Positions 1-40,032 of a stretch of 40,032 bases of DNA are shown here, one piece after another. The translations under genes and the position numbers were made by a program. Origin of the DNA: a phage; sequence record PZ490076.1. One strand, written 5' to 3'. Positions within the stretch are counted from its first letter, which is position 1. Every line of letters starts with the position of its first letter. Under the pieces are notes generated by a model. The model searched no databases and had not been told where the DNA came from. It saw nothing but the letters and a program-made list of their open reading frames with translations.

Positions 1-127
1 GCGCTACTCATAGTGATTTCCGTTTAATACAGTCGTATATCCCATACCCTATTAGCCAGATGACCGGAGATAAGCATACCCAATGTCCAACACTCATAGT
101 TAACCTCTATCAATTTAAGTGGTAATC
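1..127. repeat. Window-end duplication: bases 1-127 are identical to 39906-40032 (assembly/circularisation overlap, not the phage terminal repeat)
   Basis: Direct comparison of the first and last 127 nt; gives a unit length of 39,905 bp. The junction falls inside the early gene region, not at T7-like genome termini. Confidence 0.9.
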
Positions 128-270
128 ACTCAGGCCACCATGTAGATGACCTGTAGTTTAACACTCAGTACCCACCTGTCAGCGTTATTGTCAGGCTATG
201 GTGATTAGCCACGTAGCAAGCCCCGCGCTTCATCATCTCGTAGCACCCATCGTAGAACGCCTGTTCACTG

Positions 271-447
271 CTATAAGTTATCTGGTACATGTTTACTGTC
301 CTCAGTGTGTAAGCTGTCATGTATGCGCTTGCGTCTCCTGTAGACCACTTTCAAGAGACGCATGGCCTCCTCGTGGTTTAACTGCCCGGTCTTGACCATA
401 ATCCGGGCGATGGTGACGTGGTGCTGGCAGAGACCATAAGTTACCAT
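271..447 (-). CDS. Hypothetical small early ORF, 57 aa
   Basis: Hand translation (MVTYGLCQHHVTIARIMVKTGQLNHEEAMRLLKVVYRRRKRIHDSLHTEDSKHVPDNL); GAGG 9 nt upstream; starts 15 nt after the kinase-like gene. Confidence 0.2.
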   Translation of the reverse strand: MVTYGLCQHHVTIARIMVKTGQLNHEEAMRLLKVVYRRRKRIHDSLHTEDSKHVPDNL

Positions 448-461
448 CTTGATGACCTCAC

Positions 462-965
462 CTATTGCAGCTTGGACACAAGGAAGAAACAGTCAACCAG
501 TATCAGCTTGCCATTCACAGCCCGTACATTGCGTGGGCTTATCTCAAACCGAATGTCTGACCCAAAGTTAGAGCAGGCGTCCAGCGCCATCAGCACATCC
601 ATCAGACCTTCCCTCACAGTCTCAGTCTCAGACCTGTCGTGTGCAACTTGGAATATCTCGTACCACTTGTGATACAGGTCAGCAGGCCGAGAGACTACCG
701 GAGACCGTGAGAAGCACTCGCGCAGCACCTGATAGAGTTGCCACTGGTCGTCGGCTAAATGCGCCTTGAGACCTCGCGTTGGTGGCATGTAGTCCATCTC
801 ATACGTGCCTACCTCAATCATCTTGACTTCAGGGAACAGTGGAGACTCAGGAAACCATCCCCACGCCATACACTCCTTTATCGGGTCAGAAGAGATCAGA
901 AGTACACGCTTCCCGCAATCCTTCAGGTAGCACTTAGTGAACGCGCCTTTGCCTATCAGTTTCAT
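462..965 (-). CDS. Early protein, protein-kinase-like (resembles the N-terminal kinase part of T7 gp0.7), 167 aa; first gene after the host-type early promoters
   Basis: Gly-rich loop-like IGKGAF near the N-terminus and a catalytic/activation-loop-like segment DIRFEISPRNVRAVNGKLILVDCF, comparable to T7 gp0.7 (GNGHFS ... [21 protein letters not shown]); AAAGGA RBS. Confidence 0.5.
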   Translation of the reverse strand: MKLIGKGAFTKCYLKDCGKRVLLISSDPIKECMAWGWFPESPLFPEVKMIEVGTYEMDYMPPTRGLKAHLADDQWQLYQVLRECFSRSPVVSRPADLYHKWYEIFQVAHDRSETETVREGLMDVLMALDACSNFGSDIRFEISPRNVRAVNGKLILVDCFFLVSKLQ

Positions 966-1137
966 CTTGTTTATCCTTTAGTTAGTGACTATCAGTCAGG
1001 CCGCTATAAGTTAACGACCTGTAGTTAATCACTGTCGGTGCACATTAAGAGTTTATCCAGATTGTTAAAGAGCATTCCCTTCAGTCAGAGGACTTCAGGT
1101 AGACCATTTCAGTGTTGGTCATCACCGTTGTTTCGAT

Positions 1138-1174
1138 GTGGTACAGCTTACATCCTATCGTTACATCTTGTCAA
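1138..1174 (-). promoter_or_regulatory. Host sigma70-type early promoter (T7 A2/A3-like): -35 TTGACA, 18-nt spacer, -10 TAAGCT, followed by GTACCACATCGAAAC
   Basis: Minus strand reads TTGACAAGATGTAACGATAGGATGTAAGCTGTACCACATCG, closely resembling T7 A2/A3 as I recall them (TTGACA...TAAGAT/TACGAT GTACCACATG). Confidence 0.55.
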
Positions 1175-1279
1175 CTACTTTCTGTCATCTGCCTGTTGTT
1201 CGTATGACTTATCAGGCTGTCTACTTAACCGGGATGACCCGGCGTCTTCACTATCCGGTTGTTGCCGTGTCGTGTTGAC

Positions 1280-1315
1280 GGAAGCTATTAAGCCATAGCC
1301 TAGACCTATAGTCAA
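1280..1315 (-). promoter_or_regulatory. Host sigma70-type early promoter (T7 A1-like): -35 TTGACT, 17-nt spacer, weak -10 CTTAAT
   Basis: Minus strand reads TTGACTATAGGTCTAGGCTATGGCTTAATAGC; layout parallels T7 A1 (TTGACT TAAAGTCTAACCTATAG GATACT). Downstream leader contains AAGTAGACAGCCTGATAAGTC, near-identical to the T7 early leader as recalled. Confidence 0.45.
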
Positions 1316-1426
1316 TAGGTAATTCGAAATAATATTGATTAAGCTATCGTCGGCCTCATGGTGTAAGAGGATATAGTCTTTGACTAACATGTCTTTGACC
1401 TTAAGTCTATAGCTGTGTGTCTATTA

Positions 1427-1517
1427 ACTGTAGGTCTCTGACTGTAGGCGTTGGTGTCTTATGGTTGTGACTGTAGGTATAGCAGGAGTCAATGACTGTA
1501 GGTAGTGAGACTGTAGG
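1427..1517 (-). repeat. Array of 5 short direct repeats (minus-strand CCTACAGTC) just inside the predicted left terminal repeat
   Basis: Plus-strand (G)ACTGTAGG at 1427, 1441, 1469, 1494, 1509; analogous in position to the CCTAAAG-type repeats next to the T7 terminal repeat. Confidence 0.6.
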
Positions 1518-1553
1518 TGTGGACGTAATGTTATACTATAACACTATACAGAT

Positions 1554-1737
1554 AGAGACTCAGAGACAGACCTATAGCTCCAACCTATCGTCTAACCTCC
1601 AGCCATAGCCTAGACCTATCGTTGACCTAACGTCTTGACTATCGGTCCAACCCTATGATAGACTGGCACGGGTAGGGCCTTTGGTCTGGACTTAAAGAGG
1701 GCCTATGGGGGAGACTTGAGGTTCTTGAACTGTGAGA
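1554..1737 (-). repeat. Predicted direct terminal repeat of the linear genome (single collapsed copy, about 184 bp); left genome end at 1737 on the minus strand
   Basis: Minus strand from 1737 reads TCTCACAGTTCAAGAACC...TCCCCCATAGG, resembling the T7 left terminus (TCTCACAGTGTACGG...TTCCCCCATAGGGGG). Region near 1554-1561 (GAGTCTCT ATCTGT) resembles the T7 TR end (GTGTCCCT ATCTGT). Boundaries rest on remembered T7 sequence. Confidence 0.4.
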
Positions 1738-1774
1738 TGTGGTCTCAAACTTTTGGTCCAAAACTCATCGTCAC

Positions 1775-1813
1775 TACTGTAGGCCACAGCCACTGTAGGT
1801 CAAGGACCGTAGG
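1775..1813 (-). repeat. Second short array of the same repeat (3 copies) on the right-end side of the predicted terminal repeat
   Basis: Plus-strand ACTGTAGG at 1775 and 1792, variant ACCGTAGG at 1806. Confidence 0.5.
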
Positions 1814-1976
1814 TCAGGCGACACTAGGATAGACCAGTAAGTAGGATGACCCTAAGTGAGCTTCTATTAAGGTGTTACCTAAAGTCCTTGACTACAATAG
1901 CTAAGGTCAGTAGAGTGAGTCTTTATCCACGTACTGACCTTAGGTCTTCCGCTCATGAATCGTTACCATGATTGCG

Positions 1977-2135
1977 TTAATTACACTGAGACACCAGAGA
2001 ACATACGAGAGTCTCGACCCACCCGACCCACTTACTTCCAGCAGTAACGCCAGCAGCAAGTAGAACAGCAGCAAGAAACCTGTATGTAGCTCGATTGGTC
2101 GCCAGAGCTTTAAGTACAGCTTTGGTCTTTGCCAT
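1977..2135 (-). CDS. Small hydrophobic protein, 52 aa, in the position of T7 gene 19.5
   Basis: Hand translation: MAKTKAVLKALATNRATYRFLAAVLLAAGVTAGSKWVGWVETLVCSLVSQCN; AGGAGG Shine-Dalgarno 11 nt upstream; not in the ORF track because it is under 60 aa. Confidence 0.35.
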   Translation of the reverse strand: MAKTKAVLKALATNRATYRFLAAVLLAAGVTAGSKWVGWVETLVCSLVSQCN

Positions 2136-2314
2136 ATGCTACATACCTCCTGTATCTATGGTCGGTGACTATCTGTATTGGAGGGATTATGATTAATATC
2201 ACCTCCTTCCATCGGTGCAAGCCTTAGGTAAGAACTCGGAGTCTGCCTCCTAAGGTCTTGCATAAAGTCTGCATATGTATATTCACTACAGTAATACTAT
2301 AAGTAACCGGGGGT

Positions 2315-2337
2315 CTTCCCTATAGTGATAGTTAAGT
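2315..2337 (-). promoter_or_regulatory. Phage RNAP promoter (phiOR-like), downstream of the large terminase gene
   Basis: Minus strand CTTAACTATCACTATAGGGAAGACC; matches the family consensus ACTAAACTATCACTATAGG. Confidence 0.65.
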
Positions 2338-2431
2338 CCAAACTCCTTATAAAACAGTAGGTTAGACTGGTAGTAACTATAGGTTACTAACTGCGTATTA
2401 ATTCAGTTTTCGCCTATAGTTATTCATTCAG

Positions 2432-4219
2432 CTAGTGGAACGTAACGTAGGACCCTAGTCCAAGCTCGTCGTCCGTATCGTGAGTTACCCGGACCCCATT
2501 GTCCCAGAACTCAGTGTGGATGGACTCGAAGCCTTTCCGTGGGTTCTCCATCTGTTCTTCCAGCCACTCCTCAGTGACTTCACGTTCGCCTTTGTTGGCA
2601 TCCTTCGCCATAGACTCAACGAAGAACTGTACACCGATAGCCAGCGCATCAAGTCGGTCATCGTGTGCCAATGCTCCACGTTCACGAGAGATACGTGTCA
2701 TCTGGTAGAAGAGAGAGTAGATAGGATTACGAACACCATCCTTATCAGAGGCAGACTGGTAATCTTGGACGATAGCAGCAGCGTTGATGATAAGTCGGTG
2801 AGACCCCATGATAGGCTCCAGAACGTCACAGATGCGGAGCTCCTTCTGACCCTTACTCTTCACTTCAGTTACAGCAGCAGGATGAATACGGGAAGCTACA
2901 GGCTTGAATAGCTCAAGGTACATCCCATCACCGAAGTTACCCTCAATGACGTATTCGTTGACCTTCCACTTACGACCAATCTTAGCTAAGGCTTCCAGAG
3001 TAGAGTCTTCATAGCCACCTCGCATACCGCCAACTTCCATAGCGAAGATGTAGCCGTTTAGCTGATACAGTACCGCATAACCAGTTTCATCCTTACCACG
3101 ACCACTAGGGTCAATGACTAGAATCTTCTGGGTGTACGAACTGAAGGCAGAACCTACAGTCTGATACGTGTGGTATGAGTCACCCATGAGTCCAACGTTA
3201 GGAACGTCCTCACGCTTGTTCTGAGGGTTAGGAAGCCATTGGTATACCATTGGGCTAGACGCTGGGTCCAAGTCGGCTACGATAAGGTCACGGAGCTTCA
3301 GAGGGTACTTCTCGGCATCACTCAGGTTAGGGTTAAGCATGAACTGTAGAGCGAAGCCAGCTTTACCATAGGACAGCTCACGTTCCTTCAGGTCCGTATC
3401 ATCGAATCGTACCTCATCGGTCGGACGCCAGTAGAAGGACTCAGGGTCCTCTTCCAGTTCTGCCTGAAGCATAGGAGCCAGACGGTCGCCGTAAGACTGC
3501 CAGTCCTTCTTATCGCGTGGGTAGCGAGCGGGCCAGATGGTAGTGGTGTATCCACGGCCTTCCAGCTCACGATACAAGGTCATCTCGTTCTGAGGAGTAC
3601 CTAGATAGATGATTGTACCTCCCGGCTTCAGGATAGCGTCGAACTCTTTTACAAGCTCTGACAGACGGTCTCGTGCAGCCTGAGTCGCTGAGTTGTTAGG
3701 AACCTCAACGTCATCGGCAATCAGGATGTCAGCACGACTACCAGTCAACTGACCAGTGATACCAACGGACTTAACCGAAGGTGAGTGGTCTGGCTTGGCT
3801 GGTCCAACGTCGAAGCTGATAACCGCATCTCGCTGCCCCTGCTTAGGTTTGAGTTCCTGAAGCTGAGGCATGAGGTCGATGATTCGCTTGATGAAGATGG
3901 AGTTCGCATCGGCTCGTTCCTTTGAGGCCGACACAATCATGAACTTCAAGTCTGGGTTGTTCCATAGTTTCCAGACCACGAAACCACAGGTCAGAAACGA
4001 CTTACCAATACCACGGAAAGCCTGAAGGATGAAGCGGCGATTATCCCCAGCAGCCAGCTTCTTACACATATCTATCTGGCAGCGGGTTGGAACCGGAAGG
4101 CTAAGAGCTTTCCAGAGAACGAAGATGAAGAACACGAAGTCCTCTTTCATCCTTTTTGTCACGGCCTCATTACGCTCTTGCGGCGTTAACTGCATCAATT
4201 GCCTCCTGTTCAGTATCAA
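2432..4219 (-). CDS. Terminase large subunit (T7 gp19 homolog), 595 aa
   Basis: Translation aligns with T7 gp19 from [18 protein letters not shown] onward ([53 protein letters not shown]). Confidence 0.97.
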
Positions 4220-4556
4220 ATCGACCGAGCCAGCGAGGTTGTATAGCCTTCCACTTCCCGGTCTGTTTACAATAAGACACGCCTTTCGGCAGGTCCCTGT
4301 TCCTGTTGTTTTCAGCCTTGGTCACAGCCCGAAGGTTCTCAATCCTGTTGTCTGTCCGGTTGCGGTTGATGTGGTCAATCACAAGGTCTGATTCAAGGGC
4401 GAACTCAGGGTTGTGCAGCTTGTAGATTAGACGGTGTACGAGATACTTACGGTAGTTGACCGTAGTCCTAAGATAACCGTGGTTGTCCATTGAGCCGACT
4501 TCACGTCCCTTCCTGAACAACTTACCGTCTGAATACGCAAAGTCTGTCAACATCAT
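4170..4556 (-). CDS. Free-standing HNH homing endonuclease, 128 aa, between Rz and terminase
   Basis: HNH motif in translation ([19 protein letters not shown]...[26 protein letters not shown]); start overlaps the Rz stop (ATGA); no counterpart at this position in T7. Confidence 0.85.
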
Positions 4557-4999
4557 TGCTCCTTCTCTTGCTGTAAGGCTCTCACAGTGTCTTGAAGGGC
4601 CTTAATCCACTTGTCTCCTTTCACTCCGATGGCGATAAGACGTTTAGCATCTCGTTCGTCAAGTTCGGCGTAACCATCAATGAAGCATCGACCGTCACTT
4701 TGCGTGGTTCCACTCGTAGGTTTGACTCGGACGAGCAGCCGCTTATTGTCAGACTTAAGGTCAGTAATAATCCTATCAGTGCTGCCTTCCAGCTCGGACA
4801 TTTCGTCCTGAAACCGTTTGGACACTTTGTTGACTTCAGCTTGGACAGCAAGCCTTGTATCTTCCGATGCCTTAAGATTCGAGGTGTATTCTGCATTGAC
4901 CTTAGCCTCCCACTTGTTGTTAGCGGTGTGGTAGCCACCAGCAAACATCACTGCTGCAAGTAGCCACGGAGCCGCTCTCTTAAATTTTTGAAATACCAT
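4553..4999 (-). CDS. Rz-like i-spanin (T7 gp18.5 homolog), 148 aa
   Basis: N-terminal transmembrane segment (WLLAAVMFAGGY) and strong similarity to T7 gp18.5 (EGSTDRIITDLKSDNKRLLVRVK..DERDAKRLIA..GDKWIKALQDT). Confidence 0.85.
   Translation of the reverse strand: MVFQKFKRAAPWLLAAVMFAGGYHTANNKWEAKVNAEYTSNLKASEDTRLAVQAEVNKVSKRFQDEMSELEGSTDRIITDLKSDNKRLLVRVKPTSGTTQSDGRCFIDGYAELDERDAKRLIAIGVKGDKWIKALQDTVRALQQEKEQ
4621..4896 (-). CDS. Rz1-like o-spanin lipoprotein embedded in the +1 frame of Rz (T7 gp18.7 homolog), about 91 aa from the internal Met
   Basis: Lipobox LTISGC and C-terminus similar to T7 gp18.7 (WKAALIGLLLTLSLTISGCSSES...SLMVTPNLTNEMLNV). Start codon uncertain. Confidence 0.7.
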   Translation of the reverse strand: MQNTPRILRHRKIQGLLSKLKSTKCPNGFRTKCPSWKAALIGLLLTLSLTISGCSSESNLRVEPRKVTVDASLMVTPNLTNEMLNVLSPSE

Positions 5000-5381
5000 A
5001 TGTCTCCTTTAGCATTCTGCTATGAGTTGACTTAGCCCATTCCACGACTTCCTTCAGATTCTTAGTAGGAGCATGAGTTTCTTTCTTACCTCCCATCCTA
5101 ATGTCACCATAGTACATAGTTACACCTTGACGTTTAGCAAACCTAGAGTATACGCCTTTAGGTAGTTCCCTAGAGGATACAGTGTTAGCCTTGTTTGCGC
5201 CTTTAGGTATGCACCTAAGGTTTGACAGTTCGTTATTCATAGGATTCCTGTCAATGTGGTCTATGACGTAGCCATCTGGGATAGGACCGTAGGCTTCCTC
5301 CCATAGTAATCTATGAACCCCATGAACCTTACCATTGCGAGTAACCTTCCAGTACCCACCACTTATGTAAGCGTCTTCCAT
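4980..5381 (-). CDS. Free-standing HNH homing endonuclease, 133 aa, between small terminase and Rz
   Basis: HNH motif (GKVHGVHRLLWEEAYGPIPDGYVIDHIDRNPMNNELSNLRCIPKGANKAN); strong RBS AAGGAGGT 5 nt upstream of ATG. Confidence 0.85.
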   Translation of the reverse strand: MEDAYISGGYWKVTRNGKVHGVHRLLWEEAYGPIPDGYVIDHIDRNPMNNELSNLRCIPKGANKANTVSSRELPKGVYSRFAKRQGVTMYYGDIRMGGKKETHAPTKNLKEVVEWAKSTHSRMLKETYGISKI

Positions 5382-5396
5382 ATAACCTCCTTAGTG

Positions 5397-5438
5397 TTAA
5401 CCATAAAGGCCACTACCTATAGTAATGACCTTGAGTCT
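5397..5438 (-). promoter_or_regulatory. Candidate RNase III processing site (copy A of a conserved 42-bp element), upstream of the HNH gene / downstream of gp18
   Basis: Minus strand AGACTCAAGGTCAT-N-GTGGCCTTTATGGTTAA; same element occurs at 29280-29318 and 36245-36286; resembles T7 RNase III sites (..GCCCTTTATGAT..) and sits where T7 has R18.5. Confidence 0.4.
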
Positions 5439-5443
5439 AACAC

Positions 5444-5707
5444 TTATTGAACACCATACCCTGTGTCATTATCCTCAGTCGCTGAAAGTACCTTATCGTA
5501 CTCTGCGTTCAGGGCCTCCATATCAGCCAGCGTCTTCTCGTCCACAGACACCTTACTTAACACAAAGTTGTGACGAGCAAGCAGCTTCTCAATGGCGTTG
5601 TAGAGCTGAGGTGAACGCTTAGTGTCATCCCGCAAGTCTTGCAGCATAAGTCGAGCACGCTCAGTATCAAGCATCAAGAGGAACTTCTCTAAGTCCATCT
5701 GCGTCAT
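5444..5707 (-). CDS. Terminase small subunit / DNA maturation protein A (T7 gp18 homolog), 87 aa
   Basis: Similarity to T7 gp18 (FLLMLDTERARLMLQDL...RSPQLYNAIEKLLARH). Confidence 0.85.
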   Translation of the reverse strand: MTQMDLEKFLLMLDTERARLMLQDLRDDTKRSPQLYNAIEKLLARHNFVLSKVSVDEKTLADMEALNAEYDKVLSATEDNDTGYGVQ

Positions 5708-5898
5708 GTTTTACCACCTCCTTTAATCGTTTTGTAGACTAGCACACCAATCTGGACAACGGTGTACGCGATAGCTGCAACGTAGAACCATTCGTTCAGT
5801 GTAAGTCCGAAGAAGAACCGACTGGCACCATCAGCCGCAGCGGTCCCGACGATAGGAGAGGCTTTAAGGACCTCATTCTTGAAGTCTAACTCAATCAT
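5704..5898 (-). CDS. Class II holin (T7 gp17.5 homolog), 64 aa
   Basis: Similarity to T7 gp17.5 (FFFGLTLNEWFYVAAIAYTVVQIG). Confidence 0.8.
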   Translation of the reverse strand: MIELDFKNEVLKASPIVGTAAADGASRFFFGLTLNEWFYVAAIAYTVVQIGVLVYKTIKGGGKT

Positions 5899-6031
5899 AA
5901 AACCTCCAGTTTAAAGCGGGTCGTCCGTGACCCAAAGTTGTTACATACGTTGGTTAGCGTGTAGTTAGCCTCTACCTCCGCAACTTTCTAACATCTACCC
6001 CACCAACTTAATGGCAAAATGGTTTTGTTTA

Positions 6032-9000
6032 TTACTTCTGTTCAAGAGCAGAAAGTCTGGCTTCGATTCTTTCCAGTTTTCTTCTCTGATAAGCGGCTTC
6101 AGCAAAGAAAATTCCGTCAGGCCGAACACCCCACTCCTCACCCTCTTCGTGAATAACCACCTCGGTGTATACAGGTTCTTCCGTAGTGGTGACATTACCC
6201 TCCTCGTCAGTGTGTTCAATGATTTCATTGTGCGAAAATACCGTATCGGTCATCCGTGGATACTTGTCATAGCACAGAACAGCATAACGACAATTCGTAC
6301 TGTTTTCGTCCATCAGCCCATGTGCAATGAATACATCACGAATTTGCTGAGCAATAACCCCGAAGTGAATACGAGCATCATTGCCTTTCAGTTGAACAGC
6401 ATCTAACCACTGGTACATGATGTAGTGAACGTCACTCCAGGCATCAAGGAAAGCATCATCAAAAACTACCGGCTCTGTTTTCCTCTCCCCGTTAGAAGTA
6501 ACAATAGGGTTACTTCCGAGGTATGCAGTGGTGAAACGGTTTCTAGGCCCACCAAGCGCAGTGACGTTATCGTTATAAGGCTTAACATCAGCACTCTGAA
6601 ATAGATGCTCATCTCCGTTGTAAACTATTCGCCTTGAGTCGGTGTTATTTGCACCATAAAGCGTAATCTGTGCGCCAGTCGTTGCACTGGTGCCTTCACC
6701 CCCGCAAAATATGATGCGCTGCCCTGCCGGGTTATCAGTCGGTATAGATTTTCCGATAAACCCATATTCACCTTCCATTAAAACTTCAGAGCGAATGTTA
6801 CGACTGGTGCTGGCTCTAATGGTCACATGACCTAAACCCAAATCCCCTGTAAATTCCATTGGCGCAGGAACAGTGCGAATCCCATTCGTATCAAAAAACA
6901 CGGGAACAGCTCTGTTAGGTACAGCACCATACCTGAAATCCCTTGAAACACGATTGTCTGGGCCAATCTTCATTTTGTAGCAATACAAATCTGAGGGATG
7001 ACCATCTGATTTGAATGGGTCCTTCGCTGAGTTATCTCCATATGCCCATGGGTTAAAATGGTCCTCTCCACCAAACATGTAGTAGATGTAACTATCCTTC
7101 ACAACTACCGAACCAACACCTACACCTGAGTTAACTATTCCGCCCTGATAAATCTGGTCAGTGATGTTAACCCATTCAATACCATCTGCATTCCAATTGT
7201 TTACATTCAAGCGTGCATAGAAGGTGCGAGGATAAGATGCCTTGTAACGATCATCTGGTGCACCTGCTTCCCATTCATTTTCTGCACGTTCTGAACCAAA
7301 CATAATAAGGTCATCCCCTACTTTAGCAAAAGGCAATGTAGTATGATGAACATTATGTGGAAATCTCAGTGACTCCCAAGTCTGACCTATGTCTCTACTA
7401 CGATGCAAAGAGCTACCTAGTCTATCGCTCCTAGTGCCACGGGTGATGAGGTACAATACACCATCGTAATACTTGATGCAGGGTTCTGAGGCATCTGACT
7501 CATACTCTGAAGGTATCTGACGACGAACATAGTTAGCCGGATTATCGAAAGCGTTAGGGAAGTAGAATAGTCCAACTTCGCGTGGAGCTACATCACCTTG
7601 GTGATAACCCATAACAAAGCCATTGTTATCAATAGCAGAAAAGCTATGAACTTTAGTCACACGAGGAATTAAGCCAAGATCTGTCTTACGCCATGGCGAT
7701 TTATGGAATGAAGTACCCATATGCCAGTTCTTTCCAGCGTTATTCAAATCTGAGTCCTGCTGGTTAGGTGTAAGAACCGTGAAGTTGTCCTTATCTATTA
7801 CCGTTGCAACCTTCATATCACCTGATACACCTGTTACCGCAGAGTTAGAGAAGTTAACAAAGTCACCCACGAACAGCCCGTGATCAGGTACATGGATTGT
7901 TGCATATCGCTGATTTGCTGCCTTCGTAATACCACCAGTGAGATGCAGGCTACGAGACATGGGGCGATCCCACAATGCACAATTGGTTAATGCGTTCTTG
8001 GCTAAAGTACGTGTTTCAATCATGGCAAACAGACGGTTGCGACATACACCCATACTCATACAATGATAGTTCACTGTAGGGTAATCTGGATGCAGATCAG
8101 TTAACCACTCTGGAGTAGACCATGTTTGACCATCATCACCAGACTTAACCCATGATACGTGAAGACGGCTAACACCATGACGATCGCTACCCATGTAAGG
8201 TGCATATATCACATTCTCATATACGAACGCTTTATCCTGAGGCCACGCATTGTAATAAGGGGTGTCCGTTATCTTGAACAGCTCACCCTGAACAAATTCT
8301 TCAGAGACATAATAAAGAGGTTGTCCGGGAATGCGCTCATAAACGAAACGAGTGTTGATGAAGCGACTAATGTCAGGCAGGGATGTGACCTTATATGTCT
8401 TCCCATTGCCATTAAGCCTTTGTCCAACCGGTGTGTCGTTTAATGCGCTCGTTAACGCTGCTGTATCATCAGTGACACCATCCCCTTTAGCACCCCAACC
8501 ACGGACATCTTTTTCATCAAGCCAGCGTGCTCTATGTAATTCAGGGTAGAGTATTGCCCCTTCCGGGTTTGAAATCTGACTTCTTAAAGCAGCATCACCA
8601 ACACTAACCCACGCACCTAATCCAATCCCACCGGAAGTTTCAGGAGTTGAACCAGCAGGAACGTTCTTTGGAAGCGTACCATCCCAGCGGTAATAATCAC
8701 CATCCTCTTCCCATAGCAGGACCTCGCTCCATGTTGTAACGTTGTAGCCTTTCTCGAAGGAGCGACGGGTAATATAGCCAATTAGACCAGCTTCCCTGAT
8801 ACTCTCAGCGATTCGTCGTGCTTCGTCCTCGCTATCCTTAGCGTTGCCAGCAGAGCTGCTAGCAGCATCGGCATATTCCTTCGCTAAGTCAACCGTTTGG
8901 TCTCGACCTTCTTCTGCAATATGGATAGCCTGAAGCTCTGAATTGGTCAGGTCACTAGCTGTCAACACTGAGCCATTCCTGAAGTCTACCACTAAGTCAG

Positions 9001-9226
9001 TTCCAGTCTGACGGTGAATACGAACGATGTCGAAACCTGATTGGTCAACCAACATCTCAATCATCGTTGGATTAAGGAATCGGTAATCTCGACCAACTTC
9101 CAGTACACGGTTCAGGGTAGGGTTAGAGCTATTCACCAGCGTAACAACAACAAACGTTCTGGCTAGGTAGTCGAACTCAATCCTGTACTGAGTGTTTCCT
9201 GAAGGGAATTGTGTAATCGTGGACAT
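6032..9226 (-). CDS. Tailspike with endosialidase (endo-N-acetylneuraminidase) catalytic domain and C-terminal intramolecular chaperone domain, 1064 aa (gene 17 position)
   Basis: N-terminus resembles the T7 gp17 particle-binding domain (EFDYLARTFVVVTL...DLVVDFRNGSVLTASDL); two sialidase Asp-box motifs (SGDDGQTW, SRDIGQTW); C-terminal chaperone-like tail; length equals the K1F endoNF length as I recall it. Confidence 0.85.
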   Translation of the reverse strand: MSTITQFPSGNTQYRIEFDYLARTFVVVTLVNSSNPTLNRVLEVGRDYRFLNPTMIEMLVDQSGFDIVRIHRQTGTDLVVDFRNGSVLTASDLTNSELQAIHIAEEGRDQTVDLAKEYADAASSSAGNAKDSEDEARRIAESIREAGLIGYITRRSFEKGYNVTTWSEVLLWEEDGDYYRWDGTLPKNVPAGSTPETSGGIGLGAWVSVGDAALRSQISNPEGAILYPELHRARWLDEKDVRGWGAKGDGVTDDTAALTSALNDTPVGQRLNGNGKTYKVTSLPDISRFINTRFVYERIPGQPLYYVSEEFVQGELFKITDTPYYNAWPQDKAFVYENVIYAPYMGSDRHGVSRLHVSWVKSGDDGQTWSTPEWLTDLHPDYPTVNYHCMSMGVCRNRLFAMIETRTLAKNALTNCALWDRPMSRSLHLTGGITKAANQRYATIHVPDHGLFVGDFVNFSNSAVTGVSGDMKVATVIDKDNFTVLTPNQQDSDLNNAGKNWHMGTSFHKSPWRKTDLGLIPRVTKVHSFSAIDNNGFVMGYHQGDVAPREVGLFYFPNAFDNPANYVRRQIPSEYESDASEPCIKYYDGVLYLITRGTRSDRLGSSLHRSRDIGQTWESLRFPHNVHHTTLPFAKVGDDLIMFGSERAENEWEAGAPDDRYKASYPRTFYARLNVNNWNADGIEWVNITDQIYQGGIVNSGVGVGSVVVKDSYIYYMFGGEDHFNPWAYGDNSAKDPFKSDGHPSDLYCYKMKIGPDNRVSRDFRYGAVPNRAVPVFFDTNGIRTVPAPMEFTGDLGLGHVTIRASTSRNIRSEVLMEGEYGFIGKSIPTDNPAGQRIIFCGGEGTSATTGAQITLYGANNTDSRRIVYNGDEHLFQSADVKPYNDNVTALGGPRNRFTTAYLGSNPIVTSNGERKTEPVVFDDAFLDAWSDVHYIMYQWLDAVQLKGNDARIHFGVIAQQIRDVFIAHGLMDENSTNCRYAVLCYDKYPRMTDTVFSHNEIIEHTDEEGNVTTTEEPVYTEVVIHEEGEEWGVRPDGIFFAEAAYQRRKLERIEARLSALEQK

Positions 9227-9273
9227 TATGCCTCCTGTTATGAATTAAAAGGAGACCTATGGTAGCGCCTCCA

Positions 9274-9296
9274 GTTTCCTATAGTGATAGTTTAGT
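9274..9296 (-). promoter_or_regulatory. Phage RNAP promoter (phi17-like) upstream of the tailspike gene
   Basis: Minus strand GGACTAAACTATCACTATAGGAAACTGG; the gp16 TAA stop codon lies inside the promoter. Confidence 0.7.
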
Positions 9297-12200
9297 CCTT
9301 GATGTGGATACCTTGTTCCTCAAACGTTCCCAGTAGCAACTTCTGAGTAATCGGGTCGTTAGGAACTAGTTCACGGAACGTATTATACATCCCGGTCATG
9401 TAGTCACGCTCGTTGACGCGAGTATCAGCCTTGAGGTAGCCAGCCAGGTTGTAAGCAGAAACGCCAACGTTAGCAGCATATCCGAAAGCTGGAACCTGCT
9501 CCAAGAAGTTACCAACAACATTCATCACAGGGTCACTTGTAGCTGCACCAAACGTGATGGCACGTTCAGGCTTCTCTGTAGGCGAACGAGGTAGGATAGA
9601 CGAACGGAGCATCTTAGTGTCCTCATACCCAGCTATACCCCCAAGAAGGTTAGCTACCCCAAGTGGTCCACCAAGGTGTGAACTACGTGATAGAGCTGCA
9701 TATCCAATCATCGTCGGATCTAGAGCTTGCTTGAGGTAGTCACGGTCTCGACCATCCTGCATAGCGTAAGCCTTGACATGAGCCTGAGCCATGTAGTAGA
9801 TACCAGCAAGACCCATAGACATCACAGTGGACAGGGCAGCGTCCATCGCTCGGTTGTTCTTCGTGGCGTTATAGAAGGTACGCATGGTTCGCCCATTGAT
9901 GGACTTGATGACGAAGTTCTTAAACTGAAGGACAGTCTTAGCGATAGGACCATAAGCCTTGGCGTCCATGTTGGACAGCTTATGAGGACGGAGTAACGTT
10001 TCGTCAGCGATGGTATCACCCATACGCCACAGGTCCATAGCCCTTGGGTCCTGACTGAACGCCTTCTTATCCTTGATGGTGTACTTCCCGTCTGGACCAC
10101 GAGTCACTGACTCACGGATGAGGGACTTAATGCCCTTCCACTGCTCGTCAGAGATACCAGCGGTCTTAAGCCAGCGGTCATCGAACTTACGCTTACTACC
10201 AGTCAGGCTATGCTCCACGATGTCAGACAGGAAGCCTTGACGTCCAGCATCTAACAGGTAGTTGGTCGTACCGTTGAGGACTTTAGTGAACGGAGAGCGT
10301 ACTGCAAGTTCGCCAGTGTAATACTTGGCAGTCCCCAGAGCTGTAGCTGTACCACGACCGAGGTCACTGTAAGATCGCAGACGGTCAATGACATCCTGTT
10401 TAGACGGACGGATTGAGTCATCAAGTTCCTTACCGAAGATAACATTGTGCAGGTCCTTAATCTCTGAGGCCCCAACCTTCTTGTTACGGAAGGCTAGGTC
10501 ACGGAAAATTGGGACTCCATGCAGCATTGCACGAACGTTGCCACGAGCCAGCATACCACCAATCTCCGTTAAGTTCTGAACACCCATGTAGGCATTCTTA
10601 GCGAAGAACGATAGGTCTGTCATTGTGCGCATCACGGTAGCGAAGGCTGCATCATCAGCACCATCACGTCGAGAACGACCAGTTAGAATCTTCAAGGTGT
10701 CACGTAAGGTAGATACTTCACCTTTCAACTTACCGTCATCCCCAGCCTTGTTCATCATGGTCTCAACCAAGTCCTTCATGTCCTTCGTGGTCTTTCCTGT
10801 ACCAGCCATGATAGCAATATCGCCATTAACTCGACGGTTGTAGGCTGGAAGAATCTTATCCATGTCGTACTCACGCAGCTTGTTTACACTGAAGGTCTCA
10901 CCATTAGGCAGGGTAATCTCCACGTCATTATCAAACAGGTTACGAGCCTCAAGGAAGTTGTTATTCTCCAGACCTACCAGACCGTTGATGTTCTCTTCCA
11001 TTACTGATGAACGTTCGAACTGCTCTGTATGGGAGATACCGTAAGCCTTATCGTTGGCGTACTTATCGACTGCCTTAGCCAGCTCCTCAGGAGTCATCTT
11101 AGGGTTCTCAGCCAGTAATGCATCTTCCAGTCTCTGCTTGACGTGTGGACGTGATGCATATCCTGCCAGCCATGACTGTTTGATAGCATTCTGGAGACCT
11201 TCAGCCCCACCAAGCATCTCAGTGTACATCTGCTTCATCTTACTGCTGTAGACGACAGGTACATAAGACCCTTTGAAGCGACTTCCTGGGAAGATGTTCA
11301 CAGCCTTATGGTTCCCGAACATTGCAGGGTTCTCCATCATCTCACGCTTAGAGTCCAGAACTTGCTTCATAATGTCGTGGACCTTAAGCTCTTTAGATGT
11401 AAGCTGAGCTTTAAGCTGACCTGAGGTGTCCTCGATAGCAAGAGTTACACGTTCATAGACGTCCACACGCTGAGCTGAGCGGTCACGCCAGAACTTAAGG
11501 GAATGCAACGGGTCTTCCAGAGCTTCTGTTATAGCGTCATTCAAGTCGTTGTACGCCCTGTGGTCGATGGCACGAAGGCGCTCGAACGTATCCGAAGATG
11601 TGGTCCCGATTTTGCCTGAGGCCCCTGACTGCATACCAGTTGGTGAACGCACTAAGTCAGCTGCAAGTCCACGAATCTCAGGGTTCTCTGACCGAAGCAG
11701 CTTCATGCCAATCTCAGTCAGCCCACCAAGGTTCACACCAGCAGCGGCACGTTCAGGATCAATCACTTCGTCAAAGACCTTACGTGTCTTAGGGTTCAGA
11801 GGGTTCTCACCAATCAGGATTGAACCATCCTCCAGTCGTACACTACCCGGCTCATTCGGAACGTCAGCGAACTTAACGCCTTGATGACTAAAGGTCTCCT
11901 CACCTTCTTGAATAGGTAGACGAGACAGGTCCTGACCATCAACGTTACGGGCTGTCTCACGAGCTTCCAGACGTGTGGCTGGTCCAGCGAACTCGTTAGT
12001 GTTACGCCCTAAGGCTCTGCCTAAACCATCAGCGATAGCAGTCATACCTCCGCCGAAGAGAGCACCGCCAAGGATAGCCTCAGCCACATGAGCATCGCCA
12101 CCAGCCACTGAGGTACGGGACATCTCTGATACACCAGCAAGTGCTCCAGATTGAGCAGCCACGGTGAACATCTTGTTGACCAGCTTGCCACCCTTACCAA

Positions 12201-13179
12201 TCTGCCCAGCGATAGGAACGTAGGTCAGAGGATCCACACCAGCGCCAATCACACCAGCAGCTAGCTGAGCACCAGTCCCAGCCTTGGCCTTCTCTTGGTC
12301 CAACTTCTGGTTCTCAAGCGCCAAGTTAATAAGCTCGGTCAGGTTCTGAGGGGAGCCACCAGTAATGACACCGTAATACTGAGGGAGAACTCCAGCGTTA
12401 CGAATCTGGTCCAGCTCCTCACGAGACCACTTATGGTTGTTCCAGCGGGTAGGGTTGAACACATCGCCAATGACATCAAGTGAGTCCTCGGTCTGACCAG
12501 CGCGGATAGCCATGCCGACCATAGAGTTCTTCACTTCAGCTTCTGTAGCCGCACCGAAACCGAACCACGTAGAGCGATCCTCTCGTTCCTGCATGGTCTC
12601 GCCAGTAGACTTATAGAACATCTCACCGAACGATTCGTTGGGAGCTTCAGGTGCTTGACCCTCAATGTTTAGACCAGCAGCGGTCGGAAGGTTCTCGCCC
12701 AGAGCTACTTTAGGTTTAGCCTTGAGTCCTTCCGTGAGTGCGTCAAATACGTTAGCGCTTACTGGTGGAGTCTTTGGGCTAATGCCATTGAGTGCTCGCG
12801 CGACTCCCTTCTGATAGACTTCAGGGTCGTACCGGGAGCCTGTCTCATGGAAGCTGATAGCTTGAGCCAGAGAAGACAGGGTGTCAGGGTCCGATAGGTC
12901 GAGACTCTGGGTAGCTGGAATACCAGTTGCAGCCACCACTGAGTCGATATAAGCCTTAGTTTCGTTCTCGTTAGGAGGTGCCCATCGGTTGATAATCTTC
13001 TCGATGGAGTCATAACCTTGGCGACCGTAGGACAGCAGGTTTTTACCTAAAGCTCGGACGCCAGACTCTGGACTATCGAAGGTGACGAATGAGCCATCAT
13101 CTCCAGTCATTCCTTCCCATTGGTCCTTACTTACCCGGATGTTACCCGGATTGTTATTGCGAATACCACGAGTCGCCAT
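9292..13179 (-). CDS. Internal virion protein D (T7 gp16 homolog), 1295 aa, with a divergent N-terminal domain
   Basis: Extensive collinear similarity to T7 gp16 over most of the length (e.g. RLEARETARN, SPTGMQSGASGK, MENPAIFGN, DKAYGISH, RRVNGDIAIM, LSRSS.LG.PL); the first ~130 aa (MATRGIRNNNPGNIR...) do not resemble the T7 lytic transglycosylase motif. Confidence 0.95.
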   Translation of the reverse strand: MATRGIRNNNPGNIRVSKDQWEGMTGDDGSFVTFDSPESGVRALGKNLLSYGRQGYDSIEKIINRWAPPNENETKAYIDSVVAATGIPATQSLDLSDPDTLSSLAQAISFHETGSRYDPEVYQKGVARALNGISPKTPPVSANVFDALTEGLKAKPKVALGENLPTAAGLNIEGQAPEAPNESFGEMFYKSTGETMQEREDRSTWFGFGAATEAEVKNSMVGMAIRAGQTEDSLDVIGDVFNPTRWNNHKWSREELDQIRNAGVLPQYYGVITGGSPQNLTELINLALENQKLDQEKAKAGTGAQLAAGVIGAGVDPLTYVPIAGQIGKGGKLVNKMFTVAAQSGALAGVSEMSRTSVAGGDAHVAEAILGGALFGGGMTAIADGLGRALGRNTNEFAGPATRLEARETARNVDGQDLSRLPIQEGEETFSHQGVKFADVPNEPGSVRLEDGSILIGENPLNPKTRKVFDEVIDPERAAAGVNLGGLTEIGMKLLRSENPEIRGLAADLVRSPTGMQSGASGKIGTTSSDTFERLRAIDHRAYNDLNDAITEALEDPLHSLKFWRDRSAQRVDVYERVTLAIEDTSGQLKAQLTSKELKVHDIMKQVLDSKREMMENPAMFGNHKAVNIFPGSRFKGSYVPVVYSSKMKQMYTEMLGGAEGLQNAIKQSWLAGYASRPHVKQRLEDALLAENPKMTPEELAKAVDKYANDKAYGISHTEQFERSSVMEENINGLVGLENNNFLEARNLFDNDVEITLPNGETFSVNKLREYDMDKILPAYNRRVNGDIAIMAGTGKTTKDMKDLVETMMNKAGDDGKLKGEVSTLRDTLKILTGRSRRDGADDAAFATVMRTMTDLSFFAKNAYMGVQNLTEIGGMLARGNVRAMLHGVPIFRDLAFRNKKVGASEIKDLHNVIFGKELDDSIRPSKQDVIDRLRSYSDLGRGTATALGTAKYYTGELAVRSPFTKVLNGTTNYLLDAGRQGFLSDIVEHSLTGSKRKFDDRWLKTAGISDEQWKGIKSLIRESVTRGPDGKYTIKDKKAFSQDPRAMDLWRMGDTIADETLLRPHKLSNMDAKAYGPIAKTVLQFKNFVIKSINGRTMRTFYNATKNNRAMDAALSTVMSMGLAGIYYMAQAHVKAYAMQDGRDRDYLKQALDPTMIGYAALSRSSHLGGPLGVANLLGGIAGYEDTKMLRSSILPRSPTEKPERAITFGAATSDPVMNVVGNFLEQVPAFGYAANVGVSAYNLAGYLKADTRVNERDYMTGMYNTFRELVPNDPITQKLLLGTFEEQGIHIKD

Positions 13180-13184
13180 TATTA

Positions 13185-15467
13185 TTACTCCTTACCGATT
13201 AAGGTGTTTGCGATACCCTCCAGTGAGACGTCATTATACATCCCACCGCGCTTCTCGATGTTGGCCTCTCGGTCAGCTCGACGTTTGTCACCAGCAGCTT
13301 TAGTCCCGACGATACGCGCTCGCTTGTTAGCGTCACGTTCTGCCTGAGCGTATGCGGCATCTTGTGCCTTCTGCTGTTGTTCGCGGTAGAGTTTACCTAC
13401 AAGTTCTTTATCGTAGCGAATACGAATAGTCCCCGTAGCGTCTTGGAGGAAGATAGAGCCGTTCTGTTCAACAACGGACAACTGAGAGTTCACTACCCAA
13501 GGGTTGGCCTTAATGAGCTGCTTACGAGCGGTGTCGATAATGTCTCGACCAACCTGCCACGACTCTGGGTTATCCCCGACCATAAGCTGGTGCTTGGACA
13601 CCATGCCGATTGACTTACCATCAGAACCTTCAGACTGGAACGTTACGGTGTTCTCATTCAGCCAGCGTTGAGTCTGCTGAGTTGCAGCGTCAGCGTTACC
13701 TGTACGATAGTACCATGAGTCCCAGACCTTACGAGCACTTGCGTCCAGAGACGTAGGAAGACGCGAAAGGTCCTTATTCCGAGAGTCGTTCTTCAACTCC
13801 TGCCACGCCTTGTCTGACTCAATGCGCATCTCACGGCTTTGACTTGCAGCTTGCTTATCAGCTTCAATCATCGTCTGAGGGTCCAGACCCATCTTGTCCA
13901 TCTGGTCGAACGTAGAGAACAACTGAGCTTGGTCAGGATACAGAGCAGCAAAACTTGAAGGGTCCTGAGTGTAAGCACGACGAAGAGACTCGAAGCGTTG
14001 CATCTTGTCTGGGTCGTACTGTCCACGGATGACCGCAGCCTGCCACTCACCAGCAGCGTCCTGAGTAAGAGTCTGGAAGGCATTACGGAACGGACCGTTG
14101 TTAGTGTCAGCCCTTAACAATGCAACCTTCTGGGCGTCCTTAGAAGCCTCAGGGATGTCCATCTGGTCAATCTGCTGTAGCTTAGCAGACGCATAGTTGT
14201 TCATGTCTGAACGCTTGAACTCTCCTGTAGCTTCAGAGACCGGAAGGTCCTCATAGCTGGTTGACACGTTGTCCCCAGCCAGACGTCGCTGATACACTTG
14301 GTCGATGACAAGTTGCTTGTTCTGGGTCTGGATTAACTTAGTGTTCTCCTTAGCCTGTTCAGCGGACTTACGCTTGACCGCTTCCAGCAAGCTGGCTTCG
14401 GCATTAATAAGCATCTGACGCTGAGGCGTTAGTTCTTCACCCGGCTGAAGCAGGTTGTTCTGCTCCTTGAGTTTCTGAATCTGGGCAAGGCCGATGGTGG
14501 GGTCGTCCTGAAGAATCGCAGACTGAACGCCTAACGCTAAGTCTTCCTGATACTTAGCCACCAGCTTGTACTCAGTTCCTTGTGCCTCGACAATAGCAGC
14601 GTTGAAGACATCAGGTCCTACAATCTCTTCGACTGTAGCATCCACGCCGTTAAGGGTGATTCGCTCGCCTCGTACTTGCTGTAGGAAGGTTGAGCCGCCT
14701 GACTTCTGGATTGCGTCACGGACCGTCTGGGTAATGACCTCCCGCGCTCGCTGGTCCGAGGGGATAGCAGCAGTAGTCAGTCCATCACGAAGGTAGGCCA
14801 TGAATGTCTTGCCAGACTCGGGTGAACGCATCAGGTCGCCATCGTTCAGGAATGAGTTCATCTCAATACGAGTGTTCAACATTGCTGTCTCTTCAGACTG
14901 CTTGCTGAAATACTTATTGAAAGACCCATAGATAGCGATGTTGCGGTCTGTGATGTTATCGTTGAACCCACGCTGGAAGAACTCGTCGGTAGGGTTGATA
15001 CCAGCCTCTTCAGCATAGGACTTAGCGGCGTCCTGAAGTCGCTGGTGGCGATACTCTTCCATGTCCTGACGTGTACGGAACTCACCGTTCTGAATCTTAA
15101 CGTTAATCTCGTCATCCACCGCAAAGGCAGCGTTACGACCTGTCTTGACTCGAAGTGCTTCCATAGCGTAAGGGTCGTCCTGATACAGCAGTGTACCGTT
15201 CTGGATAGCCTCACGTCTTTGCTGAGGTGTCAGCTTACGGATAATCTCGTTAGACCGCTCGTCGGCCCGTGTCTTCTCCTCGTCCTTGAACTGCTTGTAC
15301 AATCCAGTCCCGGACTCAACGAAGTTGGTTAACGCACGAGCCAGACCGGAGTCCCCAGTCGGAGCCTGAACGCTGGCTGCTTGATAGTTTACGGCGATAG
15401 CTTTACCCGGCGCTCTGCCACGACCCATAGTACGATTAGCCAGAGCTGATTCAATATTACTAGCCAT
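13185..15467 (-). CDS. Internal virion protein C (T7 gp15 homolog), 760 aa
   Basis: Similarity to T7 gp15 (ADERSNEIIRKLTPQQRREAIQNGTLLYQDDPYAMEALRVKTGRNAA). Confidence 0.9.
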   Translation of the reverse strand: MASNIESALANRTMGRGRAPGKAIAVNYQAASVQAPTGDSGLARALTNFVESGTGLYKQFKDEEKTRADERSNEIIRKLTPQQRREAIQNGTLLYQDDPYAMEALRVKTGRNAAFAVDDEINVKIQNGEFRTRQDMEEYRHQRLQDAAKSYAEEAGINPTDEFFQRGFNDNITDRNIAIYGSFNKYFSKQSEETAMLNTRIEMNSFLNDGDLMRSPESGKTFMAYLRDGLTTAAIPSDQRAREVITQTVRDAIQKSGGSTFLQQVRGERITLNGVDATVEEIVGPDVFNAAIVEAQGTEYKLVAKYQEDLALGVQSAILQDDPTIGLAQIQKLKEQNNLLQPGEELTPQRQMLINAEASLLEAVKRKSAEQAKENTKLIQTQNKQLVIDQVYQRRLAGDNVSTSYEDLPVSEATGEFKRSDMNNYASAKLQQIDQMDIPEASKDAQKVALLRADTNNGPFRNAFQTLTQDAAGEWQAAVIRGQYDPDKMQRFESLRRAYTQDPSSFAALYPDQAQLFSTFDQMDKMGLDPQTMIEADKQAASQSREMRIESDKAWQELKNDSRNKDLSRLPTSLDASARKVWDSWYYRTGNADAATQQTQRWLNENTVTFQSEGSDGKSIGMVSKHQLMVGDNPESWQVGRDIIDTARKQLIKANPWVVNSQLSVVEQNGSIFLQDATGTIRIRYDKELVGKLYREQQQKAQDAAYAQAERDANKRARIVGTKAAGDKRRADREANIEKRGGMYNDVSLEGIANTLIGKE

Positions 15468-15478
15468 TAGTCCTCCTC

Positions 15479-16066
15479 TTAGCTATGACCTGTAGGTGTG
15501 CCTTTAGAAGCACTAATTGGTGCAGCACCGCCAGAGCTGGACGCTCCAGAGATTGACTTACCAGCGGCGTAACCTTGCATCCCGGCGCTAGCAACATTAA
15601 GTGCATGGGCCAGTGGGCTGGTCTTGATGATTTTACCTTGACCACGGATAGCAGACTTGGTGTTCTCAATGTTGGCGATACGGTTCCCGAAGATAGCCGC
15701 ATAGTCGCGGTTGTAACTTTCGGTAATCCCTGCCCGCTCTTTGACGGTATCTCCTTCTACCTGACGTTCAATCCTGTCCATAGAGTTACCTTCCAGACCG
15801 GACTCAGCCACCGCAGCTCTGACCATACCCTGATTGCGGATACCGTTGAGCGTTGTCTCTGTCAGTTCAGCCATCTGCTGCTCCTTCAGGTCTCGCTCCT
15901 GCATCTTCAGGTTGGCGTCAGAGTAGTTCATCTGCTTAACCATTTCCTGAGCCTGTCGGTTCTGAGCGTCAATTGCTGCACCTTCGGCCTTGGCCTGCTG
16001 GGATGCGGACATAGTGGCCCCGGCTACAGACAGTACACCCATGCCTATGCTAATTGGCTCGCACAT
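15479..16066 (-). CDS. Internal virion protein B (T7 gp14 homolog), 195 aa
   Basis: Similarity to T7 gp14 (N-terminal MC..., LEGNSMDRIERQVEGD, NYRRDYAAIF). Confidence 0.8.
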   Translation of the reverse strand: MCEPISIGMGVLSVAGATMSASQQAKAEGAAIDAQNRQAQEMVKQMNYSDANLKMQERDLKEQQMAELTETTLNGIRNQGMVRAAVAESGLEGNSMDRIERQVEGDTVKERAGITESYNRDYAAIFGNRIANIENTKSAIRGQGKIIKTSPLAHALNVASAGMQGYAAGKSISGASSSGGAAPISASKGTPTGHS

Positions 16067-16521
16067 ACGTCCTCCTTAGAGATAGTGAATAGTTGAAAAC
16101 GCTCACCAGTTACCGGGCTGATAGTCCAATCATCATGGAACTTAGCCCCAAGCAACTTCAAGAATTTAATGTGAGACTTATTGCCTGACCACACGTAGTT
16201 CCAGATGGTCCCGTATTGGTCTAACATTAAGTCCCTGTACTCAGAGATACGCTTTATGAACTCTCGCTTCTCTTTAGGTCTCAGCTTATAGACCAGACCG
16301 GAAGTCAAGAACCATACGTTATCCCCTTGGTTCCCACCATAGGCAAACACTTCTCCTACACCGTTCGTTAAAACCACAGATGACGGAGATAGGTGCTTAA
16401 GCAGTCTTTCAGAGAGACCAACGGTTGACCCGTAGTTTGCTTTGCACTCATTAACATCATCTGCTGAAAGATGCCACAGAAAGTAGTGGACATCCGGTTC
16501 CGTAGCCTTGCGAATATACAT
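16045..16521 (-). CDS. Internal virion protein A candidate (T7 gp13 position), 158 aa
   Basis: Position between gp12 and gp14; AAGGAG RBS 7 nt upstream; sequence homology not verified from memory. Confidence 0.55.
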   Translation of the reverse strand: MYIRKATEPDVHYFLWHLSADDVNECKANYGSTVGLSERLLKHLSPSSVVLTNGVGEVFAYGGNQGDNVWFLTSGLVYKLRPKEKREFIKRISEYRDLMLDQYGTIWNYVWSGNKSHIKFLKLLGAKFHDDWTISPVTGERFQLFTISKEDVCASQLA

Positions 16522-16540
16522 AAAGTCTCCTTATAACCTT

Positions 16541-16590
16541 AAGGGCCTATAGTCCCTATAGTGATAGTTAAGGTAAATCTATAGGCCCTT
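16541..16590 (-). promoter_or_regulatory. Perfect 12-bp inverted repeat (AAGGGCCTATAG / CTATAGGCCCTT) enclosing the phi13-like promoter; candidate RNA hairpin / RNase III site (T7 R13 position)
   Basis: Plus strand 16541-16552 aagggcctatag and 16579-16590 ctataggccctt are exact reverse complements with a 26-nt loop. Confidence 0.4.
16551..16573 (-). promoter_or_regulatory. Phage RNAP promoter (phi13-like)
   Basis: Minus strand CCTTAACTATCACTATAGGGACTATAGG. Confidence 0.65.
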
Positions 16591-16597
16591 CAATAAG

Positions 16598-18955
16598 TTA
16601 GACTGAACGAGCTTTCTTAGCGTATGATGCCTCCCAGCCACACCCAACGATGGACACTGGGGTAGGATAGTCGGACTCTAAGGTTAGACTCGTGGTTAAT
16701 GCGTTACCATTCATAGCGAAGCGATACTGCCCGTCACCAATGTTTGTAGTACCGATGGTTTGCTGACCAATGGTGTACCCGTTGAAGGTATTCACGAACT
16801 CCCGCTCACCGTTTCTGACAATGAGTCTCAGAGCGCCAGTGTCTTTGTAGTTGACCCAAGCCCGACGAAGCTGTAGACGACCAGTGTCTTCAGACTGAGT
16901 GCCACTATCATCTTCAATCTTAATCAGGAACCGTGAGAACTTGTAGGACATCAGATAGGGCCGTCCGATGAACACTGTACGTCCTGACCAATCGCCGTTG
17001 AGGGTAATCACAGTAGAGATACTGGTCAAGTCCCCAAGGTCCACATAAGCACCCTGACTGTCAATCAGATAGTACCGACCGGGAGACGGAGCGTTGCCAC
17101 CATAAGCAGCACCAATGTCAACCGTAGTCTTATAGGTGTCAGCATTATATGAGCCAATTGGAATTACCATAGACACCTTGGAGTCAATGTGTAGTCTATA
17201 TGGCTCTGACGGGAAGTCAGTTGCCTCCTTGATGAACTTAAGGTGCTCAATGTCTACCCCTCCTTGATGCTGCCGAACGATGAACATGGTAGAGCCAATA
17301 GAAGCAGACGCCAGAATCTTATCAGCTTTAGGGAACTCCCAGTGCGACCAAGAGGCTTGAAGCTGTACGCCGTCCTTAAACAAGAACTTGTAGATGTAGA
17401 TACGGTTGTATGCACCTGTAGAGTTGACGCAGATGTAGTTCTCAGTCCCTGTACCTTGAATATCAAACACCCCGTTAGGGATGTAGGACAATACGTGACC
17501 GGTTGTATCATCAGCATCCTTCACATCAGACTCATCAGCTACAGCGAAGTATCGCTTAATGCTGGTGAATGACCCACGAGGAGCTGAGAAGAAGACTGAG
17601 CGTCCTACAGCGAACGGTCTGGCATTGTCGCCTAAGGCAAACTCTGAGCCTACATCAAGCTGGATAGACTTCGAGGTAAGGACCCCAGAGCTTGTCATCA
17701 CGAACTGAACCTCATCCGACCAAAGTAGTAGCTGCTCGCTAAACGGAACGGCATACTTAAGGATTGAGATTCGAGGGTGACTCACAGCTACATCAATAGG
17801 GTCAGCATCACTCAGTGTCGCCACACTCTTAGGGAAGAACGAAAAGTAGCTGGCTGAACGGCTCATGATTACGTTCTCACCCGACAAGAACCCAAGTCTG
17901 TTCCTGTAGAAGAACACATCATTAATCGCAGCATCCACGAAGCTAGGCATAGGGTTTGTGTCATCGTTACCAGAACCACGCTTGGACCAATCCAGAGTCT
18001 TGAACTCAAAGGAGCCGTCAGACTGTCTTACCAGAGCATGTGGCATTGTGGTGTTATCGAACCCAGTGACAACTCCCGGCTCCACTGTCTCCTTCCACGT
18101 CTTAGTGTTGGAGTCATACATCACGTAGTATTCATCGGCGCTACTGTTTGTTTCACCTTGAATCTTAATGATATACCCATTAGGAGCGGCAAGAGGTAGT
18201 TTAGAGATTGTCTGCACAGTGTCTAGGACTGGGCTTATTAGCTGGTTAGCGTAGCCATCCTCCGTCTCCACTGAGTTAATATCGGTCCCTGAAGGAGCTG
18301 TGATTAGCAGGAATCCAGACCCAAGGCCAAACGTGAAGGTAGGGTAGGCAGTAACAAGAAGGTCTCTCAGAGCTGCACCAATGGCTTGAGCGTCCACCTT
18401 AGGCGGGTCATTCTCGGCATCATTACCTGCTGGTAGCTTATGCGAGACCTTAACGCCACCGTTGATTCCCACCTTAAGGGTTCGACCATACTGTCCACCA
18501 CGCAGGTTAATTAAAGCTCGTGCTTTGCGGTTATAACCAGAGTGCGACTTCTCGCTTCCACCTTTGACGACAACCTTACGGTTAACGACGAACGTATAGT
18601 CTGCCACGGTAACGACACGGATGTCATCTCGTGGGTTGGAGGACTTAACGTAATCTACCGCACCTGACACTGAGTATTGATTACCACTCAAGTCAACTAC
18701 CTGAATGTTGGACCCATTGAACACGATGTAATACTGCTCATGCTCATCACGGTTAATCAGGTGGAACTTAGGGTTGCTCCCAACGTCGATGTTAAGACGT
18801 CGCTTGAAGACTGTAGGTGGACGCTTCTGGAGGCCATCACTCTCTGATGACCAGCAGTTAACCTGTGACTCGCCTTGGTCTGAGAACCTCAGTATGTCAG
18901 GCTGTTGGCTAATGCCACCCTTAAGGTTCTTGATTGATTGAGTAATTAGTGGCAT
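16598..18955 (-). CDS. Tail tubular protein B (T7 gp12 homolog), 785 aa
   Basis: N-terminus MPLITQSIKNLKGGISQQPDILRF matches T7 gp12 (MALISQSIKNLKGGISQQPDILRY). Confidence 0.95.
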   Translation of the reverse strand: MPLITQSIKNLKGGISQQPDILRFSDQGESQVNCWSSESDGLQKRPPTVFKRRLNIDVGSNPKFHLINRDEHEQYYIVFNGSNIQVVDLSGNQYSVSGAVDYVKSSNPRDDIRVVTVADYTFVVNRKVVVKGGSEKSHSGYNRKARALINLRGGQYGRTLKVGINGGVKVSHKLPAGNDAENDPPKVDAQAIGAALRDLLVTAYPTFTFGLGSGFLLITAPSGTDINSVETEDGYANQLISPVLDTVQTISKLPLAAPNGYIIKIQGETNSSADEYYVMYDSNTKTWKETVEPGVVTGFDNTTMPHALVRQSDGSFEFKTLDWSKRGSGNDDTNPMPSFVDAAINDVFFYRNRLGFLSGENVIMSRSASYFSFFPKSVATLSDADPIDVAVSHPRISILKYAVPFSEQLLLWSDEVQFVMTSSGVLTSKSIQLDVGSEFALGDNARPFAVGRSVFFSAPRGSFTSIKRYFAVADESDVKDADDTTGHVLSYIPNGVFDIQGTGTENYICVNSTGAYNRIYIYKFLFKDGVQLQASWSHWEFPKADKILASASIGSTMFIVRQHQGGVDIEHLKFIKEATDFPSEPYRLHIDSKVSMVIPIGSYNADTYKTTVDIGAAYGGNAPSPGRYYLIDSQGAYVDLGDLTSISTVITLNGDWSGRTVFIGRPYLMSYKFSRFLIKIEDDSGTQSEDTGRLQLRRAWVNYKDTGALRLIVRNGEREFVNTFNGYTIGQQTIGTTNIGDGQYRFAMNGNALTTSLTLESDYPTPVSIVGCGWEASYAKKARSV

Positions 18956-19521
18956 TAGTCTCTCCCAATGTCGGACATCATGTTGTAGCGACCAGTATCC
19001 ATCTCGTATTCCATGACCTGCTGATAGAGTTCTGCTTCCTGCTCACGAAGGTACAGTTCAGACTCTGGGCTACCGAAGAACTTAGCGTTGAACTCACGGC
19101 TAGCTTTAGTGACGATGTAGTCCCTGAAGACCACAGGCATCTCTGAGAATGGCTTCATCTCCACAAGCTCTACCGTGATAGGGTCGGTGAAAGTGGTCGA
19201 CTGAGTGGACAGGTCGTACAGGTATCCACCCATGTTGCTGTAGTAGCTGGTGGCCCCAGCGGTCATTACACGAAGGTATGACGGCAAGAATCGAATCCTA
19301 TTGTCTTGGACATCAGGTGTCAGGACAGCAGCTTCATTGATGTTAAAGTTCCAGCCTTTAGCTTGGATCTGACGATTGACACGATGCAGGATACGTTGGG
19401 CGTTCGAGACGTCAGCGTTCCCCTCGTCAAGCTGTAGGACTGCCGGTTCACCGATAGCAGCTAACATATCGTTGATAGCGTCTAAGTCATCGTTAGCATT
19501 CAGTGGAATGTATTGAGCCAT
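18955..19521 (-). CDS. Tail tubular protein A (T7 gp11 homolog), 188 aa from the corrected start
   Basis: Similarity to T7 gp11 (VNRQIQAKGWNFNI, YEMDTGRYNM); start placed at MAQYIPL with GGAGGGAG RBS rather than the upstream track start at 19551. Confidence 0.9.
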   Translation of the reverse strand: MAQYIPLNANDDLDAINDMLAAIGEPAVLQLDEGNADVSNAQRILHRVNRQIQAKGWNFNINEAAVLTPDVQDNRIRFLPSYLRVMTAGATSYYSNMGGYLYDLSTQSTTFTDPITVELVEMKPFSEMPVVFRDYIVTKASREFNAKFFGSPESELYLREQEAELYQQVMEYEMDTGRYNMMSDIGRD

Positions 19522-19637
19522 ACTCCCTCCTATCTGTCGTAAGGACTGCATGGTCCGGTTAATAATATAATCGCCCAGAAACTAACAAATAGTCCCAAGG
19601 CTGTAAGTAAGTAAAACATAATCATCCTCACTTTAAG

Positions 19638-19677
19638 CAAAAAACCCCTCAAGCACCCGAAGGCACCCAAGGGGTTT
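19638..19677 (-). terminator. Tphi-like intrinsic terminator immediately after the capsid 10B stop
   Basis: Minus strand AACCCCTTGGGTGCCTTCGGGTGCTTGAGGGGTTTTTTG: GC-rich hairpin plus T6; closely resembles T7 Tphi (..CCCCTTGGGGCC...GGGTCTTGAGGGGTTTTTTG). Confidence 0.8.
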
Positions 19678-19680
19678 CAA

Positions 19681-20855
19681 TTAGTTGTTGGACTCAGCCA
19701 GTTTAGCGGCCCTGTTCGCAGCACGAGTACGCGCAGCTTTCTGTTGAGGAGTTAGAGTCTCCTCTTCAGGTGCAGCCTCTACTGTAGCGACGTTAGGTTG
19801 GCTAAAGGTGCTTACGTCGCTAGGCTGAAAACCAGTGCGCCAGCCGCTTCAGGACGCAGACCGCCGTGACCCATAGCGTATTTACCAACAATCAGGTCGC
19901 CCTGAGCATCGACGTCACGGTCACGTTCCAGCGCCAAGTCACGCAGCTTCACAGTACCCACAGCAGAACGGTGAGAGAACAGACCCACGACGTTGTTAAT
20001 AGCGACTTTAACGTCGCCAGTAGCAGTCGCCGGGAATGCGTGTTTCTGACCTGAAGCGATAGTGATACCGTCTTCACCACGGGTCGCACCAGCACCACCC
20101 TGTACCAGATGCGGAACTTCAACAACAACGAAGCCCATCACGTTACGGATGTTACCAGTCTCTGGGTCAATCAGCGCAGCATAGTTAGCAGCGTTCGGCA
20201 TCAGAGCAGCGAGGATCGCAGAGTAGTTGTCAGGCGTGGTGTAGAAGTAACGGTCGCCAGCAGGAACGTAGTTGGAGGTCAGCTGCGCACGAGCAATGGT
20301 CAGTTGACCAATGATTGCTTCACCCAGTTTAGCCGGGGTGTCGAGGTCAGCTTTCTTACCAACTTGCAGTACGGAAGCAGTACCAAGACCAGCGATGTTC
20401 TCGTTGGATGCAGCCGGGAGGTTACACAGGATCGCAATTTCAGCCAGCACCGCACCATCAGCAGCGATAGCCAGAGCTTCGCCCAACTGGTTGGAATACT
20501 CGCCAGCAACGTCATAGTGGTTCATCGCGTCTTCAATGTCGAAAATCATCACATCGGCAGTCAGCAGGCCATCAATGGTAATATTTTTCTCGGTATGTTT
20601 GATACCTTTACGCTTATCGGACAGTCGCTCACCCGGAGCCAGATACACACCAGAGGTGCGACCCATGACCGGGAACTGAGCAGACTTACCGTTCTGAATG
20701 GTACGGACAATATGCTTGTCAGCAGTTACAGAGCGGCGAGTGAATGCTGTCAGGACTTCGCCAGCAAAGACCTTCAGGAACAACGCCAGAGCGTCGGAAC
20801 CAGATTTGCCTTTGCCTTGGTCTGTACCTACTTTCTGACCCGGAACGTTTGCCAT
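19681..20855 (-). CDS. Minor capsid protein 10B, predicted product of -1 ribosomal frameshifting at GGTTTTC near the end of 10A (adds about 44 aa)
   Basis: Slippery heptamer G GTT TTC at 19827-19833, 4 codons before the 10A stop; the -1 frame stays open for 44 codons to TAA at 19681-19683, immediately followed by the Tphi-like terminator; same arrangement as T7 10A/10B. Confidence 0.65.
19812..20855 (-). CDS. Major capsid protein 10A (T7 gp10A homolog), 347 aa
   Basis: High similarity to T7 gp10A throughout (ALFLKVF.GEVLTAF, GKSAQFPV, KHTEK.ITIDGLLTADV, AALMPNAANYAALIDPE, HRSAVGTVKLRDLALER, KYAMGHGGLRPEAAG). Confidence 0.97.
   Translation of the reverse strand: MANVPGQKVGTDQGKGKSGSDALALFLKVFAGEVLTAFTRRSVTADKHIVRTIQNGKSAQFPVMGRTSGVYLAPGERLSDKRKGIKHTEKNITIDGLLTADVMIFDIEDAMNHYDVAGEYSNQLGEALAIAADGAVLAEIAILCNLPAASNENIAGLGTASVLQVGKKADLDTPAKLGEAIIGQLTIARAQLTSNYVPAGDRYFYTTPDNYSAILAALMPNAANYAALIDPETGNIRNVMGFVVVEVPHLVQGGAGATRGEDGITIASGQKHAFPATATGDVKVAINNVVGLFSHRSAVGTVKLRDLALERDRDVDAQGDLIVGKYAMGHGGLRPEAAGALVFSLAT
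19827..19833 (-). other. Programmed -1 frameshift slippery site (GGTTTTC) in the capsid gene
   Basis: Seen in sequence; matches the T7 gene 10 frameshift heptamer as recalled. Confidence 0.6.
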
Positions 20856-20957
20856 ATGATAATTCTCCTATTCAATTGAAAGATAAAGTATATTACTTAC
20901 TGTACGCCCAATCCGTATGGACTGAAGTAATAGGGGAACCTTGAGTCTTTCTCTTGG

Positions 20958-20980
20958 TCTCCCTATAGTGATAGTTTAGT
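20958..20980 (-). promoter_or_regulatory. Phage RNAP promoter (phi10-like) upstream of the capsid gene
   Basis: Minus strand GGACTAAACTATCACTATAGGGAGACC; best match to the family consensus, +1 GGGAGA as in T7 class III promoters. Confidence 0.8.
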
Positions 20981-20981
20981 C

Positions 20982-21902
20982 CTACAGGCTTGAGGCAGCT
21001 ACCTTAGCGCGAACTTCCATCGTGTACTTAGCGTCACGCAGGTATCGCGGGTCACTCATAGCCTTAATCATGTCAGCCTTGGAGCTGAATGCTTCGGTCT
21101 GAGGAGCCTTAGGTGCGACCACAGGTTTAGCCTGAGTGGTGATGGTACGCTGAGGTTTAACACCCACAGCTTTACCCAGAGTCTTGCCAGCCAGATTCAG
21201 CAGAGCTTTGGTAGTCGCAATGTCCTTACGAACGATGGCAGCTTCCAATGCTTCACGAGTTGACGGGTCGTTGGACTCAAGGTGTGACAGGATGCGATTA
21301 AACTGTTCAGCACCACCAGCGTAGCGAACCACACCAGCAGCATACTGTTCAGCCAGAGCTTCCTGACCACGTACAAACGAATCTACGAAACGCTTGGTGT
21401 AACCTGCTTCCTGCAACTTAGCGTAGGATGCGTCAGACAGCTTACCGTCCTTGGCGTATTCAGCCTTGATAGCGGTAATTTCATCAGCAGTGACCTTGCC
21501 AGCTTCTACAGCAGAAGACACCATGTCGTCGAATGCAGCTTCGTTTTCATCAAGAGCGGTGACACTTTCAGTCAGCTCTTTCGGTGCATCACCTAGTTCG
21601 ATGAACTCAGGCTGCTCACCATCGGTCTCAGACTCTTCGCCCTCTGACTCGCGGTCTTCATCACCCTCAGTCTCTTCGACGTTCTCGTCTTCTTCGGTAG
21701 CCTCTTCGTTTTCGGCTTCCAGTTGCTTGAAGGTAATAGCGTCATCGCCATCACGAACAGCTACGTCCTGTTCAAGCATAGACTTCTGGTGTTCGTTCAG
21801 GTCCTCAACGGAACCAGTGATTGCATTAGAGCTAACGCCGAACTCGGCATAAACTGATTGAGACATTGAGTCATTCTCCTTTAAGTCGTTAATAGGCAAC
21901 AC
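20982..21902 (-). CDS. Capsid assembly (scaffolding) protein (T7 gp9 homolog), 306 aa
   Basis: Highly acidic, Glu/Asp-rich protein immediately upstream of the capsid gene, size as T7 gp9 (307 aa). Confidence 0.9.
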   Translation of the reverse strand: MLPINDLKENDSMSQSVYAEFGVSSNAITGSVEDLNEHQKSMLEQDVAVRDGDDAITFKQLEAENEEATEEDENVEETEGDEDRESEGEESETDGEQPEFIELGDAPKELTESVTALDENEAAFDDMVSSAVEAGKVTADEITAIKAEYAKDGKLSDASYAKLQEAGYTKRFVDSFVRGQEALAEQYAAGVVRYAGGAEQFNRILSHLESNDPSTREALEAAIVRKDIATTKALLNLAGKTLGKAVGVKPQRTITTQAKPVVAPKAPQTEAFSSKADMIKAMSDPRYLRDAKYTMEVRAKVAASSL

Positions 21903-21945
21903 CTGCCTCGTCTAGTTTACTCCCCTAGAGTTGGACTTACGGTGT

Positions 21946-21968
21946 TGTTCCTATAGTGATAGTTTAGG
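21946..21968 (-). promoter_or_regulatory. Phage RNAP promoter (phi9-like)
   Basis: Minus strand GCCTAAACTATCACTATAGGAACAAC; the portal TAA stop lies inside the promoter. Confidence 0.7.
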
Positions 21969-23532
21969 CTTGAGCCATGTCCTCACCAGCTCCCTGACCT
22001 ACAGCAGCGCCCATGTTAGCACCAGCAGCGCCAGCACCTTGGACAACTGCCTGTTGAGACGACTGCTCAGCCATGCGCTGAATCTTCTCGTCTTGCGTCA
22101 GGAGTAGGCCAGCGGTGTCGATACCCAGAGCGTTCAGGAGTCGTAGCTTAAGGGTCGGCAAGTTGATGTCCGGGTCCTGAGATAGCGGCTGAAGACCAGT
22201 CATCATGTTAACCGCCTGAGTTAGCTTCTCCAAGTCCTGACCACGACCTAACGCTTCCAGACCAGTGGAGACAGTAGGCTCTACCGCTTCTTTCGGAAGG
22301 TCAGGAATCATGCCAGCAGACTGAAGCTGGTTCATCAGCACACGGACGATAGGTAACTGAAGCTCTTGTGACTGTACTGAGTACACGCCACCTAAGGTCG
22401 CCTCCAGTTCGCCAGCAACATAACGAATCTCTTCAGCAGTGACACGCTCGGCATTACGCTGAACAGCACTATTAAGAAGGAAGGCCCAACCTAAACGTTG
22501 CTCGATAGCGTCAGCCACCGACTTAGCAATCGTAAAGTCCTGACCTTTCGTCAGTTGCAGGAAGTTGATGTCATCAACGCGACCAGCCACGAACTCACCT
22601 GTAGCCGCCTTGTTCAGACGTCGAGGTTGCGTGATACCGTTCGGGTTAACGAGGCCAATCACCTTGGAGGCTACCTTAGCCATTTTGGTGATAGCTTCTG
22701 TAATCGTCTCCAGCGAGTTCAGGTCTCCCAGATACTCCTCGCAGTAAGAACGACCATAGTCTTCACCATCCAGTCGAACCATTCGTACCGGGATATATGG
22801 ACATGCAGTCAGCGGGTAGGAACCATCGGTCCCTGTCACCTCAATGCCTTCCACTTCCTCGTAGCGCAGATACTCGTCGTCTTGACGGTAGATGTGCGTA
22901 TATACTTCCAGCTCTGTGTCAGGCTCATAGTCGTCTGCGTTGAGTTGAGACTTCACGTCTTCCGGTAGAGCACTAAACGCTACCTTGTCGAGAGTCACAA
23001 TCTGCAAGATATTACCGAAAGCATCACGTTGAACAACGTAGGACACTAAGCGGTACATTCGCATAGGACTGTAAGTACCCTGTTCAGGCTCTGGAATGTA
23101 GAGCAGACAGTTACCGGAGACTATAAGCTGCTTCAGAGCTTCGAACAATGGCACACGGAAACTGTTAGTCTCCATGTAGGCCATCAACACACGCTCGACC
23201 ATAGCAAGCCCTTCGTCAACACGAGCAGCAGCCTCTGAGTCCTGACTCAAGGTCTTGGCCTCATATTCGGAGACTGTCAGTCGCATCCACGGTGACTGAG
23301 GGAACAACGCCAACATCAGCTTTGCAGCCAAGTTGTTCAAGCAGCGAGCACCTACAGCTTGCCACGGAGTTGTGTACTCAGTAGACGAGTTGTCGGACTC
23401 CTTAGGAAACAGTGACGGGATAGTGACAGCAGCACAGTTCTGAGCGCGTGTCTCATATGGCTGTCTACCGTTCTTCAGTCGGTCATAGACCGCTTTGGCT
23501 CCTTCAGCAGCGAACCCTTCACGTTCAGCCAT
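21964..23532 (-). CDS. Head-tail connector / portal protein (T7 gp8 homolog), 522 aa
   Basis: Similarity to T7 gp8 (MAE...ETRAQNCA..TIPSLFPK.SDN.ST.Y.TPWQAVGAR.LNNLA.KLMLALFP, RDAFGN, CPYIP.RMVRLDGE.YGRSY.EEYLGDL). Confidence 0.95.
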   Translation of the reverse strand: MAEREGFAAEGAKAVYDRLKNGRQPYETRAQNCAAVTIPSLFPKESDNSSTEYTTPWQAVGARCLNNLAAKLMLALFPQSPWMRLTVSEYEAKTLSQDSEAAARVDEGLAMVERVLMAYMETNSFRVPLFEALKQLIVSGNCLLYIPEPEQGTYSPMRMYRLVSYVVQRDAFGNILQIVTLDKVAFSALPEDVKSQLNADDYEPDTELEVYTHIYRQDDEYLRYEEVEGIEVTGTDGSYPLTACPYIPVRMVRLDGEDYGRSYCEEYLGDLNSLETITEAITKMAKVASKVIGLVNPNGITQPRRLNKAATGEFVAGRVDDINFLQLTKGQDFTIAKSVADAIEQRLGWAFLLNSAVQRNAERVTAEEIRYVAGELEATLGGVYSVQSQELQLPIVRVLMNQLQSAGMIPDLPKEAVEPTVSTGLEALGRGQDLEKLTQAVNMMTGLQPLSQDPDINLPTLKLRLLNALGIDTAGLLLTQDEKIQRMAEQSSQQAVVQGAGAAGANMGAAVGQGAGEDMAQA

Positions 23533-23543
23533 TCGTCACCTCC

Positions 23544-23792
23544 TTAAATAGAAATACCGCCACCAGAGGTGCGAGAGACCTGAAGGCTACGCTTACCGGA
23601 ACGCTTCACTTTCTTCTCATCAGATGCGGTTGCTTCAGTATCCACATCCTCCACTTTGTCGTTCGGTACTTCCACTGGTGCTGCTGGGGTCTTAGCCTCA
23701 ACAACCTTAGGCGCGTCATCAGAGCCAAGACCAACGGTCCCTAACGTACTTTTCACCACTTTCTTGAAGGCCTTACTGATTGATTTACCCAC
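23544..23792 (-). CDS. Tail/virion protein (T7 gp7.3 homolog), 82 aa
   Basis: MGK... N-terminus and C-terminus SGKRSLQVSRTSGGGISI resemble T7 gp7.3 (..KKSLSVARSSGGGINI). Confidence 0.7.
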   Translation of the reverse strand: MGKSISKAFKKVVKSTLGTVGLGSDDAPKVVEAKTPAAPVEVPNDKVEDVDTEATASDEKKVKRSGKRSLQVSRTSGGGISI

Positions 23793-24189
23793 GATTAATC
23801 TCCTTAGTTGTTACGATGTCTACCGACCCGGAAACATGCTTGACACGAGAATACCAGCCAAGACCCCAACGCTTGCACTCTTCGTCTATGATGTGTCTGA
23901 CAGTCTCAAGAACCTTGCGGGAGGACTGCGAGTCACGACGAATAGCGACTATTGAAAGGTCAAGACCGGGAGTCGGTCGGTGCCAAGATGCGGTAGCCAG
24001 CATGTAGAGATACGCTACTGGTTGACCTGAGACATCGTAGATTGTGTACTCTTCACCATCGAACTCGTCAGCCATACGGTAAGTATGAGCCTTGAAGTCC
24101 TCAAATGACTTGAAGTTAGACTGCCCGTCTTCCCAGAGGCGACAAGCGCACATGTGGCGACCTTCGCGTGAGTTGAGATATGGTAGCAT
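23785..24189 (-). CDS. Hypothetical protein in the T7 gene 7 position, 134 aa
   Basis: Position and size only (T7 gp7 is 133 aa); homology not verified. Confidence 0.45.
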   Translation of the reverse strand: MLPYLNSREGRHMCACRLWEDGQSNFKSFEDFKAHTYRMADEFDGEEYTIYDVSGQPVAYLYMLATASWHRPTPGLDLSIVAIRRDSQSSRKVLETVRHIIDEECKRWGLGWYSRVKHVSGSVDIVTTKEINRG

Positions 24190-24193
24190 TGTC

Positions 24194-24418
24194 TTACCCC
24201 ATGTTGACGCCAGAGGCTCGCATAGCGCGGCTCACTGACGATTTATCTTTAGGTGCAGACTCCTTCTTGATCTTCAGGTCTTTGATACCTTTGGTCTCGT
24301 TGGTGTCAACATCCGATTCAGCCCCGATGTCAACTGACGCAACTTCCTCACTCAGAGGTGCTGGTTCAGGTGCTTGGACCGAAGGCTTCGGAGTGCTAAT
24401 CTTCGGACTGAAACACAT
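24194..24418 (-). CDS. Virion protein (T7 gp6.7 homolog), 74 aa
   Basis: N-terminus MCFSPKISTPK and EPAPLSEEV resemble T7 gp6.7 (MCFSPKIKTPK...EPAPLTQEV). Confidence 0.7.
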   Translation of the reverse strand: MCFSPKISTPKPSVQAPEPAPLSEEVASVDIGAESDVDTNETKGIKDLKIKKESAPKDKSSVSRAMRASGVNMG

Positions 24419-24432
24419 AGTCCCTCCTACAG

Positions 24433-24705
24433 TTAATCAAACTGAACGGTATCTTTCAGCTCACGACGCATAGCAATCGCAGAGTCGAGAGTGTCAGAAC
24501 AATACTGGAGACCCTTGATGAACCCGGCAATGAACGCATCGCTGTAGCCTTGCTGCTTGAGGAGACTGATAGCTCCCATCTTCTCAGCATAGCTTGCGTT
24601 GAACAATACGTGCAGGAACTGGATAGCAGACTGGGAGATGTTAGGGACATCAAGTCTTTCTTCCTGTAACTGCTTAACAACGTTTTCAATAGCATTAAGA
24701 GCCAT
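24433..24705 (-). CDS. Hypothetical protein in the T7 gene 6.5 position, 90 aa
   Basis: AAGAGGAGA RBS; lies directly downstream of the phi6.5-like promoter. Confidence 0.45.
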   Translation of the reverse strand: MALNAIENVVKQLQEERLDVPNISQSAIQFLHVLFNASYAEKMGAISLLKQQGYSDAFIAGFIKGLQYCSDTLDSAIAMRRELKDTVQFD

Positions 24706-24766
24706 CTTGAATCTCCTCTTTAAGTTAAGACTAAAATCTATCTTATAGTCATATCTTAGGTCCTAA

Positions 24767-24789
24767 AGTCCCTATAGTGATAGTTTAGT
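24767..24789 (-). promoter_or_regulatory. Phage RNAP promoter (phi6.5-like)
   Basis: Minus strand CACTAAACTATCACTATAGGGACTTTAGG. Confidence 0.7.
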
Positions 24790-24915
24790 GTTTCACCTAT
24801 GGATGACTGTTGGATTGATAGGATATGACTATCGGCTAGACTCAGTGTTTAGGGCGGTTGTTCGACCCGAACCACTTGTACATGTAGTAAAGGGCCAGAA
24901 GTCCGGCCCAGTATA

Positions 24916-25782
24916 TTACATGGATGGTGTCCACAGGATGACCTCCTTGGACTTAGGGTCATAGTCGGAGGCTCGACAAATACGAGCGACCTGAGCTTGG
25001 ACCAGAAGTTCCTCCTCGGTCATGCCAGCCTTAGCAGCCAGTGTAACCATGCAGTCCCACAGCGTCATGTCTTCACGCTTCGGATACTTCTTCCACTCAG
25101 TCTTAATCTGGCCTTTGTTCTTGCCAGTCTTAAGCTCACGGCTCTCCTGCACGAAGTAGTACGGCTCGTCAAGGAACACACGAGTGGTGTCCTCACCCAT
25201 TCCAGGAATACCACCGTAGCCATCTGTAGTATCACCCTTGATGGTCTGCTCCATGTGCCAGTAGTCTGCCTCAGCAGTCGTATGACTCAAGATTTCACCA
25301 GTGGTTAACCAGAAGAACTCACAGTTCGGTATGGTCTTGAAGTCCTTGTCACAGGACACCAGAACCGCATGGTCGCATCCGACAATCTGAGGTCTGGTCC
25401 CGATGATACCCATACAGTCATCACCCTCAAGCGTTGGACGCAGGAAGCTGTTGAACCGTGGGTCAGCCATCACTTCGGCTACGAACTTCTTGTAACCTAC
25501 AGGCTTGCGAGAACCCTTACGGTTAGCCTTATAGGTAGGCAAAACGTCCTTACGCCAGTTGTTATCATCAGTAAAGCACATCACAATCTTAGCGTCTTTC
25601 CACGCCTTGCGCTTCTTAACGATTTCAGCGATGGTGTTCTCAAGGATACGGCGAGCCTTCTCGTGGTCGCAGATAAGGGTCCAGATGTCATCGCCCCAGT
25701 CTGTCTCGTCCTCGGCAGCAGCCATAGAAGAGAAGACCAGATAGTCACCATCCAGCACCAGAGCTATTTTCTTCTCTGACAT
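24916..25782 (-). CDS. 5'-3' exonuclease (T7 gp6 homolog), 288 aa
   Basis: Similarity to T7 gp6 (CDKDFKTIPNC, QTIKGD.TDGY.GI, SGKNKGQ, TLWDC...AKAGMTEE). Confidence 0.9.
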   Translation of the reverse strand: MSEKKIALVLDGDYLVFSSMAAAEDETDWGDDIWTLICDHEKARRILENTIAEIVKKRKAWKDAKIVMCFTDDNNWRKDVLPTYKANRKGSRKPVGYKKFVAEVMADPRFNSFLRPTLEGDDCMGIIGTRPQIVGCDHAVLVSCDKDFKTIPNCEFFWLTTGEILSHTTAEADYWHMEQTIKGDTTDGYGGIPGMGEDTTRVFLDEPYYFVQESRELKTGKNKGQIKTEWKKYPKREDMTLWDCMVTLAAKAGMTEEELLVQAQVARICRASDYDPKSKEVILWTPSM

Positions 25783-26000
25783 TATACCTCCTCAACGATG
25801 CAAACTGAAGAGAAGGCACGTACCGTTTCGACTTCCTCGGTCATTCCATTCCAGCGGATATACGTCTCGTGTTTGATGGCTACCGTCTTTGGCATTACCC
25901 GGACGACTTTGCCTATACACATAGCGTATGACTTACCAGCTAGGCAGAAAGCAACTTTTTGACCTACCTTAAGTTCTCTGCCTGATACGTCTTGACTCAT
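25782..26000 (-). CDS. Hypothetical small protein (T7 gene 5.9 position), about 72 aa from internal Met
   Basis: GGAGG RBS 7 nt upstream of ATG; ATGA overlap with the gp5.7 stop; no similarity to T7 gp5.9 as I recall it. Confidence 0.4.
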   Translation of the reverse strand: MSQDVSGRELKVGQKVAFCLAGKSYAMCIGKVVRVMPKTVAIKHETYIRWNGMTEEVETVRAFSSVCIVEEV

Positions 26001-26206
26001 AGACAGCCTCCATGTTGGTTCAGGAACTTGGTGCCAGCAGCGGTAATCTCCCACGCACCGTTGTTACGCCCATCCATAGACAGGCAGCTTAGATGTCCAC
26101 GACTCGCAGCCTCAGCCACAAGTGCAGCGTTATTGCGCACATAGTTGGACTGGAAGGTCTTCGGGCAGGACTTAAGGGCCGCTAGGACCCGTAAGTATTC
26201 ACTCAT
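25997..26206 (-). CDS. T7 gp5.7 homolog, 69 aa
   Basis: Near-collinear match to T7 gp5.7 (KSCPKTFQSNYVRNNAALVAEAASRGHLSCL...GGAWEITAAGTKFL). Confidence 0.75.
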   Translation of the reverse strand: MSEYLRVLAALKSCPKTFQSNYVRNNAALVAEAASRGHLSCLSMDGRNNGAWEITAAGTKFLNQHGGCL

Positions 26207-26487
26207 TGCTTGACCTCGAATCGCAGGTTAGACACACCGGACTGACCTGCACCAAAGGCGTCTACCAGCTCCTCCTTGATGATCTCCTTGGTGACAATTT
26301 CAAGGGCAGACTCAGGGCCTGACTCGATTGCTGCTTTGACCATAGCCATCTGAAGCCCATCCAGCTTCTCACCATCAGCGTAGGCTTTAGTCATCTCAGC
26401 CAGTTGGCGACACACTGTCTCTTCTCTCTCTGAGCTAACAACCATCTTCAGGTCGAAACTCACGCGAATACGTTTAGTAATAGCCAT
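26203..26487 (-). CDS. T7 gp5.5 homolog (H-NS-binding protein family), about 94 aa from MAITKRIRVSFDL
   Basis: N-terminus resembles T7 gp5.5 (MAMTKKFKVSFDV); start overlaps the DNA polymerase exon-2 stop (TAATG). Confidence 0.65.
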   Translation of the reverse strand: MAITKRIRVSFDLKMVVSSEREETVCRQLAEMTKAYADGEKLDGLQMAMVKAAIESGPESALEIVTKEIIKEELVDAFGAGQSGVSNLRFEVKQ

Positions 26488-26642
26488 TAGTGACACTCCT
26501 TCCACGTTGGTCCAATCTTACCTTCGGTATCAAGGACACATTTAAAGTTATAGAACTCACCCACCTTACGCATAGCAAGTTGAGCAATCTTGACGACTTC
26601 TTCTGCAATCTCCTGAGTACGACAAGCTACTTGAATCTCATC
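26487..26642 (-). CDS. DNA polymerase, exon 2 (C-terminal 51 aa; T7 gp5 homolog)
   Basis: Translation DEIQVACRTQEIAEEVVKIAQLAMRKVGEFYNFKCVLDTEGKIGPTWKECH matches the T7 gp5 C-terminus (DEIQVGCRTEEIAQVVIETAQEAMRWVGDHWNFRCLLDTEGKMGPNWAICH); no in-frame start codon upstream. Confidence 0.8.
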   Translation of the reverse strand, partial: DEIQVACRTQEIAEEVVKIAQLAMRKVGEFYNFKCVLDTEGKIGPTWKECH

Positions 26643-27243
26643 CTTTCTGTATTCTCCTATTACTAGGAGTGTCGGACTATATCATCAGCCTTTGAGTTGA
26701 CTGTCTGGCGCTTCGGGTAACGAGGGAGTCTCACCCTCGGCCCTACTCCTTTCGGATAGTCTCTACGCCTTCCACTCTCTAATCCACTTACACGCGGCAG
26801 AGAACGTAACACCAAACTTCTCACCTAAGTGTGTTCCTGTACATCCAGTCTCCAACCAGTATTCCTTCGCGGACTCTTTACGGTCAGCGTAGCGTTCTCT
26901 GTTTGTCTTGACTGTATGCTCAGACCCTTCTAGTAACTGGAGATGCTCTGGATTACAGCATGCCCTGTTCCTACACTTGTGGTCTACTTCATACCCTTCT
27001 GGTATATCTCCGTGCTGTTCCTTCCAGACTGTCCTGTGGTACATCTCTAGGACACCGTTAGTCCTCTTTCGGAAATAACCATCAGCATTAAGTTTGTGTG
27101 ACGTAGGGATGATACAACCACTCTCTGTGGTCGCAAGGATTAACTTCTTGCCTCTCATATATCCTCCCTATGGCTTGGCTCGGTATTGCCCTAGAAGGGT
27201 TTCACCGAGTTCACCAGATTTAATGTGCACAATGAGATAGTTT
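26643..27243 (-). mobile_element. Group I intron (about 601 nt) interrupting the DNA polymerase gene, carrying an HNH endonuclease ORF
   Basis: Exon 1 ends ...AYMAWVH (U at the splice site), exon 2 resumes DEIQV (intron ends in G); possible P1 pairing between exon GUGCAU and intron GUGCAC; group I R-like (AGAGACUA) and S-like (GAUAUAGUCC) elements in the 3' part. Confidence 0.75.
26763..27158 (-). CDS. Intron-encoded HNH homing endonuclease, 131 aa
   Basis: HNH motif (EVDHKCRNRACCNPEHLQLL); GGGAGGA RBS 5 nt upstream; wholly inside the predicted intron. Confidence 0.8.
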   Translation of the reverse strand: MRGKKLILATTESGCIIPTSHKLNADGYFRKRTNGVLEMYHRTVWKEQHGDIPEGYEVDHKCRNRACCNPEHLQLLEGSEHTVKTNRERYADRKESAKEYWLETGCTGTHLGEKFGVTFSAACKWIREWKA

Positions 27244-29259
27244 ATGCACCCATGCCATGTATGCAAAGTCTCCTTCCCAGCCGTGGACATACCCGGCCTC
27301 TTCGAGCATACGTTCAGTCTCGACAATCCAGTGCTTACAGACTACCGCACCATCGCCTTGAAGTAAGGCGTTCAGTGCTGAGTGTGGAGACCGGATGTGG
27401 ATACGGCGACCGTCAAGTCCACGCAACCAACGGCGTTTCCACTTGACGATATTCTCTCCGTCAACCCACTTAGAGTCTGAGATTAACGTACTACTCACAG
27501 CTTCCCTGAGGTCTTTGATGGCTGGTGTACCCTCAATGAATTTCTTCATGAGAGCTGAACCTTCCTTCTTCCCGCCGCCTACTATCAGTCCAATCTTAGC
27601 GGCCCCTGCACCATACAGGAACGCATAGATGAACGTCTTAGCGTTGTTACGGAAAGCATCATGGTCGTGGCTCGACTTATCGCGTGGGACGTTAGGCGCT
27701 AACCCAGCGTTTACTGCGTTGGCCCAGTGGATATCACCTTCGACCACAGTCTTCGCATAGGCACCACCATCAAACGGAGCCGCTCGGTTCCCCAGACAAC
27801 GAAGCTCAAGACCTGAAGCATCCACACCCACTTGAATCCAAGGGTCTGGCTTACCATCCGTCTTGTTCCAAGCTGCACCGAAAGCACCACGGCAAATCTC
27901 ACCATACGGAGCACCGTTAGCAGGGACCTGAGCCATGTTTGGTGAACTGTGAGTCGCACGTCCGGTTACTGCCCCGCATGGGTTGATTGAACCGTGCATA
28001 CGTCCGTCTGGACCTACAAGTTTCAACCATGCGTTCTTACCTTCAGCAGCCTGACCTATGCGCTTCTGGACTACCAGATACTCACGGACCAGCTCTACGC
28101 AAGCCTGAGCCTCTGCGTCCGGTAACTTAACGTGTTCTAACGTCTCGTCATCGACTACAGGTTTCCCTGTGTCAGTGAAGTCCACAGGCTCCCAGCCACG
28201 CTCCATCAGGACTTTCGCTAAGTGGTCTCCGCTTCCCGGATTAAACTCAACGTAAGTGATTGGCGTGAACGGTGCTCCTTCCATCGTGTCTCGTGAGTCG
28301 AACTCGCAAGGCTCCAGACCTAAGCGTTGAGCTTTGTTCTTCGGCTTCTTGAATACTGACCCGACCTTAGGATACACGACTCGCGGATACTTCGGGAGGT
28401 CCTTTCCTGTCCGTGGGTGCCTGAAGAACTCCTTGCCACCCTTCGGTGCATACCAGCTACCGAAAGTCGAACGCAGCTTGTCCAACAGCTCTGCACGTTT
28501 GACGGTTAGTTCACGATATAAGCCTTCGACCATCTCGGTGTTCATCGGATAGCCGTTACGCTCCATCTTCGCACAGGTCCACGCAGCATCATGTTCCAGA
28601 CGCAACGCATAAATCTGGTCGAGAGCGAACTGTTCAGACTGGAAGTAATACTTGTCAGTCAGGAACTTCTTGAACAACGCCAGTGTGACCACAACGTCTT
28701 GAACGTTATAGTCCAGCATCTCCTGAGACGGGAACAGCCATTCGTCCCCAGCCTTATATTCGATACCTTCAGCCTTGCACTTGGCAACGTAATCGTGTTT
28801 GTACTCACCTTTCATCTCACCGAGACGATAGCCCCAAGCCTCAAGAGACTGGCGTCCCATCATCTTAGGTGGCAGACGACCAGCTTTCACTGCGCCCATG
28901 TCTGAGAACTTAATGTTTGGATACATCAAGCGTCCCAGCACCAAGGTATCAATCATCTTGTGTTTCGGGAAGTTAAAGCGTTTCCCAAAGTACAGACGCT
29001 TCAGCTTGTCAATAGCCGGGACGTCATAGTTGATACCGTTGTGGAATACCAGCATACCATCAGGTGATGCGGCAATCTCTTCCACCTTCTGTACATACTC
29101 TTTGAAGCCACCGACGATACCGACCATCGGAGCTACCCCATACTTAAGGGTCTCATTCGACTCGGCGTTAATCAGGACCCCACAGTGAAACTGGGAGACT
29201 GTATCAAGGAGACCGTTGGTCTCTATGTCAGAACCCCAGATACTCTTAAGGTCAAACAT
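27244..29259 (-). CDS. DNA polymerase, exon 1 (T7 gp5 homolog), about 672 aa
   Basis: Strong similarity to T7 gp5 (MEGAPFTPI..VEFNPGS.DH, NGAVTGRATH, DASGLELRCL, AKTFIYAFLYGAG, GDFAYMAWVH); start placed at MFDLKSIW (GGAGGA RBS), not the upstream track start at 29295. Confidence 0.9.
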
Positions 29260-29279
29260 GGTTAATCCTCCGTTTAGTC

Positions 29280-29318
29280 TAATCATAAAGGCCACTCGAT
29301 GTGAATGACCTTGAGTCT
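29280..29318 (-). promoter_or_regulatory. Candidate RNase III processing site (copy B of the conserved element), 21 nt upstream of the DNA polymerase start
   Basis: Minus strand TAGACTCAAGGTCATTCACATCGAGTGGCCTTTATGATTAGAC. Confidence 0.4.
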
Positions 29319-29322
29319 AGAC

Positions 29323-31202
<1,880 letters not shown>

Positions 31203-31249
31203 TCACTCCTTAGTCAATAATGCGGACAAAGGGACAGGACTCATGGTCC

Positions 31250-31272
31250 CATCCCTAAGGTGATAGTTTAGG
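31250..31272 (-). promoter_or_regulatory. Variant phage RNAP promoter (CACCTTAGGG instead of CACTATAGG) upstream of gene 4
   Basis: Minus strand GCCTAAACTATCACCTTAGGGATGGG; upstream half matches the consensus, the -4/-3 positions deviate. Confidence 0.4.
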
Positions 31273-31483
31273 CTTTGAAGAACTGAGCCAACTGGTCAGC
31301 TTTGGTGTCAGCTTGACGTGCCTTCATGCCAGCTTCCAGTGACGCTATTGTTAGCTTGTCAGCCAGAGTAGCAGCATCAGCCGCACTGTCAGCAGTCTTC
31401 TTTTCTACCTTTCGTTCCAGTACCGCAGCACGACGATAACCACGCACCACCAGACGACCAAGAAATTCAATAAGTTTAATCAT
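31268..31483 (-). CDS. Hypothetical protein, 71 aa (downstream of the amidase gene)
   Basis: ORF only; no similarity to T7 gp3.8 recognised. Confidence 0.4.
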   Translation of the reverse strand: MIKLIEFLGRLVVRGYRRAAVLERKVEKKTADSAADAATLADKLTIASLEAGMKARQADTKADQLAQFFKA

Positions 31484-31507
31484 TGAGTTATTCTCCTTTA
31501 GAGTTTA

Positions 31508-31966
31508 TTAACCACGGTCGGAAGTGACCAGTTCATTGGTAGACAGCCAGCGTTGCAAGTCGAAACTTGGACACGCCTTAGGTGCTACGTCATGGTGTGC
31601 TTTGATTTCTGCCTGAGGATACAGGACCTTCAGGTCAGCCAGCTTGTTGCGCAGGGAGTTCATCTGGGCTGGAGTGAAGTTAGCTTCAAACTGACCCTTA
31701 GCGTTGATTCCGCCTACAAGGCAGACGCCTACAGACCGTGAGTTCCAGTCCTTAACGTGTGACCCTACGACATTGACCGGGCGACCCTCTTCCACAGTGC
31801 CATCACGTTTGATGATAAAGTGGTAGCCTACGTCCAGCCAGCCTTGCTGCTTGTGCCACATACGGATGGTCTCTACCCCGATGTCCATATCTGGCTTGGT
31901 AGCCGAACAGTGAACGAAGATAGCGTCAGTCCGGGACCGTGGGTTGAACTGTACCTTACTTACCAT
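31508..31966 (-). CDS. N-acetylmuramoyl-L-alanine amidase / RNAP-inhibiting lysozyme (T7 gp3.5 homolog), 152 aa
   Basis: Near-identical blocks to T7 gp3.5 (DAIFVHCSATKP, HKQQGWLDVGYHFIIKRDGTVE, GVCLVGGI, FTPAQM, APKACPSFDL, NELVTSDRG). Confidence 0.95.
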   Translation of the reverse strand: MVSKVQFNPRSRTDAIFVHCSATKPDMDIGVETIRMWHKQQGWLDVGYHFIIKRDGTVEEGRPVNVVGSHVKDWNSRSVGVCLVGGINAKGQFEANFTPAQMNSLRNKLADLKVLYPQAEIKAHHDVAPKACPSFDLQRWLSTNELVTSDRG

Positions 31967-32429
31967 TGTACACCACCAATTCTACGACCACTAGATTCAG
32001 GTGCTGGGTGAAGCGCTGTGCGTCCGTGGTGTGCATCTGGAGACGCTTATGGTTGAAGACGTGTGAGTTGCTAATCTTCACGTAAACTTCTTCAGGCTTT
32101 CCGTGGACGATGAACGTCTGGCCTACACCAATCTTGTCGATGGTCAGGACTTCACGTTTAACGGTGACAGGAGGGACACTTGAGGCTGGCAGGACTTGAG
32201 GTTTATCCTCTACAATTTCCTCAAGATATGCATTTAAAACCCATGCTCCCCACATTCCGTCAGGCTGCGTGTTATGACCCGCGCTACCGTGCTTGTAGTA
32301 GCCACGCTCGGAGGATTCTACCAGGGTACTTCCAACCGTGGAAAACGGGTCTTTCGCACATTTCGTAACGATAGCACCTTTAGGCCACCCGTGGCGGTCA
32401 ACCTTAAGTCTATATTTCTGAGTCATCAC
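31956..32429 (-). CDS. Hypothetical protein, 157 aa, between the endonuclease I and amidase genes (no T7 counterpart)
   Basis: AAAGGAG RBS; start overlaps the gp3 stop; no recognisable motif. Confidence 0.5.
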   Translation of the reverse strand: MMTQKYRLKVDRHGWPKGAIVTKCAKDPFSTVGSTLVESSERGYYKHGSAGHNTQPDGMWGAWVLNAYLEEIVEDKPQVLPASSVPPVTVKREVLTIDKIGVGQTFIVHGKPEEVYVKISNSHVFNHKRLQMHTTDAQRFTQHLNLVVVELVVYNGK

Positions 32430-32878
32430 TTAACTCCTTTCTTCTTGGGGATGAGGATACCTGAAGGCAGACGTACAGTCTCCTCTCGTAGCCACTCAAC
32501 CGGGATGAACTTATCGGCATACTTATAGCCGTTCTTTTCGCACCATGCGCCATACGTGGTCGGAGACCCTTTGTATAGCTTGGAGCGGGAACTTGAGAAC
32601 ACGAACCGGATGTCTAACTCAGGGTGCTGTTCTCGTACCAGAAGGTGCTTCTTACGGTCATCACTATCGAAGATACCTTTGGTCTCCACGATGATACCGT
32701 TAGGAAGAATAAAATCTGGTGTGTACTTGTGGTCGGAAGCCGGAATCACATAGTTGATATAATGGCTTTCGTACTCCGCTTTGACGCCGTTCTGTTCCAG
32801 CCACTGCTGGTTCTTGGCTTCAAGTCCAGAGCGGTAGGCACCCACAGAGTGCCCCCGTTTTGCAGACCATTGGGCCAT
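32426..32878 (-). CDS. Endonuclease I, Holliday-junction resolvase (T7 gp3 homolog), 150 aa
   Basis: Similarity to T7 gp3 (YTPDF.LPNGI.VETKG....DDRKKHLL.REQHPELDIR.VFSSS..KLYKGSPT.YG). Confidence 0.9.
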   Translation of the reverse strand: MAQWSAKRGHSVGAYRSGLEAKNQQWLEQNGVKAEYESHYINYVIPASDHKYTPDFILPNGIIVETKGIFDSDDRKKHLLVREQHPELDIRFVFSSSRSKLYKGSPTTYGAWCEKNGYKYADKFIPVEWLREETVRLPSGILIPKKKGVK

Positions 32879-33576
32879 TAGAAGTCGTAATCGCCACCAG
32901 AGTTGGACTCGGAACCACCTTCGGAACCATCGTCACCGAAGTCATCAGACCCGAAGTCACCATCGGTTGACGCTTTGTAGCCTGTACCGAGGTCTTCATC
33001 ATCACCCCAACCACCATCGCCACCTGCACCATCGCCTTTCCACTCCTTCAGTTCTACCAGAAGGCAGGACTCAAGTTGGAGCTTAACGCTTGCACCAGTA
33101 GCAGCGTTCCACTTAAACGGCAGGACTTTAAACTTGACCTTCAGCTTTGAGCCAGCGCCAATATTCGGGACGTCACGGATTAACTTAGCATCGGTGTCGT
33201 AGAACCGTAATATGATAGGCTCTGACTTACCATCCTTCAGGTAAGACGCGAAGCATTTAAACTTCAGGGTAACAGTACCATCACCATTCTCAATCCACGG
33301 CATGTCGCCTTCTCGTGGTTCAATAGGCTTCTTGCCACGCTGAACCTGAGGCGGGTTCTTCTCGTGGTCTGCAAGTGCTTTCGCATACGCATCGTCGTGA
33401 ATCTTCTGTAAGACATCAATCATCTTACGGACCTTCGGGTTGCTCAGGTCGAATGTCAGGTTGACTTTGTGTTCACCACGCTCGTTGAACTTGGTGTCTG
33501 CTTTGTTAAGCCATGCGTAAGGCTCAACGATACCAGCTACCGGAGTGGTGAAAGTCTTCAGTTGCTCTTTAGCCAT
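32878..33576 (-). CDS. Single-stranded DNA-binding protein (T7 gp2.5 homolog), 232 aa
   Basis: Similarity to T7 gp2.5 (GGSKLKVK...WN.A.GASVKLQLES), acidic C-terminal tail ending in F. Confidence 0.9.
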   Translation of the reverse strand: MAKEQLKTFTTPVAGIVEPYAWLNKADTKFNERGEHKVNLTFDLSNPKVRKMIDVLQKIHDDAYAKALADHEKNPPQVQRGKKPIEPREGDMPWIENGDGTVTLKFKCFASYLKDGKSEPIILRFYDTDAKLIRDVPNIGAGSKLKVKFKVLPFKWNAATGASVKLQLESCLLVELKEWKGDGAGGDGGWGDDEDLGTGYKASTDGDFGSDDFGDDGSEGGSESNSGGDYDF

Positions 33577-33616
33577 TGGTGTAAATCTCCTAATTTAAAA
33601 GTTACGAACTGGACGT

Positions 33617-33639
33617 CTGTCCTACAGTGATAGTTTAGG
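33617..33639 (-). promoter_or_regulatory. Phage RNAP promoter (phi2.5-like), variant CACTGTAGG
   Basis: Minus strand GACCTAAACTATCACTGTAGGACAGACG; the gp2 TAA stop lies inside it. Confidence 0.55.
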
Positions 33640-33793
33640 TCTCAGGACGAATCCGTCCGACCACAAACCCAGCGTCCTCATACTCTTGGGACTTCAGGGT
33701 AGCCTCTTCAAGAGACTTTGCGTACACCGGAACCTCGAAGGACTGAATGTGACCCTCAAGCTCCACGATGTACTTCTTCTCTACGTCAGTCAT
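33635..33793 (-). CDS. Host RNA polymerase inhibitor (T7 gp2 homolog), 52 aa
   Basis: Hand translation [52 protein letters not shown] resembles T7 gp2 (..[35 protein letters not shown]..); below the 60-aa track cutoff. Confidence 0.6.
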
Positions 33794-33968
33794 AAACCGC
33801 GCTCCTTCCATTGGTTGTATAACGTGATGTAGTCCGGGTTGAGAGTCTTCTCATACATCTCCCGGCACCACTCACTTGGTTTTACCATATTCCACCTCTA
33901 TCGCCCAATACATTAAACGCAATAATGCACCTACTCCTGCACAGATTAATCCGAAGTACAGAATATCA

Positions 33969-34280
33969 TTAAGCATAACACTTACCTTTATGTTGGTCGA
34001 ACAGCTCCTGATAGAAGGCGGCTTTGTTCAGGTCCTTCTCCATAGTAGCCAGCTCGGACTTCTTACCAGCCCGGAGTCGATACTTCAGGACGTTACCCAT
34101 GCAGAAACCACGGAACTCACTGACAGTCATGGACCGGGCGATAATCTCAATGGATTCCACACCGTCAAAGACCTGATAGTGGGACGGCTTGCGTACACCA
34201 TCGTCTGTATTAGGCGGGTTGCTACAGCTACATACTTCAGCCCCGTTCCATATCGTACAGCCGGGAGCATGCTTAGTCAT
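33969..34280 (-). CDS. T7 gp1.7 (nucleotide kinase) homolog, short form, 103 aa
   Basis: C-terminal 70 aa nearly collinear with the T7 gp1.7 C-terminus (KPSHY..F...E.IE.IARSMTV..F.G.C.GN.LKYRLRAGKKSELA..EKDL.KA.FY.ELF..HK.KCYA); N-terminal part much shorter than T7. Confidence 0.7.
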   Translation of the reverse strand: MTKHAPGCTIWNGAEVCSCSNPPNTDDGVRKPSHYQVFDGVESIEIIARSMTVSEFRGFCMGNVLKYRLRAGKKSELATMEKDLNKAAFYQELFDQHKGKCYA

Positions 34281-34533
34281 TGAATACCTCCTTCACGAAC
34301 TCAACGAACAGGCGAACGCGAGGCCACTTAGTGTAGACCACAGGTACGTTGGTCTCACGCTTCTGGCGAGCCTCCTCCGCTTTGCTCGGAGTAATCAGAG
34401 CGAATACTGTAGGTGATAACTTAACGGCCTTCCCGAAGTAGCCCAGCTTCTCGTTGCGCTTAATGCAAGCGAACGGGTTGTTGGACAGGTGGAAGGTATC
34501 GGTATAACGGTTGAACATTAAGTTCTTAGACAT
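34273..34533 (-). CDS. Hypothetical protein, 86 aa (T7 gene 1.6 position)
   Basis: ORF directly downstream of the phi1.5/1.6-like promoter. Confidence 0.45.
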   Translation of the reverse strand: MSKNLMFNRYTDTFHLSNNPFACIKRNEKLGYFGKAVKLSPTVFALITPSKAEEARQKRETNVPVVYTKWPRVRLFVEFVKEVFND

Positions 34534-34557
34534 AGAGTCTCCTTAGGTTGTTGATGG

Positions 34558-34580
34558 TTGTCCTATAGTGATAGCTTAGG
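34558..34580 (-). promoter_or_regulatory. Phage RNAP promoter (variant, AAGCTATCACTATAGG)
   Basis: Minus strand CCCTAAGCTATCACTATAGGACAACC. Confidence 0.6.
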
Positions 34581-34616
34581 GTCAGGCTGGTTCCCCCAAA
34601 CGATAGCTTGCTAGCA

Positions 34617-34653
34617 CAAAGCAAAGAAACCCAGCAGTCCTAAGACCACTGGG
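34617..34653 (-). terminator. Intrinsic terminator downstream of the ligase gene (T7 TE position)
   Basis: Minus strand CCCAGTGGTCTTAGGACTGCTGGG (10-bp stem, 4-nt loop, two G-U pairs) followed by TTTCTTTGCTTTG. Confidence 0.6.
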
Positions 34654-34664
34654 TTGACATTTAG

Positions 34665-35768
34665 TTAGCTCTTAATGGTCGGATTGTCTTCAGTTCCACG
34701 CCAGCACTTGAAGCTAGGGTGACGAAGTGAGCCATCTGGGAACCGCTCCATGAAGAGGACTTCACACTGCCAGCCTTCGTATGGGTTGGTCTTCTCGGTC
34801 CCATCCTGAATAACCACAGGGCCACCAGCCAAGGTATAGCCACTAGATTCAGCGACTTTAGCTGTGAATTCGTCCTTCTGTTCTTCAGTCAGGCCACAGG
34901 TGTTAACCACCATGCCGTCCTCAAGTAGCACCTCGAAGCCGATGACCTTACCTTCGTTCGCCTTACCCTGAGTCCCCCACACGAGGCCACACACTGTCCC
35001 GTCTATGGTCTCCTCAGGCTTCATTTTCCACATGCCAGACTTCTTGCCACGCTTGTATTTACCAAGCGGGTCCTTGACTACCAGACCCTCGTGTCCTTCC
35101 AGACGCTTCTCTTCGTACAGGGAGCTGAGCGACTCAAGGTCATAGACCGTGTGTGACTCAGACAGAACCCAGTCGATTTCCGGGAAGTATTTCTGGAGGA
35201 GAGGGACGATAGCTTCGGCCTTCAGGCGTGTGACGCTATGAATAGGACCTTCGGCTTTTGGGTCGTTGATGACGTTAAGGTCGATGACCCCGTAGACGAC
35301 CACTCGTAGGGACTCAGGGCTAATCTGGAAGGGAACCTTGTTAGACTTCTTGGTCTCCATATCTGCCTTAGGGTTCATGTTCCACTTGTAGTTCTTGCGG
35401 TCAGACCACATGGTGCGGATAAGACCGGAAGACGTGTTGAAGTCCACGCCTTTGACCATCACCTCGCCATCAATCATTAGGCCAGAGACCTCATGTCCTG
35501 CTTGCTTCAGGAACCAGCGCCAGTCTCCACAGTTTGTTAATTCGGTAGGACTACCATGTTCTGACTTCAGATGCTGAAGCGCTGGGAGAGGTTTAGACTC
35601 ACGGCTCAACCATTGAGTCTCACCAGTAGGGAAGACCGGGAGATTCAGGCGCACACCATCGTACTTCACTTCAGCTTCCAGAGACCCGGCTGCTTCCAGT
35701 GCTTTCTTAACGCCAGACTCAGAGTAATCTACAGCGCGGTGCGGGTTAGTTTTGATAGTCGTTGTCAT
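34665..35768 (-). CDS. ATP-dependent DNA ligase (T7 gp1.3 homolog), about 367 aa
   Basis: KxDG adenylation motif (EVKYDGVR), collinear similarity to T7 ligase (IKTNP..AV, MIDGE.MVKGVDFNT.SGL.RT, EGHEGL.VKDP...YKRGKKSG.WKMKPE, DGSLRHPSF...RGTEDNP); start placed at the second ATG overlapping the gp1.2 stop. Confidence 0.9.
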   Translation of the reverse strand: MTTTIKTNPHRAVDYSESGVKKALEAAGSLEAEVKYDGVRLNLPVFPTGETQWLSRESKPLPALQHLKSEHGSPTELTNCGDWRWFLKQAGHEVSGLMIDGEVMVKGVDFNTSSGLIRTMWSDRKNYKWNMNPKADMETKKSNKVPFQISPESLRVVVYGVIDLNVINDPKAEGPIHSVTRLKAEAIVPLLQKYFPEIDWVLSESHTVYDLESLSSLYEEKRLEGHEGLVVKDPLGKYKRGKKSGMWKMKPEETIDGTVCGLVWGTQGKANEGKVIGFEVLLEDGMVVNTCGLTEEQKDEFTAKVAESSGYTLAGGPVVIQDGTEKTNPYEGWQCEVLFMERFPDGSLRHPSFKCWRGTEDNPTIKS

Positions 35769-36031
35769 TATGATTTGCTCCATGTGTCGAGTTGGTCAGC
35801 GAGACCATTGAGGAATTCTGTTGCAGTGTTGTACAGTACGTCTTCATCGTAGTGTGCGAAGGACTCAAGAGCGAATATGTTACCCGCCCGGTCCTCTACC
35901 CTGAGTCTCATACACTCTTGGCGTGACGTAAGGTCTTGAAACTCCTGAGATATGACAGCGAAGTCTAACTGATAGAGCCTGTTACACGCTGCTTTGAAAG
36001 CGTTTAGGTTGCCACTATAAAGTCGGCCCAT
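35768..36031 (-). CDS. T7 gp1.2 homolog (dGTPase inhibitor family), 87 aa
   Basis: N-terminus MGRLYSGNLNAFKAACNRLYQLDFAVI matches T7 gp1.2 (MGRLYSGNLAAFKAATNKLFQLDLAVI). Confidence 0.8.
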   Translation of the reverse strand: MGRLYSGNLNAFKAACNRLYQLDFAVISQEFQDLTSRQECMRLRVEDRAGNIFALESFAHYDEDVLYNTATEFLNGLADQLDTWSKS

Positions 36032-36036
36032 AGCGT

Positions 36037-36215
36037 TATGCTCCTACGAAATACTTCTCTTGGTTGACCATAGAGTCTTTTCCTTCAGCGTTACGGAAAG
36101 CACCCTTTACACCACCGCCACGCTTGGTCTTGTTCAGCTTGCGTCCCTTCGGAATATAATCTTCAGTCTGCTGACGTTCACGGATGCGCTCGAAGTTGAT
36201 AGTGTTCTGATACAT
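36037..36215 (-). CDS. T7 gp1.1 homolog, 59 aa
   Basis: Hand translation MYQNTINFERIRERQQTEDYIPKGRKLNKTKRGGG... contains KGRKLNKTKR as in T7 gp1.1; AGGAG RBS 7 nt upstream. Confidence 0.6.
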
Positions 36216-36244
36216 GGTGTAGCTCCTGATTGAATGAGTTAGGG

Positions 36245-36286
36245 TTAATCATGAAGGCCACGACTCTGAGTCATGACCTTGAGTCT
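36245..36286 (-). promoter_or_regulatory. Candidate RNase III processing site (copy C of the conserved element; T7 R1.1 position) between the promoter and gene 1.1
   Basis: Minus strand TAGACTCAAGGTCATGACTCAGAGTCGTGGCCTTCATGATTAA. Confidence 0.4.
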
Positions 36287-36308
36287 AATCCTATAGTGAT
36301 AGTTTAGG
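36286..36308 (-). promoter_or_regulatory. Phage RNAP promoter (phi1.1-like)
   Basis: Minus strand CCCTAAACTATCACTATAGGATTAGAC. Confidence 0.7.
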
Positions 36309-36383
36309 GTTAACCTCTTCTGCGTTGGATTAAAGTGAATACTGCTAGTGCTCCCAGCCACAAGGCCAGTAACTGTAAGTCTG

Positions 36384-36599
36384 TCATTTGGTCTGCTCCA
36401 GCTTGGACACTGCGTCTTTCAGGTATTTCTCGTGGCTAGATTCCACAAGACAGACGAGGGTCTTGAATGGGACGTTAAGCTGCTTTGACATCTCGGTAGG
36501 AATGACCGTGGTCTTCACCAGACCCTTGCCGTTGTGTTCTGTTACGGTCACGATTTGAGTCCCGCCCTTAACGCCAGCCTGCTTGTGTGCAAATTTCAT
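36384..36599 (-). CDS. Hypothetical protein, 71 aa, immediately downstream of the RNAP gene
   Basis: AGGAGAGAG RBS directly after the RNAP stop codon; no recognised homolog. Confidence 0.5.
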   Translation of the reverse strand: MKFAHKQAGVKGGTQIVTVTEHNGKGLVKTTVIPTEMSKQLNVPFKTLVCLVESSHEKYLKDAVSKLEQTK

Positions 36600-36613
36600 A
36601 ACTCTCTCTCCTG

Positions 36614-39295
36614 TTAAGCGAATGCAAAGTCTGAAGACAATATGTCCTCGATATTCAGTTTACCTTTCTTCGGTAGCTCAGGCAACTTGTCGCGCTGGCT
36701 CTCGTGAAGCTGGTATTCGAACTGCTCGTAGAAGTCAAGCAGCACATCGTTGTCGCGGTAGGTCTCGACCATCGTCTCACGGACACCACGGAACAGATAT
36801 TCAGCGTCAGCCGGGATGGTCCCGAAGCTATCGTGAATCACTGCGAATGACATCACGCCATACTTGCGGTGCGTGTGGACTACAGTCTTGCGGAGGTGGC
36901 TACCATCTTGTGAGTGGACGAAGTTCGGGCTAATTCCTGACTCCTGCTTGTGTTTGTCCAGCTCTTTCTTCGTACCTCTGTTGACGGTAGGCTGAAGGTT
37001 GAATGACCCTAAGAACATCAGGTTCAGACGAGTGGTATCCTTCTTGCGGTATTCCTGCCAGACCGGGAAACCATCAGGTGTTACCCAGTGTACCGGAAGG
37101 CAAGGCTTCAGGATTTCTCCAGTCTTCTTGTCCTTCACCTCAGCAGCCAGCAGCTTGGCAGCGCCTTGAAGCCACTTCATCGCGTCAACCGCAGCAACTA
37201 CGGTCACACTCACAGCTTCCCAAATCATCTTAGCCATGAAGCGAGACGCTTGGCTAGGCTCGGTGAACATAGCGCCAGACCCTGAGTCAATCGCTGGCAT
37301 CACGATGTCCTCGTAAACTTGGTCTGCGAAGCCGTACTCTTTCGACCCGTATGCCAGAGTCATGACTGAACGCTTAGTGACCTTACGTGACATCCCGTAT
37401 GTCAGCCACTGACGGGCCAGCTCTCGTGTCCCCAGCTTGATACGTTCGGTAATCTCACCAGTTTTCTTGTCCTCGTGAGTGACCATCTCGTTGTCAGTAC
37501 CGTTAATCAGCAGGACTTTAAGCTCCTCCTCAATGCGGTCAGACACAATGCGGTAGATGTCTTGTACCATACCGGATGGCGTCAGGTTTACTGCATGCCC
37601 ACCGATGTGGTCACGAAGCATCGCACTGAAGTGCTGAATACCAGAGCAGGACCCATCGAACGCTATCGGCAGCGAGCAGGAGTAAGACAGGCCGTGGTGC
37701 ATTACGCCAGCATACTCGAAGCAGAACGCGAGGAAACAGAACGGAGAGTCTAACTTGCCCCACCACTCAATACTATCCATCGGTGCCTTAGCAGCAGCCA
37801 TGATGTTTTCGTGGTTGTCTTCCACCCACTTGATGCGCTCCTCGAAGGTGACTTTATCGACACCCGCGCAGTTTGCACCGTGGACCTTCAGCCATTTGAA
37901 ACCGTCAGCACCAATAGGCTTGCCGACTGCCAGAGTCAGGAGACCCTTCTGCATGTCGTTACCCTGAGGGTTGAACATCGGCACAGCGTAGACGCGCCCT
38001 CGCCAATCCATGTTGTACGGGAACCAGATGGCCTTGAACTGAGAGAACTTGTTAGCTTGGTTAACGATAAAGCTCAGTGACAATCTGCGCGACTGTCTGG
38101 CCTTCTCGCGGCGATAGATACCAGCAGCAGCCTTCTTCCATGCCTTGAGTTCCTCCTCGGTCTCACCAGCATAGTCCTCAGGCTTCAGCGGCTCCATCTG
38201 AGGGATGTCATCAATAGGTGTGTTGTTCAGCTTCTCGACCATGTTCACCACGTCCAATACCTTCTTGTTCACTTTCCAAGGTGTATTCTGGATGATATTC
38301 ACAGCGTCATAGACTTCAGGCATGTATACGTCTTCATAACGTGCTACCGCAGACTTAGACCCTAAGCGAATCAATGGTAACGGTCTGCGACCTTTGGCCC
38401 AGTACCCACCGCCTACGACACCAGTCCACGGCTTAGGTGGAACGACGCAAGGCTGGTAGACTGGAGCGATACCCGCAAGGCTGAATCCTCGTTGTGCCAT
38501 CTTCTTGACCCAGAAGTCTGACAGGTGGACCATCTCTACGTCAGTCGCTGCATTGCCAGCACCGTACCGCTTAAGCTCGACCAGTTGTGTTGACTGGATG
38601 ACAATCTCGAGCATCTTGATGCCAACGTGGACAGCCTCTGTAGGACTCCAAGTCCCCCACGCATCTTCCAGTTGACCTTGCTCCAGCATGGACGCCTCGA
38701 CCGCTTGCATGTAGGCTTTCTTGTAGGACGCCCCGGCCCGCTTATTCAGGTTATCAGCTATCGCCTTCTTGAAGTGCTCTTTCTCTTTGTCACGGATGCG
38801 ACCGAAGCGGATTTCGTCCTCAAGTGTGCGACCTATCGCGGAGGCCATAGGTGTAATTGGTATCCCTTCGGGCTTGACCAGCTTGGAGAGTATGACCTTC
38901 AGTATGATAACCGCAGCGGACTCACAGGAGATGCGCATAGAGCGGTCCTTGACGGCCTTCTCTTCAGTGCTCAACATGGTGAACGCTACGCTAGGACGAG
39001 AGGTTGACAGCTTTCCGTCTGGACCTTCATGCCACTCCCTGACGGCTTGCGCAATCTTAGGGACCAGAGTCTGCATCAAAGGCTTGGCGACCTGATTGTC
39101 TGCCAGTTCCCCGCGCTCAGTCTGTCGCTCAAGGTTTTTGATGAAACGTCGCTCGCCTTCAGTGTATGCCTCATGCTCAAGCTGAAGCTGTTTAACTGCA
39201 AGGTCTTGCCCGTAGTGGTCGGCCAGCAGGTTAAACGGCTCAATGGCGTTCGACACATCAGAGAAGTCGTGTTTGTCAATAGAGATGACGCTCAT
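36614..39295 (-). CDS. Single-subunit DNA-dependent RNA polymerase (T7 gene 1 homolog), 893 aa
   Basis: Collinear with T7 RNAP including C-terminus ...DILSSDFAFA (T7 ...DILESDFAFA), RGRVYAVPMFNPQGNDM, SGIQHFSAMLRD, PNFVHSQDGSHLRKT, LIHDSFGT. Confidence 0.98.
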   Translation of the reverse strand: MSVISIDKHDFSDVSNAIEPFNLLADHYGQDLAVKQLQLEHEAYTEGERRFIKNLERQTERGELADNQVAKPLMQTLVPKIAQAVREWHEGPDGKLSTSRPSVAFTMLSTEEKAVKDRSMRISCESAAVIILKVILSKLVKPEGIPITPMASAIGRTLEDEIRFGRIRDKEKEHFKKAIADNLNKRAGASYKKAYMQAVEASMLEQGQLEDAWGTWSPTEAVHVGIKMLEIVIQSTQLVELKRYGAGNAATDVEMVHLSDFWVKKMAQRGFSLAGIAPVYQPCVVPPKPWTGVVGGGYWAKGRRPLPLIRLGSKSAVARYEDVYMPEVYDAVNIIQNTPWKVNKKVLDVVNMVEKLNNTPIDDIPQMEPLKPEDYAGETEEELKAWKKAAAGIYRREKARQSRRLSLSFIVNQANKFSQFKAIWFPYNMDWRGRVYAVPMFNPQGNDMQKGLLTLAVGKPIGADGFKWLKVHGANCAGVDKVTFEERIKWVEDNHENIMAAAKAPMDSIEWWGKLDSPFCFLAFCFEYAGVMHHGLSYSCSLPIAFDGSCSGIQHFSAMLRDHIGGHAVNLTPSGMVQDIYRIVSDRIEEELKVLLINGTDNEMVTHEDKKTGEITERIKLGTRELARQWLTYGMSRKVTKRSVMTLAYGSKEYGFADQVYEDIVMPAIDSGSGAMFTEPSQASRFMAKMIWEAVSVTVVAAVDAMKWLQGAAKLLAAEVKDKKTGEILKPCLPVHWVTPDGFPVWQEYRKKDTTRLNLMFLGSFNLQPTVNRGTKKELDKHKQESGISPNFVHSQDGSHLRKTVVHTHRKYGVMSFAVIHDSFGTIPADAEYLFRGVRETMVETYRDNDVLLDFYEQFEYQLHESQRDKLPELPKKGKLNIEDILSSDFAFA

Positions 39296-39364
39296 ACTTA
39301 AAGTCCTTGTTATTAGTCTTTCACTTAAAGTCTCTTTGGTCTTTCACTTGGAGTCTTAGACCTT

Positions 39365-39387
39365 GAGTCCTATAGTGATAGTTAAGT
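39365..39387 (-). promoter_or_regulatory. Phage RNAP promoter located directly upstream of the RNAP gene
   Basis: Minus strand GACTTAACTATCACTATAGGACTCAAGG, 70 nt upstream of the RNAP start codon. Confidence 0.6.
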
Positions 39388-39392
39388 CATAA

Positions 39393-39719
39393 TTACTTGC
39401 ATATCAGTGGGTTAGCGTGAAGATGACTGAAGTCACCGTGAGTCGTGTGCTTGATGGTTGACCGTTGGTCTATCGCCTTCCAGCCTGAGACTAAAAGTTT
39501 ACCATCGTCAGTGATCGGTCGTCCGCCATACGCCAGACACATCAGTTCGGACTTATGGCCCTCTGCCCGGAGTCGTGCCTGTAGTACACGGTCCCGCTCC
39601 TGCTGTTGACGTGCGGCGTGACTTGACGTTCCGTGACGATACCCGGTAGCCAGTAGGCTTAACATATTCATTTCTGCGTCCATAGAGTGTACCAAATTAA
39701 TCCCGTATGACTTGTTCAT
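39393..39719 (-). CDS. Hypothetical early protein, 108 aa from MNKSYG (the track gives a longer 125-aa form starting at 39770)
   Basis: ORF between the kinase-like gene and the RNAP gene; TAATG coupling with the upstream 65-aa ORF; no recognised homolog. Confidence 0.4.
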   Translation of the reverse strand: MNKSYGINLVHSMDAEMNMLSLLATGYRHGTSSHAARQQQERDRVLQARLRAEGHKSELMCLAYGGRPITDDGKLLVSGWKAIDQRSTIKHTTHGDFSHLHANPLICK

Positions 39720-39916
39720 TACAGTTTGCTCCCAAGAGTTGCTATATCCCAGACGTTCGCGAGGTTGCATATGAATCGTCCGTTAGGCTGACGTACAGTC
39801 CAGCGGACCATACGTACATAGTTGAATTTATAGACTTTACGCGCTTTGTTGATGTCTCTCACCAGCACGTAGGCGATAAGTCCATAGCCTATGGCTATCA
39901 ATATTGCGCTACTCAT
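39719..39916 (-). CDS. Hypothetical small early protein with a hydrophobic N-terminus, 65 aa
   Basis: ORF track; N-terminus MSSAILIAIGYGLIAYVLV looks membrane-anchored; start lies in the window-end overlap region. Confidence 0.35.
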   Translation of the reverse strand: MSSAILIAIGYGLIAYVLVRDINKARKVYKFNYVRMVRWTVRQPNGRFICNLANVWDIATLGSKL

Positions 39917-40032
39917 AGTGATTTCCGTTTAATACAGTCGTATATCCCATACCCTATTAGCCAGATGACCGGAGATAAGCATACCCAATGTCCAACACTC
40001 ATAGTTAACCTCTATCAATTTAAGTGGTAATC

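What the first reader, a model, noticed from the sequence alone, without database searches (positions are those of the whole stretch)
26487..29259. DNA polymerase gene split by a group I intron carrying an HNH endonuclease
The T7 gp5-like polymerase reading frame stops after ...GDFAYMAWVH (exon 1 ends at 27244). The missing C-terminal 51 residues (DEIQVACRT...GPTWKECH) are encoded 601 nt downstream (26487-26642) with no in-frame start codon. The intervening sequence holds an HNH ORF (26763-27158) with its own strong RBS. Exon 1 ends in U and the intervening sequence ends in G, an exon GUGCAU / intron GUGCAC P1 pairing is possible, and the 3' part contains R-like (AGAGACUA) and S-like (GAUAUAGUCC) group I elements. 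Self-splicing introns of this kind have been reported in T7-like DNA polymerase genes; this looks like another instance, and its insertion site and endonuclease could be compared with those.
Basis: partly seen in the sequence, partly recalled or inferred. Interest (0 to 1): 0.75.

Follow-up and report, generated by a model that had tools for sequence, protein, structure and literature searches.

The report
Known self-splicing intron in phage polymerase
The DNA polymerase gene of this T7-like coliphage is interrupted, just before a catalytic aspartate codon, by a 601-base group I intron carrying its own homing endonuclease; this intron family was already described in phages PhiI, W31, K1F and 13a, so the finding is correct but ordinary.

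Summary
The window is the genome of Escherichia phage BUCT788, a K1F-like Kayfunavirus.

- **Gene structure.** Polymerase exon 1 is 29259-27244, the intron is 27243-26643 (601 nt), and exon 2 is 26642-26487, all on the minus strand. The joined exons align without a gap to T7 gp5. The junction falls between His653 and Asp654 of the HDE motif.
- **Intron fold.** It has a complete group I, subgroup IA2 core: P1 with a U.G pair, an 8-bp P10, P3-P9, and P7.1-GUA-P7.2. The ORF sits in P6a and the intron ends in G.
- **Support for the fold.** Across 18 relatives, 95% of cells pair, against 36-45% in slid controls. Compensatory changes occur in 27 of 64 pairs.
- **Rfam score.** Intron_gpI scores 38.3 bits, below the gathering score of 50. 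An ORF-less sibling at the same site scores 61.2 bits.
- **Endonuclease.** It is 85% identical to I-TslI of phage PhiI.
- **Insertion site.** It is the site reported for the self-splicing PhiI and W31 introns (Bonocora & Shub 2004).

Two modest additions. GenBank annotates the BUCT788 polymerase as truncated. The intron is 13a-type inside K1F-type exons, with a 16-nt co-conversion tract, which points to cross-genus homing.

Interest is low.

The parts
27244..29259 (-). DNA polymerase (T7 gp5 homologue) exon 1, 672 codons, ends ...AWVH
   Evidence: ORF list and translation. Aligns to T7 gp5 residues 4-653. The start ATG at 29259 follows GGAGG and matches the annotated K1F start.
26643..27243 (-). 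Group I (subgroup IA2) intron, 601 nt, starts AAACUAUC... and ends ...ACAGAAAG
   Evidence: Rfam RF00028 full-model match, 38.3 bits. Covariation. Boundaries are fixed by the gap-free T7 gp5 alignment and by the P1 and P10 pairings.
26487..26642 (-). DNA polymerase exon 2: 51 codons (DEIQVACRT...GPTWKECH) plus stop. It carries the catalytic Asp that corresponds to T7 Asp654.
   Evidence: No in-frame start codon lies upstream of it.
26763..27158 (-). Intron-encoded HNH homing endonuclease, 131 aa, orthologue of I-TslI, inserted in the P6a loop
   Evidence: Pfam HNH_3 E=1.9e-16. PHROG 6254 E=2.5e-47. Same 90% cluster as I-TslI of phage PhiI and 85% identical to it. All family-invariant His, Asn and Cys residues are kept.
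27163..27167 (-). GGAGG ribosome-binding site of the endonuclease ORF, on the 5' side of the P6a extension
   Evidence: Sequence.
27225..27249 (-). P1 hairpin. The 5' exon GUGCAU (27249-27244) pairs with the internal guide GUGCAC (27230-27225), with a U.G wobble at the 5' splice site. The loop holds the P10 guide.
   Evidence: (helix 1: 96% of cells paired, U.G in 18 of 18).
27231..27238 (-). P10 guide AUCUCAUU, complementary to the first 8 nt of exon 2
   Evidence: (helix 2: 89% of cells paired, 2 pairs with compensatory change).
26635..26642 (-). Exon 2 strand of P10 (GAUGAGAU)
27220..27222 (-). UAA that ends the exon 1 reading frame eight codons into the intron, in J1/3, if the RNA is not spliced
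   Evidence: It is the end of the truncated polymerase CDS in GenBank.
27212..27218 (-). P3 5' strand UCUGGUG
   Evidence: Pairs with 26710-26704. 100% of cells paired, and 5 of 7 pairs show compensatory changes (helix 3).
27180..27208 (-). P4-P5 domain: P4 UCGGU/ACCGA, J4/5 AAA, P5 CCCU/AGGG, J5/4 CAA
   Evidence: (P4 invariant; P5 has 3 pairs with compensatory change).
27177..27179 (-). P6 5' strand GCC; its partner GGC is at 26769-26767, inside the last codons of the ORF
   Evidence: helix 6 (C-G to U-A swap in 8 of 18 sequences).
26757..26761 (-). P7 5' strand GACUA, part of the R element AGAGACUA (26764-26757) that overlaps the ORF stop codon
   Evidence: (invariant).
26715..26756 (-). 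P7.1 (UCC-GAAA-GGA), the GUA linker and P7.2 (GGG C CGAGGG ... CCCUCG UUA CCC), which together are the IA2 signature
   Evidence: P7.2 has compensatory changes (helices 11-12). PMC3428280 names P7.1 and P7.2 linked by G-U-A as the IA2 criterion.
26704..26710 (-). P3 3' strand CGCCAGA
26686..26703 (-). P8 hairpin CAGUC-AACUCAAA-GGCUG
   Evidence: helices 13-14 (4 of 5 pairs with compensatory change).
26675..26685 (-). J8/7 (AUGAUA) plus the P7 3' strand UAGUC. The S element GAUAUAGUCC spans 26683-26674.
   Evidence: Invariant in all 18 relatives.
26654..26669 (-). P9 hairpin CUCCUA-GUAA-UAGGAG
   Evidence: helix 15 (100% of cells paired, 4 of 6 pairs with compensatory change).
26643..26643 (-). 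Terminal G (omega G) at the 3' splice site
   Evidence: Sequence. Conserved in all same-site relatives.
26627..26642 (-). Co-conversion tract: exon 2 nt +1 to +16 are identical to phage 13a and differ at 5 positions from the Kayfunavirus alleles K1F and ST31

Best explanation
[quoted passage not shown] It sits between the His and Asp codons of the catalytic HDE motif (motif C).

**Splicing (inferred from the fold and from related introns).**
- The gene is transcribed as one pre-mRNA.
- The intron folds into the P1-P10 core.
- An exogenous guanosine attacks after the U of the P1 U.G pair, at 27244.
- The internal guide then aligns exon 2 through P10.
- The freed exon 1 3'-OH attacks after the terminal G at 26643, ligating the exons.
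- The spliced mRNA encodes a full 723-aa polymerase with the catalytic Asp restored.

**Mobility (inferred from homology and from the mosaic sequence).**
- The P6a loop carries an HNH endonuclease gene with its own ribosome-binding site.
- The protein is an orthologue of I-TslI.
- In mixed infections it is expected to cut or nick intron-less polymerase alleles near this site.
- Repair from the intron-containing allele then copies in the intron plus a short stretch of flanking exon.

Shown here: the split gene, the exact boundaries, the conserved and covarying RNA fold, the intact endonuclease family member, and a mosaic sequence pattern with a co-conversion tract. Inferred, not shown: catalysis, splicing in this phage, and endonuclease activity and specificity.
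For: **Gene structure.** The joined exons align gap-free with T7 gp5 (E=4.5e-270). The junction falls at T7 His653|Asp654.

**Intron-less alleles.** About 1200 phage records match the spliced junction. Nearly all of the sampled rows match as one uninterrupted piece, T7 and the 94%-identical Kayfunavirus ST31 among them.

**RNA fold.**
- Rfam Intron_gpI is the only hit in the window, and it covers the full model.
- On 18 distinct relatives, my IA2 structure gives 95.1% of cells paired, against 36-45% when partners are slid by 1-3 columns. Compensatory changes occur in 27 of 64 pairs. No shuffle out of 500 reached the observed percentage paired, number of compensatory pairs or cells, or covariation score; 12 of 500 reached the count of further pair types.
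- RNAalifold, without my structure, recovers P1, P3, P4, P5, P6, P6a, P7.1, P7.2, P8 and P9.
- The single-sequence fold has z = -2.8.

**Rfam score of ORF-less relatives.** One at the same site scores 61.2 bits, above the gathering score of 50. Another, at a different site, scores 58.9 bits.

**Endonuclease.** It matches HNH_3, keeps all family invariants, and shares a cluster with I-TslI of PhiI at 85% identity. I-TslI is listed among intron-encoded homing nicking endonucleases (PMC8845596).

**Same site and architecture as the characterised introns.** PhiI and W31 carry IA2 introns at site 881 (E. coli Pol I numbering) with the ORF in P6a (PMC3428280).

**Similarity to PhiI-type introns.** Phages whose endonuclease is 98.5% identical to PhiI I-TslI have a ribozyme core about 98% identical to this one.

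**Mobility signature.**
- Exon 1 is 97% K1F-like and 56% 13a-like.
- The intron plus endonuclease gene is 96-99% 13a-like and only 73-92% K1F-like.
- The first 16 nt of exon 2 are 13a-type.
Against: - No RNA or protein data exist for this phage, so splicing is inferred.
- The Rfam score (38.3 bits) is below the gathering score of 50, and the default scan reports nothing.
- Infernal placed the ORF insertion at the wrong point. It aligned GCGACCA, early in the ORF, to the R element. The structure used here is therefore partly hand-drawn.
- P4, P7 and P7.1 never vary in my set, so covariation says nothing about them.
- The original Bonocora & Shub papers and the PhiI and W31 nucleotide sequences could not be read here. 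The comparison rests on secondary citation and on proxies.
Confidence: 0.93

Rival explanations
1. The gene is split with no splicing. A free-standing endonuclease gene has cut the polymerase gene into two separately translated pieces that assemble into an active enzyme.
For: GenBank annotates BUCT788 this way in part: a truncated 'DNA polymerase I' CDS followed by an HNH endonuclease. Several relatives' records list two 'DNA polymerase' CDSs.
Against: - Exon 2 has no in-frame ATG, GTG or TTG and no ribosome-binding site before 26642.
- The sequence flanking the ORF is a conserved, covarying group I core.
- P1 and P10 pair exactly with the two exon edges.
- ORF-less versions of the same element occupy the same site (L017 and L019, 225 nt). 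A free-standing endonuclease gene insertion cannot explain those.
Confidence: 0.03
2. The intron is a decayed, non-splicing relic, so the polymerase gene is a pseudogene or yields only a truncated product that lacks the motif C aspartate.
For: Degenerate versions exist among relatives. L014 has a 419-nt intron with a shortened ORF region, and L019 scores 47.9 bits, below the Rfam cut-off.
Against: - BUCT788 is an isolated, propagated lytic phage.
- T7-type phages need gp5, and no second polymerase gene is annotated.
- The ribozyme core is 98-100% identical to that of many independent isolates.
- Every position that is invariant across the family is kept.
- The endonuclease ORF is intact.
Confidence: 0.02
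3. The intervening sequence is another kind of element: an intein, a group II intron, or a translational bypass or frameshift site.
For: None beyond the bare fact of an interrupted gene.
Against: - Stop codons close the polymerase frame 8 codons into the insert and again before exon 2, so protein splicing is impossible.
- No group II or other RNA family matches at E<=0.01.
- A 601-nt gap is far outside known bypassing.
Confidence: 0.005

Closest known systems
[quoted passage not shown]
   Same: - The host gene and the insertion site are the same: after the His of motif C HDE, given as site 881 in E. coli Pol I numbering.
- The subgroup is the same (IA2, with P7.1-GUA-P7.2).
- The ORF lies in P6a.
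- The endonuclease is a 131-aa HNH protein in the same 90% cluster as I-TslI of PhiI.
   Different: - The endonuclease is 85%, not 100%, identical to PhiI I-TslI.
- The host polymerase is K1F-type (Kayfunavirus). Whether PhiI and W31 sit nearer T7 or T3 was not checked here.
Intron of Escherichia phage 13a gene 5 (EU734174, annotated as join plus endonuclease) and near-identical copies in HZP2, JeanTinguely, Bas103/104, pO111 and others
   Same: - The ribozyme is 99% identical and the endonuclease gene 96% identical.
- The length is the same, 601 nt.
- The splice sites are the same.
   Different: The flanking polymerase exons are only 56-68% identical beyond about 50 nt from the junction. The host genus differs: Teseptimavirus against Kayfunavirus.
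Intron of Escherichia phage K1F gene 5 with gp5.3 (DQ111067; called a putative group I intron in PMC4925675)
   Same: The genus, the site and the architecture are the same. Distal exon 1 is 97% identical.
   Different: - K1F carries a diverged intron lineage. The 5' ribozyme is 85% identical, the 3' ribozyme 92.5%, the endonuclease gene 73% at nucleotide level and 77% at protein level.
- It is 598 nt long, with a shorter P1 loop.
IA2 introns in other phage family A DNA polymerase genes (SPO1, SP82, Bastille, Pf-WMP3, phiL7)
   Same: They have the same mechanism, the same subgroup and an HNH endonuclease in a peripheral loop, and they target conserved polymerase motifs.
   Different: The insertion sites differ (674 and 676 against 881 in E. 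coli numbering), and the endonucleases are unrelated or only distantly related.

Membership tests
Group I intron | Conserved core of paired regions P3-P9, including the P3/P7 pseudoknot | tested here: met
   All helices were located. 95.1% of cells pair, against 36-45% when slid. Compensatory changes occur in P3, P5, P6, P7.2, P8 and P9. RNAalifold agrees for the nested helices. P4, P7 and P7.1 are invariant, so they are uninformative.
Group I intron | 5' splice site after a U that forms a U.G wobble in P1 with the internal guide sequence | tested here: met
   U27244 pairs with G27230. The pair is U.G in 18 of 18 relatives (columns 10 and 24).
Group I intron | Terminal G at the 3' splice site, with a P10 pairing between the guide and the 3' exon | tested here: met
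   The terminal G is at 26643. AUCUCAUU pairs with GAUGAGAU over 8 bp. In the family, 89% of cells are paired and 2 pairs show compensatory change.
Group I intron | Match to the curated covariance model Rfam RF00028 at its gathering score | tested here: inconclusive
   The match scores 38.3 bits against a cut-off of 50, but it covers the full model at E=5e-8. The 396-nt ORF insertion lowers the score: the ORF-less sibling at the same site scores 61.2 bits, and other ORF-containing siblings score 27-42 bits. The ORF-deleted window sequence could not be submitted to cmscan.
Group I intron | Guanosine-initiated self-splicing | not testable with these tools
   This needs in vitro transcription with GTP, or RT-PCR. 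It is reported for the PhiI and W31 introns according to PMC3428280.
Subgroup IA2 | Extra helices P7.1 and P7.2 between P7 and the P3 3' strand, linked by G-U-A | tested here: met
   UCC-GAAA-GGA, then GUA, then the P7.2 hairpin at 26756-26715. The criterion is taken from PMC3428280. P7.2 covaries.
T7-like phage DNA polymerase intron (PhiI/W31 type) | Insertion between the His and Asp codons of motif C (site 881 in E. coli Pol I numbering) | tested here: met
   The junction is T7 His653|Asp654 by alignment to PDB 6n7w. The equivalence of T7 653/654 with E. coli 881/882 rests on my knowledge of the VHDE motif and was not computed here.
T7-like phage DNA polymerase intron (PhiI/W31 type) | Endonuclease ORF located in P6a and orthologous to I-TslI | tested here: met
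   The ORF lies between the P6 5' strand (27179-27177) and the P6 3' strand (26769-26767). It shares a cluster with I-TslI of PhiI and is 85% identical to it.
T7-like phage DNA polymerase intron (PhiI/W31 type) | Nucleotide similarity to the published PhiI and W31 intron sequences (AY769989, AY769990) | not tested
   Those records are not in the searchable collections. The proxy is about 98% core identity to phages whose endonuclease is 98.5% identical to PhiI I-TslI.
HNH (His-Me finger) homing endonuclease | HNH_3 domain above the Pfam cut-off, with conserved catalytic His and Asn and Cys ligands | tested here: met
   HNH_3 scores 59.8 bits against a cut-off of 24.8. H60, C62, C67, N69, H72, H81 and N86 are invariant in 19 homologues and present here.
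HNH (His-Me finger) homing endonuclease | Cleaves or nicks the intron-less allele near the insertion site | not testable with these tools
   The only indirect evidence is the mosaic pattern and the 16-nt co-conversion tract.
Intein | Insert read in frame with the host protein, without stop codons | tested here: not met
   The frame stops 8 codons into the insert, and further stops precede exon 2.

The most novel reading that the evidence does not exclude
BUCT788 (with its close relative PDP351P3) records a recent cross-genus homing event. A 13a-type intron from a Teseptimavirus entered a Kayfunavirus polymerase gene and dragged in only 16 nt of donor exon 2. That changed two residues next to the catalytic Asp, from DELQIA to DEIQVA.

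Other Kayfunaviruses (K1F, CLB_P1, Ro45lw) carry a different, diverged intron and endonuclease lineage at the very same site. This could mean that two endonuclease lineages compete for, and replace each other at, one polymerase site across phage genera. Whether the recipient allele was intron-less or already held a K1F-type intron cannot be decided from these data.
Probability: 0.6. Interest if true: 0.3.

Novelty: already known. Interest (0 to 1): 0.15.

Why it matters
**Annotation.** The main value is practical. The GenBank record for this phage, and for many relatives, gives a truncated polymerase and leaves exon 2 unannotated. Exon 2 carries a catalytic aspartate. Recognising the intron restores a full-length essential gene and prevents false 'split' or 'truncated' polymerase calls in pangenome and phage-therapy genome screens.

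**Detection.** ORF-containing group I introns of this family all fall below Rfam's gathering score, so default scans miss them.

**Biology.** This is one more natural example of intron homing between phage genera, with a sharply bounded co-conversion tract. It is not a new mechanism.

Tried and rejected
- **Rfam gathering scan of the whole window.** It found nothing. A permissive scan was needed.
- **Infernal's own alignment.** It misplaced the ORF insertion and the R element, so I redrew the structure by hand and tested it on relatives.
- **Reading the primary papers.** Bonocora & Shub 2004 and 2009 are not held, so secondary citations were used.
- **PDB sequence search with the endonuclease.** It found no solved relative at E<=1.
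- **Fetching contigs that encode PhiI I-TslI.** A tblastn against the phage collection served as a proxy.
- **Literature search for BUCT788.** It returned no paper.
- **Single-sequence MFE folding.** It recovers P1, P4, P5, P7.1, P7.2 and P9 but mispairs P3, P6 and P8. I relied on the comparative evidence instead.
- **Alternatives considered and rejected.** These were an intein, a group II intron, translational bypass, a two-polypeptide polymerase and a dead relic (see rivals).
- **Alignment quality.** MAFFT misaligned the P1 region of L020 and L027 and parts of P8 and P7.2. The 'not paired' cells in those helices therefore partly reflect alignment error, not broken pairs.
Full report
**Identity of the window.** The region is 100% identical to Escherichia phage BUCT788 (PV540240.1). 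This is a 40-kb T7-like phage whose closest named relatives are Kayfunavirus members: K1F, ST31 and PDP351P3. The genes lie on the minus strand of the window. The window is the whole genome, with a 127-nt direct terminal repeat at its ends.

**Check of the observation.**
- *Exon 1.* The polymerase frame (ATG 29259, preceded by GGAGG) reads through ...GDFAYMAWVH. The His codon ends at 27244. If the RNA is not spliced, the frame terminates eight codons later, at the TAA at 27222-27220.
- *Exon 2.* The 51 C-terminal residues DEIQVACRT...GPTWKECH plus the stop codon are at 26642-26487, 601 nt downstream. No in-frame start codon follows the last upstream stop.
- *Endonuclease ORF.* A 131-codon ORF with its own GGAGG site lies at 27158-26763.
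- *Junction.* The joined exons give a 723-aa protein that aligns to T7 gp5 (PDB 6n7w, E=4.5e-270). The alignment is colinear across the junction: DFAYMAWVH|DEIQV against T7 DFAYMAWVHDEIQV. The junction is therefore at T7 His653|Asp654. By established knowledge of T7 gp5, Asp654 is one of the two metal-binding carboxylates, so the exon 1 product alone should be catalytically dead.

**What the intervening sequence is.**
- *Rfam.* The default scan reports nothing. With permissive thresholds, the only hit in the whole window is Intron_gpI over 27253-26653. It covers the full model at 38.3 bits, against a gathering score of 50 (E=5e-8 in the 1-kb region, 2e-6 in the window).
- *Why the score is low.* The deficit is a property of ORF-bearing members. 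Homologous ORF-containing introns score 27-42 bits. An ORF-less sibling at the very same site (L017) scores 61.2 bits, and another ORF-less relative (phage Arash) scores 58.9 bits.
- *Helices.* By hand I located every element (coordinates verified):
  - P1: exon GUGCAU with guide GUGCAC, with a U.G wobble at the splice site.
  - P10: an 8-bp pairing of guide AUCUCAUU with exon 2 GAUGAGAU.
  - P3, P4, P5 and P6.
  - P6a, which holds the ORF.
  - P7: GACUA with UAGUC.
  - P7.1-GUA-P7.2, P8 and P9, and a terminal G.
  - No P2.
- *Subgroup.* P7.1 and P7.2 joined by G-U-A is the stated criterion for subgroup IA2 (PMC3428280).

**Comparative test of the fold.** I collected relatives from GenBank phages and from IMG/VR with a conserved-core pattern. 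I removed the ORF from each and aligned 18 distinct sequences.
- On my structure, 95.1% of cells form standard pairs. The figure is 36-45% when the 3' partners are slid by 1-3 columns.
- Compensatory double changes occur in 27 of 64 pairs.
- No shuffle out of 500 reached the observed percentage paired, number of compensatory pairs or cells, or covariation score; 12 of 500 reached the count of further pair types.
- P3 is the clearest helix, with 5 of 7 pairs swapped and 100% of cells paired. P5, P6, P7.2, P8 and P9 also covary.
- P4, P7 and P7.1 never vary, so they are uninformative.
- RNAalifold, given no structure, recovered all the nested helices.

**The endonuclease.**
- The ORF matches Pfam HNH_3 (59.8 bits, cut-off 24.8) and PHROG 6254.
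- It keeps every invariant His, Asn and Cys of 19 diverse homologues.
- It falls in the same 90%-identity cluster as 'I-TslI [Phage PhiI]' (AAV53690.1).
- Pairwise identity is 85% to I-TslI and 77% to K1F gp5.3.
- I-TslI is cited as an intron-encoded homing nicking endonuclease (PMC8845596).

**Comparison with what is known.**
- *PhiI and W31.* PMC3428280 summarises Bonocora & Shub 2004. T7-like phages PhiI and W31 carry IA2 introns in the DNA polymerase gene at site 881 (E. coli Pol I numbering), with an HNH ORF in P6a. The self-splicing of these introns is taken from the title of Bonocora & Shub 2004 (quoted); the paper itself could not be read. The site, subgroup, ORF position and endonuclease family all match.
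- *K1F and 13a.* Their GenBank records already annotate gene 5 as a join around a homing endonuclease. PMC4925675 mentions the K1F intron.
- *Frequency.* About 1200 phage records match the spliced junction. Roughly 40 carry this intron in full.
- *Wider distribution.* The same intron family sits at the same His|Asp site in more distant family A polymerases: Aeromonas PT2, the Edwardsiella and Klebsiella 44-kb autographiviruses, ECBP2-like Gordonclarkvirinae, and Vibrio Vp_R1.

**Evidence of mobility.**
- *Mosaic pattern.* Exon 1 of BUCT788 is 97% identical to K1F and about 56% to 13a. The intron and endonuclease gene are 96-99% identical to 13a and only 73-92% identical to K1F.
- *Exon 2 boundary.* Nucleotides +1 to +16 are identical to 13a and differ at five positions from K1F and the intron-less ST31. 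From +17 onward the sequence is Kayfunavirus-type.
- *Exon 1 boundary.* The nearest position that tells the two types apart (-29) is Kayfunavirus-type.
- *Interpretation.* This is the expected footprint of endonuclease-initiated gene conversion from a 13a-like donor, with a short co-conversion tract. It changes DELQIA to DEIQVA next to the catalytic Asp.

**Mechanism and confidence.** The best explanation (0.93) is a functional self-splicing IA2 intron with a homing endonuclease. What is shown is the split gene, the boundaries, the covarying fold, an intact I-TslI orthologue and the recombination footprint. Catalysis, splicing in this phage and nuclease specificity are inferred. The rivals, each given 0.03 or less:
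- *Two-piece polymerase without splicing.* It fails because exon 2 has no start codon, and ORF-less versions of the element occupy the same site.
- *Dead relic.* It fails because the core matches many independent isolates and the polymerase is the only one in a viable phage.
- *Intein, group II intron or translational bypass.* These fail because the insert contains stop codons and no other RNA family matches.

**Verdict.** The observation and the interpretation are both right, but this is an already-known element. The useful by-products are:
- a correction to the BUCT788 annotation;
- the note that Rfam's gathering score misses ORF-bearing members of this family;
- a clean co-conversion example of cross-genus homing.

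Noticed in passing
window 27220-29286 (-) and 26487-26642 (-): The GenBank record PV540240.1 annotates the polymerase as a single truncated CDS. It starts at an upstream ATG (window 29286) and ends at the in-intron stop (27220). Exon 2 is left unannotated, and no intron feature is given.
   Followed up: yes
window 4980-5381 (-) and 4170-4556 (-): Two more HNH_3 endonuclease ORFs (133 and 128 aa; Pfam E=3.6e-18 and 9e-18) flank the spanin gene between the small and large terminase subunits. They look like free-standing homing endonuclease genes. The second is annotated only as hypothetical. No group I intron signal lies nearby.
   Followed up: partly
window 1-127 and 39906-40032: The first and last 127 nt of the window are identical. 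This is a T7-style direct terminal repeat, so the window is the full linear genome. The GenBank record is a permuted version.
   Followed up: partly
L005 108-744 and 1186-1809; L017 8689-8917 and 9330-9587; L014 10437-10579 and 10998-11416: Several relatives carry two group I introns in one polymerase gene. The second lies in the motif B region in Aeromonas phage PT2 (...NAKTF|...). BUCT788 has only the motif C intron.
   Followed up: partly
L017 and L019 (225-nt introns); L014 (419-nt intron): ORF-less and ORF-shortened versions of the same intron sit at the same His|Asp site in IMG/VR contigs. In L017 a 16-nt palindromic hairpin closes P6a. This suggests the endonuclease gene is lost while the ribozyme is retained.
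   Followed up: partly
L007 and L008 (Klebsiella RCIP0053, Edwardsiella DT115P1), alignment A1 columns 33-52: These same-site introns have an extra hairpin, ACGUC-GAGUAAUU-GACGU, between P1 and P3. It looks like a P2, which the BUCT788, K1F and 13a introns lack.
   Followed up: no
L006 (Vibrio phage Vp_R1), L010 (ECBP2), L008, L007, L004 (NS1): Public records of these phages annotate the interrupted polymerase as separate CDSs or as hypothetical proteins, without an intron. The annotation gap seen in BUCT788 is therefore widespread.
   Followed up: no
L030 (ST31) and L031 (T7) at the junction, compared with window 27249-27244 and 26642-26637: Intron-less alleles differ from intron-containing ones at synonymous positions right at the site. 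ST31 has GTCCAC|GACGAA and T7 has GTACAT|GATGAA, against GTGCAT|GATGAG. These are the bases that form P1 and P10, and they may also affect endonuclease recognition.
   Followed up: no

What the first reader, a model, noticed from the sequence alone, without database searches (positions are those of the whole stretch)
31956..32429. 157-aa ORF inserted between the endonuclease I and amidase genes with no T7 counterpart
T7 has no gene between 3 and 3.5. This ORF has a good RBS (AAAGGAG), is translationally coupled to gp3, and carries no motif I recognise. Accessory insertion in the middle-gene cluster; function unknown.
Basis: seen in the sequence. Interest (0 to 1): 0.45.

Follow-up and report, generated by a model that had tools for sequence, protein, structure and literature searches.

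The report
Modular phage gene 3.2 (K1F group)
The ORF is a real but already catalogued gene (gene 3.2 of K1F-like relatives of phage T7) whose function nobody knows; it joins a strongly conserved C-terminal small beta-barrel to a fast-evolving, swappable N-terminal beta-barrel that looks like a host-interaction cassette.

Summary
The ORF exists as described, on the minus strand (31956-32429). The conserved start is the ATG at 32426, giving 156 aa. It has an AAAGGAG ribosome-binding site, overlaps the gene 3 stop by 1 nt and overlaps the gene 3.5 start by 11 nt. T7 has no counterpart at this position or anywhere else in its genome.

It is not a new insertion. The window is a Kayfunavirus (K1F-like) genome and the ORF is K1F gene 3.2 (PHROG 16385). 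It is 100% identical to a hypothetical protein of phage BUCT788, and about 220 GenBank phages carry the family at the same position.

The gene is modular. A basic C-terminal domain of about 65 aa has the invariant motif SNSHxFN..QMHTT..RF, a dN/dS of about 0.1, and a predicted SH3-like barrel fold. It is core to the lineage. A Pro-rich linker joins it to an N-terminal SH3-like domain (AlphaFold pLDDT above 90). That N-domain is a sharply bounded hypervariable cassette. At least eight unrelated versions exist, and it can also be absent, doubled or deleted, even between genomes that are otherwise 94-100% identical.

No enzyme motif or known family matches. My best guess (about 40%) is a non-enzymatic binding protein made in mid-infection, whose variable N-module engages a polymorphic host factor in host takeover or counter-defence. 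Function remains untested. Interest is modest.

The parts
32434..32440 (-). Ribosome-binding site AAAGGAG, 7 nt upstream of the ATG. It lies inside the last codons of gene 3.
   Evidence: Read directly from the sequence. The same GAAAGGAG(T/C)TAAG context is found in all 17 IMG/VR homologous loci.
31956..32426 (-). Gene 3.2 coding sequence: ATG at 32426-32424, 156 codons, stop TAA at 31958-31956. The GTG at 32429-32427 used by the ORF finder is probably not the start.
   Evidence: Full-length match to phrog_16385 at 3e-93. 100% identical to BUCT788 XTB81160.1.
32211..32426 (-). N-terminal module 'type A' (aa 1-72): an SH3-like beta-barrel that forms the hypervariable, exchangeable cassette.
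   Evidence: AlphaFold pLDDT is 89-95 over residues 1-70, with five strands. Foldseek top hits are SH3 domains and PsaE, at fold level only (E 0.06-1). Mean column entropy is 1.17 bits, concentrated in loops. Nucleotide identity collapses here while the flanks stay at 93-100%. Type A occurs in 56 GenBank phages, always directly after endonuclease I.
32154..32210 (-). Pro-rich linker (aa 73-91, EDKPQVLPASSVPPVTVKR). It is conserved and marks the 3' boundary of the exchangeable cassette.
   Evidence: It is shared nearly unchanged by architectures with N-modules A, B, D and E. Nucleotide identity recovers to 82-98% from this point on. It is predicted to be disordered.
31959..32153 (-). Conserved C-terminal module (aa 92-156): a basic small beta-barrel with the invariant motif SNSHxFN..QMHTT..RF. 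This is the core of the family and corresponds to PHROG 15211.
31956..31966 (-). 11-nt overlap between the end of gene 3.2 and the start of gene 3.5 (ATG at 31966). The last codons of gene 3.2 also carry the gene 3.5 ribosome-binding site.
   Evidence: Natural deletion variants that lose the C-module (TH20, P0133, P0135) still keep this 3' end.
32426..32878 (-). Gene 3 (endonuclease I), immediately upstream. Its TGA stop (32428-32426) shares one base with the gene 3.2 ATG.
   Evidence: PF05367 at E=3e-81; sequence read.
31508..31966 (-). Gene 3.5 (N-acetylmuramoyl-L-alanine amidase / T7-lysozyme homologue), immediately downstream.
   Evidence: PF01510 at E=4e-16 and phrog_822 at 1e-79.
33620..33639 (-). 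Phage-RNAP promoter-like repeat upstream of gene 2.5. It is the likely promoter of the 2.5-3-3.2-3.5-3.7 transcription unit.
   Evidence: It is one of 12 copies of the repeat whose minus-strand consensus is CCTAAACTATCACTATAGGA. The next copy downstream is at 31253-31272. No copy, terminator or Rfam element lies within gene 3.2. Its role as a promoter is inferred by analogy with T7 phi2.5.

Best explanation
SHOWN. The ORF is a genuine protein-coding gene, gene 3.2 of K1F-like Studiervirinae. It lies in the middle (class II, DNA-metabolism) transcription unit, between endonuclease I and the amidase, and is translationally coupled to both.

The product has two modules joined by a disordered, Pro-rich linker:
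- A basic C-terminal small beta-barrel of about 65 aa. It is almost invariant across the lineage and also exists alone as a 74-aa protein in many phages.
- An N-terminal SH3-like barrel that is a sharply bounded exchangeable cassette. At least eight sequence-unrelated versions exist. It can also be absent, doubled or deleted, and it is swapped between genomes that are otherwise 94-100% identical.

No catalytic motif, transmembrane segment, signal peptide or known family is detectable.

INFERRED (my commitment). gp3.2 is a non-enzymatic binding protein made in mid-infection. The constant C-module binds a conserved partner, either a nucleic acid or a conserved phage or host protein. The variable N-module binds a polymorphic host factor. 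The protein would then act in host takeover or counter-defence, and the diversity of cassettes would be kept by an arms race plus recombination. The conserved gene-3 end with its ribosome-binding site and the conserved linker would serve as homology arms for that recombination.
For: Real gene and family:
- Full-length phrog_16385 match at 3e-93.
- 100% identity to BUCT788 XTB81160.1 and homology to K1F gp3.2.
- 255 homologues; the listed ones come largely from ~39-40 kb phage contigs.
- Purifying selection: C-module dN/dS about 0.06-0.2, N-module 0.14-0.63.

Modularity:
- Architectures seen are A, B, C, D, E, F, G, H, A+B and none.
- The modules are not detectably homologous to each other (hhalign probability 30% or less).
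- The N-modules are found only at this locus.

Cassette signature:
- Against K1F, gene 3, the linker, the C-module and gene 3.5 are 93-100% identical in nucleotides, while the N-module is 47-78%. Against Vec13 the N-module is 33-51%.
- N-module dS is saturated (above 2) where C-module dS is about 0.2. This points to old alleles moved by recombination.
- The closest whole-genome relative, phiYIO1-1 (96.3%), carries a different cassette.

Variability and dispensability:
- N-module variability sits in predicted loops: 1.49 bits against 0.68 bits in strands.
- Natural in-frame N-module deletions retain the C-module (P0124, P0146, P0148). A frameshift-scrambled N-module occurs in P0123. C-module deletions also occur (TH20, P0133, P0135).

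Context:
- Genome-wide, the cassette is one of about 12 flagged sub-70% windows (about 10 distinct regions) against K1F. The others include the ocr region, 1.6-1.8 and 5.4-5.5. Known T7 host-interaction genes map to those regions; that statement rests on established T7 biology and the annotation.

Folds.

No enzyme or defence family matches.
Against: - No partner, phenotype or expression data exist. The binding role is inferred only from fold class and evolutionary pattern.
- Pairwise dN/dS never exceeds 1, so positive selection is not demonstrated. Relaxed constraint plus recombination would give a similar picture.
- Cassette type does not track host genus. Type A occurs in phages of Escherichia, Citrobacter, Hafnia, Kosakonia, Pectobacterium and Providencia.
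- The invariant polar cluster in the C-module (S, N, S, H ... H, T, T ... R) could be a catalytic or metal site, which would contradict 'non-enzymatic'.
- The C-module model has only moderate confidence (mean pLDDT 70).
- The tight coupling to gene 3 and gene 3.5 might instead signal a role in phage DNA metabolism.
Confidence: 0.4

Rival explanations
1. gp3.2 is an accessory factor of phage DNA metabolism or gene regulation. It would bind DNA or branched DNA, or modulate its neighbours: endonuclease I (junction resolution, host DNA breakdown) or gp3.5 (inhibition of the phage RNA polymerase). The N-module would tune that activity.
For: - The gene always sits directly after gene 3 and is translationally coupled to it in three Studiervirinae lineages, even where another ORF separates it from the amidase.
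- It lies in the phi2.5-type middle transcription unit.
- The C-module is basic, pI 9.5-9.7, in both divergent groups.
- Its fold resembles KOW/Tudor/DtxR-SH3-type barrels, several of which bind nucleic acids or polymerases.
- The extreme conservation of the C-module fits a conserved phage partner.
Against: - T7, T3 and most other Studiervirinae do without it.
- Natural deletion variants of either module exist, so it is not essential to the core machinery.
- A housekeeping modulator would not be expected to carry eight or more unrelated, recombining N-modules.
Confidence: 0.2
2. gp3.2 is an inter-phage competition factor. The variable N-module would recognise a protein of rival co-infecting phages or of resident prophages or satellites, and frequency-dependent selection would keep many alleles.
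For: - Old alleles with saturated dS sit in a nearly identical backbone and are shuffled by recombination. This fits balancing or frequency-dependent selection.
- Cassette type is uncoupled from host genus.
- The gene is non-essential.
Against: There is no direct evidence. The same pattern is expected for counter-defence. No similarity to known exclusion proteins was found.
Confidence: 0.1
3. gp3.2 is a cell-wall (peptidoglycan or polysaccharide) binding helper of the adjacent amidase, analogous to the SH3b wall-binding domains of endolysins.
For: - It lies immediately upstream of, and overlaps, the amidase gene.
- Both modules are SH3-like.
Against: - There is no hit to any SH3b Pfam family (SH3_3, SH3_5 and others) even at E up to 1.
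- There is no signal peptide.
- In the Providencia lineage another ORF separates it from the amidase, whereas linkage to gene 3 is kept.
- Enterobacterial peptidoglycan is conserved, which gives no reason for many unrelated modules.
- T7-type lysozymes act without wall-binding domains (established knowledge).
Confidence: 0.05
4. The ORF is a non-functional or purely selfish filler, kept only because its ends carry the translation signals of genes 3 and 3.5.
For: - The termini overlap the neighbours' stop codon and start/ribosome-binding site.
- Deletion variants keep the 3' end.
- No function is known.
Against: - dN/dS is about 0.1 over the whole C-module, not just the ends.
- 14 columns stay invariant between groups that are only about 35% identical.
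- The N-module has a confident predicted fold.
- In-frame N-module deletions and a restored reading frame preserve the C-module.
Confidence: 0.03

Closest known systems
Gene 3.2 of coliphage K1F and its orthologues (K1F YP_424930.1; EcoDS1 gp3.2; CR44b/CR8 '3.01'; Dev2/SH3/SH4 74-aa gp3.2; PHROGs 16385 and 15211)
   Same: Same family and same genomic slot. It gives a full-length HMM match (3e-93). It is 76% identical to K1F gp3.2 and 100% identical to BUCT788 XTB81160.1. The ribosome-binding site and overlap arrangement with genes 3 and 3.5 are the same.
   Different: Nothing essential differs. This allele carries the 'type A' N-module. Other members carry unrelated N-modules or none. The family has no assigned function in any source consulted.
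SH3-like small beta-barrel superfold (eukaryotic SH3, PsaE, FeoA, DtxR-family C-terminal domain, EF-P/KOW, Tudor)
   Same: Both modules are predicted to be barrels of five or six strands and about 65-70 aa. These are their best structural matches.
Small non-essential class I/II host-interaction proteins of T7 (Ocr/gp0.3, gp1.2, gp2, gp4.5, gp5.5, gp5.7, gp5.9)
   Same: They are also small, non-enzymatic early or middle proteins, dispensable in the laboratory and lineage-specific. In the window-versus-K1F comparison the 3.2 cassette is a divergence hot spot alongside the ocr and 5.4-5.5 regions. The roles of the T7 proteins come from established knowledge and the annotation.
   Different: There is no sequence or profile similarity to any T7 product. 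No target is known. The arrangement of a constant module plus a swappable module is not described for those proteins.
T7 gene 3.8 / HNH homing endonucleases
   Same: It is likewise a small ORF in the gene 3-4 interval of T7-group phages.
   Different: There is no HNH motif or Pfam hit and no similarity to T7 gene 3.8. The position differs too: T7 gene 3.8 lies after gene 3.5.

Membership tests
K1F gp3.2 family (PHROG 16385 / 15211) | Significant full-length match to the family profile | tested here: met
   phrog_16385 at E=3.1e-93, residues 1-156 against profile positions 1-157 of 157. phrog_15211 at E=5.3e-40 for residues 87-156.
K1F gp3.2 family (PHROG 16385 / 15211) | Position directly downstream of gene 3 (endonuclease I), coupled to it, and upstream of gene 3.5 (amidase) | tested here: met
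   Window. K1F, BUCT788, SH4, Vec13, CR8 and phiYIO1-1. 17 IMG/VR loci.
K1F gp3.2 family (PHROG 16385 / 15211) | C-terminal invariant motif G..F...Y...SNSHxF....(Q)MH(T)T...RF...L | tested here: met
   All 14 invariant columns of alignment A3 are present in the window protein.
T7 gene 3.8 / HNH endonuclease | HNH (beta-beta-alpha-metal) motif or Pfam HNH-family match | tested here: not met
   No Pfam family at E up to 1. No match to any T7 reading frame.
SH3-like beta-barrel fold (structural class, not a sequence family) | Compact five-stranded barrel whose best structural neighbours are SH3-like domains | tested here: inconclusive
Bacterial SH3b cell-wall-binding domains of endolysins | Match to the SH3_3, SH3_5 or related Pfam families | tested here: not met
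   No Pfam hit.
Known anti-defence or defence-associated protein families | Sequence or structural match to a characterised member | tested here: not met
Class II (middle) genes of T7-like phages | Transcription by the phage RNA polymerase from a middle promoter | not testable with these tools
   The gene lies between promoter-like repeats at 33620-33639 and 31253-31272 with no terminator between them. Timing of expression is inferred by analogy with T7 phi2.5.

The most novel reading that the evidence does not exclude
gp3.2 is a modular 'adaptor'. The invariant basic C-terminal barrel would dock onto one conserved cellular or phage machine, for example a protease, a polymerase or DNA. The interchangeable N-terminal barrels would each capture a different polymorphic host immunity protein. 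K1F-like phages would then change their counter-defence specificity by cassette exchange at a single locus, in the same way that tailspike modules are exchanged.
Probability: 0.12. Interest if true: 0.7.

Novelty: already known. Interest (0 to 1): 0.3.

Why it matters
The ORF as found is ordinary. An identical protein is in GenBank and the gene has carried a name (3.2) in the K1F annotation for years.

What the analysis adds is the gene's structure as an evolutionary locus. A constant, strongly constrained domain is fused to a hypervariable cassette with sharp boundaries. Very similar therapeutic-candidate phages (K1F, LM33_P1, Mt1B1_P3, Typhi phages and others) differ at this cassette.

If the cassette does set sensitivity to host factors, it would be a second determinant of host range after adsorption in a phage group used for therapy and engineering. 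The experiment is cheap, because K1F is already genetically tractable.

Tried and rejected
Searches that found nothing:
- Pfam, NCBIfam, PADLOC and PDB-sequence searches with the protein and with profiles.
- An exhaustive HMMER profile search of 1.84 billion representatives. It found only 17 clusters: the family plus truncated or frameshifted fragments, with no distant relatives. Where genomic context was checked it was T7-like phage.

Leads that went nowhere:
- I chased the best BFVD hit (Providencia phage PSTRCR_114) by guessing an accession. I fetched an unrelated T4-like phage instead and dropped the lead.
- I tested whether the N- and C-modules are diverged duplicates. They are not detectably so (hhalign probability 30% or less).
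- I looked for an overlapping DNA or RNA element that could explain the conservation, such as a phage promoter, terminator or Rfam family. None lies inside the gene.
- I tested for a displaced T7 gene. None was found.

Other:
- Literature searches gave only 'hypothetical protein/gp3.2' listings. The original K1F genome paper is not in the library.
- The last word-indexed protein search, run with the C-module profile, gave a poor census because of candidate capping.

Full report
**1. The observation**

All genes in this window run on the minus strand. The ORF finder lists an ORF at 31956..32429 (minus strand, 157 aa, GTG start). It lies exactly between a 150-aa ORF at 32426..32878 and a 152-aa ORF at 31508..31966. 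Pfam identifies the neighbours as phage endonuclease I (PF05367, 3e-81) and an Amidase_2 N-acetylmuramoyl-L-alanine amidase (PF01510, 4e-16). These are the homologues of T7 genes 3 and 3.5.

Reading the minus strand gives ...AAG AAG AAA GGA GTT AAG TGA TG ACT.... AAAGGAG occupies 32440-32434. The gene 3 stop codon TGA is at 32428-32426, and an ATG at 32426-32424 shares its A with that stop. The GTG one codon upstream is what the ORF finder reports. In 17 homologous loci the context is either ...GTTAAGTGATG or ...G(T/C)TAAGAAATG. The latter has no GTG, so the ATG is the conserved start and the protein is 156 aa. BUCT788 is annotated the same way.

The stop codon TAA (31958-31956) lies 11 nt inside gene 3.5, whose ATG is at 31966.

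T7 itself has gene 3 at 10257-10706 abutting gene 3.5 at 10706-11161. Nothing anywhere in the T7 genome resembles the ORF. The best tblastn E-value is 1.4, and the best profile hits against all 638 six-frame ORFs have E of 0.34 or higher.

**2. What the window is**

A 24-kb stretch is 94-96% identical to phiYIO1-1, Mt1B1_P3, pO2 and K1F. The window is therefore a Kayfunavirus (K1F-like Studiervirinae) genome, presented as the reverse complement.

The first and last 127 nt are identical. The physical ends of K1F map to window 1555-1737. The window is thus a circularly permuted assembly with a 127-nt overlap, and the non-redundant length is 39,905 bp.

**3. What the ORF is**

It matches phrog_16385 ('unknown function') end to end at 3e-93. 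Its residues 87-156 match the 74-aa phrog_15211 at 5e-40. tblastn finds it in 220 phage records. It is 100% identical to a BUCT788 'hypothetical protein' and 76% identical to K1F gene 3.2 (YP_424930.1). It carries other names in other phages:
- '3.01' in CR44b and CR8.
- gp3.2 in EcoDS1 and Dev2.

About 228 records share the surrounding gene 3/3.5 DNA, so nearly all phages with this backbone have the gene. A word-indexed search of 5.8 billion proteins returns 255 relatives. The 120 listed come largely from contigs of ~39-40 kb, with many shorter fragments. An exhaustive profile search of 1.84 billion cluster representatives returns only 17 clusters, all of them this family or truncated or frameshifted fragments of it.

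The most distant members are about 35% identical in the C-terminal part. They come from Providencia-phage-like Studiervirinae, where the gene again follows endonuclease I directly but is separated from the amidase by one more small ORF.

There is no hit in Pfam, NCBIfam, PADLOC or PDB sequences. The literature I could search lists the gene only as hypothetical.

**4. Anatomy: a constant module and a cassette**

Aligning relatives shows a tripartite protein.

*The C-terminal module.* Residues 92-156 are nearly invariant, with a mean column entropy of 0.21 bits. Fourteen columns are identical even in the members that share only about 35% identity: G, F, Y, S-N-S-H, F, M-H, T, R-F, L. This module is basic in both groups, with pI 9.5-9.7. 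In many phages it exists on its own as a protein of 74-76 aa (SH4, Dev2, many Salmonella Typhi phages).

*The linker.* Residues 73-91 (EDKPQVLPASSVPPVTVKR) form a Pro-rich linker that is predicted to be disordered. It is nevertheless conserved across several architectures.

*The N-terminal module.* Residues 1-72 are variable, at 1.17 bits. Other phages replace this module with sequences that are not detectably related (hhalign probability 30% or less). I labelled the versions as follows:
- Type A: this window and K1F. It occurs in 56 GenBank records.
- Type B: Vec13. It occurs in 27 records.
- Type C: CR8.
- Type D: Monomax and P0125.
- Type E: phiYIO1-1 and P0126.
- Type F: P0130.
- Types G and H: the Providencia group.
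- A+B tandem: 226-227 aa (P0109, P0111, P0121).

Every one of these modules was found only at this locus.

**5. Evolutionary signature**

Pairwise Nei-Gojobori estimates give a median dN/dS of 0.125 for the C-module (171 pairs) and 0.14-0.63 for type-A N-modules. N-module dS is saturated (above 2) in pairs where C-module dS is only about 0.2. Both halves therefore encode protein. The N-module alleles are much older than their flanks.

A sliding identity profile makes the boundaries explicit. Compared with K1F and Vec13, gene 3, the linker, the C-module and gene 3.5 are 93-100% identical. Identity falls to 47-78% (K1F) or 33-51% (Vec13) exactly across the N-module, approximately window 32204-32426. 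The module is absent in SH4.

The closest whole-genome relative, phiYIO1-1, carries the unrelated type E module.

Within type A, variability concentrates in predicted loops, at 1.49 bits against 0.68 bits in strands.

Natural variants show that either module can be lost:
- Precise in-frame N-module deletions that keep the C-module: P0124, P0146, P0148.
- An N-module scrambled by a frameshift and then restored into frame: P0123.
- Deletions that remove the C-module but keep the 3' end carrying the gene 3.5 ribosome-binding site: TH20 (an 'unverified' record), P0133, P0135.

The gene is therefore dispensable for propagation, at least under some conditions.

Genome-wide against K1F (89% identity), a 200-nt sliding window flagged about 12 stretches below 70% identity, which merge into about 10 distinct regions. 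The N-cassette is one of them. The others include the 0.2-0.37/ocr region, 1.6-1.8, the 5.3 HNH gene and 5.4-5.5.

**6. Structure**

With a 68-sequence alignment, AlphaFold2 predicts residues 1-72 confidently (pLDDT 89-95) as a five-stranded barrel. The best PDB neighbours by Foldseek are SH3 domains and PsaE, but only at E 0.06-1. BFVD gives nothing below E 0.02.

Both modules are thus SH3-like barrels at fold level. This is a class dominated by protein-, peptide- and nucleic-acid-binding domains. The class does not identify a function, and the C-module model is only moderately reliable.

**7. Context**

Twelve copies of a 20-nt repeat mark the phage-RNAP promoters. Its minus-strand consensus is CCTAAACTATCACTATAGGA. 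The copies flanking the ORF are at 33620-33639 (before gene 2.5) and 31253-31272 (before gene 4). No copy, terminator-like site or Rfam family lies within the gene.

By analogy with T7 phi2.5, gene 3.2 is a middle (class II) gene co-transcribed with 2.5, 3, 3.5 and 3.7.

**8. Interpretation**

What is shown:
- It is a real gene and a member of the K1F gp3.2 family.
- It combines a constant C-module with an exchangeable N-module.
- It has no enzyme signature.
- It is non-essential.

What is inferred: the protein is a binding factor. Its constant module recognises something conserved, and its cassette recognises something polymorphic. Polymorphic host components that phages must bind are, above all, immunity and other host-specific factors. 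The other divergence hot spots in the same genome include regions where T7 encodes known host-interaction proteins. I therefore favour a host-takeover or counter-defence role, at about 0.4.

The main rival (about 0.2) is an accessory role in phage DNA metabolism or in regulating its neighbours gp3 or gp3.5. The invariant coupling to gene 3 and the basic C-module support that rival. Inter-phage competition (about 0.1), a wall-binding helper of the amidase (about 0.05) and a functionless filler (about 0.03) are less likely, for the reasons given under each rival.

Positive selection is not demonstrated, because no pairwise dN/dS exceeds 1. The conserved polar cluster in the C-module could still turn out to be an active or metal site.

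**9. Novelty and score**

The finding as stated, an ORF between genes 3 and 3.5 that T7 lacks, is already known. The gene is named in the K1F annotation, it sits in PHROGs, and an identical protein is in GenBank. It is not a homologue of T7 gene 3.8.

To my knowledge from the searchable literature, the cassette structure, the fold assignments and the dispensability evidence have not been described before. They turn an anonymous ORF into a testable locus, but they do not reveal a new kind of system. Interest is 0.3.

Noticed in passing
window 1-127 and 39906-40032; window 1555-1737: The two ends of the window are an exact 127-nt duplicate. The genome is circularly permuted relative to K1F: K1F's physical ends and its 178-nt terminal repeat map to window 1555-1737. 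The 127-nt repeat therefore looks like an assembly overlap of a circularised contig, not the true terminal repeat. The non-redundant length is 39,905 bp. All genes are on the minus strand.
   Followed up: yes
window 2318, 9277, 16554, 20961, 21949, 24741, 24770, 31253, 33620, 34561, 36289, 39368 (20-nt sites, minus strand): There are twelve copies of a 20-nt repeat whose minus-strand consensus is CCTAAACTATCACTATAGGA. They lie in intergenic positions and are presumably the promoters of this phage's own RNA polymerase. Two copies are only 29 nt apart (24741 and 24770).
   Followed up: partly
window 6032-9226 (minus strand): A 1064-aa ORF is collinear with K1F gene 17 (endosialidase tailspike), inside a 14-kb block that is 94% identical to K1F. 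This phage probably targets the K1 polysialic-acid capsule.
   Followed up: partly
window about 33974-34755 (K1F genes 1.6-1.8 region) and about 26230-26462 (5.4-5.5 region): These are other sharp divergence hot spots relative to K1F. The 1.6/1.7/1.75/1.8 region includes stretches with no detectable similarity. Here the gene 1.7-like ORF is only 103 aa (33969-34280), against 155 aa in K1F. The early 0.2-0.37/ocr region and part of gene 16 also diverge.
   Followed up: partly
window 26763-27158 (minus strand), next to ORF 27220-29295: A 131-aa ORF lies at the position of K1F gene 5.3 (an HNH endonuclease). It sits within or next to the DNA polymerase gene, which is annotated in K1F as a two-piece join. 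The polymerase here may be interrupted in the same way.
   Followed up: no
L024 4438-4677; L032 1659-2012: In the Providencia-phage lineage an additional small ORF of unknown function sits between the gp3.2-like gene and the amidase. It is 79 aa in a metagenomic contig and 117 aa in PSTRCR_120. The gene 3 to 3.5 junction is thus a recurrent insertion site in Studiervirinae.
   Followed up: no
L006 (Escherichia virus TH20, MT446394, unverified record) about 1500-1800; proteins P0133, P0135, P0132, P0137: Several independent assemblies carry deletions that remove the conserved C-module but keep the last ~45 nt of the gene, which hold the gene 3.5 ribosome-binding site. These read through in another frame (…GGVQW*). 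They may be laboratory or natural knock-outs of gene 3.2.
   Followed up: partly
window 32878-33576 and 29499-31199 (minus strand): Both gp2.5 (…GGDYDF) and gp4 (…WEDTDF) end in acidic tails with a terminal Phe, as in T7. In T7 these tails dock onto basic patches of the DNA polymerase. A basic peptide-binding barrel such as the gp3.2 C-module could in principle bind such tails. This is pure speculation and was not tested.
   Followed up: no

What the first reader, a model, noticed from the sequence alone, without database searches (positions are those of the whole stretch)
36245..36286. Conserved 42-bp element (three copies) upstream of strongly translated genes: candidate RNase III processing sites
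The minus-strand element AGACTCAAGGTCAT-N9/10-GTGGCCTT(T/C)ATG(A/G)TTA occurs at 36245-36286 (before gene 1.1), 29280-29318 (before DNA polymerase) and 5397-5438 (before the HNH/Rz block), each 16-30 nt upstream of a start codon with a strong RBS. The GGCCTTTATGATT-type 3' half resembles T7 RNase III sites as I recall them and two copies sit where T7 has R1.1 and R18.5. A partial copy (GACTCAAGGTC) follows the promoter upstream of the RNAP gene.
Basis: partly seen in the sequence, partly recalled or inferred. Interest (0 to 1): 0.4.

Follow-up and report, generated by a model that had tools for sequence, protein, structure and literature searches.

The report
T7-type RNase III mRNA processing hairpins
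The repeated 40-base element is the K1F-like phage's version of the RNase III cutting sites long known in phages T7 and T3, hairpins where the host enzyme cuts long phage transcripts into separate mRNAs, so it is real but ordinary.

Summary
The minus-strand element AGACTCAAGGTCAT-N9/11-GTGGCCTTYATGRTTA occurs exactly three times (36246-36286, 29280-29318, 5398-5438), against none expected by chance.

The interpretation also holds, as far as computation can show:
- Each copy folds into a lower stem, an asymmetric internal loop (ACUC opposite YAUGR) and an upper stem, the same shape as the T7 sites.
- A covariance model built only from seven T7 RNase III sites scores the three copies at 45-52 bits.
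Nothing else in the window exceeds 16 bits.
- In T3, the model recovers 8 of the 10 annotated "RNase III recognition sites" and gives no false hit.
- Across 108 distinct T7-like phage sequences, 89.7% of the predicted pairs form, against 27-50% in slid controls. All nine lower-stem pairs show compensatory changes.
- The positions match T7/T3 R1.1, R4.7 (directly before gene 5, as in T3) and R18.5.

The "partial copy" before the RNA polymerase gene is not a site. Cleavage itself is untested.

Side observations are a possible sixth, promoter-enclosing hairpin before gene 13, and a 441-nt gene cassette gained or lost by crossover inside one site.

This is a new member of a known kind and of low interest.

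The parts
36235..36298 (-). R1.1-type RNase III site. Predicted cleavage is CCUUCAU^GAUUA, between 36251 and 36250. That leaves a 35-nt leader before the gene 1.1 start codon at 36215.
   Evidence: The T7-only model scores it 45.2 bits, E = 4e-8. The fold is -20.2 kcal/mol, z = -2.89. The downstream 59-aa ORF matches Pfam PF08200 'Bacteriophage 1.1 protein'. Cleavage position by analogy with T7.
36289..36309 (-). Phage RNA polymerase promoter (CCCTAAACTATCACTATAGGA). Its first transcribed bases form the 5' arm of the lower stem of the R1.1-type site, the same arrangement as T7 phi1.1A with R1.1.
   Evidence: It is one of nine promoter-consensus matches, all on the minus strand. T7 phi1.1A starts at 5848 and R1.1 lies at 5843-5903.
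29269..29330 (-). R4.7-type RNase III site directly upstream of the DNA polymerase gene. The core is 29280-29318. Predicted cleavage is CCUUUAU^GAUUA, between 29285 and 29284, leaving a 25-nt leader before the ATG at 29259. The 10-bp upper stem AAGGUCAUUC/GAGUGGCCUU is identical to that of T7 R1.1.
   Evidence: Model score 49.9 bits, E = 2.9e-9. Fold -22.0 kcal/mol, z = -3.53. The downstream ORF is a DNA polymerase. T3 places its annotated R4.7 directly before gene 5.
5387..5450 (-). R18.5-type RNase III site between the small terminase gene (gene 18) and an HNH endonuclease gene followed by the Rz spanin gene. The core is 5398-5438. Predicted cleavage is CCUUUAU^GGUUA, between 5403 and 5402, leaving a 21-nt leader before the ATG at 5381.
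   Evidence: Model score 52.4 bits, E = 7e-10; the opposite strand scores only 13.2 bits. Fold -23.4 kcal/mol, z = -3.93. Flanking genes identified. T7 and T3 have R18.5 between genes 18 and 18.5.
978..1039 (-). It is the variant type ACUACAGGUC...GGCCUGACUGAUAG, like T7 R1. It lies upstream of the first early ORF (965..462, 167 aa). Predicted cleavage is between 994 and 993, leaving a 28-nt leader.
   Evidence: Model score 43.9 bits, E = 8e-8. Sequence context. Compared with phage K1F it is a mosaic: the flanks match the K1F site at 703-771 and the stem-loop matches the K1F site at 1026-1088.
112..171 (-). Its 9-bp upper stem CAGGUCAUC/GGUGGCCUG is identical to that of T7 R1. Predicted cleavage is CCUGAGU^GAUUA, between 128 and 127, leaving a 30-nt leader before the ATG at 97. 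Its 3' end is repeated at 40017-40032, because the window's two ends overlap by 127 nt.
   Evidence: Model score 51.9 bits, E = 9e-10. Sequence. T7 R1 sequence. Terminal overlap and comparison with phage BUCT788.
16530..16597 (-). Candidate sixth site, of lower confidence. A 12-bp stem AAGGGCCUAUAG/CUAUAGGCCCUU encloses the promoter before gene 13, with an internal loop and a 5-bp lower stem. In position and design it resembles T7/T3 R13 and R6.5, where the promoter sits inside the RNase III hairpin.
   Evidence: Fold -30.1 kcal/mol, z = -3.11. The stem is kept in all but the most distant of 24 related phages, including ones with a different promoter sequence, but shows no compensatory change and only one G-U substitution. 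The T7-derived model does not detect it. T3 annotates R13 and R6.5 as stem-loops containing their promoters.
39359..39369 (-). It is the 5' half-motif only and is not a processing hairpin.
   Evidence: No 3' half-motif lies nearby. No model hit. Fold of the leader -12.7 kcal/mol, z = -0.22. The region differs from K1F at 1 of 131 positions.

Best explanation
The three copies, plus two variant copies in the early region, are RNase III processing signals on the sense (minus-strand) transcripts of a K1F-like (Kayfunavirus) T7-group phage. They are homologous to sites R0.3, R0.5, R1, R1.1, R4.7 and R18.5 of T7 and T3.

Shown here: each element folds into about 20 bp of interrupted double helix. 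A 7-9 bp lower stem of free sequence is followed by a conserved asymmetric internal loop (ACUC, or ACUA, on the 5' side; five bases such as YAUGR on the 3' side). Above that sits a 9-12 bp upper stem that begins AAGG/CCUU or CAGG/CCUG.

Inferred from T7: host E. coli RNase III binds this helix and cuts once, in the 3' side of the internal loop, after CCUU-NAU. The upstream mRNA then ends in a protective 3' hairpin. The downstream mRNA begins 21-35 nt before its start codon, with the Shine-Dalgarno sequence in a short, mostly unstructured leader. Long polycistronic transcripts are thereby cut into discrete mRNAs whose stability and translation are set at the cut.
For: - Sequence: the two-part motif occurs 3 times against 0 expected. 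The same half-motifs lie in the + strand of the T7 genome at the positions I recall for R0.3, R0.5, R1.1, R4.7 and R6.5, and more loosely R18.5, with the recalled cut falling at GGCCTTTAT^GATT.
- Independent model: a covariance model made from 7 T7 sites only gives five minus-strand hits of 43.9-52.4 bits in the window. The next best hit scores 15.8 bits.
- Specificity of the model: in T3 its 8 hits with E<1 are exactly 8 of the 10 features annotated 'RNase III recognition site' in AJ318471. In T7 it also recovers R6.5, which was left out of the training set. In phage K1F it finds sites at the matching positions.
- Structure: the folds have the same shape as T7 R0.5, R1.1, R4.7 and R18.5, with z-scores of -2.9 to -3.9.
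- Covariation: in 108 distinct sites from IMG/VR phage contigs, 89.7% of cells pair, against 27-50% when the partners are slid. There are 333 cells changed on both sides, against 51-111 in the slid controls. All 9 lower-stem pairs carry compensatory changes, and 0 of 500 shuffles reach the observed score.
- Strand: invariant U-G pairs, and the weak score of the opposite strand (13.2 against 52.4 bits), point to an RNA-level function in the sense transcript.
- Position: the sites are intergenic, 15-30 nt before start codons. They lie before the gene 1.1 homologue, before the DNA polymerase gene as in T3, and after the small terminase gene.
- Known reactivity rules (Pertzev and Nicholson 2006, PMC1540722): all five sites have A-U at proximal-box position 2 and no G-C at position 4. 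All have at least 11 pairs counted from the cut to the loop. Four of five have the canonical UA/UG distal box.
Against: - No cleavage data exist for this phage, so the cut sites are extrapolated from T7.
- I could not retrieve Dunn and Studier 1983. The T7 cleavage coordinates come from memory, cross-checked only by where the motif lies and by the T3 annotation.
- The R1.1-type copy has G-C instead of U-A at one distal-box position and C-C instead of C-U next to the predicted cut. This could lower its reactivity.
- T7 grows on hosts lacking RNase III (stated in PMC6938266), so the sites are not essential and their contribution to fitness here is unknown.
- The IMG/VR sequences were collected with a pattern that fixes 18 bases. 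Those columns carry no information, so the covariation evidence rests on the other 13 pairs.
Confidence: 0.9

Rival explanations
1. The hairpins act without being cut. They would be bound but not cleaved by RNase III, or act alone as 3'-end stabilisers or translational operators for the downstream gene.
For: Variants of R1.1 that bind RNase III but resist cleavage are known, and a G-C pair next to the scissile bond can uncouple binding from cleavage (PMC1540722). In the site before the polymerase gene, the predicted fold extends the lower stem by pairing CUUCU with the GGAGG of the Shine-Dalgarno sequence. The R1.1-type copy departs from the canonical distal box.
Against: None of the five sites has a G-C or C-G pair at the catalytic antideterminant position. 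The internal loop and the base of the upper stem are the same as in T7 sites that are cleaved. The CUUCU/GGAGG pairing is not kept in relatives, which have CUUAU or other sequences there.
Confidence: 0.05
2. The primary role is at the DNA level. The repeated sequence would serve as a recombination linker at module boundaries, or as part of a replication origin, with the RNA structure incidental.
For: The window differs from phage BUCT788 by a 441-nt cassette whose crossover lies inside a site. The site at 978-1039 is a mosaic of two K1F sites. Homology blocks with other phages often end at the two early sites. In T7, R1.1 lies in the region of promoters phi1.1A and phi1.1B, where I recall the primary replication origin to be.
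Against: Compensatory changes that keep pairing while the sequence changes, the G-U pairs, and the strong strand bias show selection on RNA structure, not on DNA sequence. Recombination at repeats is an expected by-product of any dispersed 40-60-nt repeat.
Confidence: 0.03
3. They are transcription terminators or pause sites for the host or phage RNA polymerase, or they are promoters.
For: They are stable GC-containing hairpins in intergenic regions. The loop of the R18.5-type copy contains TTACTATAGG, one mismatch from the promoter core.
Against: No run of U follows any stem, and the terminator scan finds nothing at the three reader copies. The real terminator after the capsid gene looks quite different, with a 17-bp GC-rich stem followed by UUUUUU. 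The full 21-nt promoter consensus does not match inside any element. Relatives vary the would-be +1/+2 GG in that loop, to TATATG, TACATG or TAGATG.
Confidence: 0.01

Closest known systems
[quoted passage not shown]
   Same: The half-motifs are the same (ACUCAAGGUC...GGCCUUUAUGAUU). So is the layout of lower stem, 4x5-nt internal loop and upper stem. The genomic slots match: after gene 1 and before gene 1.1, before the replication genes, and after gene 18. In the R1.1 slot a phage promoter abuts the site in the same way. The upper stem of the copy at 29280-29318 is identical to that of T7 R1.1 over 10 bp.
   Different: The lower stems and loops have unrelated sequences, which is compensatory variation. 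The window has five canonical sites against eight in T7, with no R1, R1.3 or R6.5 counterpart detected. The R4.7-type site sits directly before gene 5, because gene 4.7 is absent. An HNH endonuclease gene lies between the R18.5-type site and gene 18.5.
Bacteriophage T3 'RNase III recognition site' stem-loops (GenBank AJ318471 annotation)
   Same: They score in the same range with the T7-derived model (33.9-61.7 bits, against 43.9-52.4 here). T3 also places R4.7 immediately upstream of gene 5.
   Different: T3 has ten annotated sites. Neither the K1F nor the BUCT788 record annotates any.
T7 R1 (early site between gene 0.7 and gene 1)
   Same: The two early-region sites of the window use the R1-type variant ACAGGUC...GGCCUGA. 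The site at 112-171 has the same 9-bp upper stem as T7 R1.
   Different: They lie before early genes in the 0.3/0.5 positions, not before gene 1. The gene 1 leader of this phage has only the 5' half-motif and no hairpin.
T7/T3 R6.5 and R13 (RNase III hairpins that enclose a phage promoter)
   Same: The candidate hairpin at 16530-16597 encloses the gene 13 promoter in its loop. Its stem starts AAGG/CCUU, and it sits in the R13 slot.
   Different: Its stem sequence is otherwise unrelated. The model does not detect it and it shows no covariation, so membership is not established.

Membership tests
T7-group RNase III processing signals (R sites) | Two-part conserved sequence: ...CUCAAGGUC (or CUACAGGUC) in the 5' arm and GGCCUU-NAUGAUU (or GGCCUGA-) in the 3' arm | tested here: met
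   The motif gives 3 exact matches against 0 expected. The same half-motifs occur at the T7 sites. The T7-only covariance model gives five hits of 43.9-52.4 bits, with the next best at 15.8 bits.
T7-group RNase III processing signals (R sites) | About 20 bp of helix interrupted by an asymmetric internal loop, which restricts cleavage to one strand | tested here: met
   Minimum-energy folds of the three reader copies give a 7-9 bp lower stem, a 4x5-nt loop and a 10-12 bp upper stem, with z-scores of -2.9 to -3.9. This shape matches four T7 sites folded in the same way. The two early-region sites fit the same model structure with a 9-10 bp upper stem.
T7-group RNase III processing signals (R sites) | Both helices are maintained by compensatory substitutions across phages | tested here: met
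   In 108 distinct sequences, 89.7% of cells pair against 27-50% in slid controls. Compensatory changes occur at 9 of 9 lower-stem pairs and at all 4 variable upper-stem pairs. None of 500 shuffles reaches the observed covariation score.
T7-group RNase III processing signals (R sites) | Located in the sense transcript, between genes, at conserved slots of the T7 gene order | tested here: met
   All five hits are on the coding strand. They lie before the gene 1.1 homologue, before the DNA polymerase gene as in T3, after the small terminase gene, and before early ORFs.
T7-group RNase III processing signals (R sites) | Proximal and distal box content compatible with E. coli RNase III: no G-C or C-G at proximal-box positions 2 and 4, a U-G pair in the distal box, and at least 11 bp from the cut to the loop | tested here: met
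   Read from the sequences against the rules in PMC1540722. Position 2 is A-U in all five sites. Position 4 is a non-Watson-Crick pair in all five. The distal U-G is present in all five, with U-A beside it in four. The count from the cut to the loop, including that non-Watson-Crick pair, is 11 or 13 in the three reader copies and, from the model alignment, 11 and 12 in the two early sites if the non-standard closing pair is counted.
T7-group RNase III processing signals (R sites) | Specific cleavage by host RNase III in vitro and in vivo | not testable with these tools
   No RNA-end data are available for this phage or for K1F. No paper in the library mentions RNase III together with Kayfunavirus.
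T7-group RNase III processing signals (R sites): the 'partial copy' at 39359-39369 | Presence of a 3' arm that forms the two-part hairpin | tested here: not met
   No 3' half-motif is nearby, there is no model hit, and the fold has z = -0.22.
Intrinsic (rho-independent) terminators | A GC-rich hairpin followed immediately by a run of U | tested here: not met
   No terminator-like site was found at any of the three reader copies. The stems are followed by YAUGRUUA.
Phage (K1F-type) RNA polymerase promoters | Match to the 21-nt consensus ...CTAAACTATCACTATAGGA | tested here: not met
   The nine consensus matches all lie outside the elements. Only the 10-nt core matches, with one mismatch, in the loop of the site at 5398-5438.
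Any curated Rfam family | A hit at the element in Rfam 15 | tested here: not met
   No Rfam match overlaps any site, even at E<=1. Rfam gave no match for these T7-type sites.

The most novel reading that the evidence does not exclude
Besides directing RNA processing, the dispersed RNase III sites may act as the recombination 'linkers' of T7-group phages. Each early gene would be a portable cassette of site, Shine-Dalgarno sequence and ORF. Crossovers or gene conversion between sites would add, delete or swap cassettes, and would keep the sites within one genome alike.

Three observations point this way:
- The window differs from phage BUCT788 by a 441-nt cassette whose junction lies in the 11 nt shared by two tandem sites.
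- The site at 978-1039 is a mosaic of two K1F sites.
- In a spread sample, 13 of 22 substantial homology blocks with other phages end within about 20 nt of the two early sites, which together cover about 14% of the query.
Probability: 0.25. Interest if true: 0.35.

Novelty: new member of a known kind. Interest (0 to 1): 0.12.

Why it matters
The practical value is in annotation. Neither the K1F reference record nor the BUCT788 record marks these sites. The T7-derived model places five of them to the base, with predicted mRNA 5' ends. This helps anyone engineering K1F-like phages for therapy against K1 E. coli, or reading their transcriptomes.

The work also shows that the T7 processing signal is conserved in structure across many T7-like phage contigs, with textbook covariation. 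A curated RNA family could be built from it, since the Rfam search matched nothing here.

It does not change the understanding of RNase III or of T7-group gene expression.

Tried and rejected
- A fixed 10-nt spacer pattern found nothing, because the true spacers are 9 and 11 nt. A variable gap fixed this.
- The bare 11-mer GACTCAAGGTC is not specific. It gives 15 hits with one mismatch, half of them on the plus strand in coding sequence.
- Rfam gave no family for the elements.
- A sliding 80-nt minimum-energy scan of the whole minus strand was dominated by GC-rich coding sequence. It singled out only the terminator after the capsid gene, so it was useless for finding further sites.
- I looked for R6.5-, R1- and R1.3-type counterparts. 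There is no structure at the gene 6.5 promoter (z = +0.24). The gene 1 leader has none either. There is no intergenic gap before the ligase gene.
[quoted passage not shown] T7 cleavage coordinates therefore rest on memory plus where the motif lies. The T3 GenBank annotation was used as the citable standard instead.
- The T7 records in the collection list no RNase III features.
- The idea that the promoter-like loop at 5398-5438 is a working promoter was rejected.

Full report
**What the window is.** A 3-kb stretch of the window (35000-38000) matches Escherichia phage BUCT788 at 100% identity, and other K1F-like (Kayfunavirus) phages at about 90%. All genes lie on the minus strand in T7 order. 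The window is a circularly permuted contig: its first and last 127 nt are the same, and the early region wraps across its ends. PHROG and Pfam matches confirm the relevant genes:
- the gene 1.1 homologue (36036..36215, Pfam 'Bacteriophage 1.1 protein');
- primase/helicase, and DNA polymerase with its ATG at 29259;
- small terminase (5444..5707), an HNH endonuclease (4980..5381) and the Rz spanin (4553..4999).

**The observation.** The element is present as described. AGACTCAAGGTCAT-N-GTGGCCTTYATGRTTA occurs exactly three times, all on the minus strand, at 36246-36286, 29280-29318 and 5398-5438. None was expected from shuffles (sequences). The gaps to the start codons are 30, 20 and 16 nt, and each start codon has a GGAG-type ribosome-binding site. 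The 11-mer half-motif alone is not diagnostic. With one mismatch it occurs 15 times, and seven of those are on the plus strand within genes.

**Comparison with T7 and T3.**
- In the + strand of the T7 genome, the same 5' and 3' half-motifs occur together at 1436-1473, 5856-5892, 13862-13897 and 18510-18568, and more loosely at 882-895 and 36825 onward.
- These are the places where I recall Dunn and Studier (1983) mapping RNase III cuts R0.5, R1.1, R4.7, R6.5, R0.3 and R18.5. With those coordinates the cut falls at GGCCTTTAT^GATT in every canonical site.
- I could not retrieve that paper, so I used the T3 GenBank record as a citable standard. It annotates ten stem-loops as 'RNase III recognition site', R0.3 to R18.5.

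**An independent membership test.** I aligned seven T7 sites (R0.3, R0.5, R1, R1.1, R1.3, R4.7, R18.5). I gave them the textbook structure and built a covariance model from T7 alone.
- In T3, its eight hits with E<1 coincide one for one with eight of the ten annotated sites. It gives no false positive and misses only the atypical R3.8 and R13.
- In T7, it also recovers R6.5, which was not used for training.
- In the window, searched with filters off, it gives five strong hits, all on the minus strand: 5387-5450 (52.4 bits), 112-171 (51.9), 29269-29330 (49.9), 36235-36298 (45.2) and 978-1039 (43.9). The next best hit scores 15.8 bits.
- The reverse strand of the best site scores 13.2 bits.
- K1F, the type species, has hits at the corresponding places.

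There are two more sites in the early region, of the variant type ACUACAGGUC...GGCCUGA, which is the T7 R1 type. Neither the K1F nor the BUCT788 record annotates any of them.

**Structure.** Each of the three reader copies folds into the same shape as the T7 sites:
- a 7-9 bp lower stem;
- an internal loop, ACUC opposite YAUGR;
- a 10-12 bp upper stem and a 3-5 nt loop.

Energies are -20 to -23 kcal/mol, with z-scores of -2.9, -3.5 and -3.9 against shuffles. T7 R0.5, R1.1, R4.7 and R18.5 give -2.7 to -3.3 by the same method. The copy before the polymerase gene has the very same 10-bp upper stem as T7 R1.1. The site at 112-171 has the same 9-bp upper stem as T7 R1.

**Covariation.**
- An exact-pattern scan of IMG/VR for CTCAAGGTC-N8-26-GGCCTTNATG returned 120 stretches, almost all in phage contigs of about 40 kb.
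- I removed the variable loops to make ungapped 55-nt constructs and kept all 108 distinct sequences, chance matches included.
- For the textbook structure, 89.7% of cells pair, against 27-50% when the 3' partners are slid by one to three columns.
- There are 333 cells changed on both sides, against 51-111 in the slid controls.
- All nine lower-stem pairs and all four variable upper-stem pairs carry compensatory changes, and no shuffle reaches the observed covariation score.
- The roughly ten matches in GC-rich, non-T7-like contigs do not pair in the lower stem, so they serve as an internal negative control.
- The 18 bases fixed by the search pattern carry no information. The evidence rests on the other 13 pairs.

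**Fit to the known rules for E. coli RNase III.** Pertzev and Nicholson (PMC1540722) defined four features on the R1.1 minimal substrate:
- a 4-bp proximal box, where G-C or C-G at position 2 blocks binding and at position 4 blocks catalysis;
- a distal box, optimally UA/UG, with a strict need for the U-G pair;
- a minimum of 11 bp between the cut and the loop;
- an internal loop that limits cleavage to one strand and leaves a protective 3' hairpin.

Read against these rules, all five window sites have A-U at position 2 and a non-Watson-Crick pair at position 4. All five have the distal U-G, with U-A beside it in four; the R1.1-type copy has G-C there instead. The helix from the cut to the loop is 11 or 13 pairs in the three reader copies. 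The model alignment gives 11 and 12 for the two early sites if the non-standard closing pair is counted.

**Mechanism.** The family membership, the fold, the covariation, the strand and the gene context are shown. The cleavage itself is inferred by homology. Host RNase III would cut once in the 3' side of the internal loop, at these positions:
- between 36251 and 36250;
- between 29285 and 29284;
- between 5403 and 5402;
- between 994 and 993;
- between 128 and 127.

The upstream mRNA would then end in the upper-stem hairpin. The downstream mRNA would start 21-35 nt before its start codon. In the R1.1 slot, a phage promoter (36289-36309) abuts the site, so that its first transcribed bases form the 5' arm of the lower stem, as with T7 phi1.1A and R1.1. 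Many IMG/VR relatives show the same coupling of promoter and site.

**What is not supported.** The 'partial copy' at 39359-39369 is only the 5' half-motif. It has no 3' half, no model hit and an unremarkable fold (z = -0.22). It is nearly identical in K1F. The elements are not terminators, since no U run follows them and the scans are empty. They are not promoters either. The promoter-like loop of the R18.5-type copy varies at the would-be start bases in relatives.

**Further observations.**
- Candidate sixth site. A 12-bp stem encloses the gene 13 promoter at 16530-16597 (z = -3.1). It is kept in all but the most distant of 24 relatives, including ones with another promoter type. It sits where T3 annotates R13, a stem-loop containing its promoter. 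The model does not detect it and it shows no compensatory change, so I rate it only a candidate.
- Cassette difference. BUCT788 has two tandem sites flanking a 115-aa ORF. The window has one hybrid site and lacks the 441 nt between them. The junction lies in the 11 nt (GATTACCACTT) that the two sites share.
- Mosaic site. The site at 978-1039 has the flanks of one K1F site and the stem-loop of another. Homology with other phages often stops at the two early sites. This suggests the sites also serve as crossover points for early-gene cassettes, which is an expected by-product of dispersed repeats.

**Verdict.** It belongs to a kind of element known since the 1970s-80s in T7 and T3. Its presence in a K1F-like phage is an unannotated but unsurprising new member.

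Noticed in passing
window 112-171 (-) and both window ends; BUCT788 record (L150) 31820-32320: The window is not identical to BUCT788. It lacks 441 nt carrying a 115-aa ORF with a weak helix-turn-helix match. In BUCT788 this ORF lies between two tandem RNase III-type sites. The window's single site is a hybrid of the two, with the junction in the 11 nt they share (GATTACCACTT). The cassette was therefore gained or lost by crossover inside the site.
   Followed up: partly
window 978-1039 (-); K1F (L003) 703-771 and 1026-1088: This early site is a mosaic. Its flanks match one K1F site and its stem-loop matches another. In a spread sample, 13 of 22 substantial homology blocks with other phages end within about 20 nt of the two early sites. 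This suggests gene conversion or cassette exchange at the sites.
   Followed up: partly
window 16530-16597 (-): A 12-bp perfect stem (AAGGGCCUAUAG/CUAUAGGCCCUU) encloses the phage promoter before gene 13, with z = -3.1. It is kept in all but the most distant of 24 relatives but shows no compensatory changes. It is a possible R13/R6.5-style RNase III site with a promoter in its loop.
   Followed up: partly
window 26653-27253 (-): There is a group I intron-like match (Rfam RF00028, 38.3 bits, below the family threshold, E = 2e-6) at the 3' part of the DNA polymerase gene. It contains a 131-aa ORF (26763..27158). The K1F record annotates gene 5 as two joined pieces with an HNH endonuclease ORF inside. 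The BUCT788 record annotates the polymerase as a single unspliced ORF followed by an HNH gene, so its polymerase annotation is probably truncated.
   Followed up: partly
window 39368-39388 (-): A full-consensus phage promoter sits about 75 nt upstream of the phage RNA polymerase gene itself, which implies self-amplifying transcription of gene 1. In the annotated T7 and T3 records no phage promoter precedes gene 1. The 131-nt region differs from K1F at one position, although the genomes overall are about 90% alike.
   Followed up: partly
window 4980-5381 (-): An HNH endonuclease gene is inserted between the R18.5-type site and the Rz spanin gene. In K1F the site directly precedes gene 18.5. The endonuclease thus takes over the processed leader and ribosome-binding site.
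   Followed up: no
window 36614-39295 (-): The RNA polymerase ORF is 893 aa, as in K1F. The BUCT788 record annotates a shorter product starting at an internal ATG (record 33489), which looks like a mis-called start.
   Followed up: no
window 19640-19680 (-): A strong intrinsic-type terminator lies just after the major capsid gene. It has a 17-bp GC-rich stem followed by UUUUUU and is the counterpart of T7 Tphi.
   Followed up: no

What the first reader, a model, noticed from the sequence alone, without database searches (positions are those of the whole stretch)
39296..39392. A phage-RNAP promoter sits directly upstream of the RNAP gene (possible positive autoregulatory loop)
T7 has no T7 promoter upstream of gene 1; gene 1 is transcribed only by host RNAP. 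Here a consensus-type promoter (39365-39387) lies 70 nt upstream of the RNAP start codon, so the polymerase could amplify its own transcription. The leader also contains a direct repeat AGTGAAAGAC (twice, 16 nt apart) of unknown function.
Basis: seen in the sequence. Interest (0 to 1): 0.45.

Follow-up and report, generated by a model that had tools for sequence, protein, structure and literature searches.

The report
Phage promoter upstream of polymerase gene
A K1F-type coliphage carries a full-consensus copy of its own RNA-polymerase promoter 75 nt upstream of the polymerase gene, so the enzyme can very probably boost its own synthesis; the promoter is real and conserved, but it is already annotated in close relatives.

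Summary
The window is a Kayfunavirus (K1F-like) genome, 100% identical to Escherichia phage BUCT788, with all genes on the minus strand. The reported promoter is real. The site ACTTAACTATCACTATA|GGACTC (39387..39365, +1 = 39370) is one of ten consensus copies, all on the minus strand, against zero expected by chance. It lies 75 nt upstream of the ATG of the 893-aa T7-type RNA polymerase, with no terminator between.

It is functional by evolutionary criteria. It is invariant in 17 K1F-group sequences, present in 219 phage records, and found in 20 of 21 loci whose polymerase is at least 79% identical. It is absent from 58 T7/T3/KP32-like loci, which carry an RNase III-type hairpin there instead. 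In three lineages it changes together with the polymerase's specificity loop and that phage's other promoters.

Positive feedback is therefore the best reading, though inferred and not demonstrated. It is not new: EcoDS1 and CR8 records annotate this promoter, and autoregulation was proposed for phages phiA318 and LUZ100. Two details were wrong. T7 does have a promoter (phiOL) far upstream of gene 1. The repeat copies have a 23-nt period and belong to a degenerate tandem array.

The leader is unusually conserved and unexplained. A clade-specific excess of GAC-N5-GTC was noticed in passing.

The parts
39365..39387 (-). phi1: phage-RNAP promoter, -17..+6 (ACTTAACTATCACTATA|GGACTC); +1 = 39370; class II-type start GGAC
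   Evidence: same sequence annotated as 'phi' promoter in EcoDS1; invariant in 17 K1F-group sequences
39296..39370 (-). 75-nt 5' UTR (leader) of the phi1 transcript; 62.7% A+T, 64% purine; diversity 0.013 against 0.14 at adjacent third-codon positions
   Evidence: no Rfam match; no covarying structure; fold z = 0.0
39359..39369 (-). GACTCAAGGTC at +2..+12: identical to the 5' arm of the genome's three RNase III-type hairpins, but the matching GGCCTT 3' arm is missing; also a GAC-N5-GTC site
39338..39362 (-). weak hairpin GGUCU (39362..39358) / AGACC (39342..39338); the 48-nt segment 39372..39325 that contains it (with outer pairs such as CUC/GAG) folds at -9.8 kcal/mol, z = -1.15
39336..39356 (-). 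tandem repeat unit 1 (contains AAGTGAAAGAC at 39349..39339)
39313..39333 (-). tandem repeat unit 2 (contains GACTTTAAGT at 39332..39323 and AAGTGAAAGAC at 39326..39316); 86% identical to unit 1, period 23 nt
39296..39308 (-). Shine-Dalgarno AAGGA (39308..39304) and the third GACTTTAAGT copy (39305..39296), which abuts the ATG
36614..39295 (-). gene 1: single-subunit RNA polymerase, 893 aa; 99% identical to K1F RNAP and 63% to T7 RNAP
39393..39770 (-). upstream early ORF (125 aa, gp0.38-like, PHROG 7066, function unknown); a 5-nt gap (39392..39388) separates its stop codon from the promoter
36286..36308 (-). next copy of the promoter (phi1.1-like, GGATTA start), followed by an RNase III-type hairpin at 36254-36280
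34558..34580 (-). promoter copy (class II-type start GGACAA)
33617..33639 (-). promoter copy (CACTGTAGG variant) upstream of the gp2.5-like gene
24767..24789 (-). promoter copy (GGGACT start, class III-type)
21946..21968 (-). promoter copy
20958..20980 (-). promoter copy (GGGAGA start) upstream of a 347-aa ORF (19812..20855) that I take to be the major capsid gene, by position only (not tested)
   Evidence: ORF
16551..16573 (-). promoter copy
9274..9296 (-). promoter copy upstream of a 1064-aa ORF (6032..9226) that I take to be the tail-spike gene, by position only (not tested)
   Evidence: ORF
2315..2337 (-). promoter copy (phiOR-like), downstream of the terminase gene; -17..-1 identical to phi1
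34628..34655 (-). intrinsic terminator-like hairpin plus T run just after the ligase gene (TE-like end of the host-RNAP early unit that contains gene 1)
   Evidence: T7's TE has the same position
31508..31966 (-). gp3.5-type amidase (T7 lysozyme homologue): inferred brake on the phage RNAP
   Evidence: Pfam Amidase_2, E = 4e-16; the regulatory role is inferred from T7
33635..33811 (-). gp2-type inhibitor of host RNA polymerase
   Evidence: Pfam RNA_pol_inhib, E = 5e-20

Best explanation
The site is phi1, a functional class II-type promoter for the phage's own single-subunit RNA polymerase. It lies inside the host-transcribed early operon, 75 nt upstream of gene 1.

Proposed sequence of events:
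1. After infection, host RNA polymerase starts at the left-end early promoters and reads through the small early genes and gene 1, up to a TE-like terminator after the ligase gene.
2. The first polymerase molecules made then initiate at phi1, at G 39370.
3. These transcripts carry gene 1 and the downstream class II genes, so polymerase synthesis becomes self-amplifying and independent of host RNA polymerase. The phage's gp2 homologue shuts the host enzyme off.
4. By analogy with T7, the loop would be limited by the gp3.5 lysozyme homologue, which in T7 binds the polymerase and preferentially depresses class II promoters.

What is shown: the promoter's presence, quality, conservation and covariation with polymerase specificity; the absence of a terminator; and the presence of the partner genes. 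What is inferred: initiation at 39370, the gain of the loop, and the brake.

The 75-nt leader is a separate, strongly conserved element. It begins with the 5' arm of the phage's RNase III-type hairpins but lacks the 3' arm. It continues as degenerate tandem units of the form GAC-N5-GT(N). My best guess is that it is a mostly unstructured, A-rich translation-initiation region derived from a decayed R1 processing site. That part is weakly supported.
For: Promoter quality:
- Ten consensus copies, all co-directional with the genes, against 0 expected.
- phi1 is identical to the phiOR-like copy from -17 to -1.
- Its GGAC start groups it with the early-region copies at 36306, 34578 and 33637. The late-region copies start GGGA or GGAA.

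Cognate enzyme:
- The encoded RNAP is 99% identical to K1F RNAP.
- K1F RNAP drives PK1F promoters specifically in vivo (PMC12218169).

Conservation:
- The same promoter and leader occur in K1F, in EcoDS1 and in 219 phage records, 172 of them at least 95% identical over 111 nt.
- The surrounding 3.5 kb is mostly 90-95% identical.
- In 17 K1F-group sequences diversity is 0.000 for the promoter and 0.013 for the leader, against 0.14 for RNAP third-codon positions.

Covariation:
- K1F type: AACTATCACTATAGG with loop TTRLNLMFLGSFNLQPT.
- L016/L042: AAACCCTCACTATAGG with loop TTRLDLMFLGTFRLQPT.
- CR8: AAGGAAGGTACACTATAGG with loop TTRIKLMFMGVQYRPT.
- In each lineage the copy upstream of gene 1 matches that phage's other promoters.

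Clade distribution: 20 of 21 loci with RNAP at least 79% identical have it within 300 nt upstream of gene 1, against 0 of 58 with RNAP at most 64% identical.

Circuit context:
- No terminator-like site in 36000-40032, in 1-2500, or in the 441 bp missing from the window.
- A TE-like terminator lies at 34628-34655.
- The left end is homologous to the EcoDS1 left end, where host promoters are annotated.
- gp2 and gp3.5 homologues are present.

Precedent: positive feedback from a phage promoter upstream of the RNAP gene has been proposed for Vibrio phage phiA318 (PMC4099482) and Pseudomonas phage LUZ100 (PMC10134795).
Against: - I found no transcript 5'-end data for any Kayfunavirus in the searchable literature, so initiation at 39370 is untested.
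- Conservation and covariation show the site is recognised by the polymerase. They do not show that boosting gene 1 is the selected function. The same promoter also serves every downstream class II gene.
- In the Dev2-like subgroup the gene-1 copy carries a fixed -2 T>A change, whereas that phage's other promoters keep T. It may be deliberately weak there.
- The lysozyme brake is extrapolated from T7.
- The leader's function is not established. There is no significant fold (z = 0.0), no covarying pairs and no Rfam family.
Confidence: 0.78

Rival explanations
1. The promoter is functional, but self-amplification of gene 1 is incidental. Its selected role would be as the first class II promoter for the downstream genes. 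Alternatively it would act as a transcription-primed replication origin, or as the first handle for polymerase-driven genome entry, as proposed for T7 phiOL and phi1.1A/B.
For: - phi1 is the first phage promoter after the genome's left end. No phiOL-like copy lies between the phiOR-like promoter and phi1.
- T7-type transcripts run through many genes, so phi1 RNA would also cover genes 1.1-1.3 and beyond.
- In T7 the primary origin is a promoter pair followed by an A+T-rich stretch (my own knowledge).
- The leader is A-rich and repeat-containing.
Against: - A separate promoter already sits about 310 nt after gene 1 to serve the class II genes.
- The leader is only 62.7% A+T.
- Genome entry cannot depend on phi1. 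All of gene 1 must be inside the cell and transcribed before any phage polymerase exists (inference).
- Whatever else it does, any phi1 transcript must contain gene 1, because there is no terminator in the 75 nt.
Confidence: 0.14
2. The repeat-containing leader is an operator. Under this reading, the tandem GAC-N5-GT(N) units bind an unknown sequence-specific factor, either protein or RNA, that gates transcription from phi1 or translation of gene 1. That would keep the autocatalytic loop in check.
For: - The leader is about ten times less diverse than adjacent third-codon positions (0.013 against 0.14), which is more than a spacer needs.
- The exact 11-nt and 10-nt direct repeats are unlikely by chance (P = 0.003).
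- The units resemble GAC-N5-GTC, which is over-represented 4-5-fold genome-wide in exactly this clade.
- CR8 and the Dev2-like phages also carry two to three related units in their otherwise diverged leaders.
Against: - No candidate binding protein was identified.
- Only the first unit is a perfect GAC-N5-GTC site.
- The exact motifs AAGTGAAAGAC and GACTTTAAGT occur nowhere else in the genome.
- Conservation could equally reflect translation-initiation requirements or recent recombinational spread of this segment.
Confidence: 0.12
3. The site is a chance or relic promoter-like sequence that the polymerase does not use.
For: No direct transcript evidence is available. The BUCT788 GenBank record does not annotate it.
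Against: - Zero matches are expected by chance.
- The site is invariant where neighbouring silent sites vary.
- It tracks three different polymerase specificities in three lineages.
Confidence: 0.03

Closest known systems
The 'phi' promoter annotated upstream of gene 1 in Escherichia phage EcoDS1 (EU734172, 2244-2266), and the identical sequence in K1F (DQ111067, about 2473-2495)
   Same: Same 23-bp promoter, same 75-nt leader with 0-1 differences, and same position between gp0.38 and gene 1.
   Different: Nothing material. The window's own closest record, BUCT788, simply lacks the annotation and also starts its RNAP CDS 148 codons too late.
'Predicted promoter' upstream of gene 1 in Citrobacter phage CR8 (Caroctavirus, HG818824, 3356-3378)
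   Same: Same architecture: a promoter of the phage's own type about 80-90 nt upstream of the gene 1 ATG, and a leader with repeated CTTTAAGT-type units.
   Different: Different promoter specificity (GGTACACTATAGG) and a different RNAP specificity loop. The leader sequence has largely diverged. CR8 keeps a gene 0.7-like ORF.
T7 early region: phiOL (nt 405), E. coli promoter C (3113) and the RNase III site R1 upstream of gene 1
   Same: Same gene order. The host-transcribed early operon contains gene 1 and ends at TE after gene 1.3.
   Different: T7 and 58 T7/T3/KP32-like loci have no phage promoter within 300 nt of gene 1. They have a stable hairpin there instead: -21.2 kcal/mol in T7, with visible compensatory variation among the loci. 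T7's only upstream phage promoter is phiOL, 2.8 kb away.
Phage promoters upstream of the RNAP gene in Vibrio phage phiA318 (phi-A8) and Pseudomonas phage LUZ100 (phi1)
   Same: A cognate phage promoter immediately upstream of the polymerase gene, or of the kinase plus polymerase genes. The authors interpret it as autoregulation or a positive feedback loop (PMC4099482; PMC10134795).
   Different: Distant Autographiviridae with unrelated promoter sequences. In LUZ100 the loop is thought to be gated by a MarR-like repressor in a temperate context. No such regulator is evident here.
Synthetic T7 'autogene' (T7 RNAP gene placed under a T7 promoter)
   Same: The same circuit logic of a polymerase transcribing its own gene. 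It is used as a self-amplifying expression device (PMC1500874 and PMC6395690, listed; the original Dubendorff and Studier construct is from my own knowledge).
   Different: It is engineered and needs added repression to be tolerated. Here the arrangement is natural, embedded in an operon that supplies the trigger, and runs in a cell that is going to lyse anyway.

Membership tests
T7-group (Studiervirinae) phage-RNAP promoter | About 23-bp sequence (-17..+6) matching the consensus repeated through the same genome, ending in the TATA-G initiation motif | tested here: met
   10 copies against 0 expected. phi1 is identical to another copy over -17..-1.
T7-group (Studiervirinae) phage-RNAP promoter | Co-directional with the genes and placed between genes or at gene ends | tested here: met
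   All copies are on the minus strand. phi1 fills the gap between the stop at 39393 and the ATG at 39295.
T7-group (Studiervirinae) phage-RNAP promoter | Cognate single-subunit RNAP encoded by the same genome, with promoter and specificity loop changing together across relatives | tested here: met
   Pfam RNA_pol. 99% identical to K1F RNAP. Three promoter types paired with three loop types.
T7-group (Studiervirinae) phage-RNAP promoter | Initiation at +1 by the phage RNAP in vitro or in vivo | not testable with these tools
   No transcript mapping for Kayfunavirus found. K1F RNAP/PK1F activity is shown only on engineered constructs.
Positive autoregulatory loop (natural 'autogene') | Promoter recognised by the gene's own product lies upstream of that gene with no intervening terminator | tested here: met
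   75-nt leader with no terminator-like site.
Positive autoregulatory loop (natural 'autogene') | Independent trigger that makes the first product (host-RNAP early promoters reading into gene 1) | tested here: inconclusive
   The left end is homologous to the EcoDS1 left end, where host promoters are annotated. No terminator lies between. The simple sigma-70 scan in the window is not above background.
Positive autoregulatory loop (natural 'autogene') | Product-dependent increase in transcription of its own gene | not testable with these tools
   Needs an infection time course or a reporter experiment.
T7-type RNase III processing site (R1) upstream of gene 1 | Stable irregular hairpin of about 20 bp with the conserved arms AAGGUC...GGCCUU | tested here: not met
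   Three such hairpins exist elsewhere in the window: -18.8 to -23.2 kcal/mol, z = -2.2 to -4.0. The gene-1 leader has only the 5' arm. Its best hairpin is -9.8 kcal/mol, z = -1.15. No covarying pairs.
T7-type primary replication origin (phage promoter plus A+T-rich region) | Phage promoter followed by a strongly A+T-rich stretch | tested here: inconclusive
   A promoter is present, but the leader is only 62.7% A+T. Origin activity is not testable here.

The most novel reading that the evidence does not exclude
The 75-nt leader may be more than a spacer. It could be an operator built of tandem GAC-N5-GT(N) units, recognised by the same unknown factor that would account for the clade-specific 4-5-fold genome-wide excess of the interrupted palindrome GAC-N5-GTC. 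That factor would gate the self-amplifying polymerase loop.
Probability: 0.1. Interest if true: 0.6.

Novelty: already known. Interest (0 to 1): 0.25.

Why it matters
The arrangement shows that one branch of the T7 supergroup (Kayfunavirus and Caroctavirus) wires its polymerase gene differently from T7. A cognate promoter replaces the R1 processing hairpin, so polymerase synthesis need not stop when host transcription is shut off.

This bears on how timing and polymerase dosage are controlled in phages now used for therapy, such as the K1F, LM33 and Salmonella Typhi phages. It also matters for anyone borrowing K1F polymerase and promoter parts for synthetic circuits.

The arrangement itself is already annotated in relatives. 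What this analysis adds is the evidence that the promoter is under selection and tracks polymerase specificity, and that the leader is unexpectedly constrained.

Tried and rejected
- Rfam scan of 39100-39600 at E up to 1: only a meaningless snoRNA hit far below threshold.
- Consensus folding of eight leaders: -4.9 kcal/mol with 0 compensatory pairs. Single-sequence folds were not better than shuffles.
- Leader mini-ORFs: in the window, GTG AAA GAC ... TGA followed by GTG AAA GAC TAA. They are not conserved. The first GTG is lost in L016/L042, and in the Dev2-like group the frame runs into the ATG without a stop (sequences). Rejected.
- T7 gene-10 'epsilon' translational enhancer (a lead from memory: ACTTTAAG). 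This 8-mer occurs on the coding strand only at the two leader sites and upstream of no other gene. It is therefore not a general feature of this genome and remains unsupported.
- Pairing or an inverted repeat between the promoter core and the AAGTGA repeats, which would exist only in host read-through RNA. In the window's group the best complement is 6 nt (P = 0.24). It is significant only in the Dev2-like group (11 nt, P <= 0.0005). Rejected for this window.
- phiOL-like promoter upstream in the window or in the missing 441 bp: none.
- The original K1F genome paper and Chen and Schneider 2005 could not be retrieved. I therefore could not check whether they discuss this promoter.
- Searches for Kayfunavirus transcript maps found nothing.

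Full report
**What the window is.** The 40,032-nt window is a K1F-like podovirus genome (Kayfunavirus, Studiervirinae). A 3.5-kb segment around the finding is 100% identical to Escherichia phage BUCT788 and 93-98% identical to many Kayfunavirus records. All long ORFs lie on the minus strand, so the finding must be read as the reverse complement. The ORF at 39295..36614 encodes an 893-aa single-subunit RNA polymerase. It hits Pfam RNA_pol at E = 7e-106. It is 99% identical to K1F RNAP and 63% identical to T7 RNAP, aligned from residue 1. The start codon at 39295 is therefore secure.

**Observation check.**
- On the minus strand the sequence reads ...gacTTAACTATCACTATAGGACtcaagg... .
- The 23-bp promoter (-17..+6) occupies 39387..39365, with +1 G at 39370.
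- Its downstream edge is 70 nt from the ATG, and the 5' UTR is 75 nt.
- The 19-nt core with up to 3 mismatches occurs ten times, always on the minus strand. Shuffles gave 0.00 expected.
- From -17 to -1 the gene-1 copy is identical to the copy at 2335 and differs from the majority consensus only at -14.
- An eleventh, weaker site (CCTAAACTATCACCTTAGGGA) lies upstream of the primase/helicase gene.
- The direct repeat is also real. AAGTGAAAGAC lies at 39349..39339 and 39326..39316. An exact repeat of this length appears in 0.3% of dinucleotide-preserving shuffles of the leader.
- The copies have a 23-nt period, not a 16-nt separation. They are the core of a 21-nt, 86%-identical tandem repeat flanked by weaker copies.
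- A second exact repeat, GACTTTAAGT, lies at 39332..39323 and 39305..39296, the latter abutting the ATG.

**Is the promoter functional? Comparative evidence.**
- K1F and EcoDS1 carry the same promoter and leader with 0-1 differences.
- A 111-nt query covering promoter, leader and the first codons finds 219 phage records. Of these, 172 are at least 95% identical. The surrounding 3.5 kb is mostly 90-95% identical.
- I aligned 17 distinct K1F-group sequences (the window, 13 of the 80 IMG/VR loci fetched through the polymerase, and K1F, EcoDS1 and Peacock). Nucleotide diversity is 0.000 in the promoter and 0.013 in the leader. It is 0.14 at third-codon positions of the adjacent polymerase gene.
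- Three lineages have different promoter types, and in each the copy upstream of gene 1 matches that phage's other promoters:
  - K1F type: AACTATCACTATAGG.
  - L016/L042: AAACCCTCACTATAGG.
  - CR8: AAGGAAGGTACACTATAGG.
- The polymerase specificity loops differ in step: TTRLNLMFLGSFNLQPT, TTRLDLMFLGTFRLQPT and TTRIKLMFMGVQYRPT. The Asn-to-Asp change paired with CCC in the promoter parallels the classical T7/T3 discrimination (my own knowledge).
- Of 21 loci with a polymerase at least 79% identical, 20 have a promoter of their own type within 300 nt upstream of gene 1. The exception, most likely L015, is cut off by its contig end inside gene 1, so it holds no downstream promoter copy for comparison, although it has the gene-1 copy.
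- None of 58 loci with a polymerase at most 64% identical (T7-, T3- and KP32-like) has one, although 44 of them have such promoters downstream of gene 1.
- Those phages carry a hairpin upstream of gene 1 instead, with visible compensatory variation. In T7 it folds at -21.2 kcal/mol.

**Circuit context.**
- By homology with EcoDS1, whose record annotates three host-RNAP promoters near its left end, the mature genome's left end maps to about window position 1737 on the minus strand. Gene 1 therefore begins about 2.9 kb from the left end.
- No intrinsic-terminator-like site lies between the left end and gene 1, including the 441 bp that the window lacks.
- A 12-bp stem plus T run follows the ligase gene at 34655..34628, the same place as TE in T7.
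- No phiOL-like promoter lies upstream, so phi1 is the first phage promoter on the entering DNA.
- phi1 starts GGAC, as do two of the three other early-region copies (the copy at 36306 starts GGAT). The late-region copies start GGGA or GGAA.
- The genome encodes a gp2-type host-RNAP inhibitor and a gp3.5-type amidase.
- The K1F polymerase and promoter pair works specifically in vivo on engineered constructs (PMC12218169).

**Mechanism.**
- The best-supported reading is that host RNA polymerase makes the first gene-1 mRNA, and the polymerase then initiates at phi1 and transcribes its own gene and the genes downstream.
- This makes polymerase synthesis self-reinforcing and independent of the host enzyme once gp2 acts.
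- Presence, quality, selection and specificity-matching of the promoter are shown. Initiation at 39370, the size of the effect, and limitation by the lysozyme homologue (as in T7) are inferred.
- A role mainly in genome entry is unlikely, because gene 1 must already be inside the cell and transcribed before any phage polymerase exists.
- A role in replication priming cannot be excluded.

**The leader.**
- It is 62.7% A+T and 64% purine. It has no Rfam match, no fold better than shuffles (z = 0.0) and no covarying pairs.
- Its first 11 transcribed nucleotides after +1, GACUCAAGGUC, are identical to the 5' arm of three strong hairpins elsewhere in the genome. These are at 36254-36280, 29288-29312 and 5406-5432, at -18.8 to -23.2 kcal/mol and z down to -4.0.
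- Those hairpins share UAGACUCAAGGUCAU...GUGGCCUU and sit where T7 has RNase III sites (positions from my own knowledge).
- The leader lacks the GGCCUU arm and forms only a weak GGUCU/AGACC hairpin (-9.8 kcal/mol, z = -1.15). It looks like a decayed R1 site fused to a promoter.
- The rest consists of tandem units: GACTCAAGGTC, GACTCCAAGTG, GACTTTAAGTG and GACTTTAAGTA(TG).
- Mini-ORFs, an epsilon-type enhancer and promoter-leader pairing were examined and not supported for this window.
- Why the leader is ten-fold less variable than silent sites remains unexplained. I favour translation-initiation constraints, and an operator function is the interesting alternative.

**Comparison with what is known.**
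- The EcoDS1 record (EU734172) annotates this very site as a 'phi' promoter.
- The CR8 record annotates the equivalent site as a 'predicted promoter'.
- A 2026 Kayfunavirus paper lists a promoter repeat at the 3' end of the gene preceding the polymerase gene, without comment (PMC13298934).
- Autoregulation through a phage promoter upstream of the polymerase gene has been proposed for phiA318 (PMC4099482) and LUZ100 (PMC10134795).
T7 has phiOL at nt 405, upstream of the whole early region, and a minor E. coli promoter C at 3113.
- The finding is therefore correct but already known. I rate it of low to moderate interest.

**Side observations.**
- The interrupted palindrome GAC-N5-GTC occurs 64 times in the window, against 14.1 +/- 4.3 in dinucleotide shuffles (z = 11.6). 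CR8 has 62 (z = 13.4) and T7 only 14 (z = 0.8).
- GAC/GTC is the most enriched of all 64 trinucleotide arm pairs in both the window and CR8.
- The central five bases are almost all different, and sites lie in all reading frames and in intergenic DNA.
- The excess is confined to the same clade that has phi1.
- GAC-N3-GTC is nearly absent in all three genomes. CCT-N5-AGG, the EcoNI site, is nearly absent in the window and T7; CR8 was not evaluated for it.
- I have no explanation for the enrichment.

Noticed in passing
whole window (64 sites; for example 39359-39369, 36262-36272, 36275-36285, 29307-29317, 5427-5437, 1936-1946): The interrupted palindrome GAC-N5-GTC is 4-5-fold over-represented: 64 sites against 14.1 +/- 4.3 in dinucleotide shuffles (z = 11.6). 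N6 is also raised (31 sites). The central bases are almost all different, and sites lie in every frame and in intergenic DNA. Citrobacter phage CR8 shows the same excess (62 sites, z = 13.4) but T7 does not (14 sites, z = 0.8). Among IMG/VR loci the excess is confined to the clade with RNAP at least 79% identical. GAC/GTC is the top-ranked of all 64 arm pairs. No explanation.
   Followed up: partly
whole window; also T7 (L087) and CR8 (L090): GAC-N3-GTC is almost absent: 0, 1 and 1 sites against about 12 expected in the window, CR8 and T7. CCT-N5-AGG (the EcoNI site) is almost absent: 0 against 12 expected in the window and 1 against 10 in T7; CR8 was not evaluated for it. This looks like restriction-site avoidance.
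   Followed up: no
window 36254-36280, 29288-29312, 5406-5432 (minus strand): Three strong hairpins share the sequence UAGACUCAAGGUCAU...GUGGCCUU(U/C)AUG(A/G)UUA, at -18.8 to -23.2 kcal/mol and z = -2.2 to -4.0. They are probably RNase III processing sites: after the phi1.1-like promoter, upstream of the DNA polymerase gene, and upstream of the ORF that starts at 5381.
   Followed up: partly
L085 (PV540240, BUCT788) 5185-7419, equivalent to window 36614-38848: The GenBank record that is identical to the window annotates the RNA polymerase as 745 aa, starting at an internal Met. The full ORF is 893 aa and aligns with T7 and K1F RNAP from residue 1. The true start, its SD and the phi1 promoter are therefore left in an apparent 545-nt 'intergenic' gap.
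   Followed up: yes
L010 about 2400-2500; also L011, L012, L018, L020 and Dev2 (L088 about 2380-2480): In the Dev2-like subgroup the gene-1 promoter carries a fixed -2 T>A change (CACTAAAGG), while the phage's other promoters keep CACTATAGG. The leader also contains an 11-nt perfect inverted copy of that variant core (CTTTAGTGATA against TATCACTAAAG, P <= 0.0005). This could be a hairpin formed only in host read-through RNA, or an antisense partial promoter.
   Followed up: partly
window 31250-31272 (minus strand): An eleventh, variant promoter-like site, CCTAAACTATCACCTTAGGGA, has changes at -4 and -3. It lies 50 nt upstream of the primase/helicase ATG at 31199. CR8 annotates a promoter at the equivalent place.
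   Followed up: no
window about 1737 (minus strand), and between window positions 1 and 40032: The window is circularly permuted relative to the mature genome. By homology with EcoDS1 the left end maps near 1737, so the window runs across the concatemer junction. 441 bp of the early region, including most of an 87-aa ORF, are missing between its two ends.
   Followed up: partly
window 39435-39444 and 20938-20947; also 25 sites genome-wide: The 10-mer GACTCAAGGT with up to 1 mismatch occurs 25 times on both strands, against 3.8 expected. Exact copies follow three promoters (at 39360, 36276 and 20938). This is partly explained by the RNase III-type hairpins and the GAC-N5-GTC excess.
   Followed up: partly

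What the first reader, a model, noticed from the sequence alone, without database searches (positions are those of the whole stretch)
39393..39916. Unannotatable early ORFs between the kinase-like gene and the RNAP gene (candidate host-takeover or anti-defence functions)
A 65-aa ORF with a hydrophobic N-terminus and a translationally coupled (TAATG) 108-aa ORF occupy the region where T7-group phages carry fast-evolving early accessory genes. Neither resembles any T7 early protein I can recall. Two further tiny coupled ORFs (29 and 57 codons) lie in the 12-461 intergenic stretch. Early accessory genes of this kind are where anti-restriction and other counter-defence functions are usually found, but nothing in the sequence identifies their function.
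Basis: inference. Interest (0 to 1): 0.45.

Follow-up and report, generated by a model that had tools for sequence, protein, structure and literature searches.

The report
Conserved unknown early genes before RNAP
Two small overlapping genes just upstream of the RNA polymerase gene of this K1F-like (T7-family) phage are real, are kept in essentially every phage of the genus and are made early in infection, but no sequence or structure comparison reveals what they do.

Summary
On the minus strand, a 65-aa ORF (39916..39719) and a 108-aa ORF (39719..39393) overlap by TAATG directly upstream of the phage RNA polymerase gene. A 29-aa membrane ORF (40002..39913) is joined to the 65-aa ORF by an ATGA overlap.

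The window is a whole, circularly permuted Kayfunavirus (K1F-like) genome. All three ORFs are under purifying selection (pN/pS 0.20-0.37; other frames 0.85-2.2). They lie upstream of the first phage-type promoter, so host RNA polymerase should transcribe them.

They are not variable accessory genes. The 108-aa and 65-aa genes occur in 224 and 217 phage records, against about 220 records with this polymerase type.

The 65-aa protein is the T3/T7M-type gp0.6, a membrane-anchored protein of unknown function. The 108-aa protein belongs to the uncharacterised "gp0.38"/PHROG 7066 family. It has a small helical core and an invariant, unstructured C-terminal motif TTxGDF(S/T)HL. It has no Pfam, PDB or fold match and no detectable relation to T7 gp0.7.

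The 58-aa ORF nearby is a T7 gp0.4 homologue. The "kinase-like" gene is a mini gp0.7-type kinase fold.

Function remains inferred. A conserved host-takeover role is most likely, and counter-defence is not excluded.

The parts
39913..40002 (-). 29-aa single-pass membrane peptide (MSVGHWVCLSPVIWLIGYGIYDCIKRKSL). SD GAGG at 40012..40009. Its stop overlaps the next start (ATGA, 39916..39913). The same ORF appears at 8..97 because the window ends overlap.
   Evidence: Conserved in 15 related loci with pN/pS 0.25 and variable sites 13/8/28. Annotated as a transmembrane protein in phage EPr2.
39719..39916 (-). 65-aa protein with an N-terminal transmembrane helix and a basic C-terminal domain (pI 10.4). 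T3/T7M-type gp0.6 family, PHROG 2385, called 'gene 0.6' in K1F.
   Evidence: BLASTP against T7M gp0.6: 40% identity over 60 aa, E 8e-10. tblastn hits in Przondovirus, Ningirsuvirus and Unyawovirus. pN/pS 0.37. Found in 217 phage records.
39393..39719 (-). 108-aa soluble basic protein (pI 9.3) of the 'gp0.38' / PHROG 7066 family. It has a variable N-terminal module (residues 1-26), a helical core (helices 33-52, 56-63, 71-88) and an unstructured tail (89-108) carrying the invariant motif T92-T-x-G95-D96-F97-S-H-L100.
39717..39733 (-). Coupling junction GGGAGCAAACTGTAATG: Shine-Dalgarno sequence, stop of the 65-aa gene and start of the 108-aa gene.
   Evidence: Identical or nearly so in 13 of 14 relatives. 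The overlapping stop-start TGTAATG, with a Shine-Dalgarno sequence upstream, is also kept in the distant relatives L039-L041.
39365..39387 (-). Phage-RNA-polymerase promoter (core ACTATCACTATAGG at 39382..39369), between the stop of the 108-aa gene and gene 1.
   Evidence: 11 copies in the window, all on the minus strand, against 0.29 expected. Conserved in 22 relatives. Promoter-like sequences occupy the same place in L040 and L041.
36614..39295 (-). Gene 1, the single-subunit phage RNA polymerase (893 aa). It marks the downstream boundary of the early block.
462..965 (-). 167-aa mini kinase-fold protein (PHROG 11084). It occupies the slot that holds Ocr in K1F, EPr2 and Peacock.
   Evidence: hhalign against gp0.7 kinases: probability 86%, E 4.9e-6, 139 columns, with the Gly loop IGKGxF and the loop FEISPRN...D.FF invariant. 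Patchy distribution across 84 records in unrelated phage groups.
271..447 (-). 58-aa homologue of T7 gp0.4, which in T7 is the FtsZ inhibitor.
   Evidence: BLASTP against T7 gp0.4: 39% identity over 41 aa, E 3e-6. PHROG 5058/7202 cross-hits. The corresponding early-region genes of L040 and L041 carry PF26807 Phage_T7_GP04.
165..320 (-). Small conserved ORF (PHROG 33188). Relatives match from residue 9-11 onward, so the real product is probably about 41 aa (165..290).

Best explanation
The interval holds the last three genes of the host-transcribed early (class I) operon of a Kayfunavirus. They are a 29-aa membrane peptide, a 65-aa membrane-anchored protein and a 108-aa soluble protein, translated as one coupled unit (ATGA, then TAATG) just before the first phage promoter and the polymerase gene.

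Shown:
- All three are real genes under purifying selection.
- The 65-aa protein is the T3-type gp0.6.
- The 108-aa protein belongs to a family confined to Kayfunavirus and close relatives. It is always the gene directly upstream of gene 1 and nearly always follows the 65-aa gene.
- The one strictly invariant feature of that family is a C-terminal peptide, TTxGDF(S/T)HL, which the structure prediction leaves unfolded.

Inferred: the pair are host-takeover factors, not strain-specific anti-defence genes. The 65-aa protein would sit in the inner membrane with its basic domain in the cytoplasm. The 108-aa protein would use its helical core as a scaffold and its conserved tail as a docking peptide for a host protein conserved across Enterobacteriaceae. 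The pair may correspond to the T3 gp0.6-gp0.65 pair. Because most genomes of the genus lack the gp0.7 kinase/shut-off protein, it may cover part of what gp0.7's C-terminal domain does in T7. The target and the effect are not known.
For: Real genes:
- Codon-position pattern and pN/pS of 0.20, 0.37 and 0.25, against 0.85-2.2 in the off-frames of the two larger genes.
- Conserved SD and coupling junction.

Early class:
- No phage promoter (11 copies, 0.29 expected) lies between the genome's left end and 39382.
- The first one sits between the 108-aa gene and gene 1.

Core status:
- 224 and 217 records against about 220 with this polymerase type.
- Hosts span Escherichia, Salmonella, Citrobacter, Enterobacter, Cronobacter and Klebsiella.
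- The order 65-aa gene, TAATG, 108-aa gene, promoter, polymerase is kept even where the 108-aa protein is only 36-45% identical.

65-aa protein = T3 gp0.6:
- BLASTP E 8e-10, same length, same TM-plus-basic architecture.

Tail motif:
- The only invariant columns across 39 sequences down to 32% identity are T92, G95, D96, F97 and L100.
- pLDDT is 49-55 there, against 78-91 in the core.
- In the most distant phage hits only the C-terminal 34-40 residues still match (H109, H110).

gp0.65 link:
- hhalign P 0.0029 on the ..hhxYG(G/A).. helix-loop.
- Score 20.9 against a shuffle mean of 10.0 (sd 2.3), reached by 1 of 200 shuffles.
- gp0.65 is likewise the gene overlapping the end of gp0.6.

Kinase context:
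- Where Kayfunavirus kinases are present they are 243-244 aa and lack the C-terminal shut-off domain.
Against: - No direct evidence of function. There is no homology or fold match to any characterised protein.
- The gp0.65 link is weak, and I first saw it by eye before testing it. gp0.65 itself has no known function.
- Profile comparison with gp0.7, including its shut-off domain, is negative, so 'replaces gp0.7 shut-off' rests on position only.
- Over larger distances the 108-aa protein diverges much faster than the polymerase and the 65-aa protein, and its N-terminus is swapped among at least four forms. That pattern is also typical of arms-race genes.
- The 65-aa gene was not detected in CR44b (L028) and is truncated in ZG49 (L018), so the pair is not obligatory.
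- The structure model is only moderate (mean pLDDT 72).
Confidence: 0.45

Rival explanations
1. Counter-defence. One or both proteins inhibit a host immune system such as restriction, abortive infection or a membrane-associated defence complex. The conserved tail of the 108-aa protein, or the membrane-anchored 65-aa protein, would block a defence protein.
For: - Early expression next to the slot that carries Ocr, a methyltransferase or a kinase in relatives.
- gp0.7-type early proteins do act against defence: JSS1_004 acts against DndFGH (PMC12345140).
- The 108-aa protein diverges fast relative to its neighbours (36-45% against 80-85% for the polymerase).
- Its N-terminal modules are exchanged, and a mosaic boundary lies inside the gene.
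Against: - Near-universal presence and fixed position in the genus, unlike the patchy Ocr/167-aa slot.
- Strong purifying selection on the core and tail across phages of six host genera.
- No match to any catalogued family, although PADLOC holds defence models, not anti-defence models, so this is a weak test.
- A target that is itself universal, such as RecBCD or Lon, would reconcile both views.
Confidence: 0.28
2. Phage-directed regulator. The 108-aa protein acts on the phage's own programme, for example by modulating the polymerase, the switch from host to phage transcription, or genome entry. It would not act on a host target.
For: - Always the gene immediately upstream of the promoter and gene 1.
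- Its 3' half, the promoter and gene 1 form one low-divergence block: third-position entropy 0.2-0.43 against 0.98 in its 5' part, and 0.3-0.7 in gene 1.
- It is basic (pI 9.3).
Against: - No DNA-binding or other recognisable fold.
- The linkage may be purely positional.
- Divergence of the 108-aa protein does not track that of the polymerase: L024 and L029 have polymerase 77% with the 108-aa protein 87-89%, while L037 has polymerase 92% with the 108-aa protein 56%.
Confidence: 0.12
3. Remnant of gp0.7. The 108-aa ORF would be a leftover piece of a T7-type gp0.7, either the kinase N-lobe (GDFSHL..ICK against GHFSAA..VIK) or the shut-off domain (RQQQERDR.. and GDFSHL against RQKEIDR.. and GDFKAL).
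For: - Same genome position as gp0.7.
- Two short look-alike stretches in pairwise BLASTP (E 0.16 and 0.24).
Against: - Profile-profile comparison of 39 family members with 11 gp0.7 proteins gives probability 0.1%, E 0.55.
- The look-alike residues are not conserved within the gp0.7 family.
- A gp0.7-type kinase and a homologue of the 108-aa protein coexist in Dev2 and CHRF_30116.2.
Confidence: 0.03
4. Chance ORFs or mis-called frame: the real feature would be non-coding or on the plus strand.
For: Plus-strand ORFs of 54 and 107 aa overlap the interval.
Against: - The variable-site pattern peaks at the third codon position of the minus-strand frames. The 107-aa plus-strand ORF would put the most variable sites at its first codon position (inferred from the frame registers).
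- Off-frames are full of stops in relatives.
- No Rfam match reaches its threshold (best E 0.57, far below gathering score).
Confidence: 0.01

Closest known systems
T3/T7M gp0.6 (65 aa, PHROG 2385), an early membrane-anchored protein of unknown function
   Same: The 65-aa ORF has the same length, an N-terminal TM helix followed by RD.xK, and the conserved (R/P)(W/F)TVR.PNGRF..N...AT block. It shows 40% identity at E 8e-10. It is early, lies upstream of gene 1, and its end overlaps the next small gene.
   Different: The C-terminal end differs (..VWDIATLGSKL against ..VFYIATH). In T3-like phages the gp0.7 kinase lies between this pair and gene 1. It is not related to T7 gp0.6A, the MreB inhibitor (hhalign 0.3%).
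'gp0.38' of EcoDS1, CR8 and Dev2 (PHROG 7066), uncharacterised
   Same: The 108-aa ORF is a member: PHROG E 8.6e-46 and Foldseek/BFVD hits only to this family. The position directly upstream of gene 1 is the same.
   Different: The members differ only in the N-terminal module: 83, 86, 108, 130 and 139-aa forms. K1F's own record leaves the gene unannotated.
T3/T7M gp0.65 and the 77-aa Przondovirus homologue
   Same: It is the gene that overlaps the end of gp0.6. It is small, basic and predicted helical, and shares the ..hhxYG(G/A)xxxx(K/R)(L/I)L.. helix-loop-helix motif. hhalign P 0.0029, beaten by 1 of 200 shuffles.
   Different: Similarity covers about 16 confident columns only. gp0.65 lacks the TTxGDFSHL tail. 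Homology is not established, and its function is also unknown.
T7 gp0.7 (protein kinase plus C-terminal host shut-off domain)
   Same: Occupies the position just upstream of gene 1. It is an early, host-directed protein.
   Different: No detectable sequence relation. The gp0.7-like fold in this genome is instead the 167-aa ORF at 462..965.

Membership tests
T3-type gp0.6 (for the 65-aa ORF) | Significant sequence similarity over most of the length | tested here: met
   BLASTP against T7M gp0.6: 24/60 identical, E 8e-10. tblastn hits in four other Studiervirinae genera.
T3-type gp0.6 (for the 65-aa ORF) | N-terminal transmembrane helix followed by a basic cytoplasmic segment, about 65 aa in all | tested here: met
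   KD mean 2.29 for residues 3-19, then RDINKARK; pI 10.4. Alignment A4.
T3-type gp0.6 (for the 65-aa ORF) | Early-region position, overlapping the next small gene | tested here: met
gp0.38 / PHROG 7066 (for the 108-aa ORF) | Match to the family profile and to named members | tested here: met
   PHROG 7066 E 8.6e-46. BFVD hits to EcoDS1 Gp0.38 and the CR8 protein. 143 homologues.
gp0.38 / PHROG 7066 (for the 108-aa ORF) | Located immediately upstream of gene 1 | tested here: met
   All 30 related loci examined.
T3-type gp0.65 (for the 108-aa ORF) | Profile-level sequence similarity | tested here: inconclusive
   hhalign probability 10.7%, P 0.0029. 1 of 200 column shuffles reaches the score.
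T7 gp0.7 kinase / shut-off protein (for the 108-aa ORF) | Similarity to the kinase domain or the C-terminal shut-off domain | tested here: not met
   hhalign A2 against A3: probability 0.1%, E 0.55. Single-sequence comparison E 0.4.
T7 gp0.6 (MreB inhibitor) (for the 65-aa ORF) | Sequence similarity to gp0.6A | tested here: not met
   BLASTP E 0.47. hhalign probability 0.3%. The two fall in different PHROGs.
Ocr and other catalogued anti-restriction or defence-related families | Profile match | tested here: not met
   No Pfam, NCBIfam or PADLOC hit for either ORF. No dedicated anti-defence profile library was available.
T7 gp0.4 (FtsZ inhibitor) (for the 58-aa ORF 271..447) | Sequence similarity and early position after the first early gene | tested here: met
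   BLASTP E 3e-6. PHROG cross-hits. FtsZ binding itself was not tested.
gp0.7-type protein kinase fold (for the 167-aa ORF 462..965) | Gly-rich loop, catalytic loop and metal-binding Asp aligned with gp0.7 kinases | tested here: met
   hhalign probability 86%, E 4.9e-6 over 139 columns. The position of the catalytic Asp is an invariant Glu (FEISPRN), so activity is untested.

The most novel reading that the evidence does not exclude
The 108-aa protein would be a new kind of early host-targeting factor. A small helical scaffold with exchangeable N-terminal modules would present an invariant, intrinsically unfolded C-terminal peptide (TTxGDF(S/T)HL) that plugs into a conserved enterobacterial protein. 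It might be delivered to the membrane by its co-translated partner, the gp0.6-type anchor. In this kinase-poor genus it would do the host shut-off or immunity-blocking job that gp0.7 does in T7.
Probability: 0.15. Interest if true: 0.6.

Novelty: new member of a known kind. Interest (0 to 1): 0.3.

Why it matters
K1F-like phages are used for therapy work and phage engineering against K1 E. coli and Salmonella Typhi. Their early region decides how the host is taken over.

This work moves two 'hypothetical' genes out of the category of variable accessory genes and into genus-wide, selected, co-translated early genes. It gives a concrete handle for experiments, the invariant C-terminal peptide. 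It also shows that the real mobile candidates for counter-defence lie one slot upstream, in the Ocr / 167-aa mini-kinase position. No new biology is demonstrated.

Tried and rejected
1. **gp0.7 remnant idea.** Short look-alikes to the kinase Gly loop and to the shut-off domain did not survive profile-profile comparison.

2. **Structure route.**
   - The first AlphaFold model was poor (pLDDT 62.5). A deeper alignment gave 72.4.
   - Foldseek against PDB found nothing.
   - BFVD returned only the protein's own family.

3. **Sequence route.**
   - Pfam on the protein and on all 39 family members, NCBIfam, PADLOC and PDB sequences gave nothing.
   - An exhaustive profile search of 1.84 billion representatives found only 13 clusters, all the same family.

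4. **T7 gp0.6A (MreB inhibitor)** as a relative of the 65-aa protein: rejected.

5. **Searching with the gp0.7 C-terminal domain** to find stand-alone shut-off domains returned only T7-like fragments.

6. **Overlapping RNA or DNA element** as the reason for the conserved 3' end.
   - Synonymous-site diversity there (0.2-0.43) is close to that of the polymerase gene (0.3-0.7).
   - It therefore reflects a shared low-divergence block, not a special element.
   - Rfam and folding of the gene 1 leader were negative.

7. **Literature searches** for K1F or Kayfunavirus early genes, gp0.6/gp0.65 and accessory-gene screens gave no functional data on either family.

Full report
**What the window is.** The first 127 bases of the window repeat its last 127. 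All long ORFs lie on the minus strand. The interval plus its flanks is 100% identical to Escherichia phage BUCT788 and 87-97% identical to many Kayfunavirus (K1F-like, Studiervirinae) genomes. The window is therefore a whole, circularly permuted phage genome read in reverse.

The early region runs across the window junction. On the minus strand the order is:
- large terminase, 4219..2432
- genome ends
- 167-aa ORF, 965..462
- 58-aa ORF, 447..271
- small ORF, 320..165
- 29-aa ORF, 40002..39913 (also listed at 97..8)
- 65-aa ORF, 39916..39719
- 108-aa ORF, 39719..39393
- RNA polymerase gene, 39295..36614

**The observation.**
- The 29-aa ORF has a GAGG Shine-Dalgarno sequence. Its stop overlaps the 65-aa start (ATGA).
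- The 65-aa stop overlaps the 108-aa start (TAATG), with GGGAG 8 nt upstream.
- The mechanical ORF list gives a 125-aa reading from ATG 39770. That ATG is found only in this genome, and the extension contains stops in several relatives. The GGGAG..TAATG junction is conserved.

**Are they genes?** I took DNA of homologous loci from annotated phage records and 22 IMG/VR contigs.

| ORF | Variable sites by codon position | Pooled pN/pS |
|---|---|---|
| 108-aa | 25/17/64 | 0.20 (0.147 for codons 25-108) |
| 65-aa | 18/11/28 | 0.37 |
| 29-aa | 13/8/28 | 0.25 |

The two alternative frames of the 108-aa and 65-aa genes give 0.85-2.2 and are full of stops. All three ORFs are protein-coding genes under purifying selection.

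**Expression class.** The motif ACTATCACTATAGG occurs 11 times, always on the minus strand, against 0.29 expected. It resembles T7-group promoters (my own knowledge of their consensus).
- One copy lies at 39382..39369, between the stop of the 108-aa gene and the polymerase start. It is conserved in 22 relatives.
- No copy lies between the genome's left end and that site.
- The three genes should therefore be transcribed by host RNA polymerase as class I genes (inference from T7 biology), while the polymerase gene also has a promoter of its own type.
- No Rfam family and no significant RNA structure were found in the interval or in the gene 1 leader.

**Distribution.** A polymerase gene of this type (at least 80% covered) is present in about 220 phage records. 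The 108-aa protein is found in 224 records and the 65-aa protein in 217.

Hosts include Escherichia, Salmonella, Citrobacter, Enterobacter, Cronobacter and Klebsiella. In every locus examined the 108-aa homologue lies about 100 nt upstream of gene 1, and the 65-aa gene nearly always directly precedes it. Exceptions:
- An endonuclease VII-type homing endonuclease is inserted between the two genes in L021 and L029.
- The 65-aa gene was not detected in CR44b (L028) and is truncated in ZG49 (L018).

The 167-aa ORF behaves differently. It occurs in only 84 records, scattered over unrelated phage groups. Its slot holds Ocr in K1F, EPr2 and Peacock, and a methyltransferase plus kinase in CR44b-type phages. 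The two ORFs of the finding are therefore genus-core genes, not variable accessory genes.

**The 65-aa protein.**
- It has an N-terminal transmembrane helix followed by a basic segment, with pI 10.4.
- It belongs to PHROG 2385, and K1F calls it gene 0.6.
- It is homologous to T7M (T3-like) gp0.6: 40% identity, E 8e-10, both 65 aa.
- Relatives occur in Przondovirus, Ningirsuvirus and Unyawovirus.
- It is not related to T7 gp0.6A.
- I found no published function for T3-type gp0.6.

**The 108-aa protein.**
- It belongs to PHROG 7066, named gp0.38 in EcoDS1, CR8 and Dev2. K1F's record leaves it unannotated.
- A word-indexed search of 5.8 billion proteins found 143 relatives, all on phage-sized contigs.
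- An exhaustive profile search of 1.84 billion representatives found only 13 clusters.
- The family has a swappable N-terminus (83, 86, 108, 130 and 139-aa forms) and a conserved core.
- Across 39 sequences down to 32% identity the only invariant columns are T92, G95, D96, F97 and L100. These form the motif TTxGDF(S/T)HL in the C-terminal tail.
- AlphaFold2 with the deeper alignment gives pLDDT 72.4. It predicts helices 7-25, 33-52, 56-63 and 71-88, with core pLDDT 78-91 and an unstructured tail at pLDDT 49-55.
- Pfam (also scanned on all members), NCBIfam, PADLOC and PDB sequences give nothing.

**The gp0.7 lead.** The position is that of T7 gene 0.7, and pairwise BLASTP showed two short look-alikes. 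I built an alignment of 11 gp0.7 proteins from nine genera, including the 243-244-aa Kayfunavirus kinases that lack the shut-off domain.
- Profile-profile comparison gives probability 0.1%.
- The kinase and the 108-aa homologue coexist in Dev2 and CHRF_30116.2.
- The lead is rejected.

**The gp0.65 lead.** In T3-like and Przondovirus genomes the gene overlapping the end of gp0.6 is gp0.65 (55-77 aa). It shares a ..hhxYG(G/A)xxxx(K/R)(L/I)L.. segment with the core of the 108-aa protein.
- Using 18 distinct gp0.65 sequences, hhalign gives P 0.0029.
- The score is 20.9 against a mean of 10.0 (sd 2.3) in 200 column shuffles. One shuffle reaches it.
- This is suggestive of an ancestral gp0.6-gp0.65 pair but is not established. 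I noticed the motif by eye before testing it.

**Evolutionary texture.**
- Third-position entropy in the 108-aa gene drops from about 0.98 (codons 27-52) to 0.2-0.43 (codons 53-108). The latter resembles the polymerase gene at 0.3-0.7.
- A mosaic boundary therefore lies inside the gene. Its 3' half travels with the promoter and gene 1.
- In divergent relatives (L040, L041) synteny and the coupling junction are kept. The 108-aa protein is only 36-45% identical, while the 65-aa protein keeps 72-75% and the polymerase 80-85%.
- The gene is thus universal in position but comparatively fast-evolving outside its tail motif.

**Interpretation.**
- Shown: real, coupled, early, genus-wide genes; one is a gp0.6-type membrane anchor, and the other is an orphan helical protein with an invariant unfolded C-terminal peptide.
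- Inferred: host-takeover factors acting on a conserved host component, with the tail as a docking peptide. They may cover part of the role of the gp0.7 shut-off domain in a genus where most genomes lack gp0.7. I put this at about 0.45.
- Counter-defence remains a serious rival at about 0.28, because of the location, the modular N-terminus and the long-range divergence.
- A phage-directed regulatory role is possible at about 0.12.

- The 58-aa ORF is a T7 gp0.4 homologue (E 3e-6).
- The 167-aa 'kinase-like' gene aligns with gp0.7 kinases at 86% probability over 139 columns. A Glu stands where the catalytic Asp is expected.

**Verdict.** The finding is accurate as an observation and ordinary in kind: members of catalogued but uncharacterised phage protein families. 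Its main value is as a well-defined experimental target.

Noticed in passing
window 39365-39387 (-), and 10 further sites listed: A phage-polymerase-type promoter (ACTATCACTATAGG) lies directly upstream of the polymerase gene itself. It is conserved in 22 relatives, and promoter-like sequences occupy the same place in more distant ones. This suggests positive autoregulation of gene 1. I did not compare it with published K1F promoter maps.
   Followed up: partly
window 462-965 (-): The 167-aa ORF is a minimal gp0.7-type kinase fold (hhalign 86%, E 4.9e-6). It has an invariant Gly loop IGKGxF and FEISPRN..D.FF, with Glu where the catalytic Asp is expected. It sits in the Ocr slot. It also occurs patchily in Molineuxvirinae, Seuratvirus, Cellulophaga and about 99-kb Pseudomonas phages. 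It is a better candidate for a mobile counter-defence gene than the ORFs of the finding.
   Followed up: partly
window 271-447 (-): This T7 gp0.4 (FtsZ inhibitor) homologue carries a 9-residue C-terminal extension relative to K1F's 49-aa version. As a result it overlaps the next ORF (320..165) by 50 nt.
   Followed up: partly
window 1-127 and 39906-40032: The window ends are an exact 127-nt repeat, so the 29-aa ORF is listed twice. This probably reflects a circular assembly overlap, not the phage's terminal repeat, which is 179 bp in relatives.
   Followed up: partly
L021 2573-2998; L029 2576-2998: A 140-aa endonuclease VII-type protein (CxxC..LAVDHCH..GKVRGLLCxxCN), presumably a homing endonuclease, is inserted exactly between the 65-aa and 108-aa genes in some relatives. 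In L021 it is itself TAATG-coupled to the 108-aa gene.
   Followed up: partly
window 39393-39719 (-), around codon 52/53 (about 39563): Synonymous-site diversity falls about threefold inside the 108-aa gene (0.98 to about 0.35). This marks a recombination or mosaic boundary between the variable early region and the conserved promoter plus gene 1 block.
   Followed up: yes
alignment A1 columns 25-55; L039 457-987: A short module..W.YVG.DSRGR.YW.., appears as an insertion in the 130/139-aa forms of the 108-aa family. It is also at the N-terminus of distant members, and at the C-terminus of the upstream 176-aa protein in L039. It seems to move between neighbouring reading frames.
   Followed up: no
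window 39296-39368 (-): The gene 1 leader contains direct repeats (AAGTGAAAGAC twice, GACTTTAAGT twice) but no significant RNA fold (z = -0.22). Their purpose is unknown.
   Followed up: partly
L001 (BUCT788 record PV540240.1) 2520-3030, 3165-3314, 4185-6419: The closest GenBank record differs from the window in four ways. It carries about 440 extra bases with an 87-aa ORF between the small ORF and the 29-aa ORF. It annotates the 65-aa gene as a 49-aa fragment. It omits the 29-aa gene. It starts the polymerase CDS internally, giving 2235 nt in place of 2682 nt.
   Followed up: no
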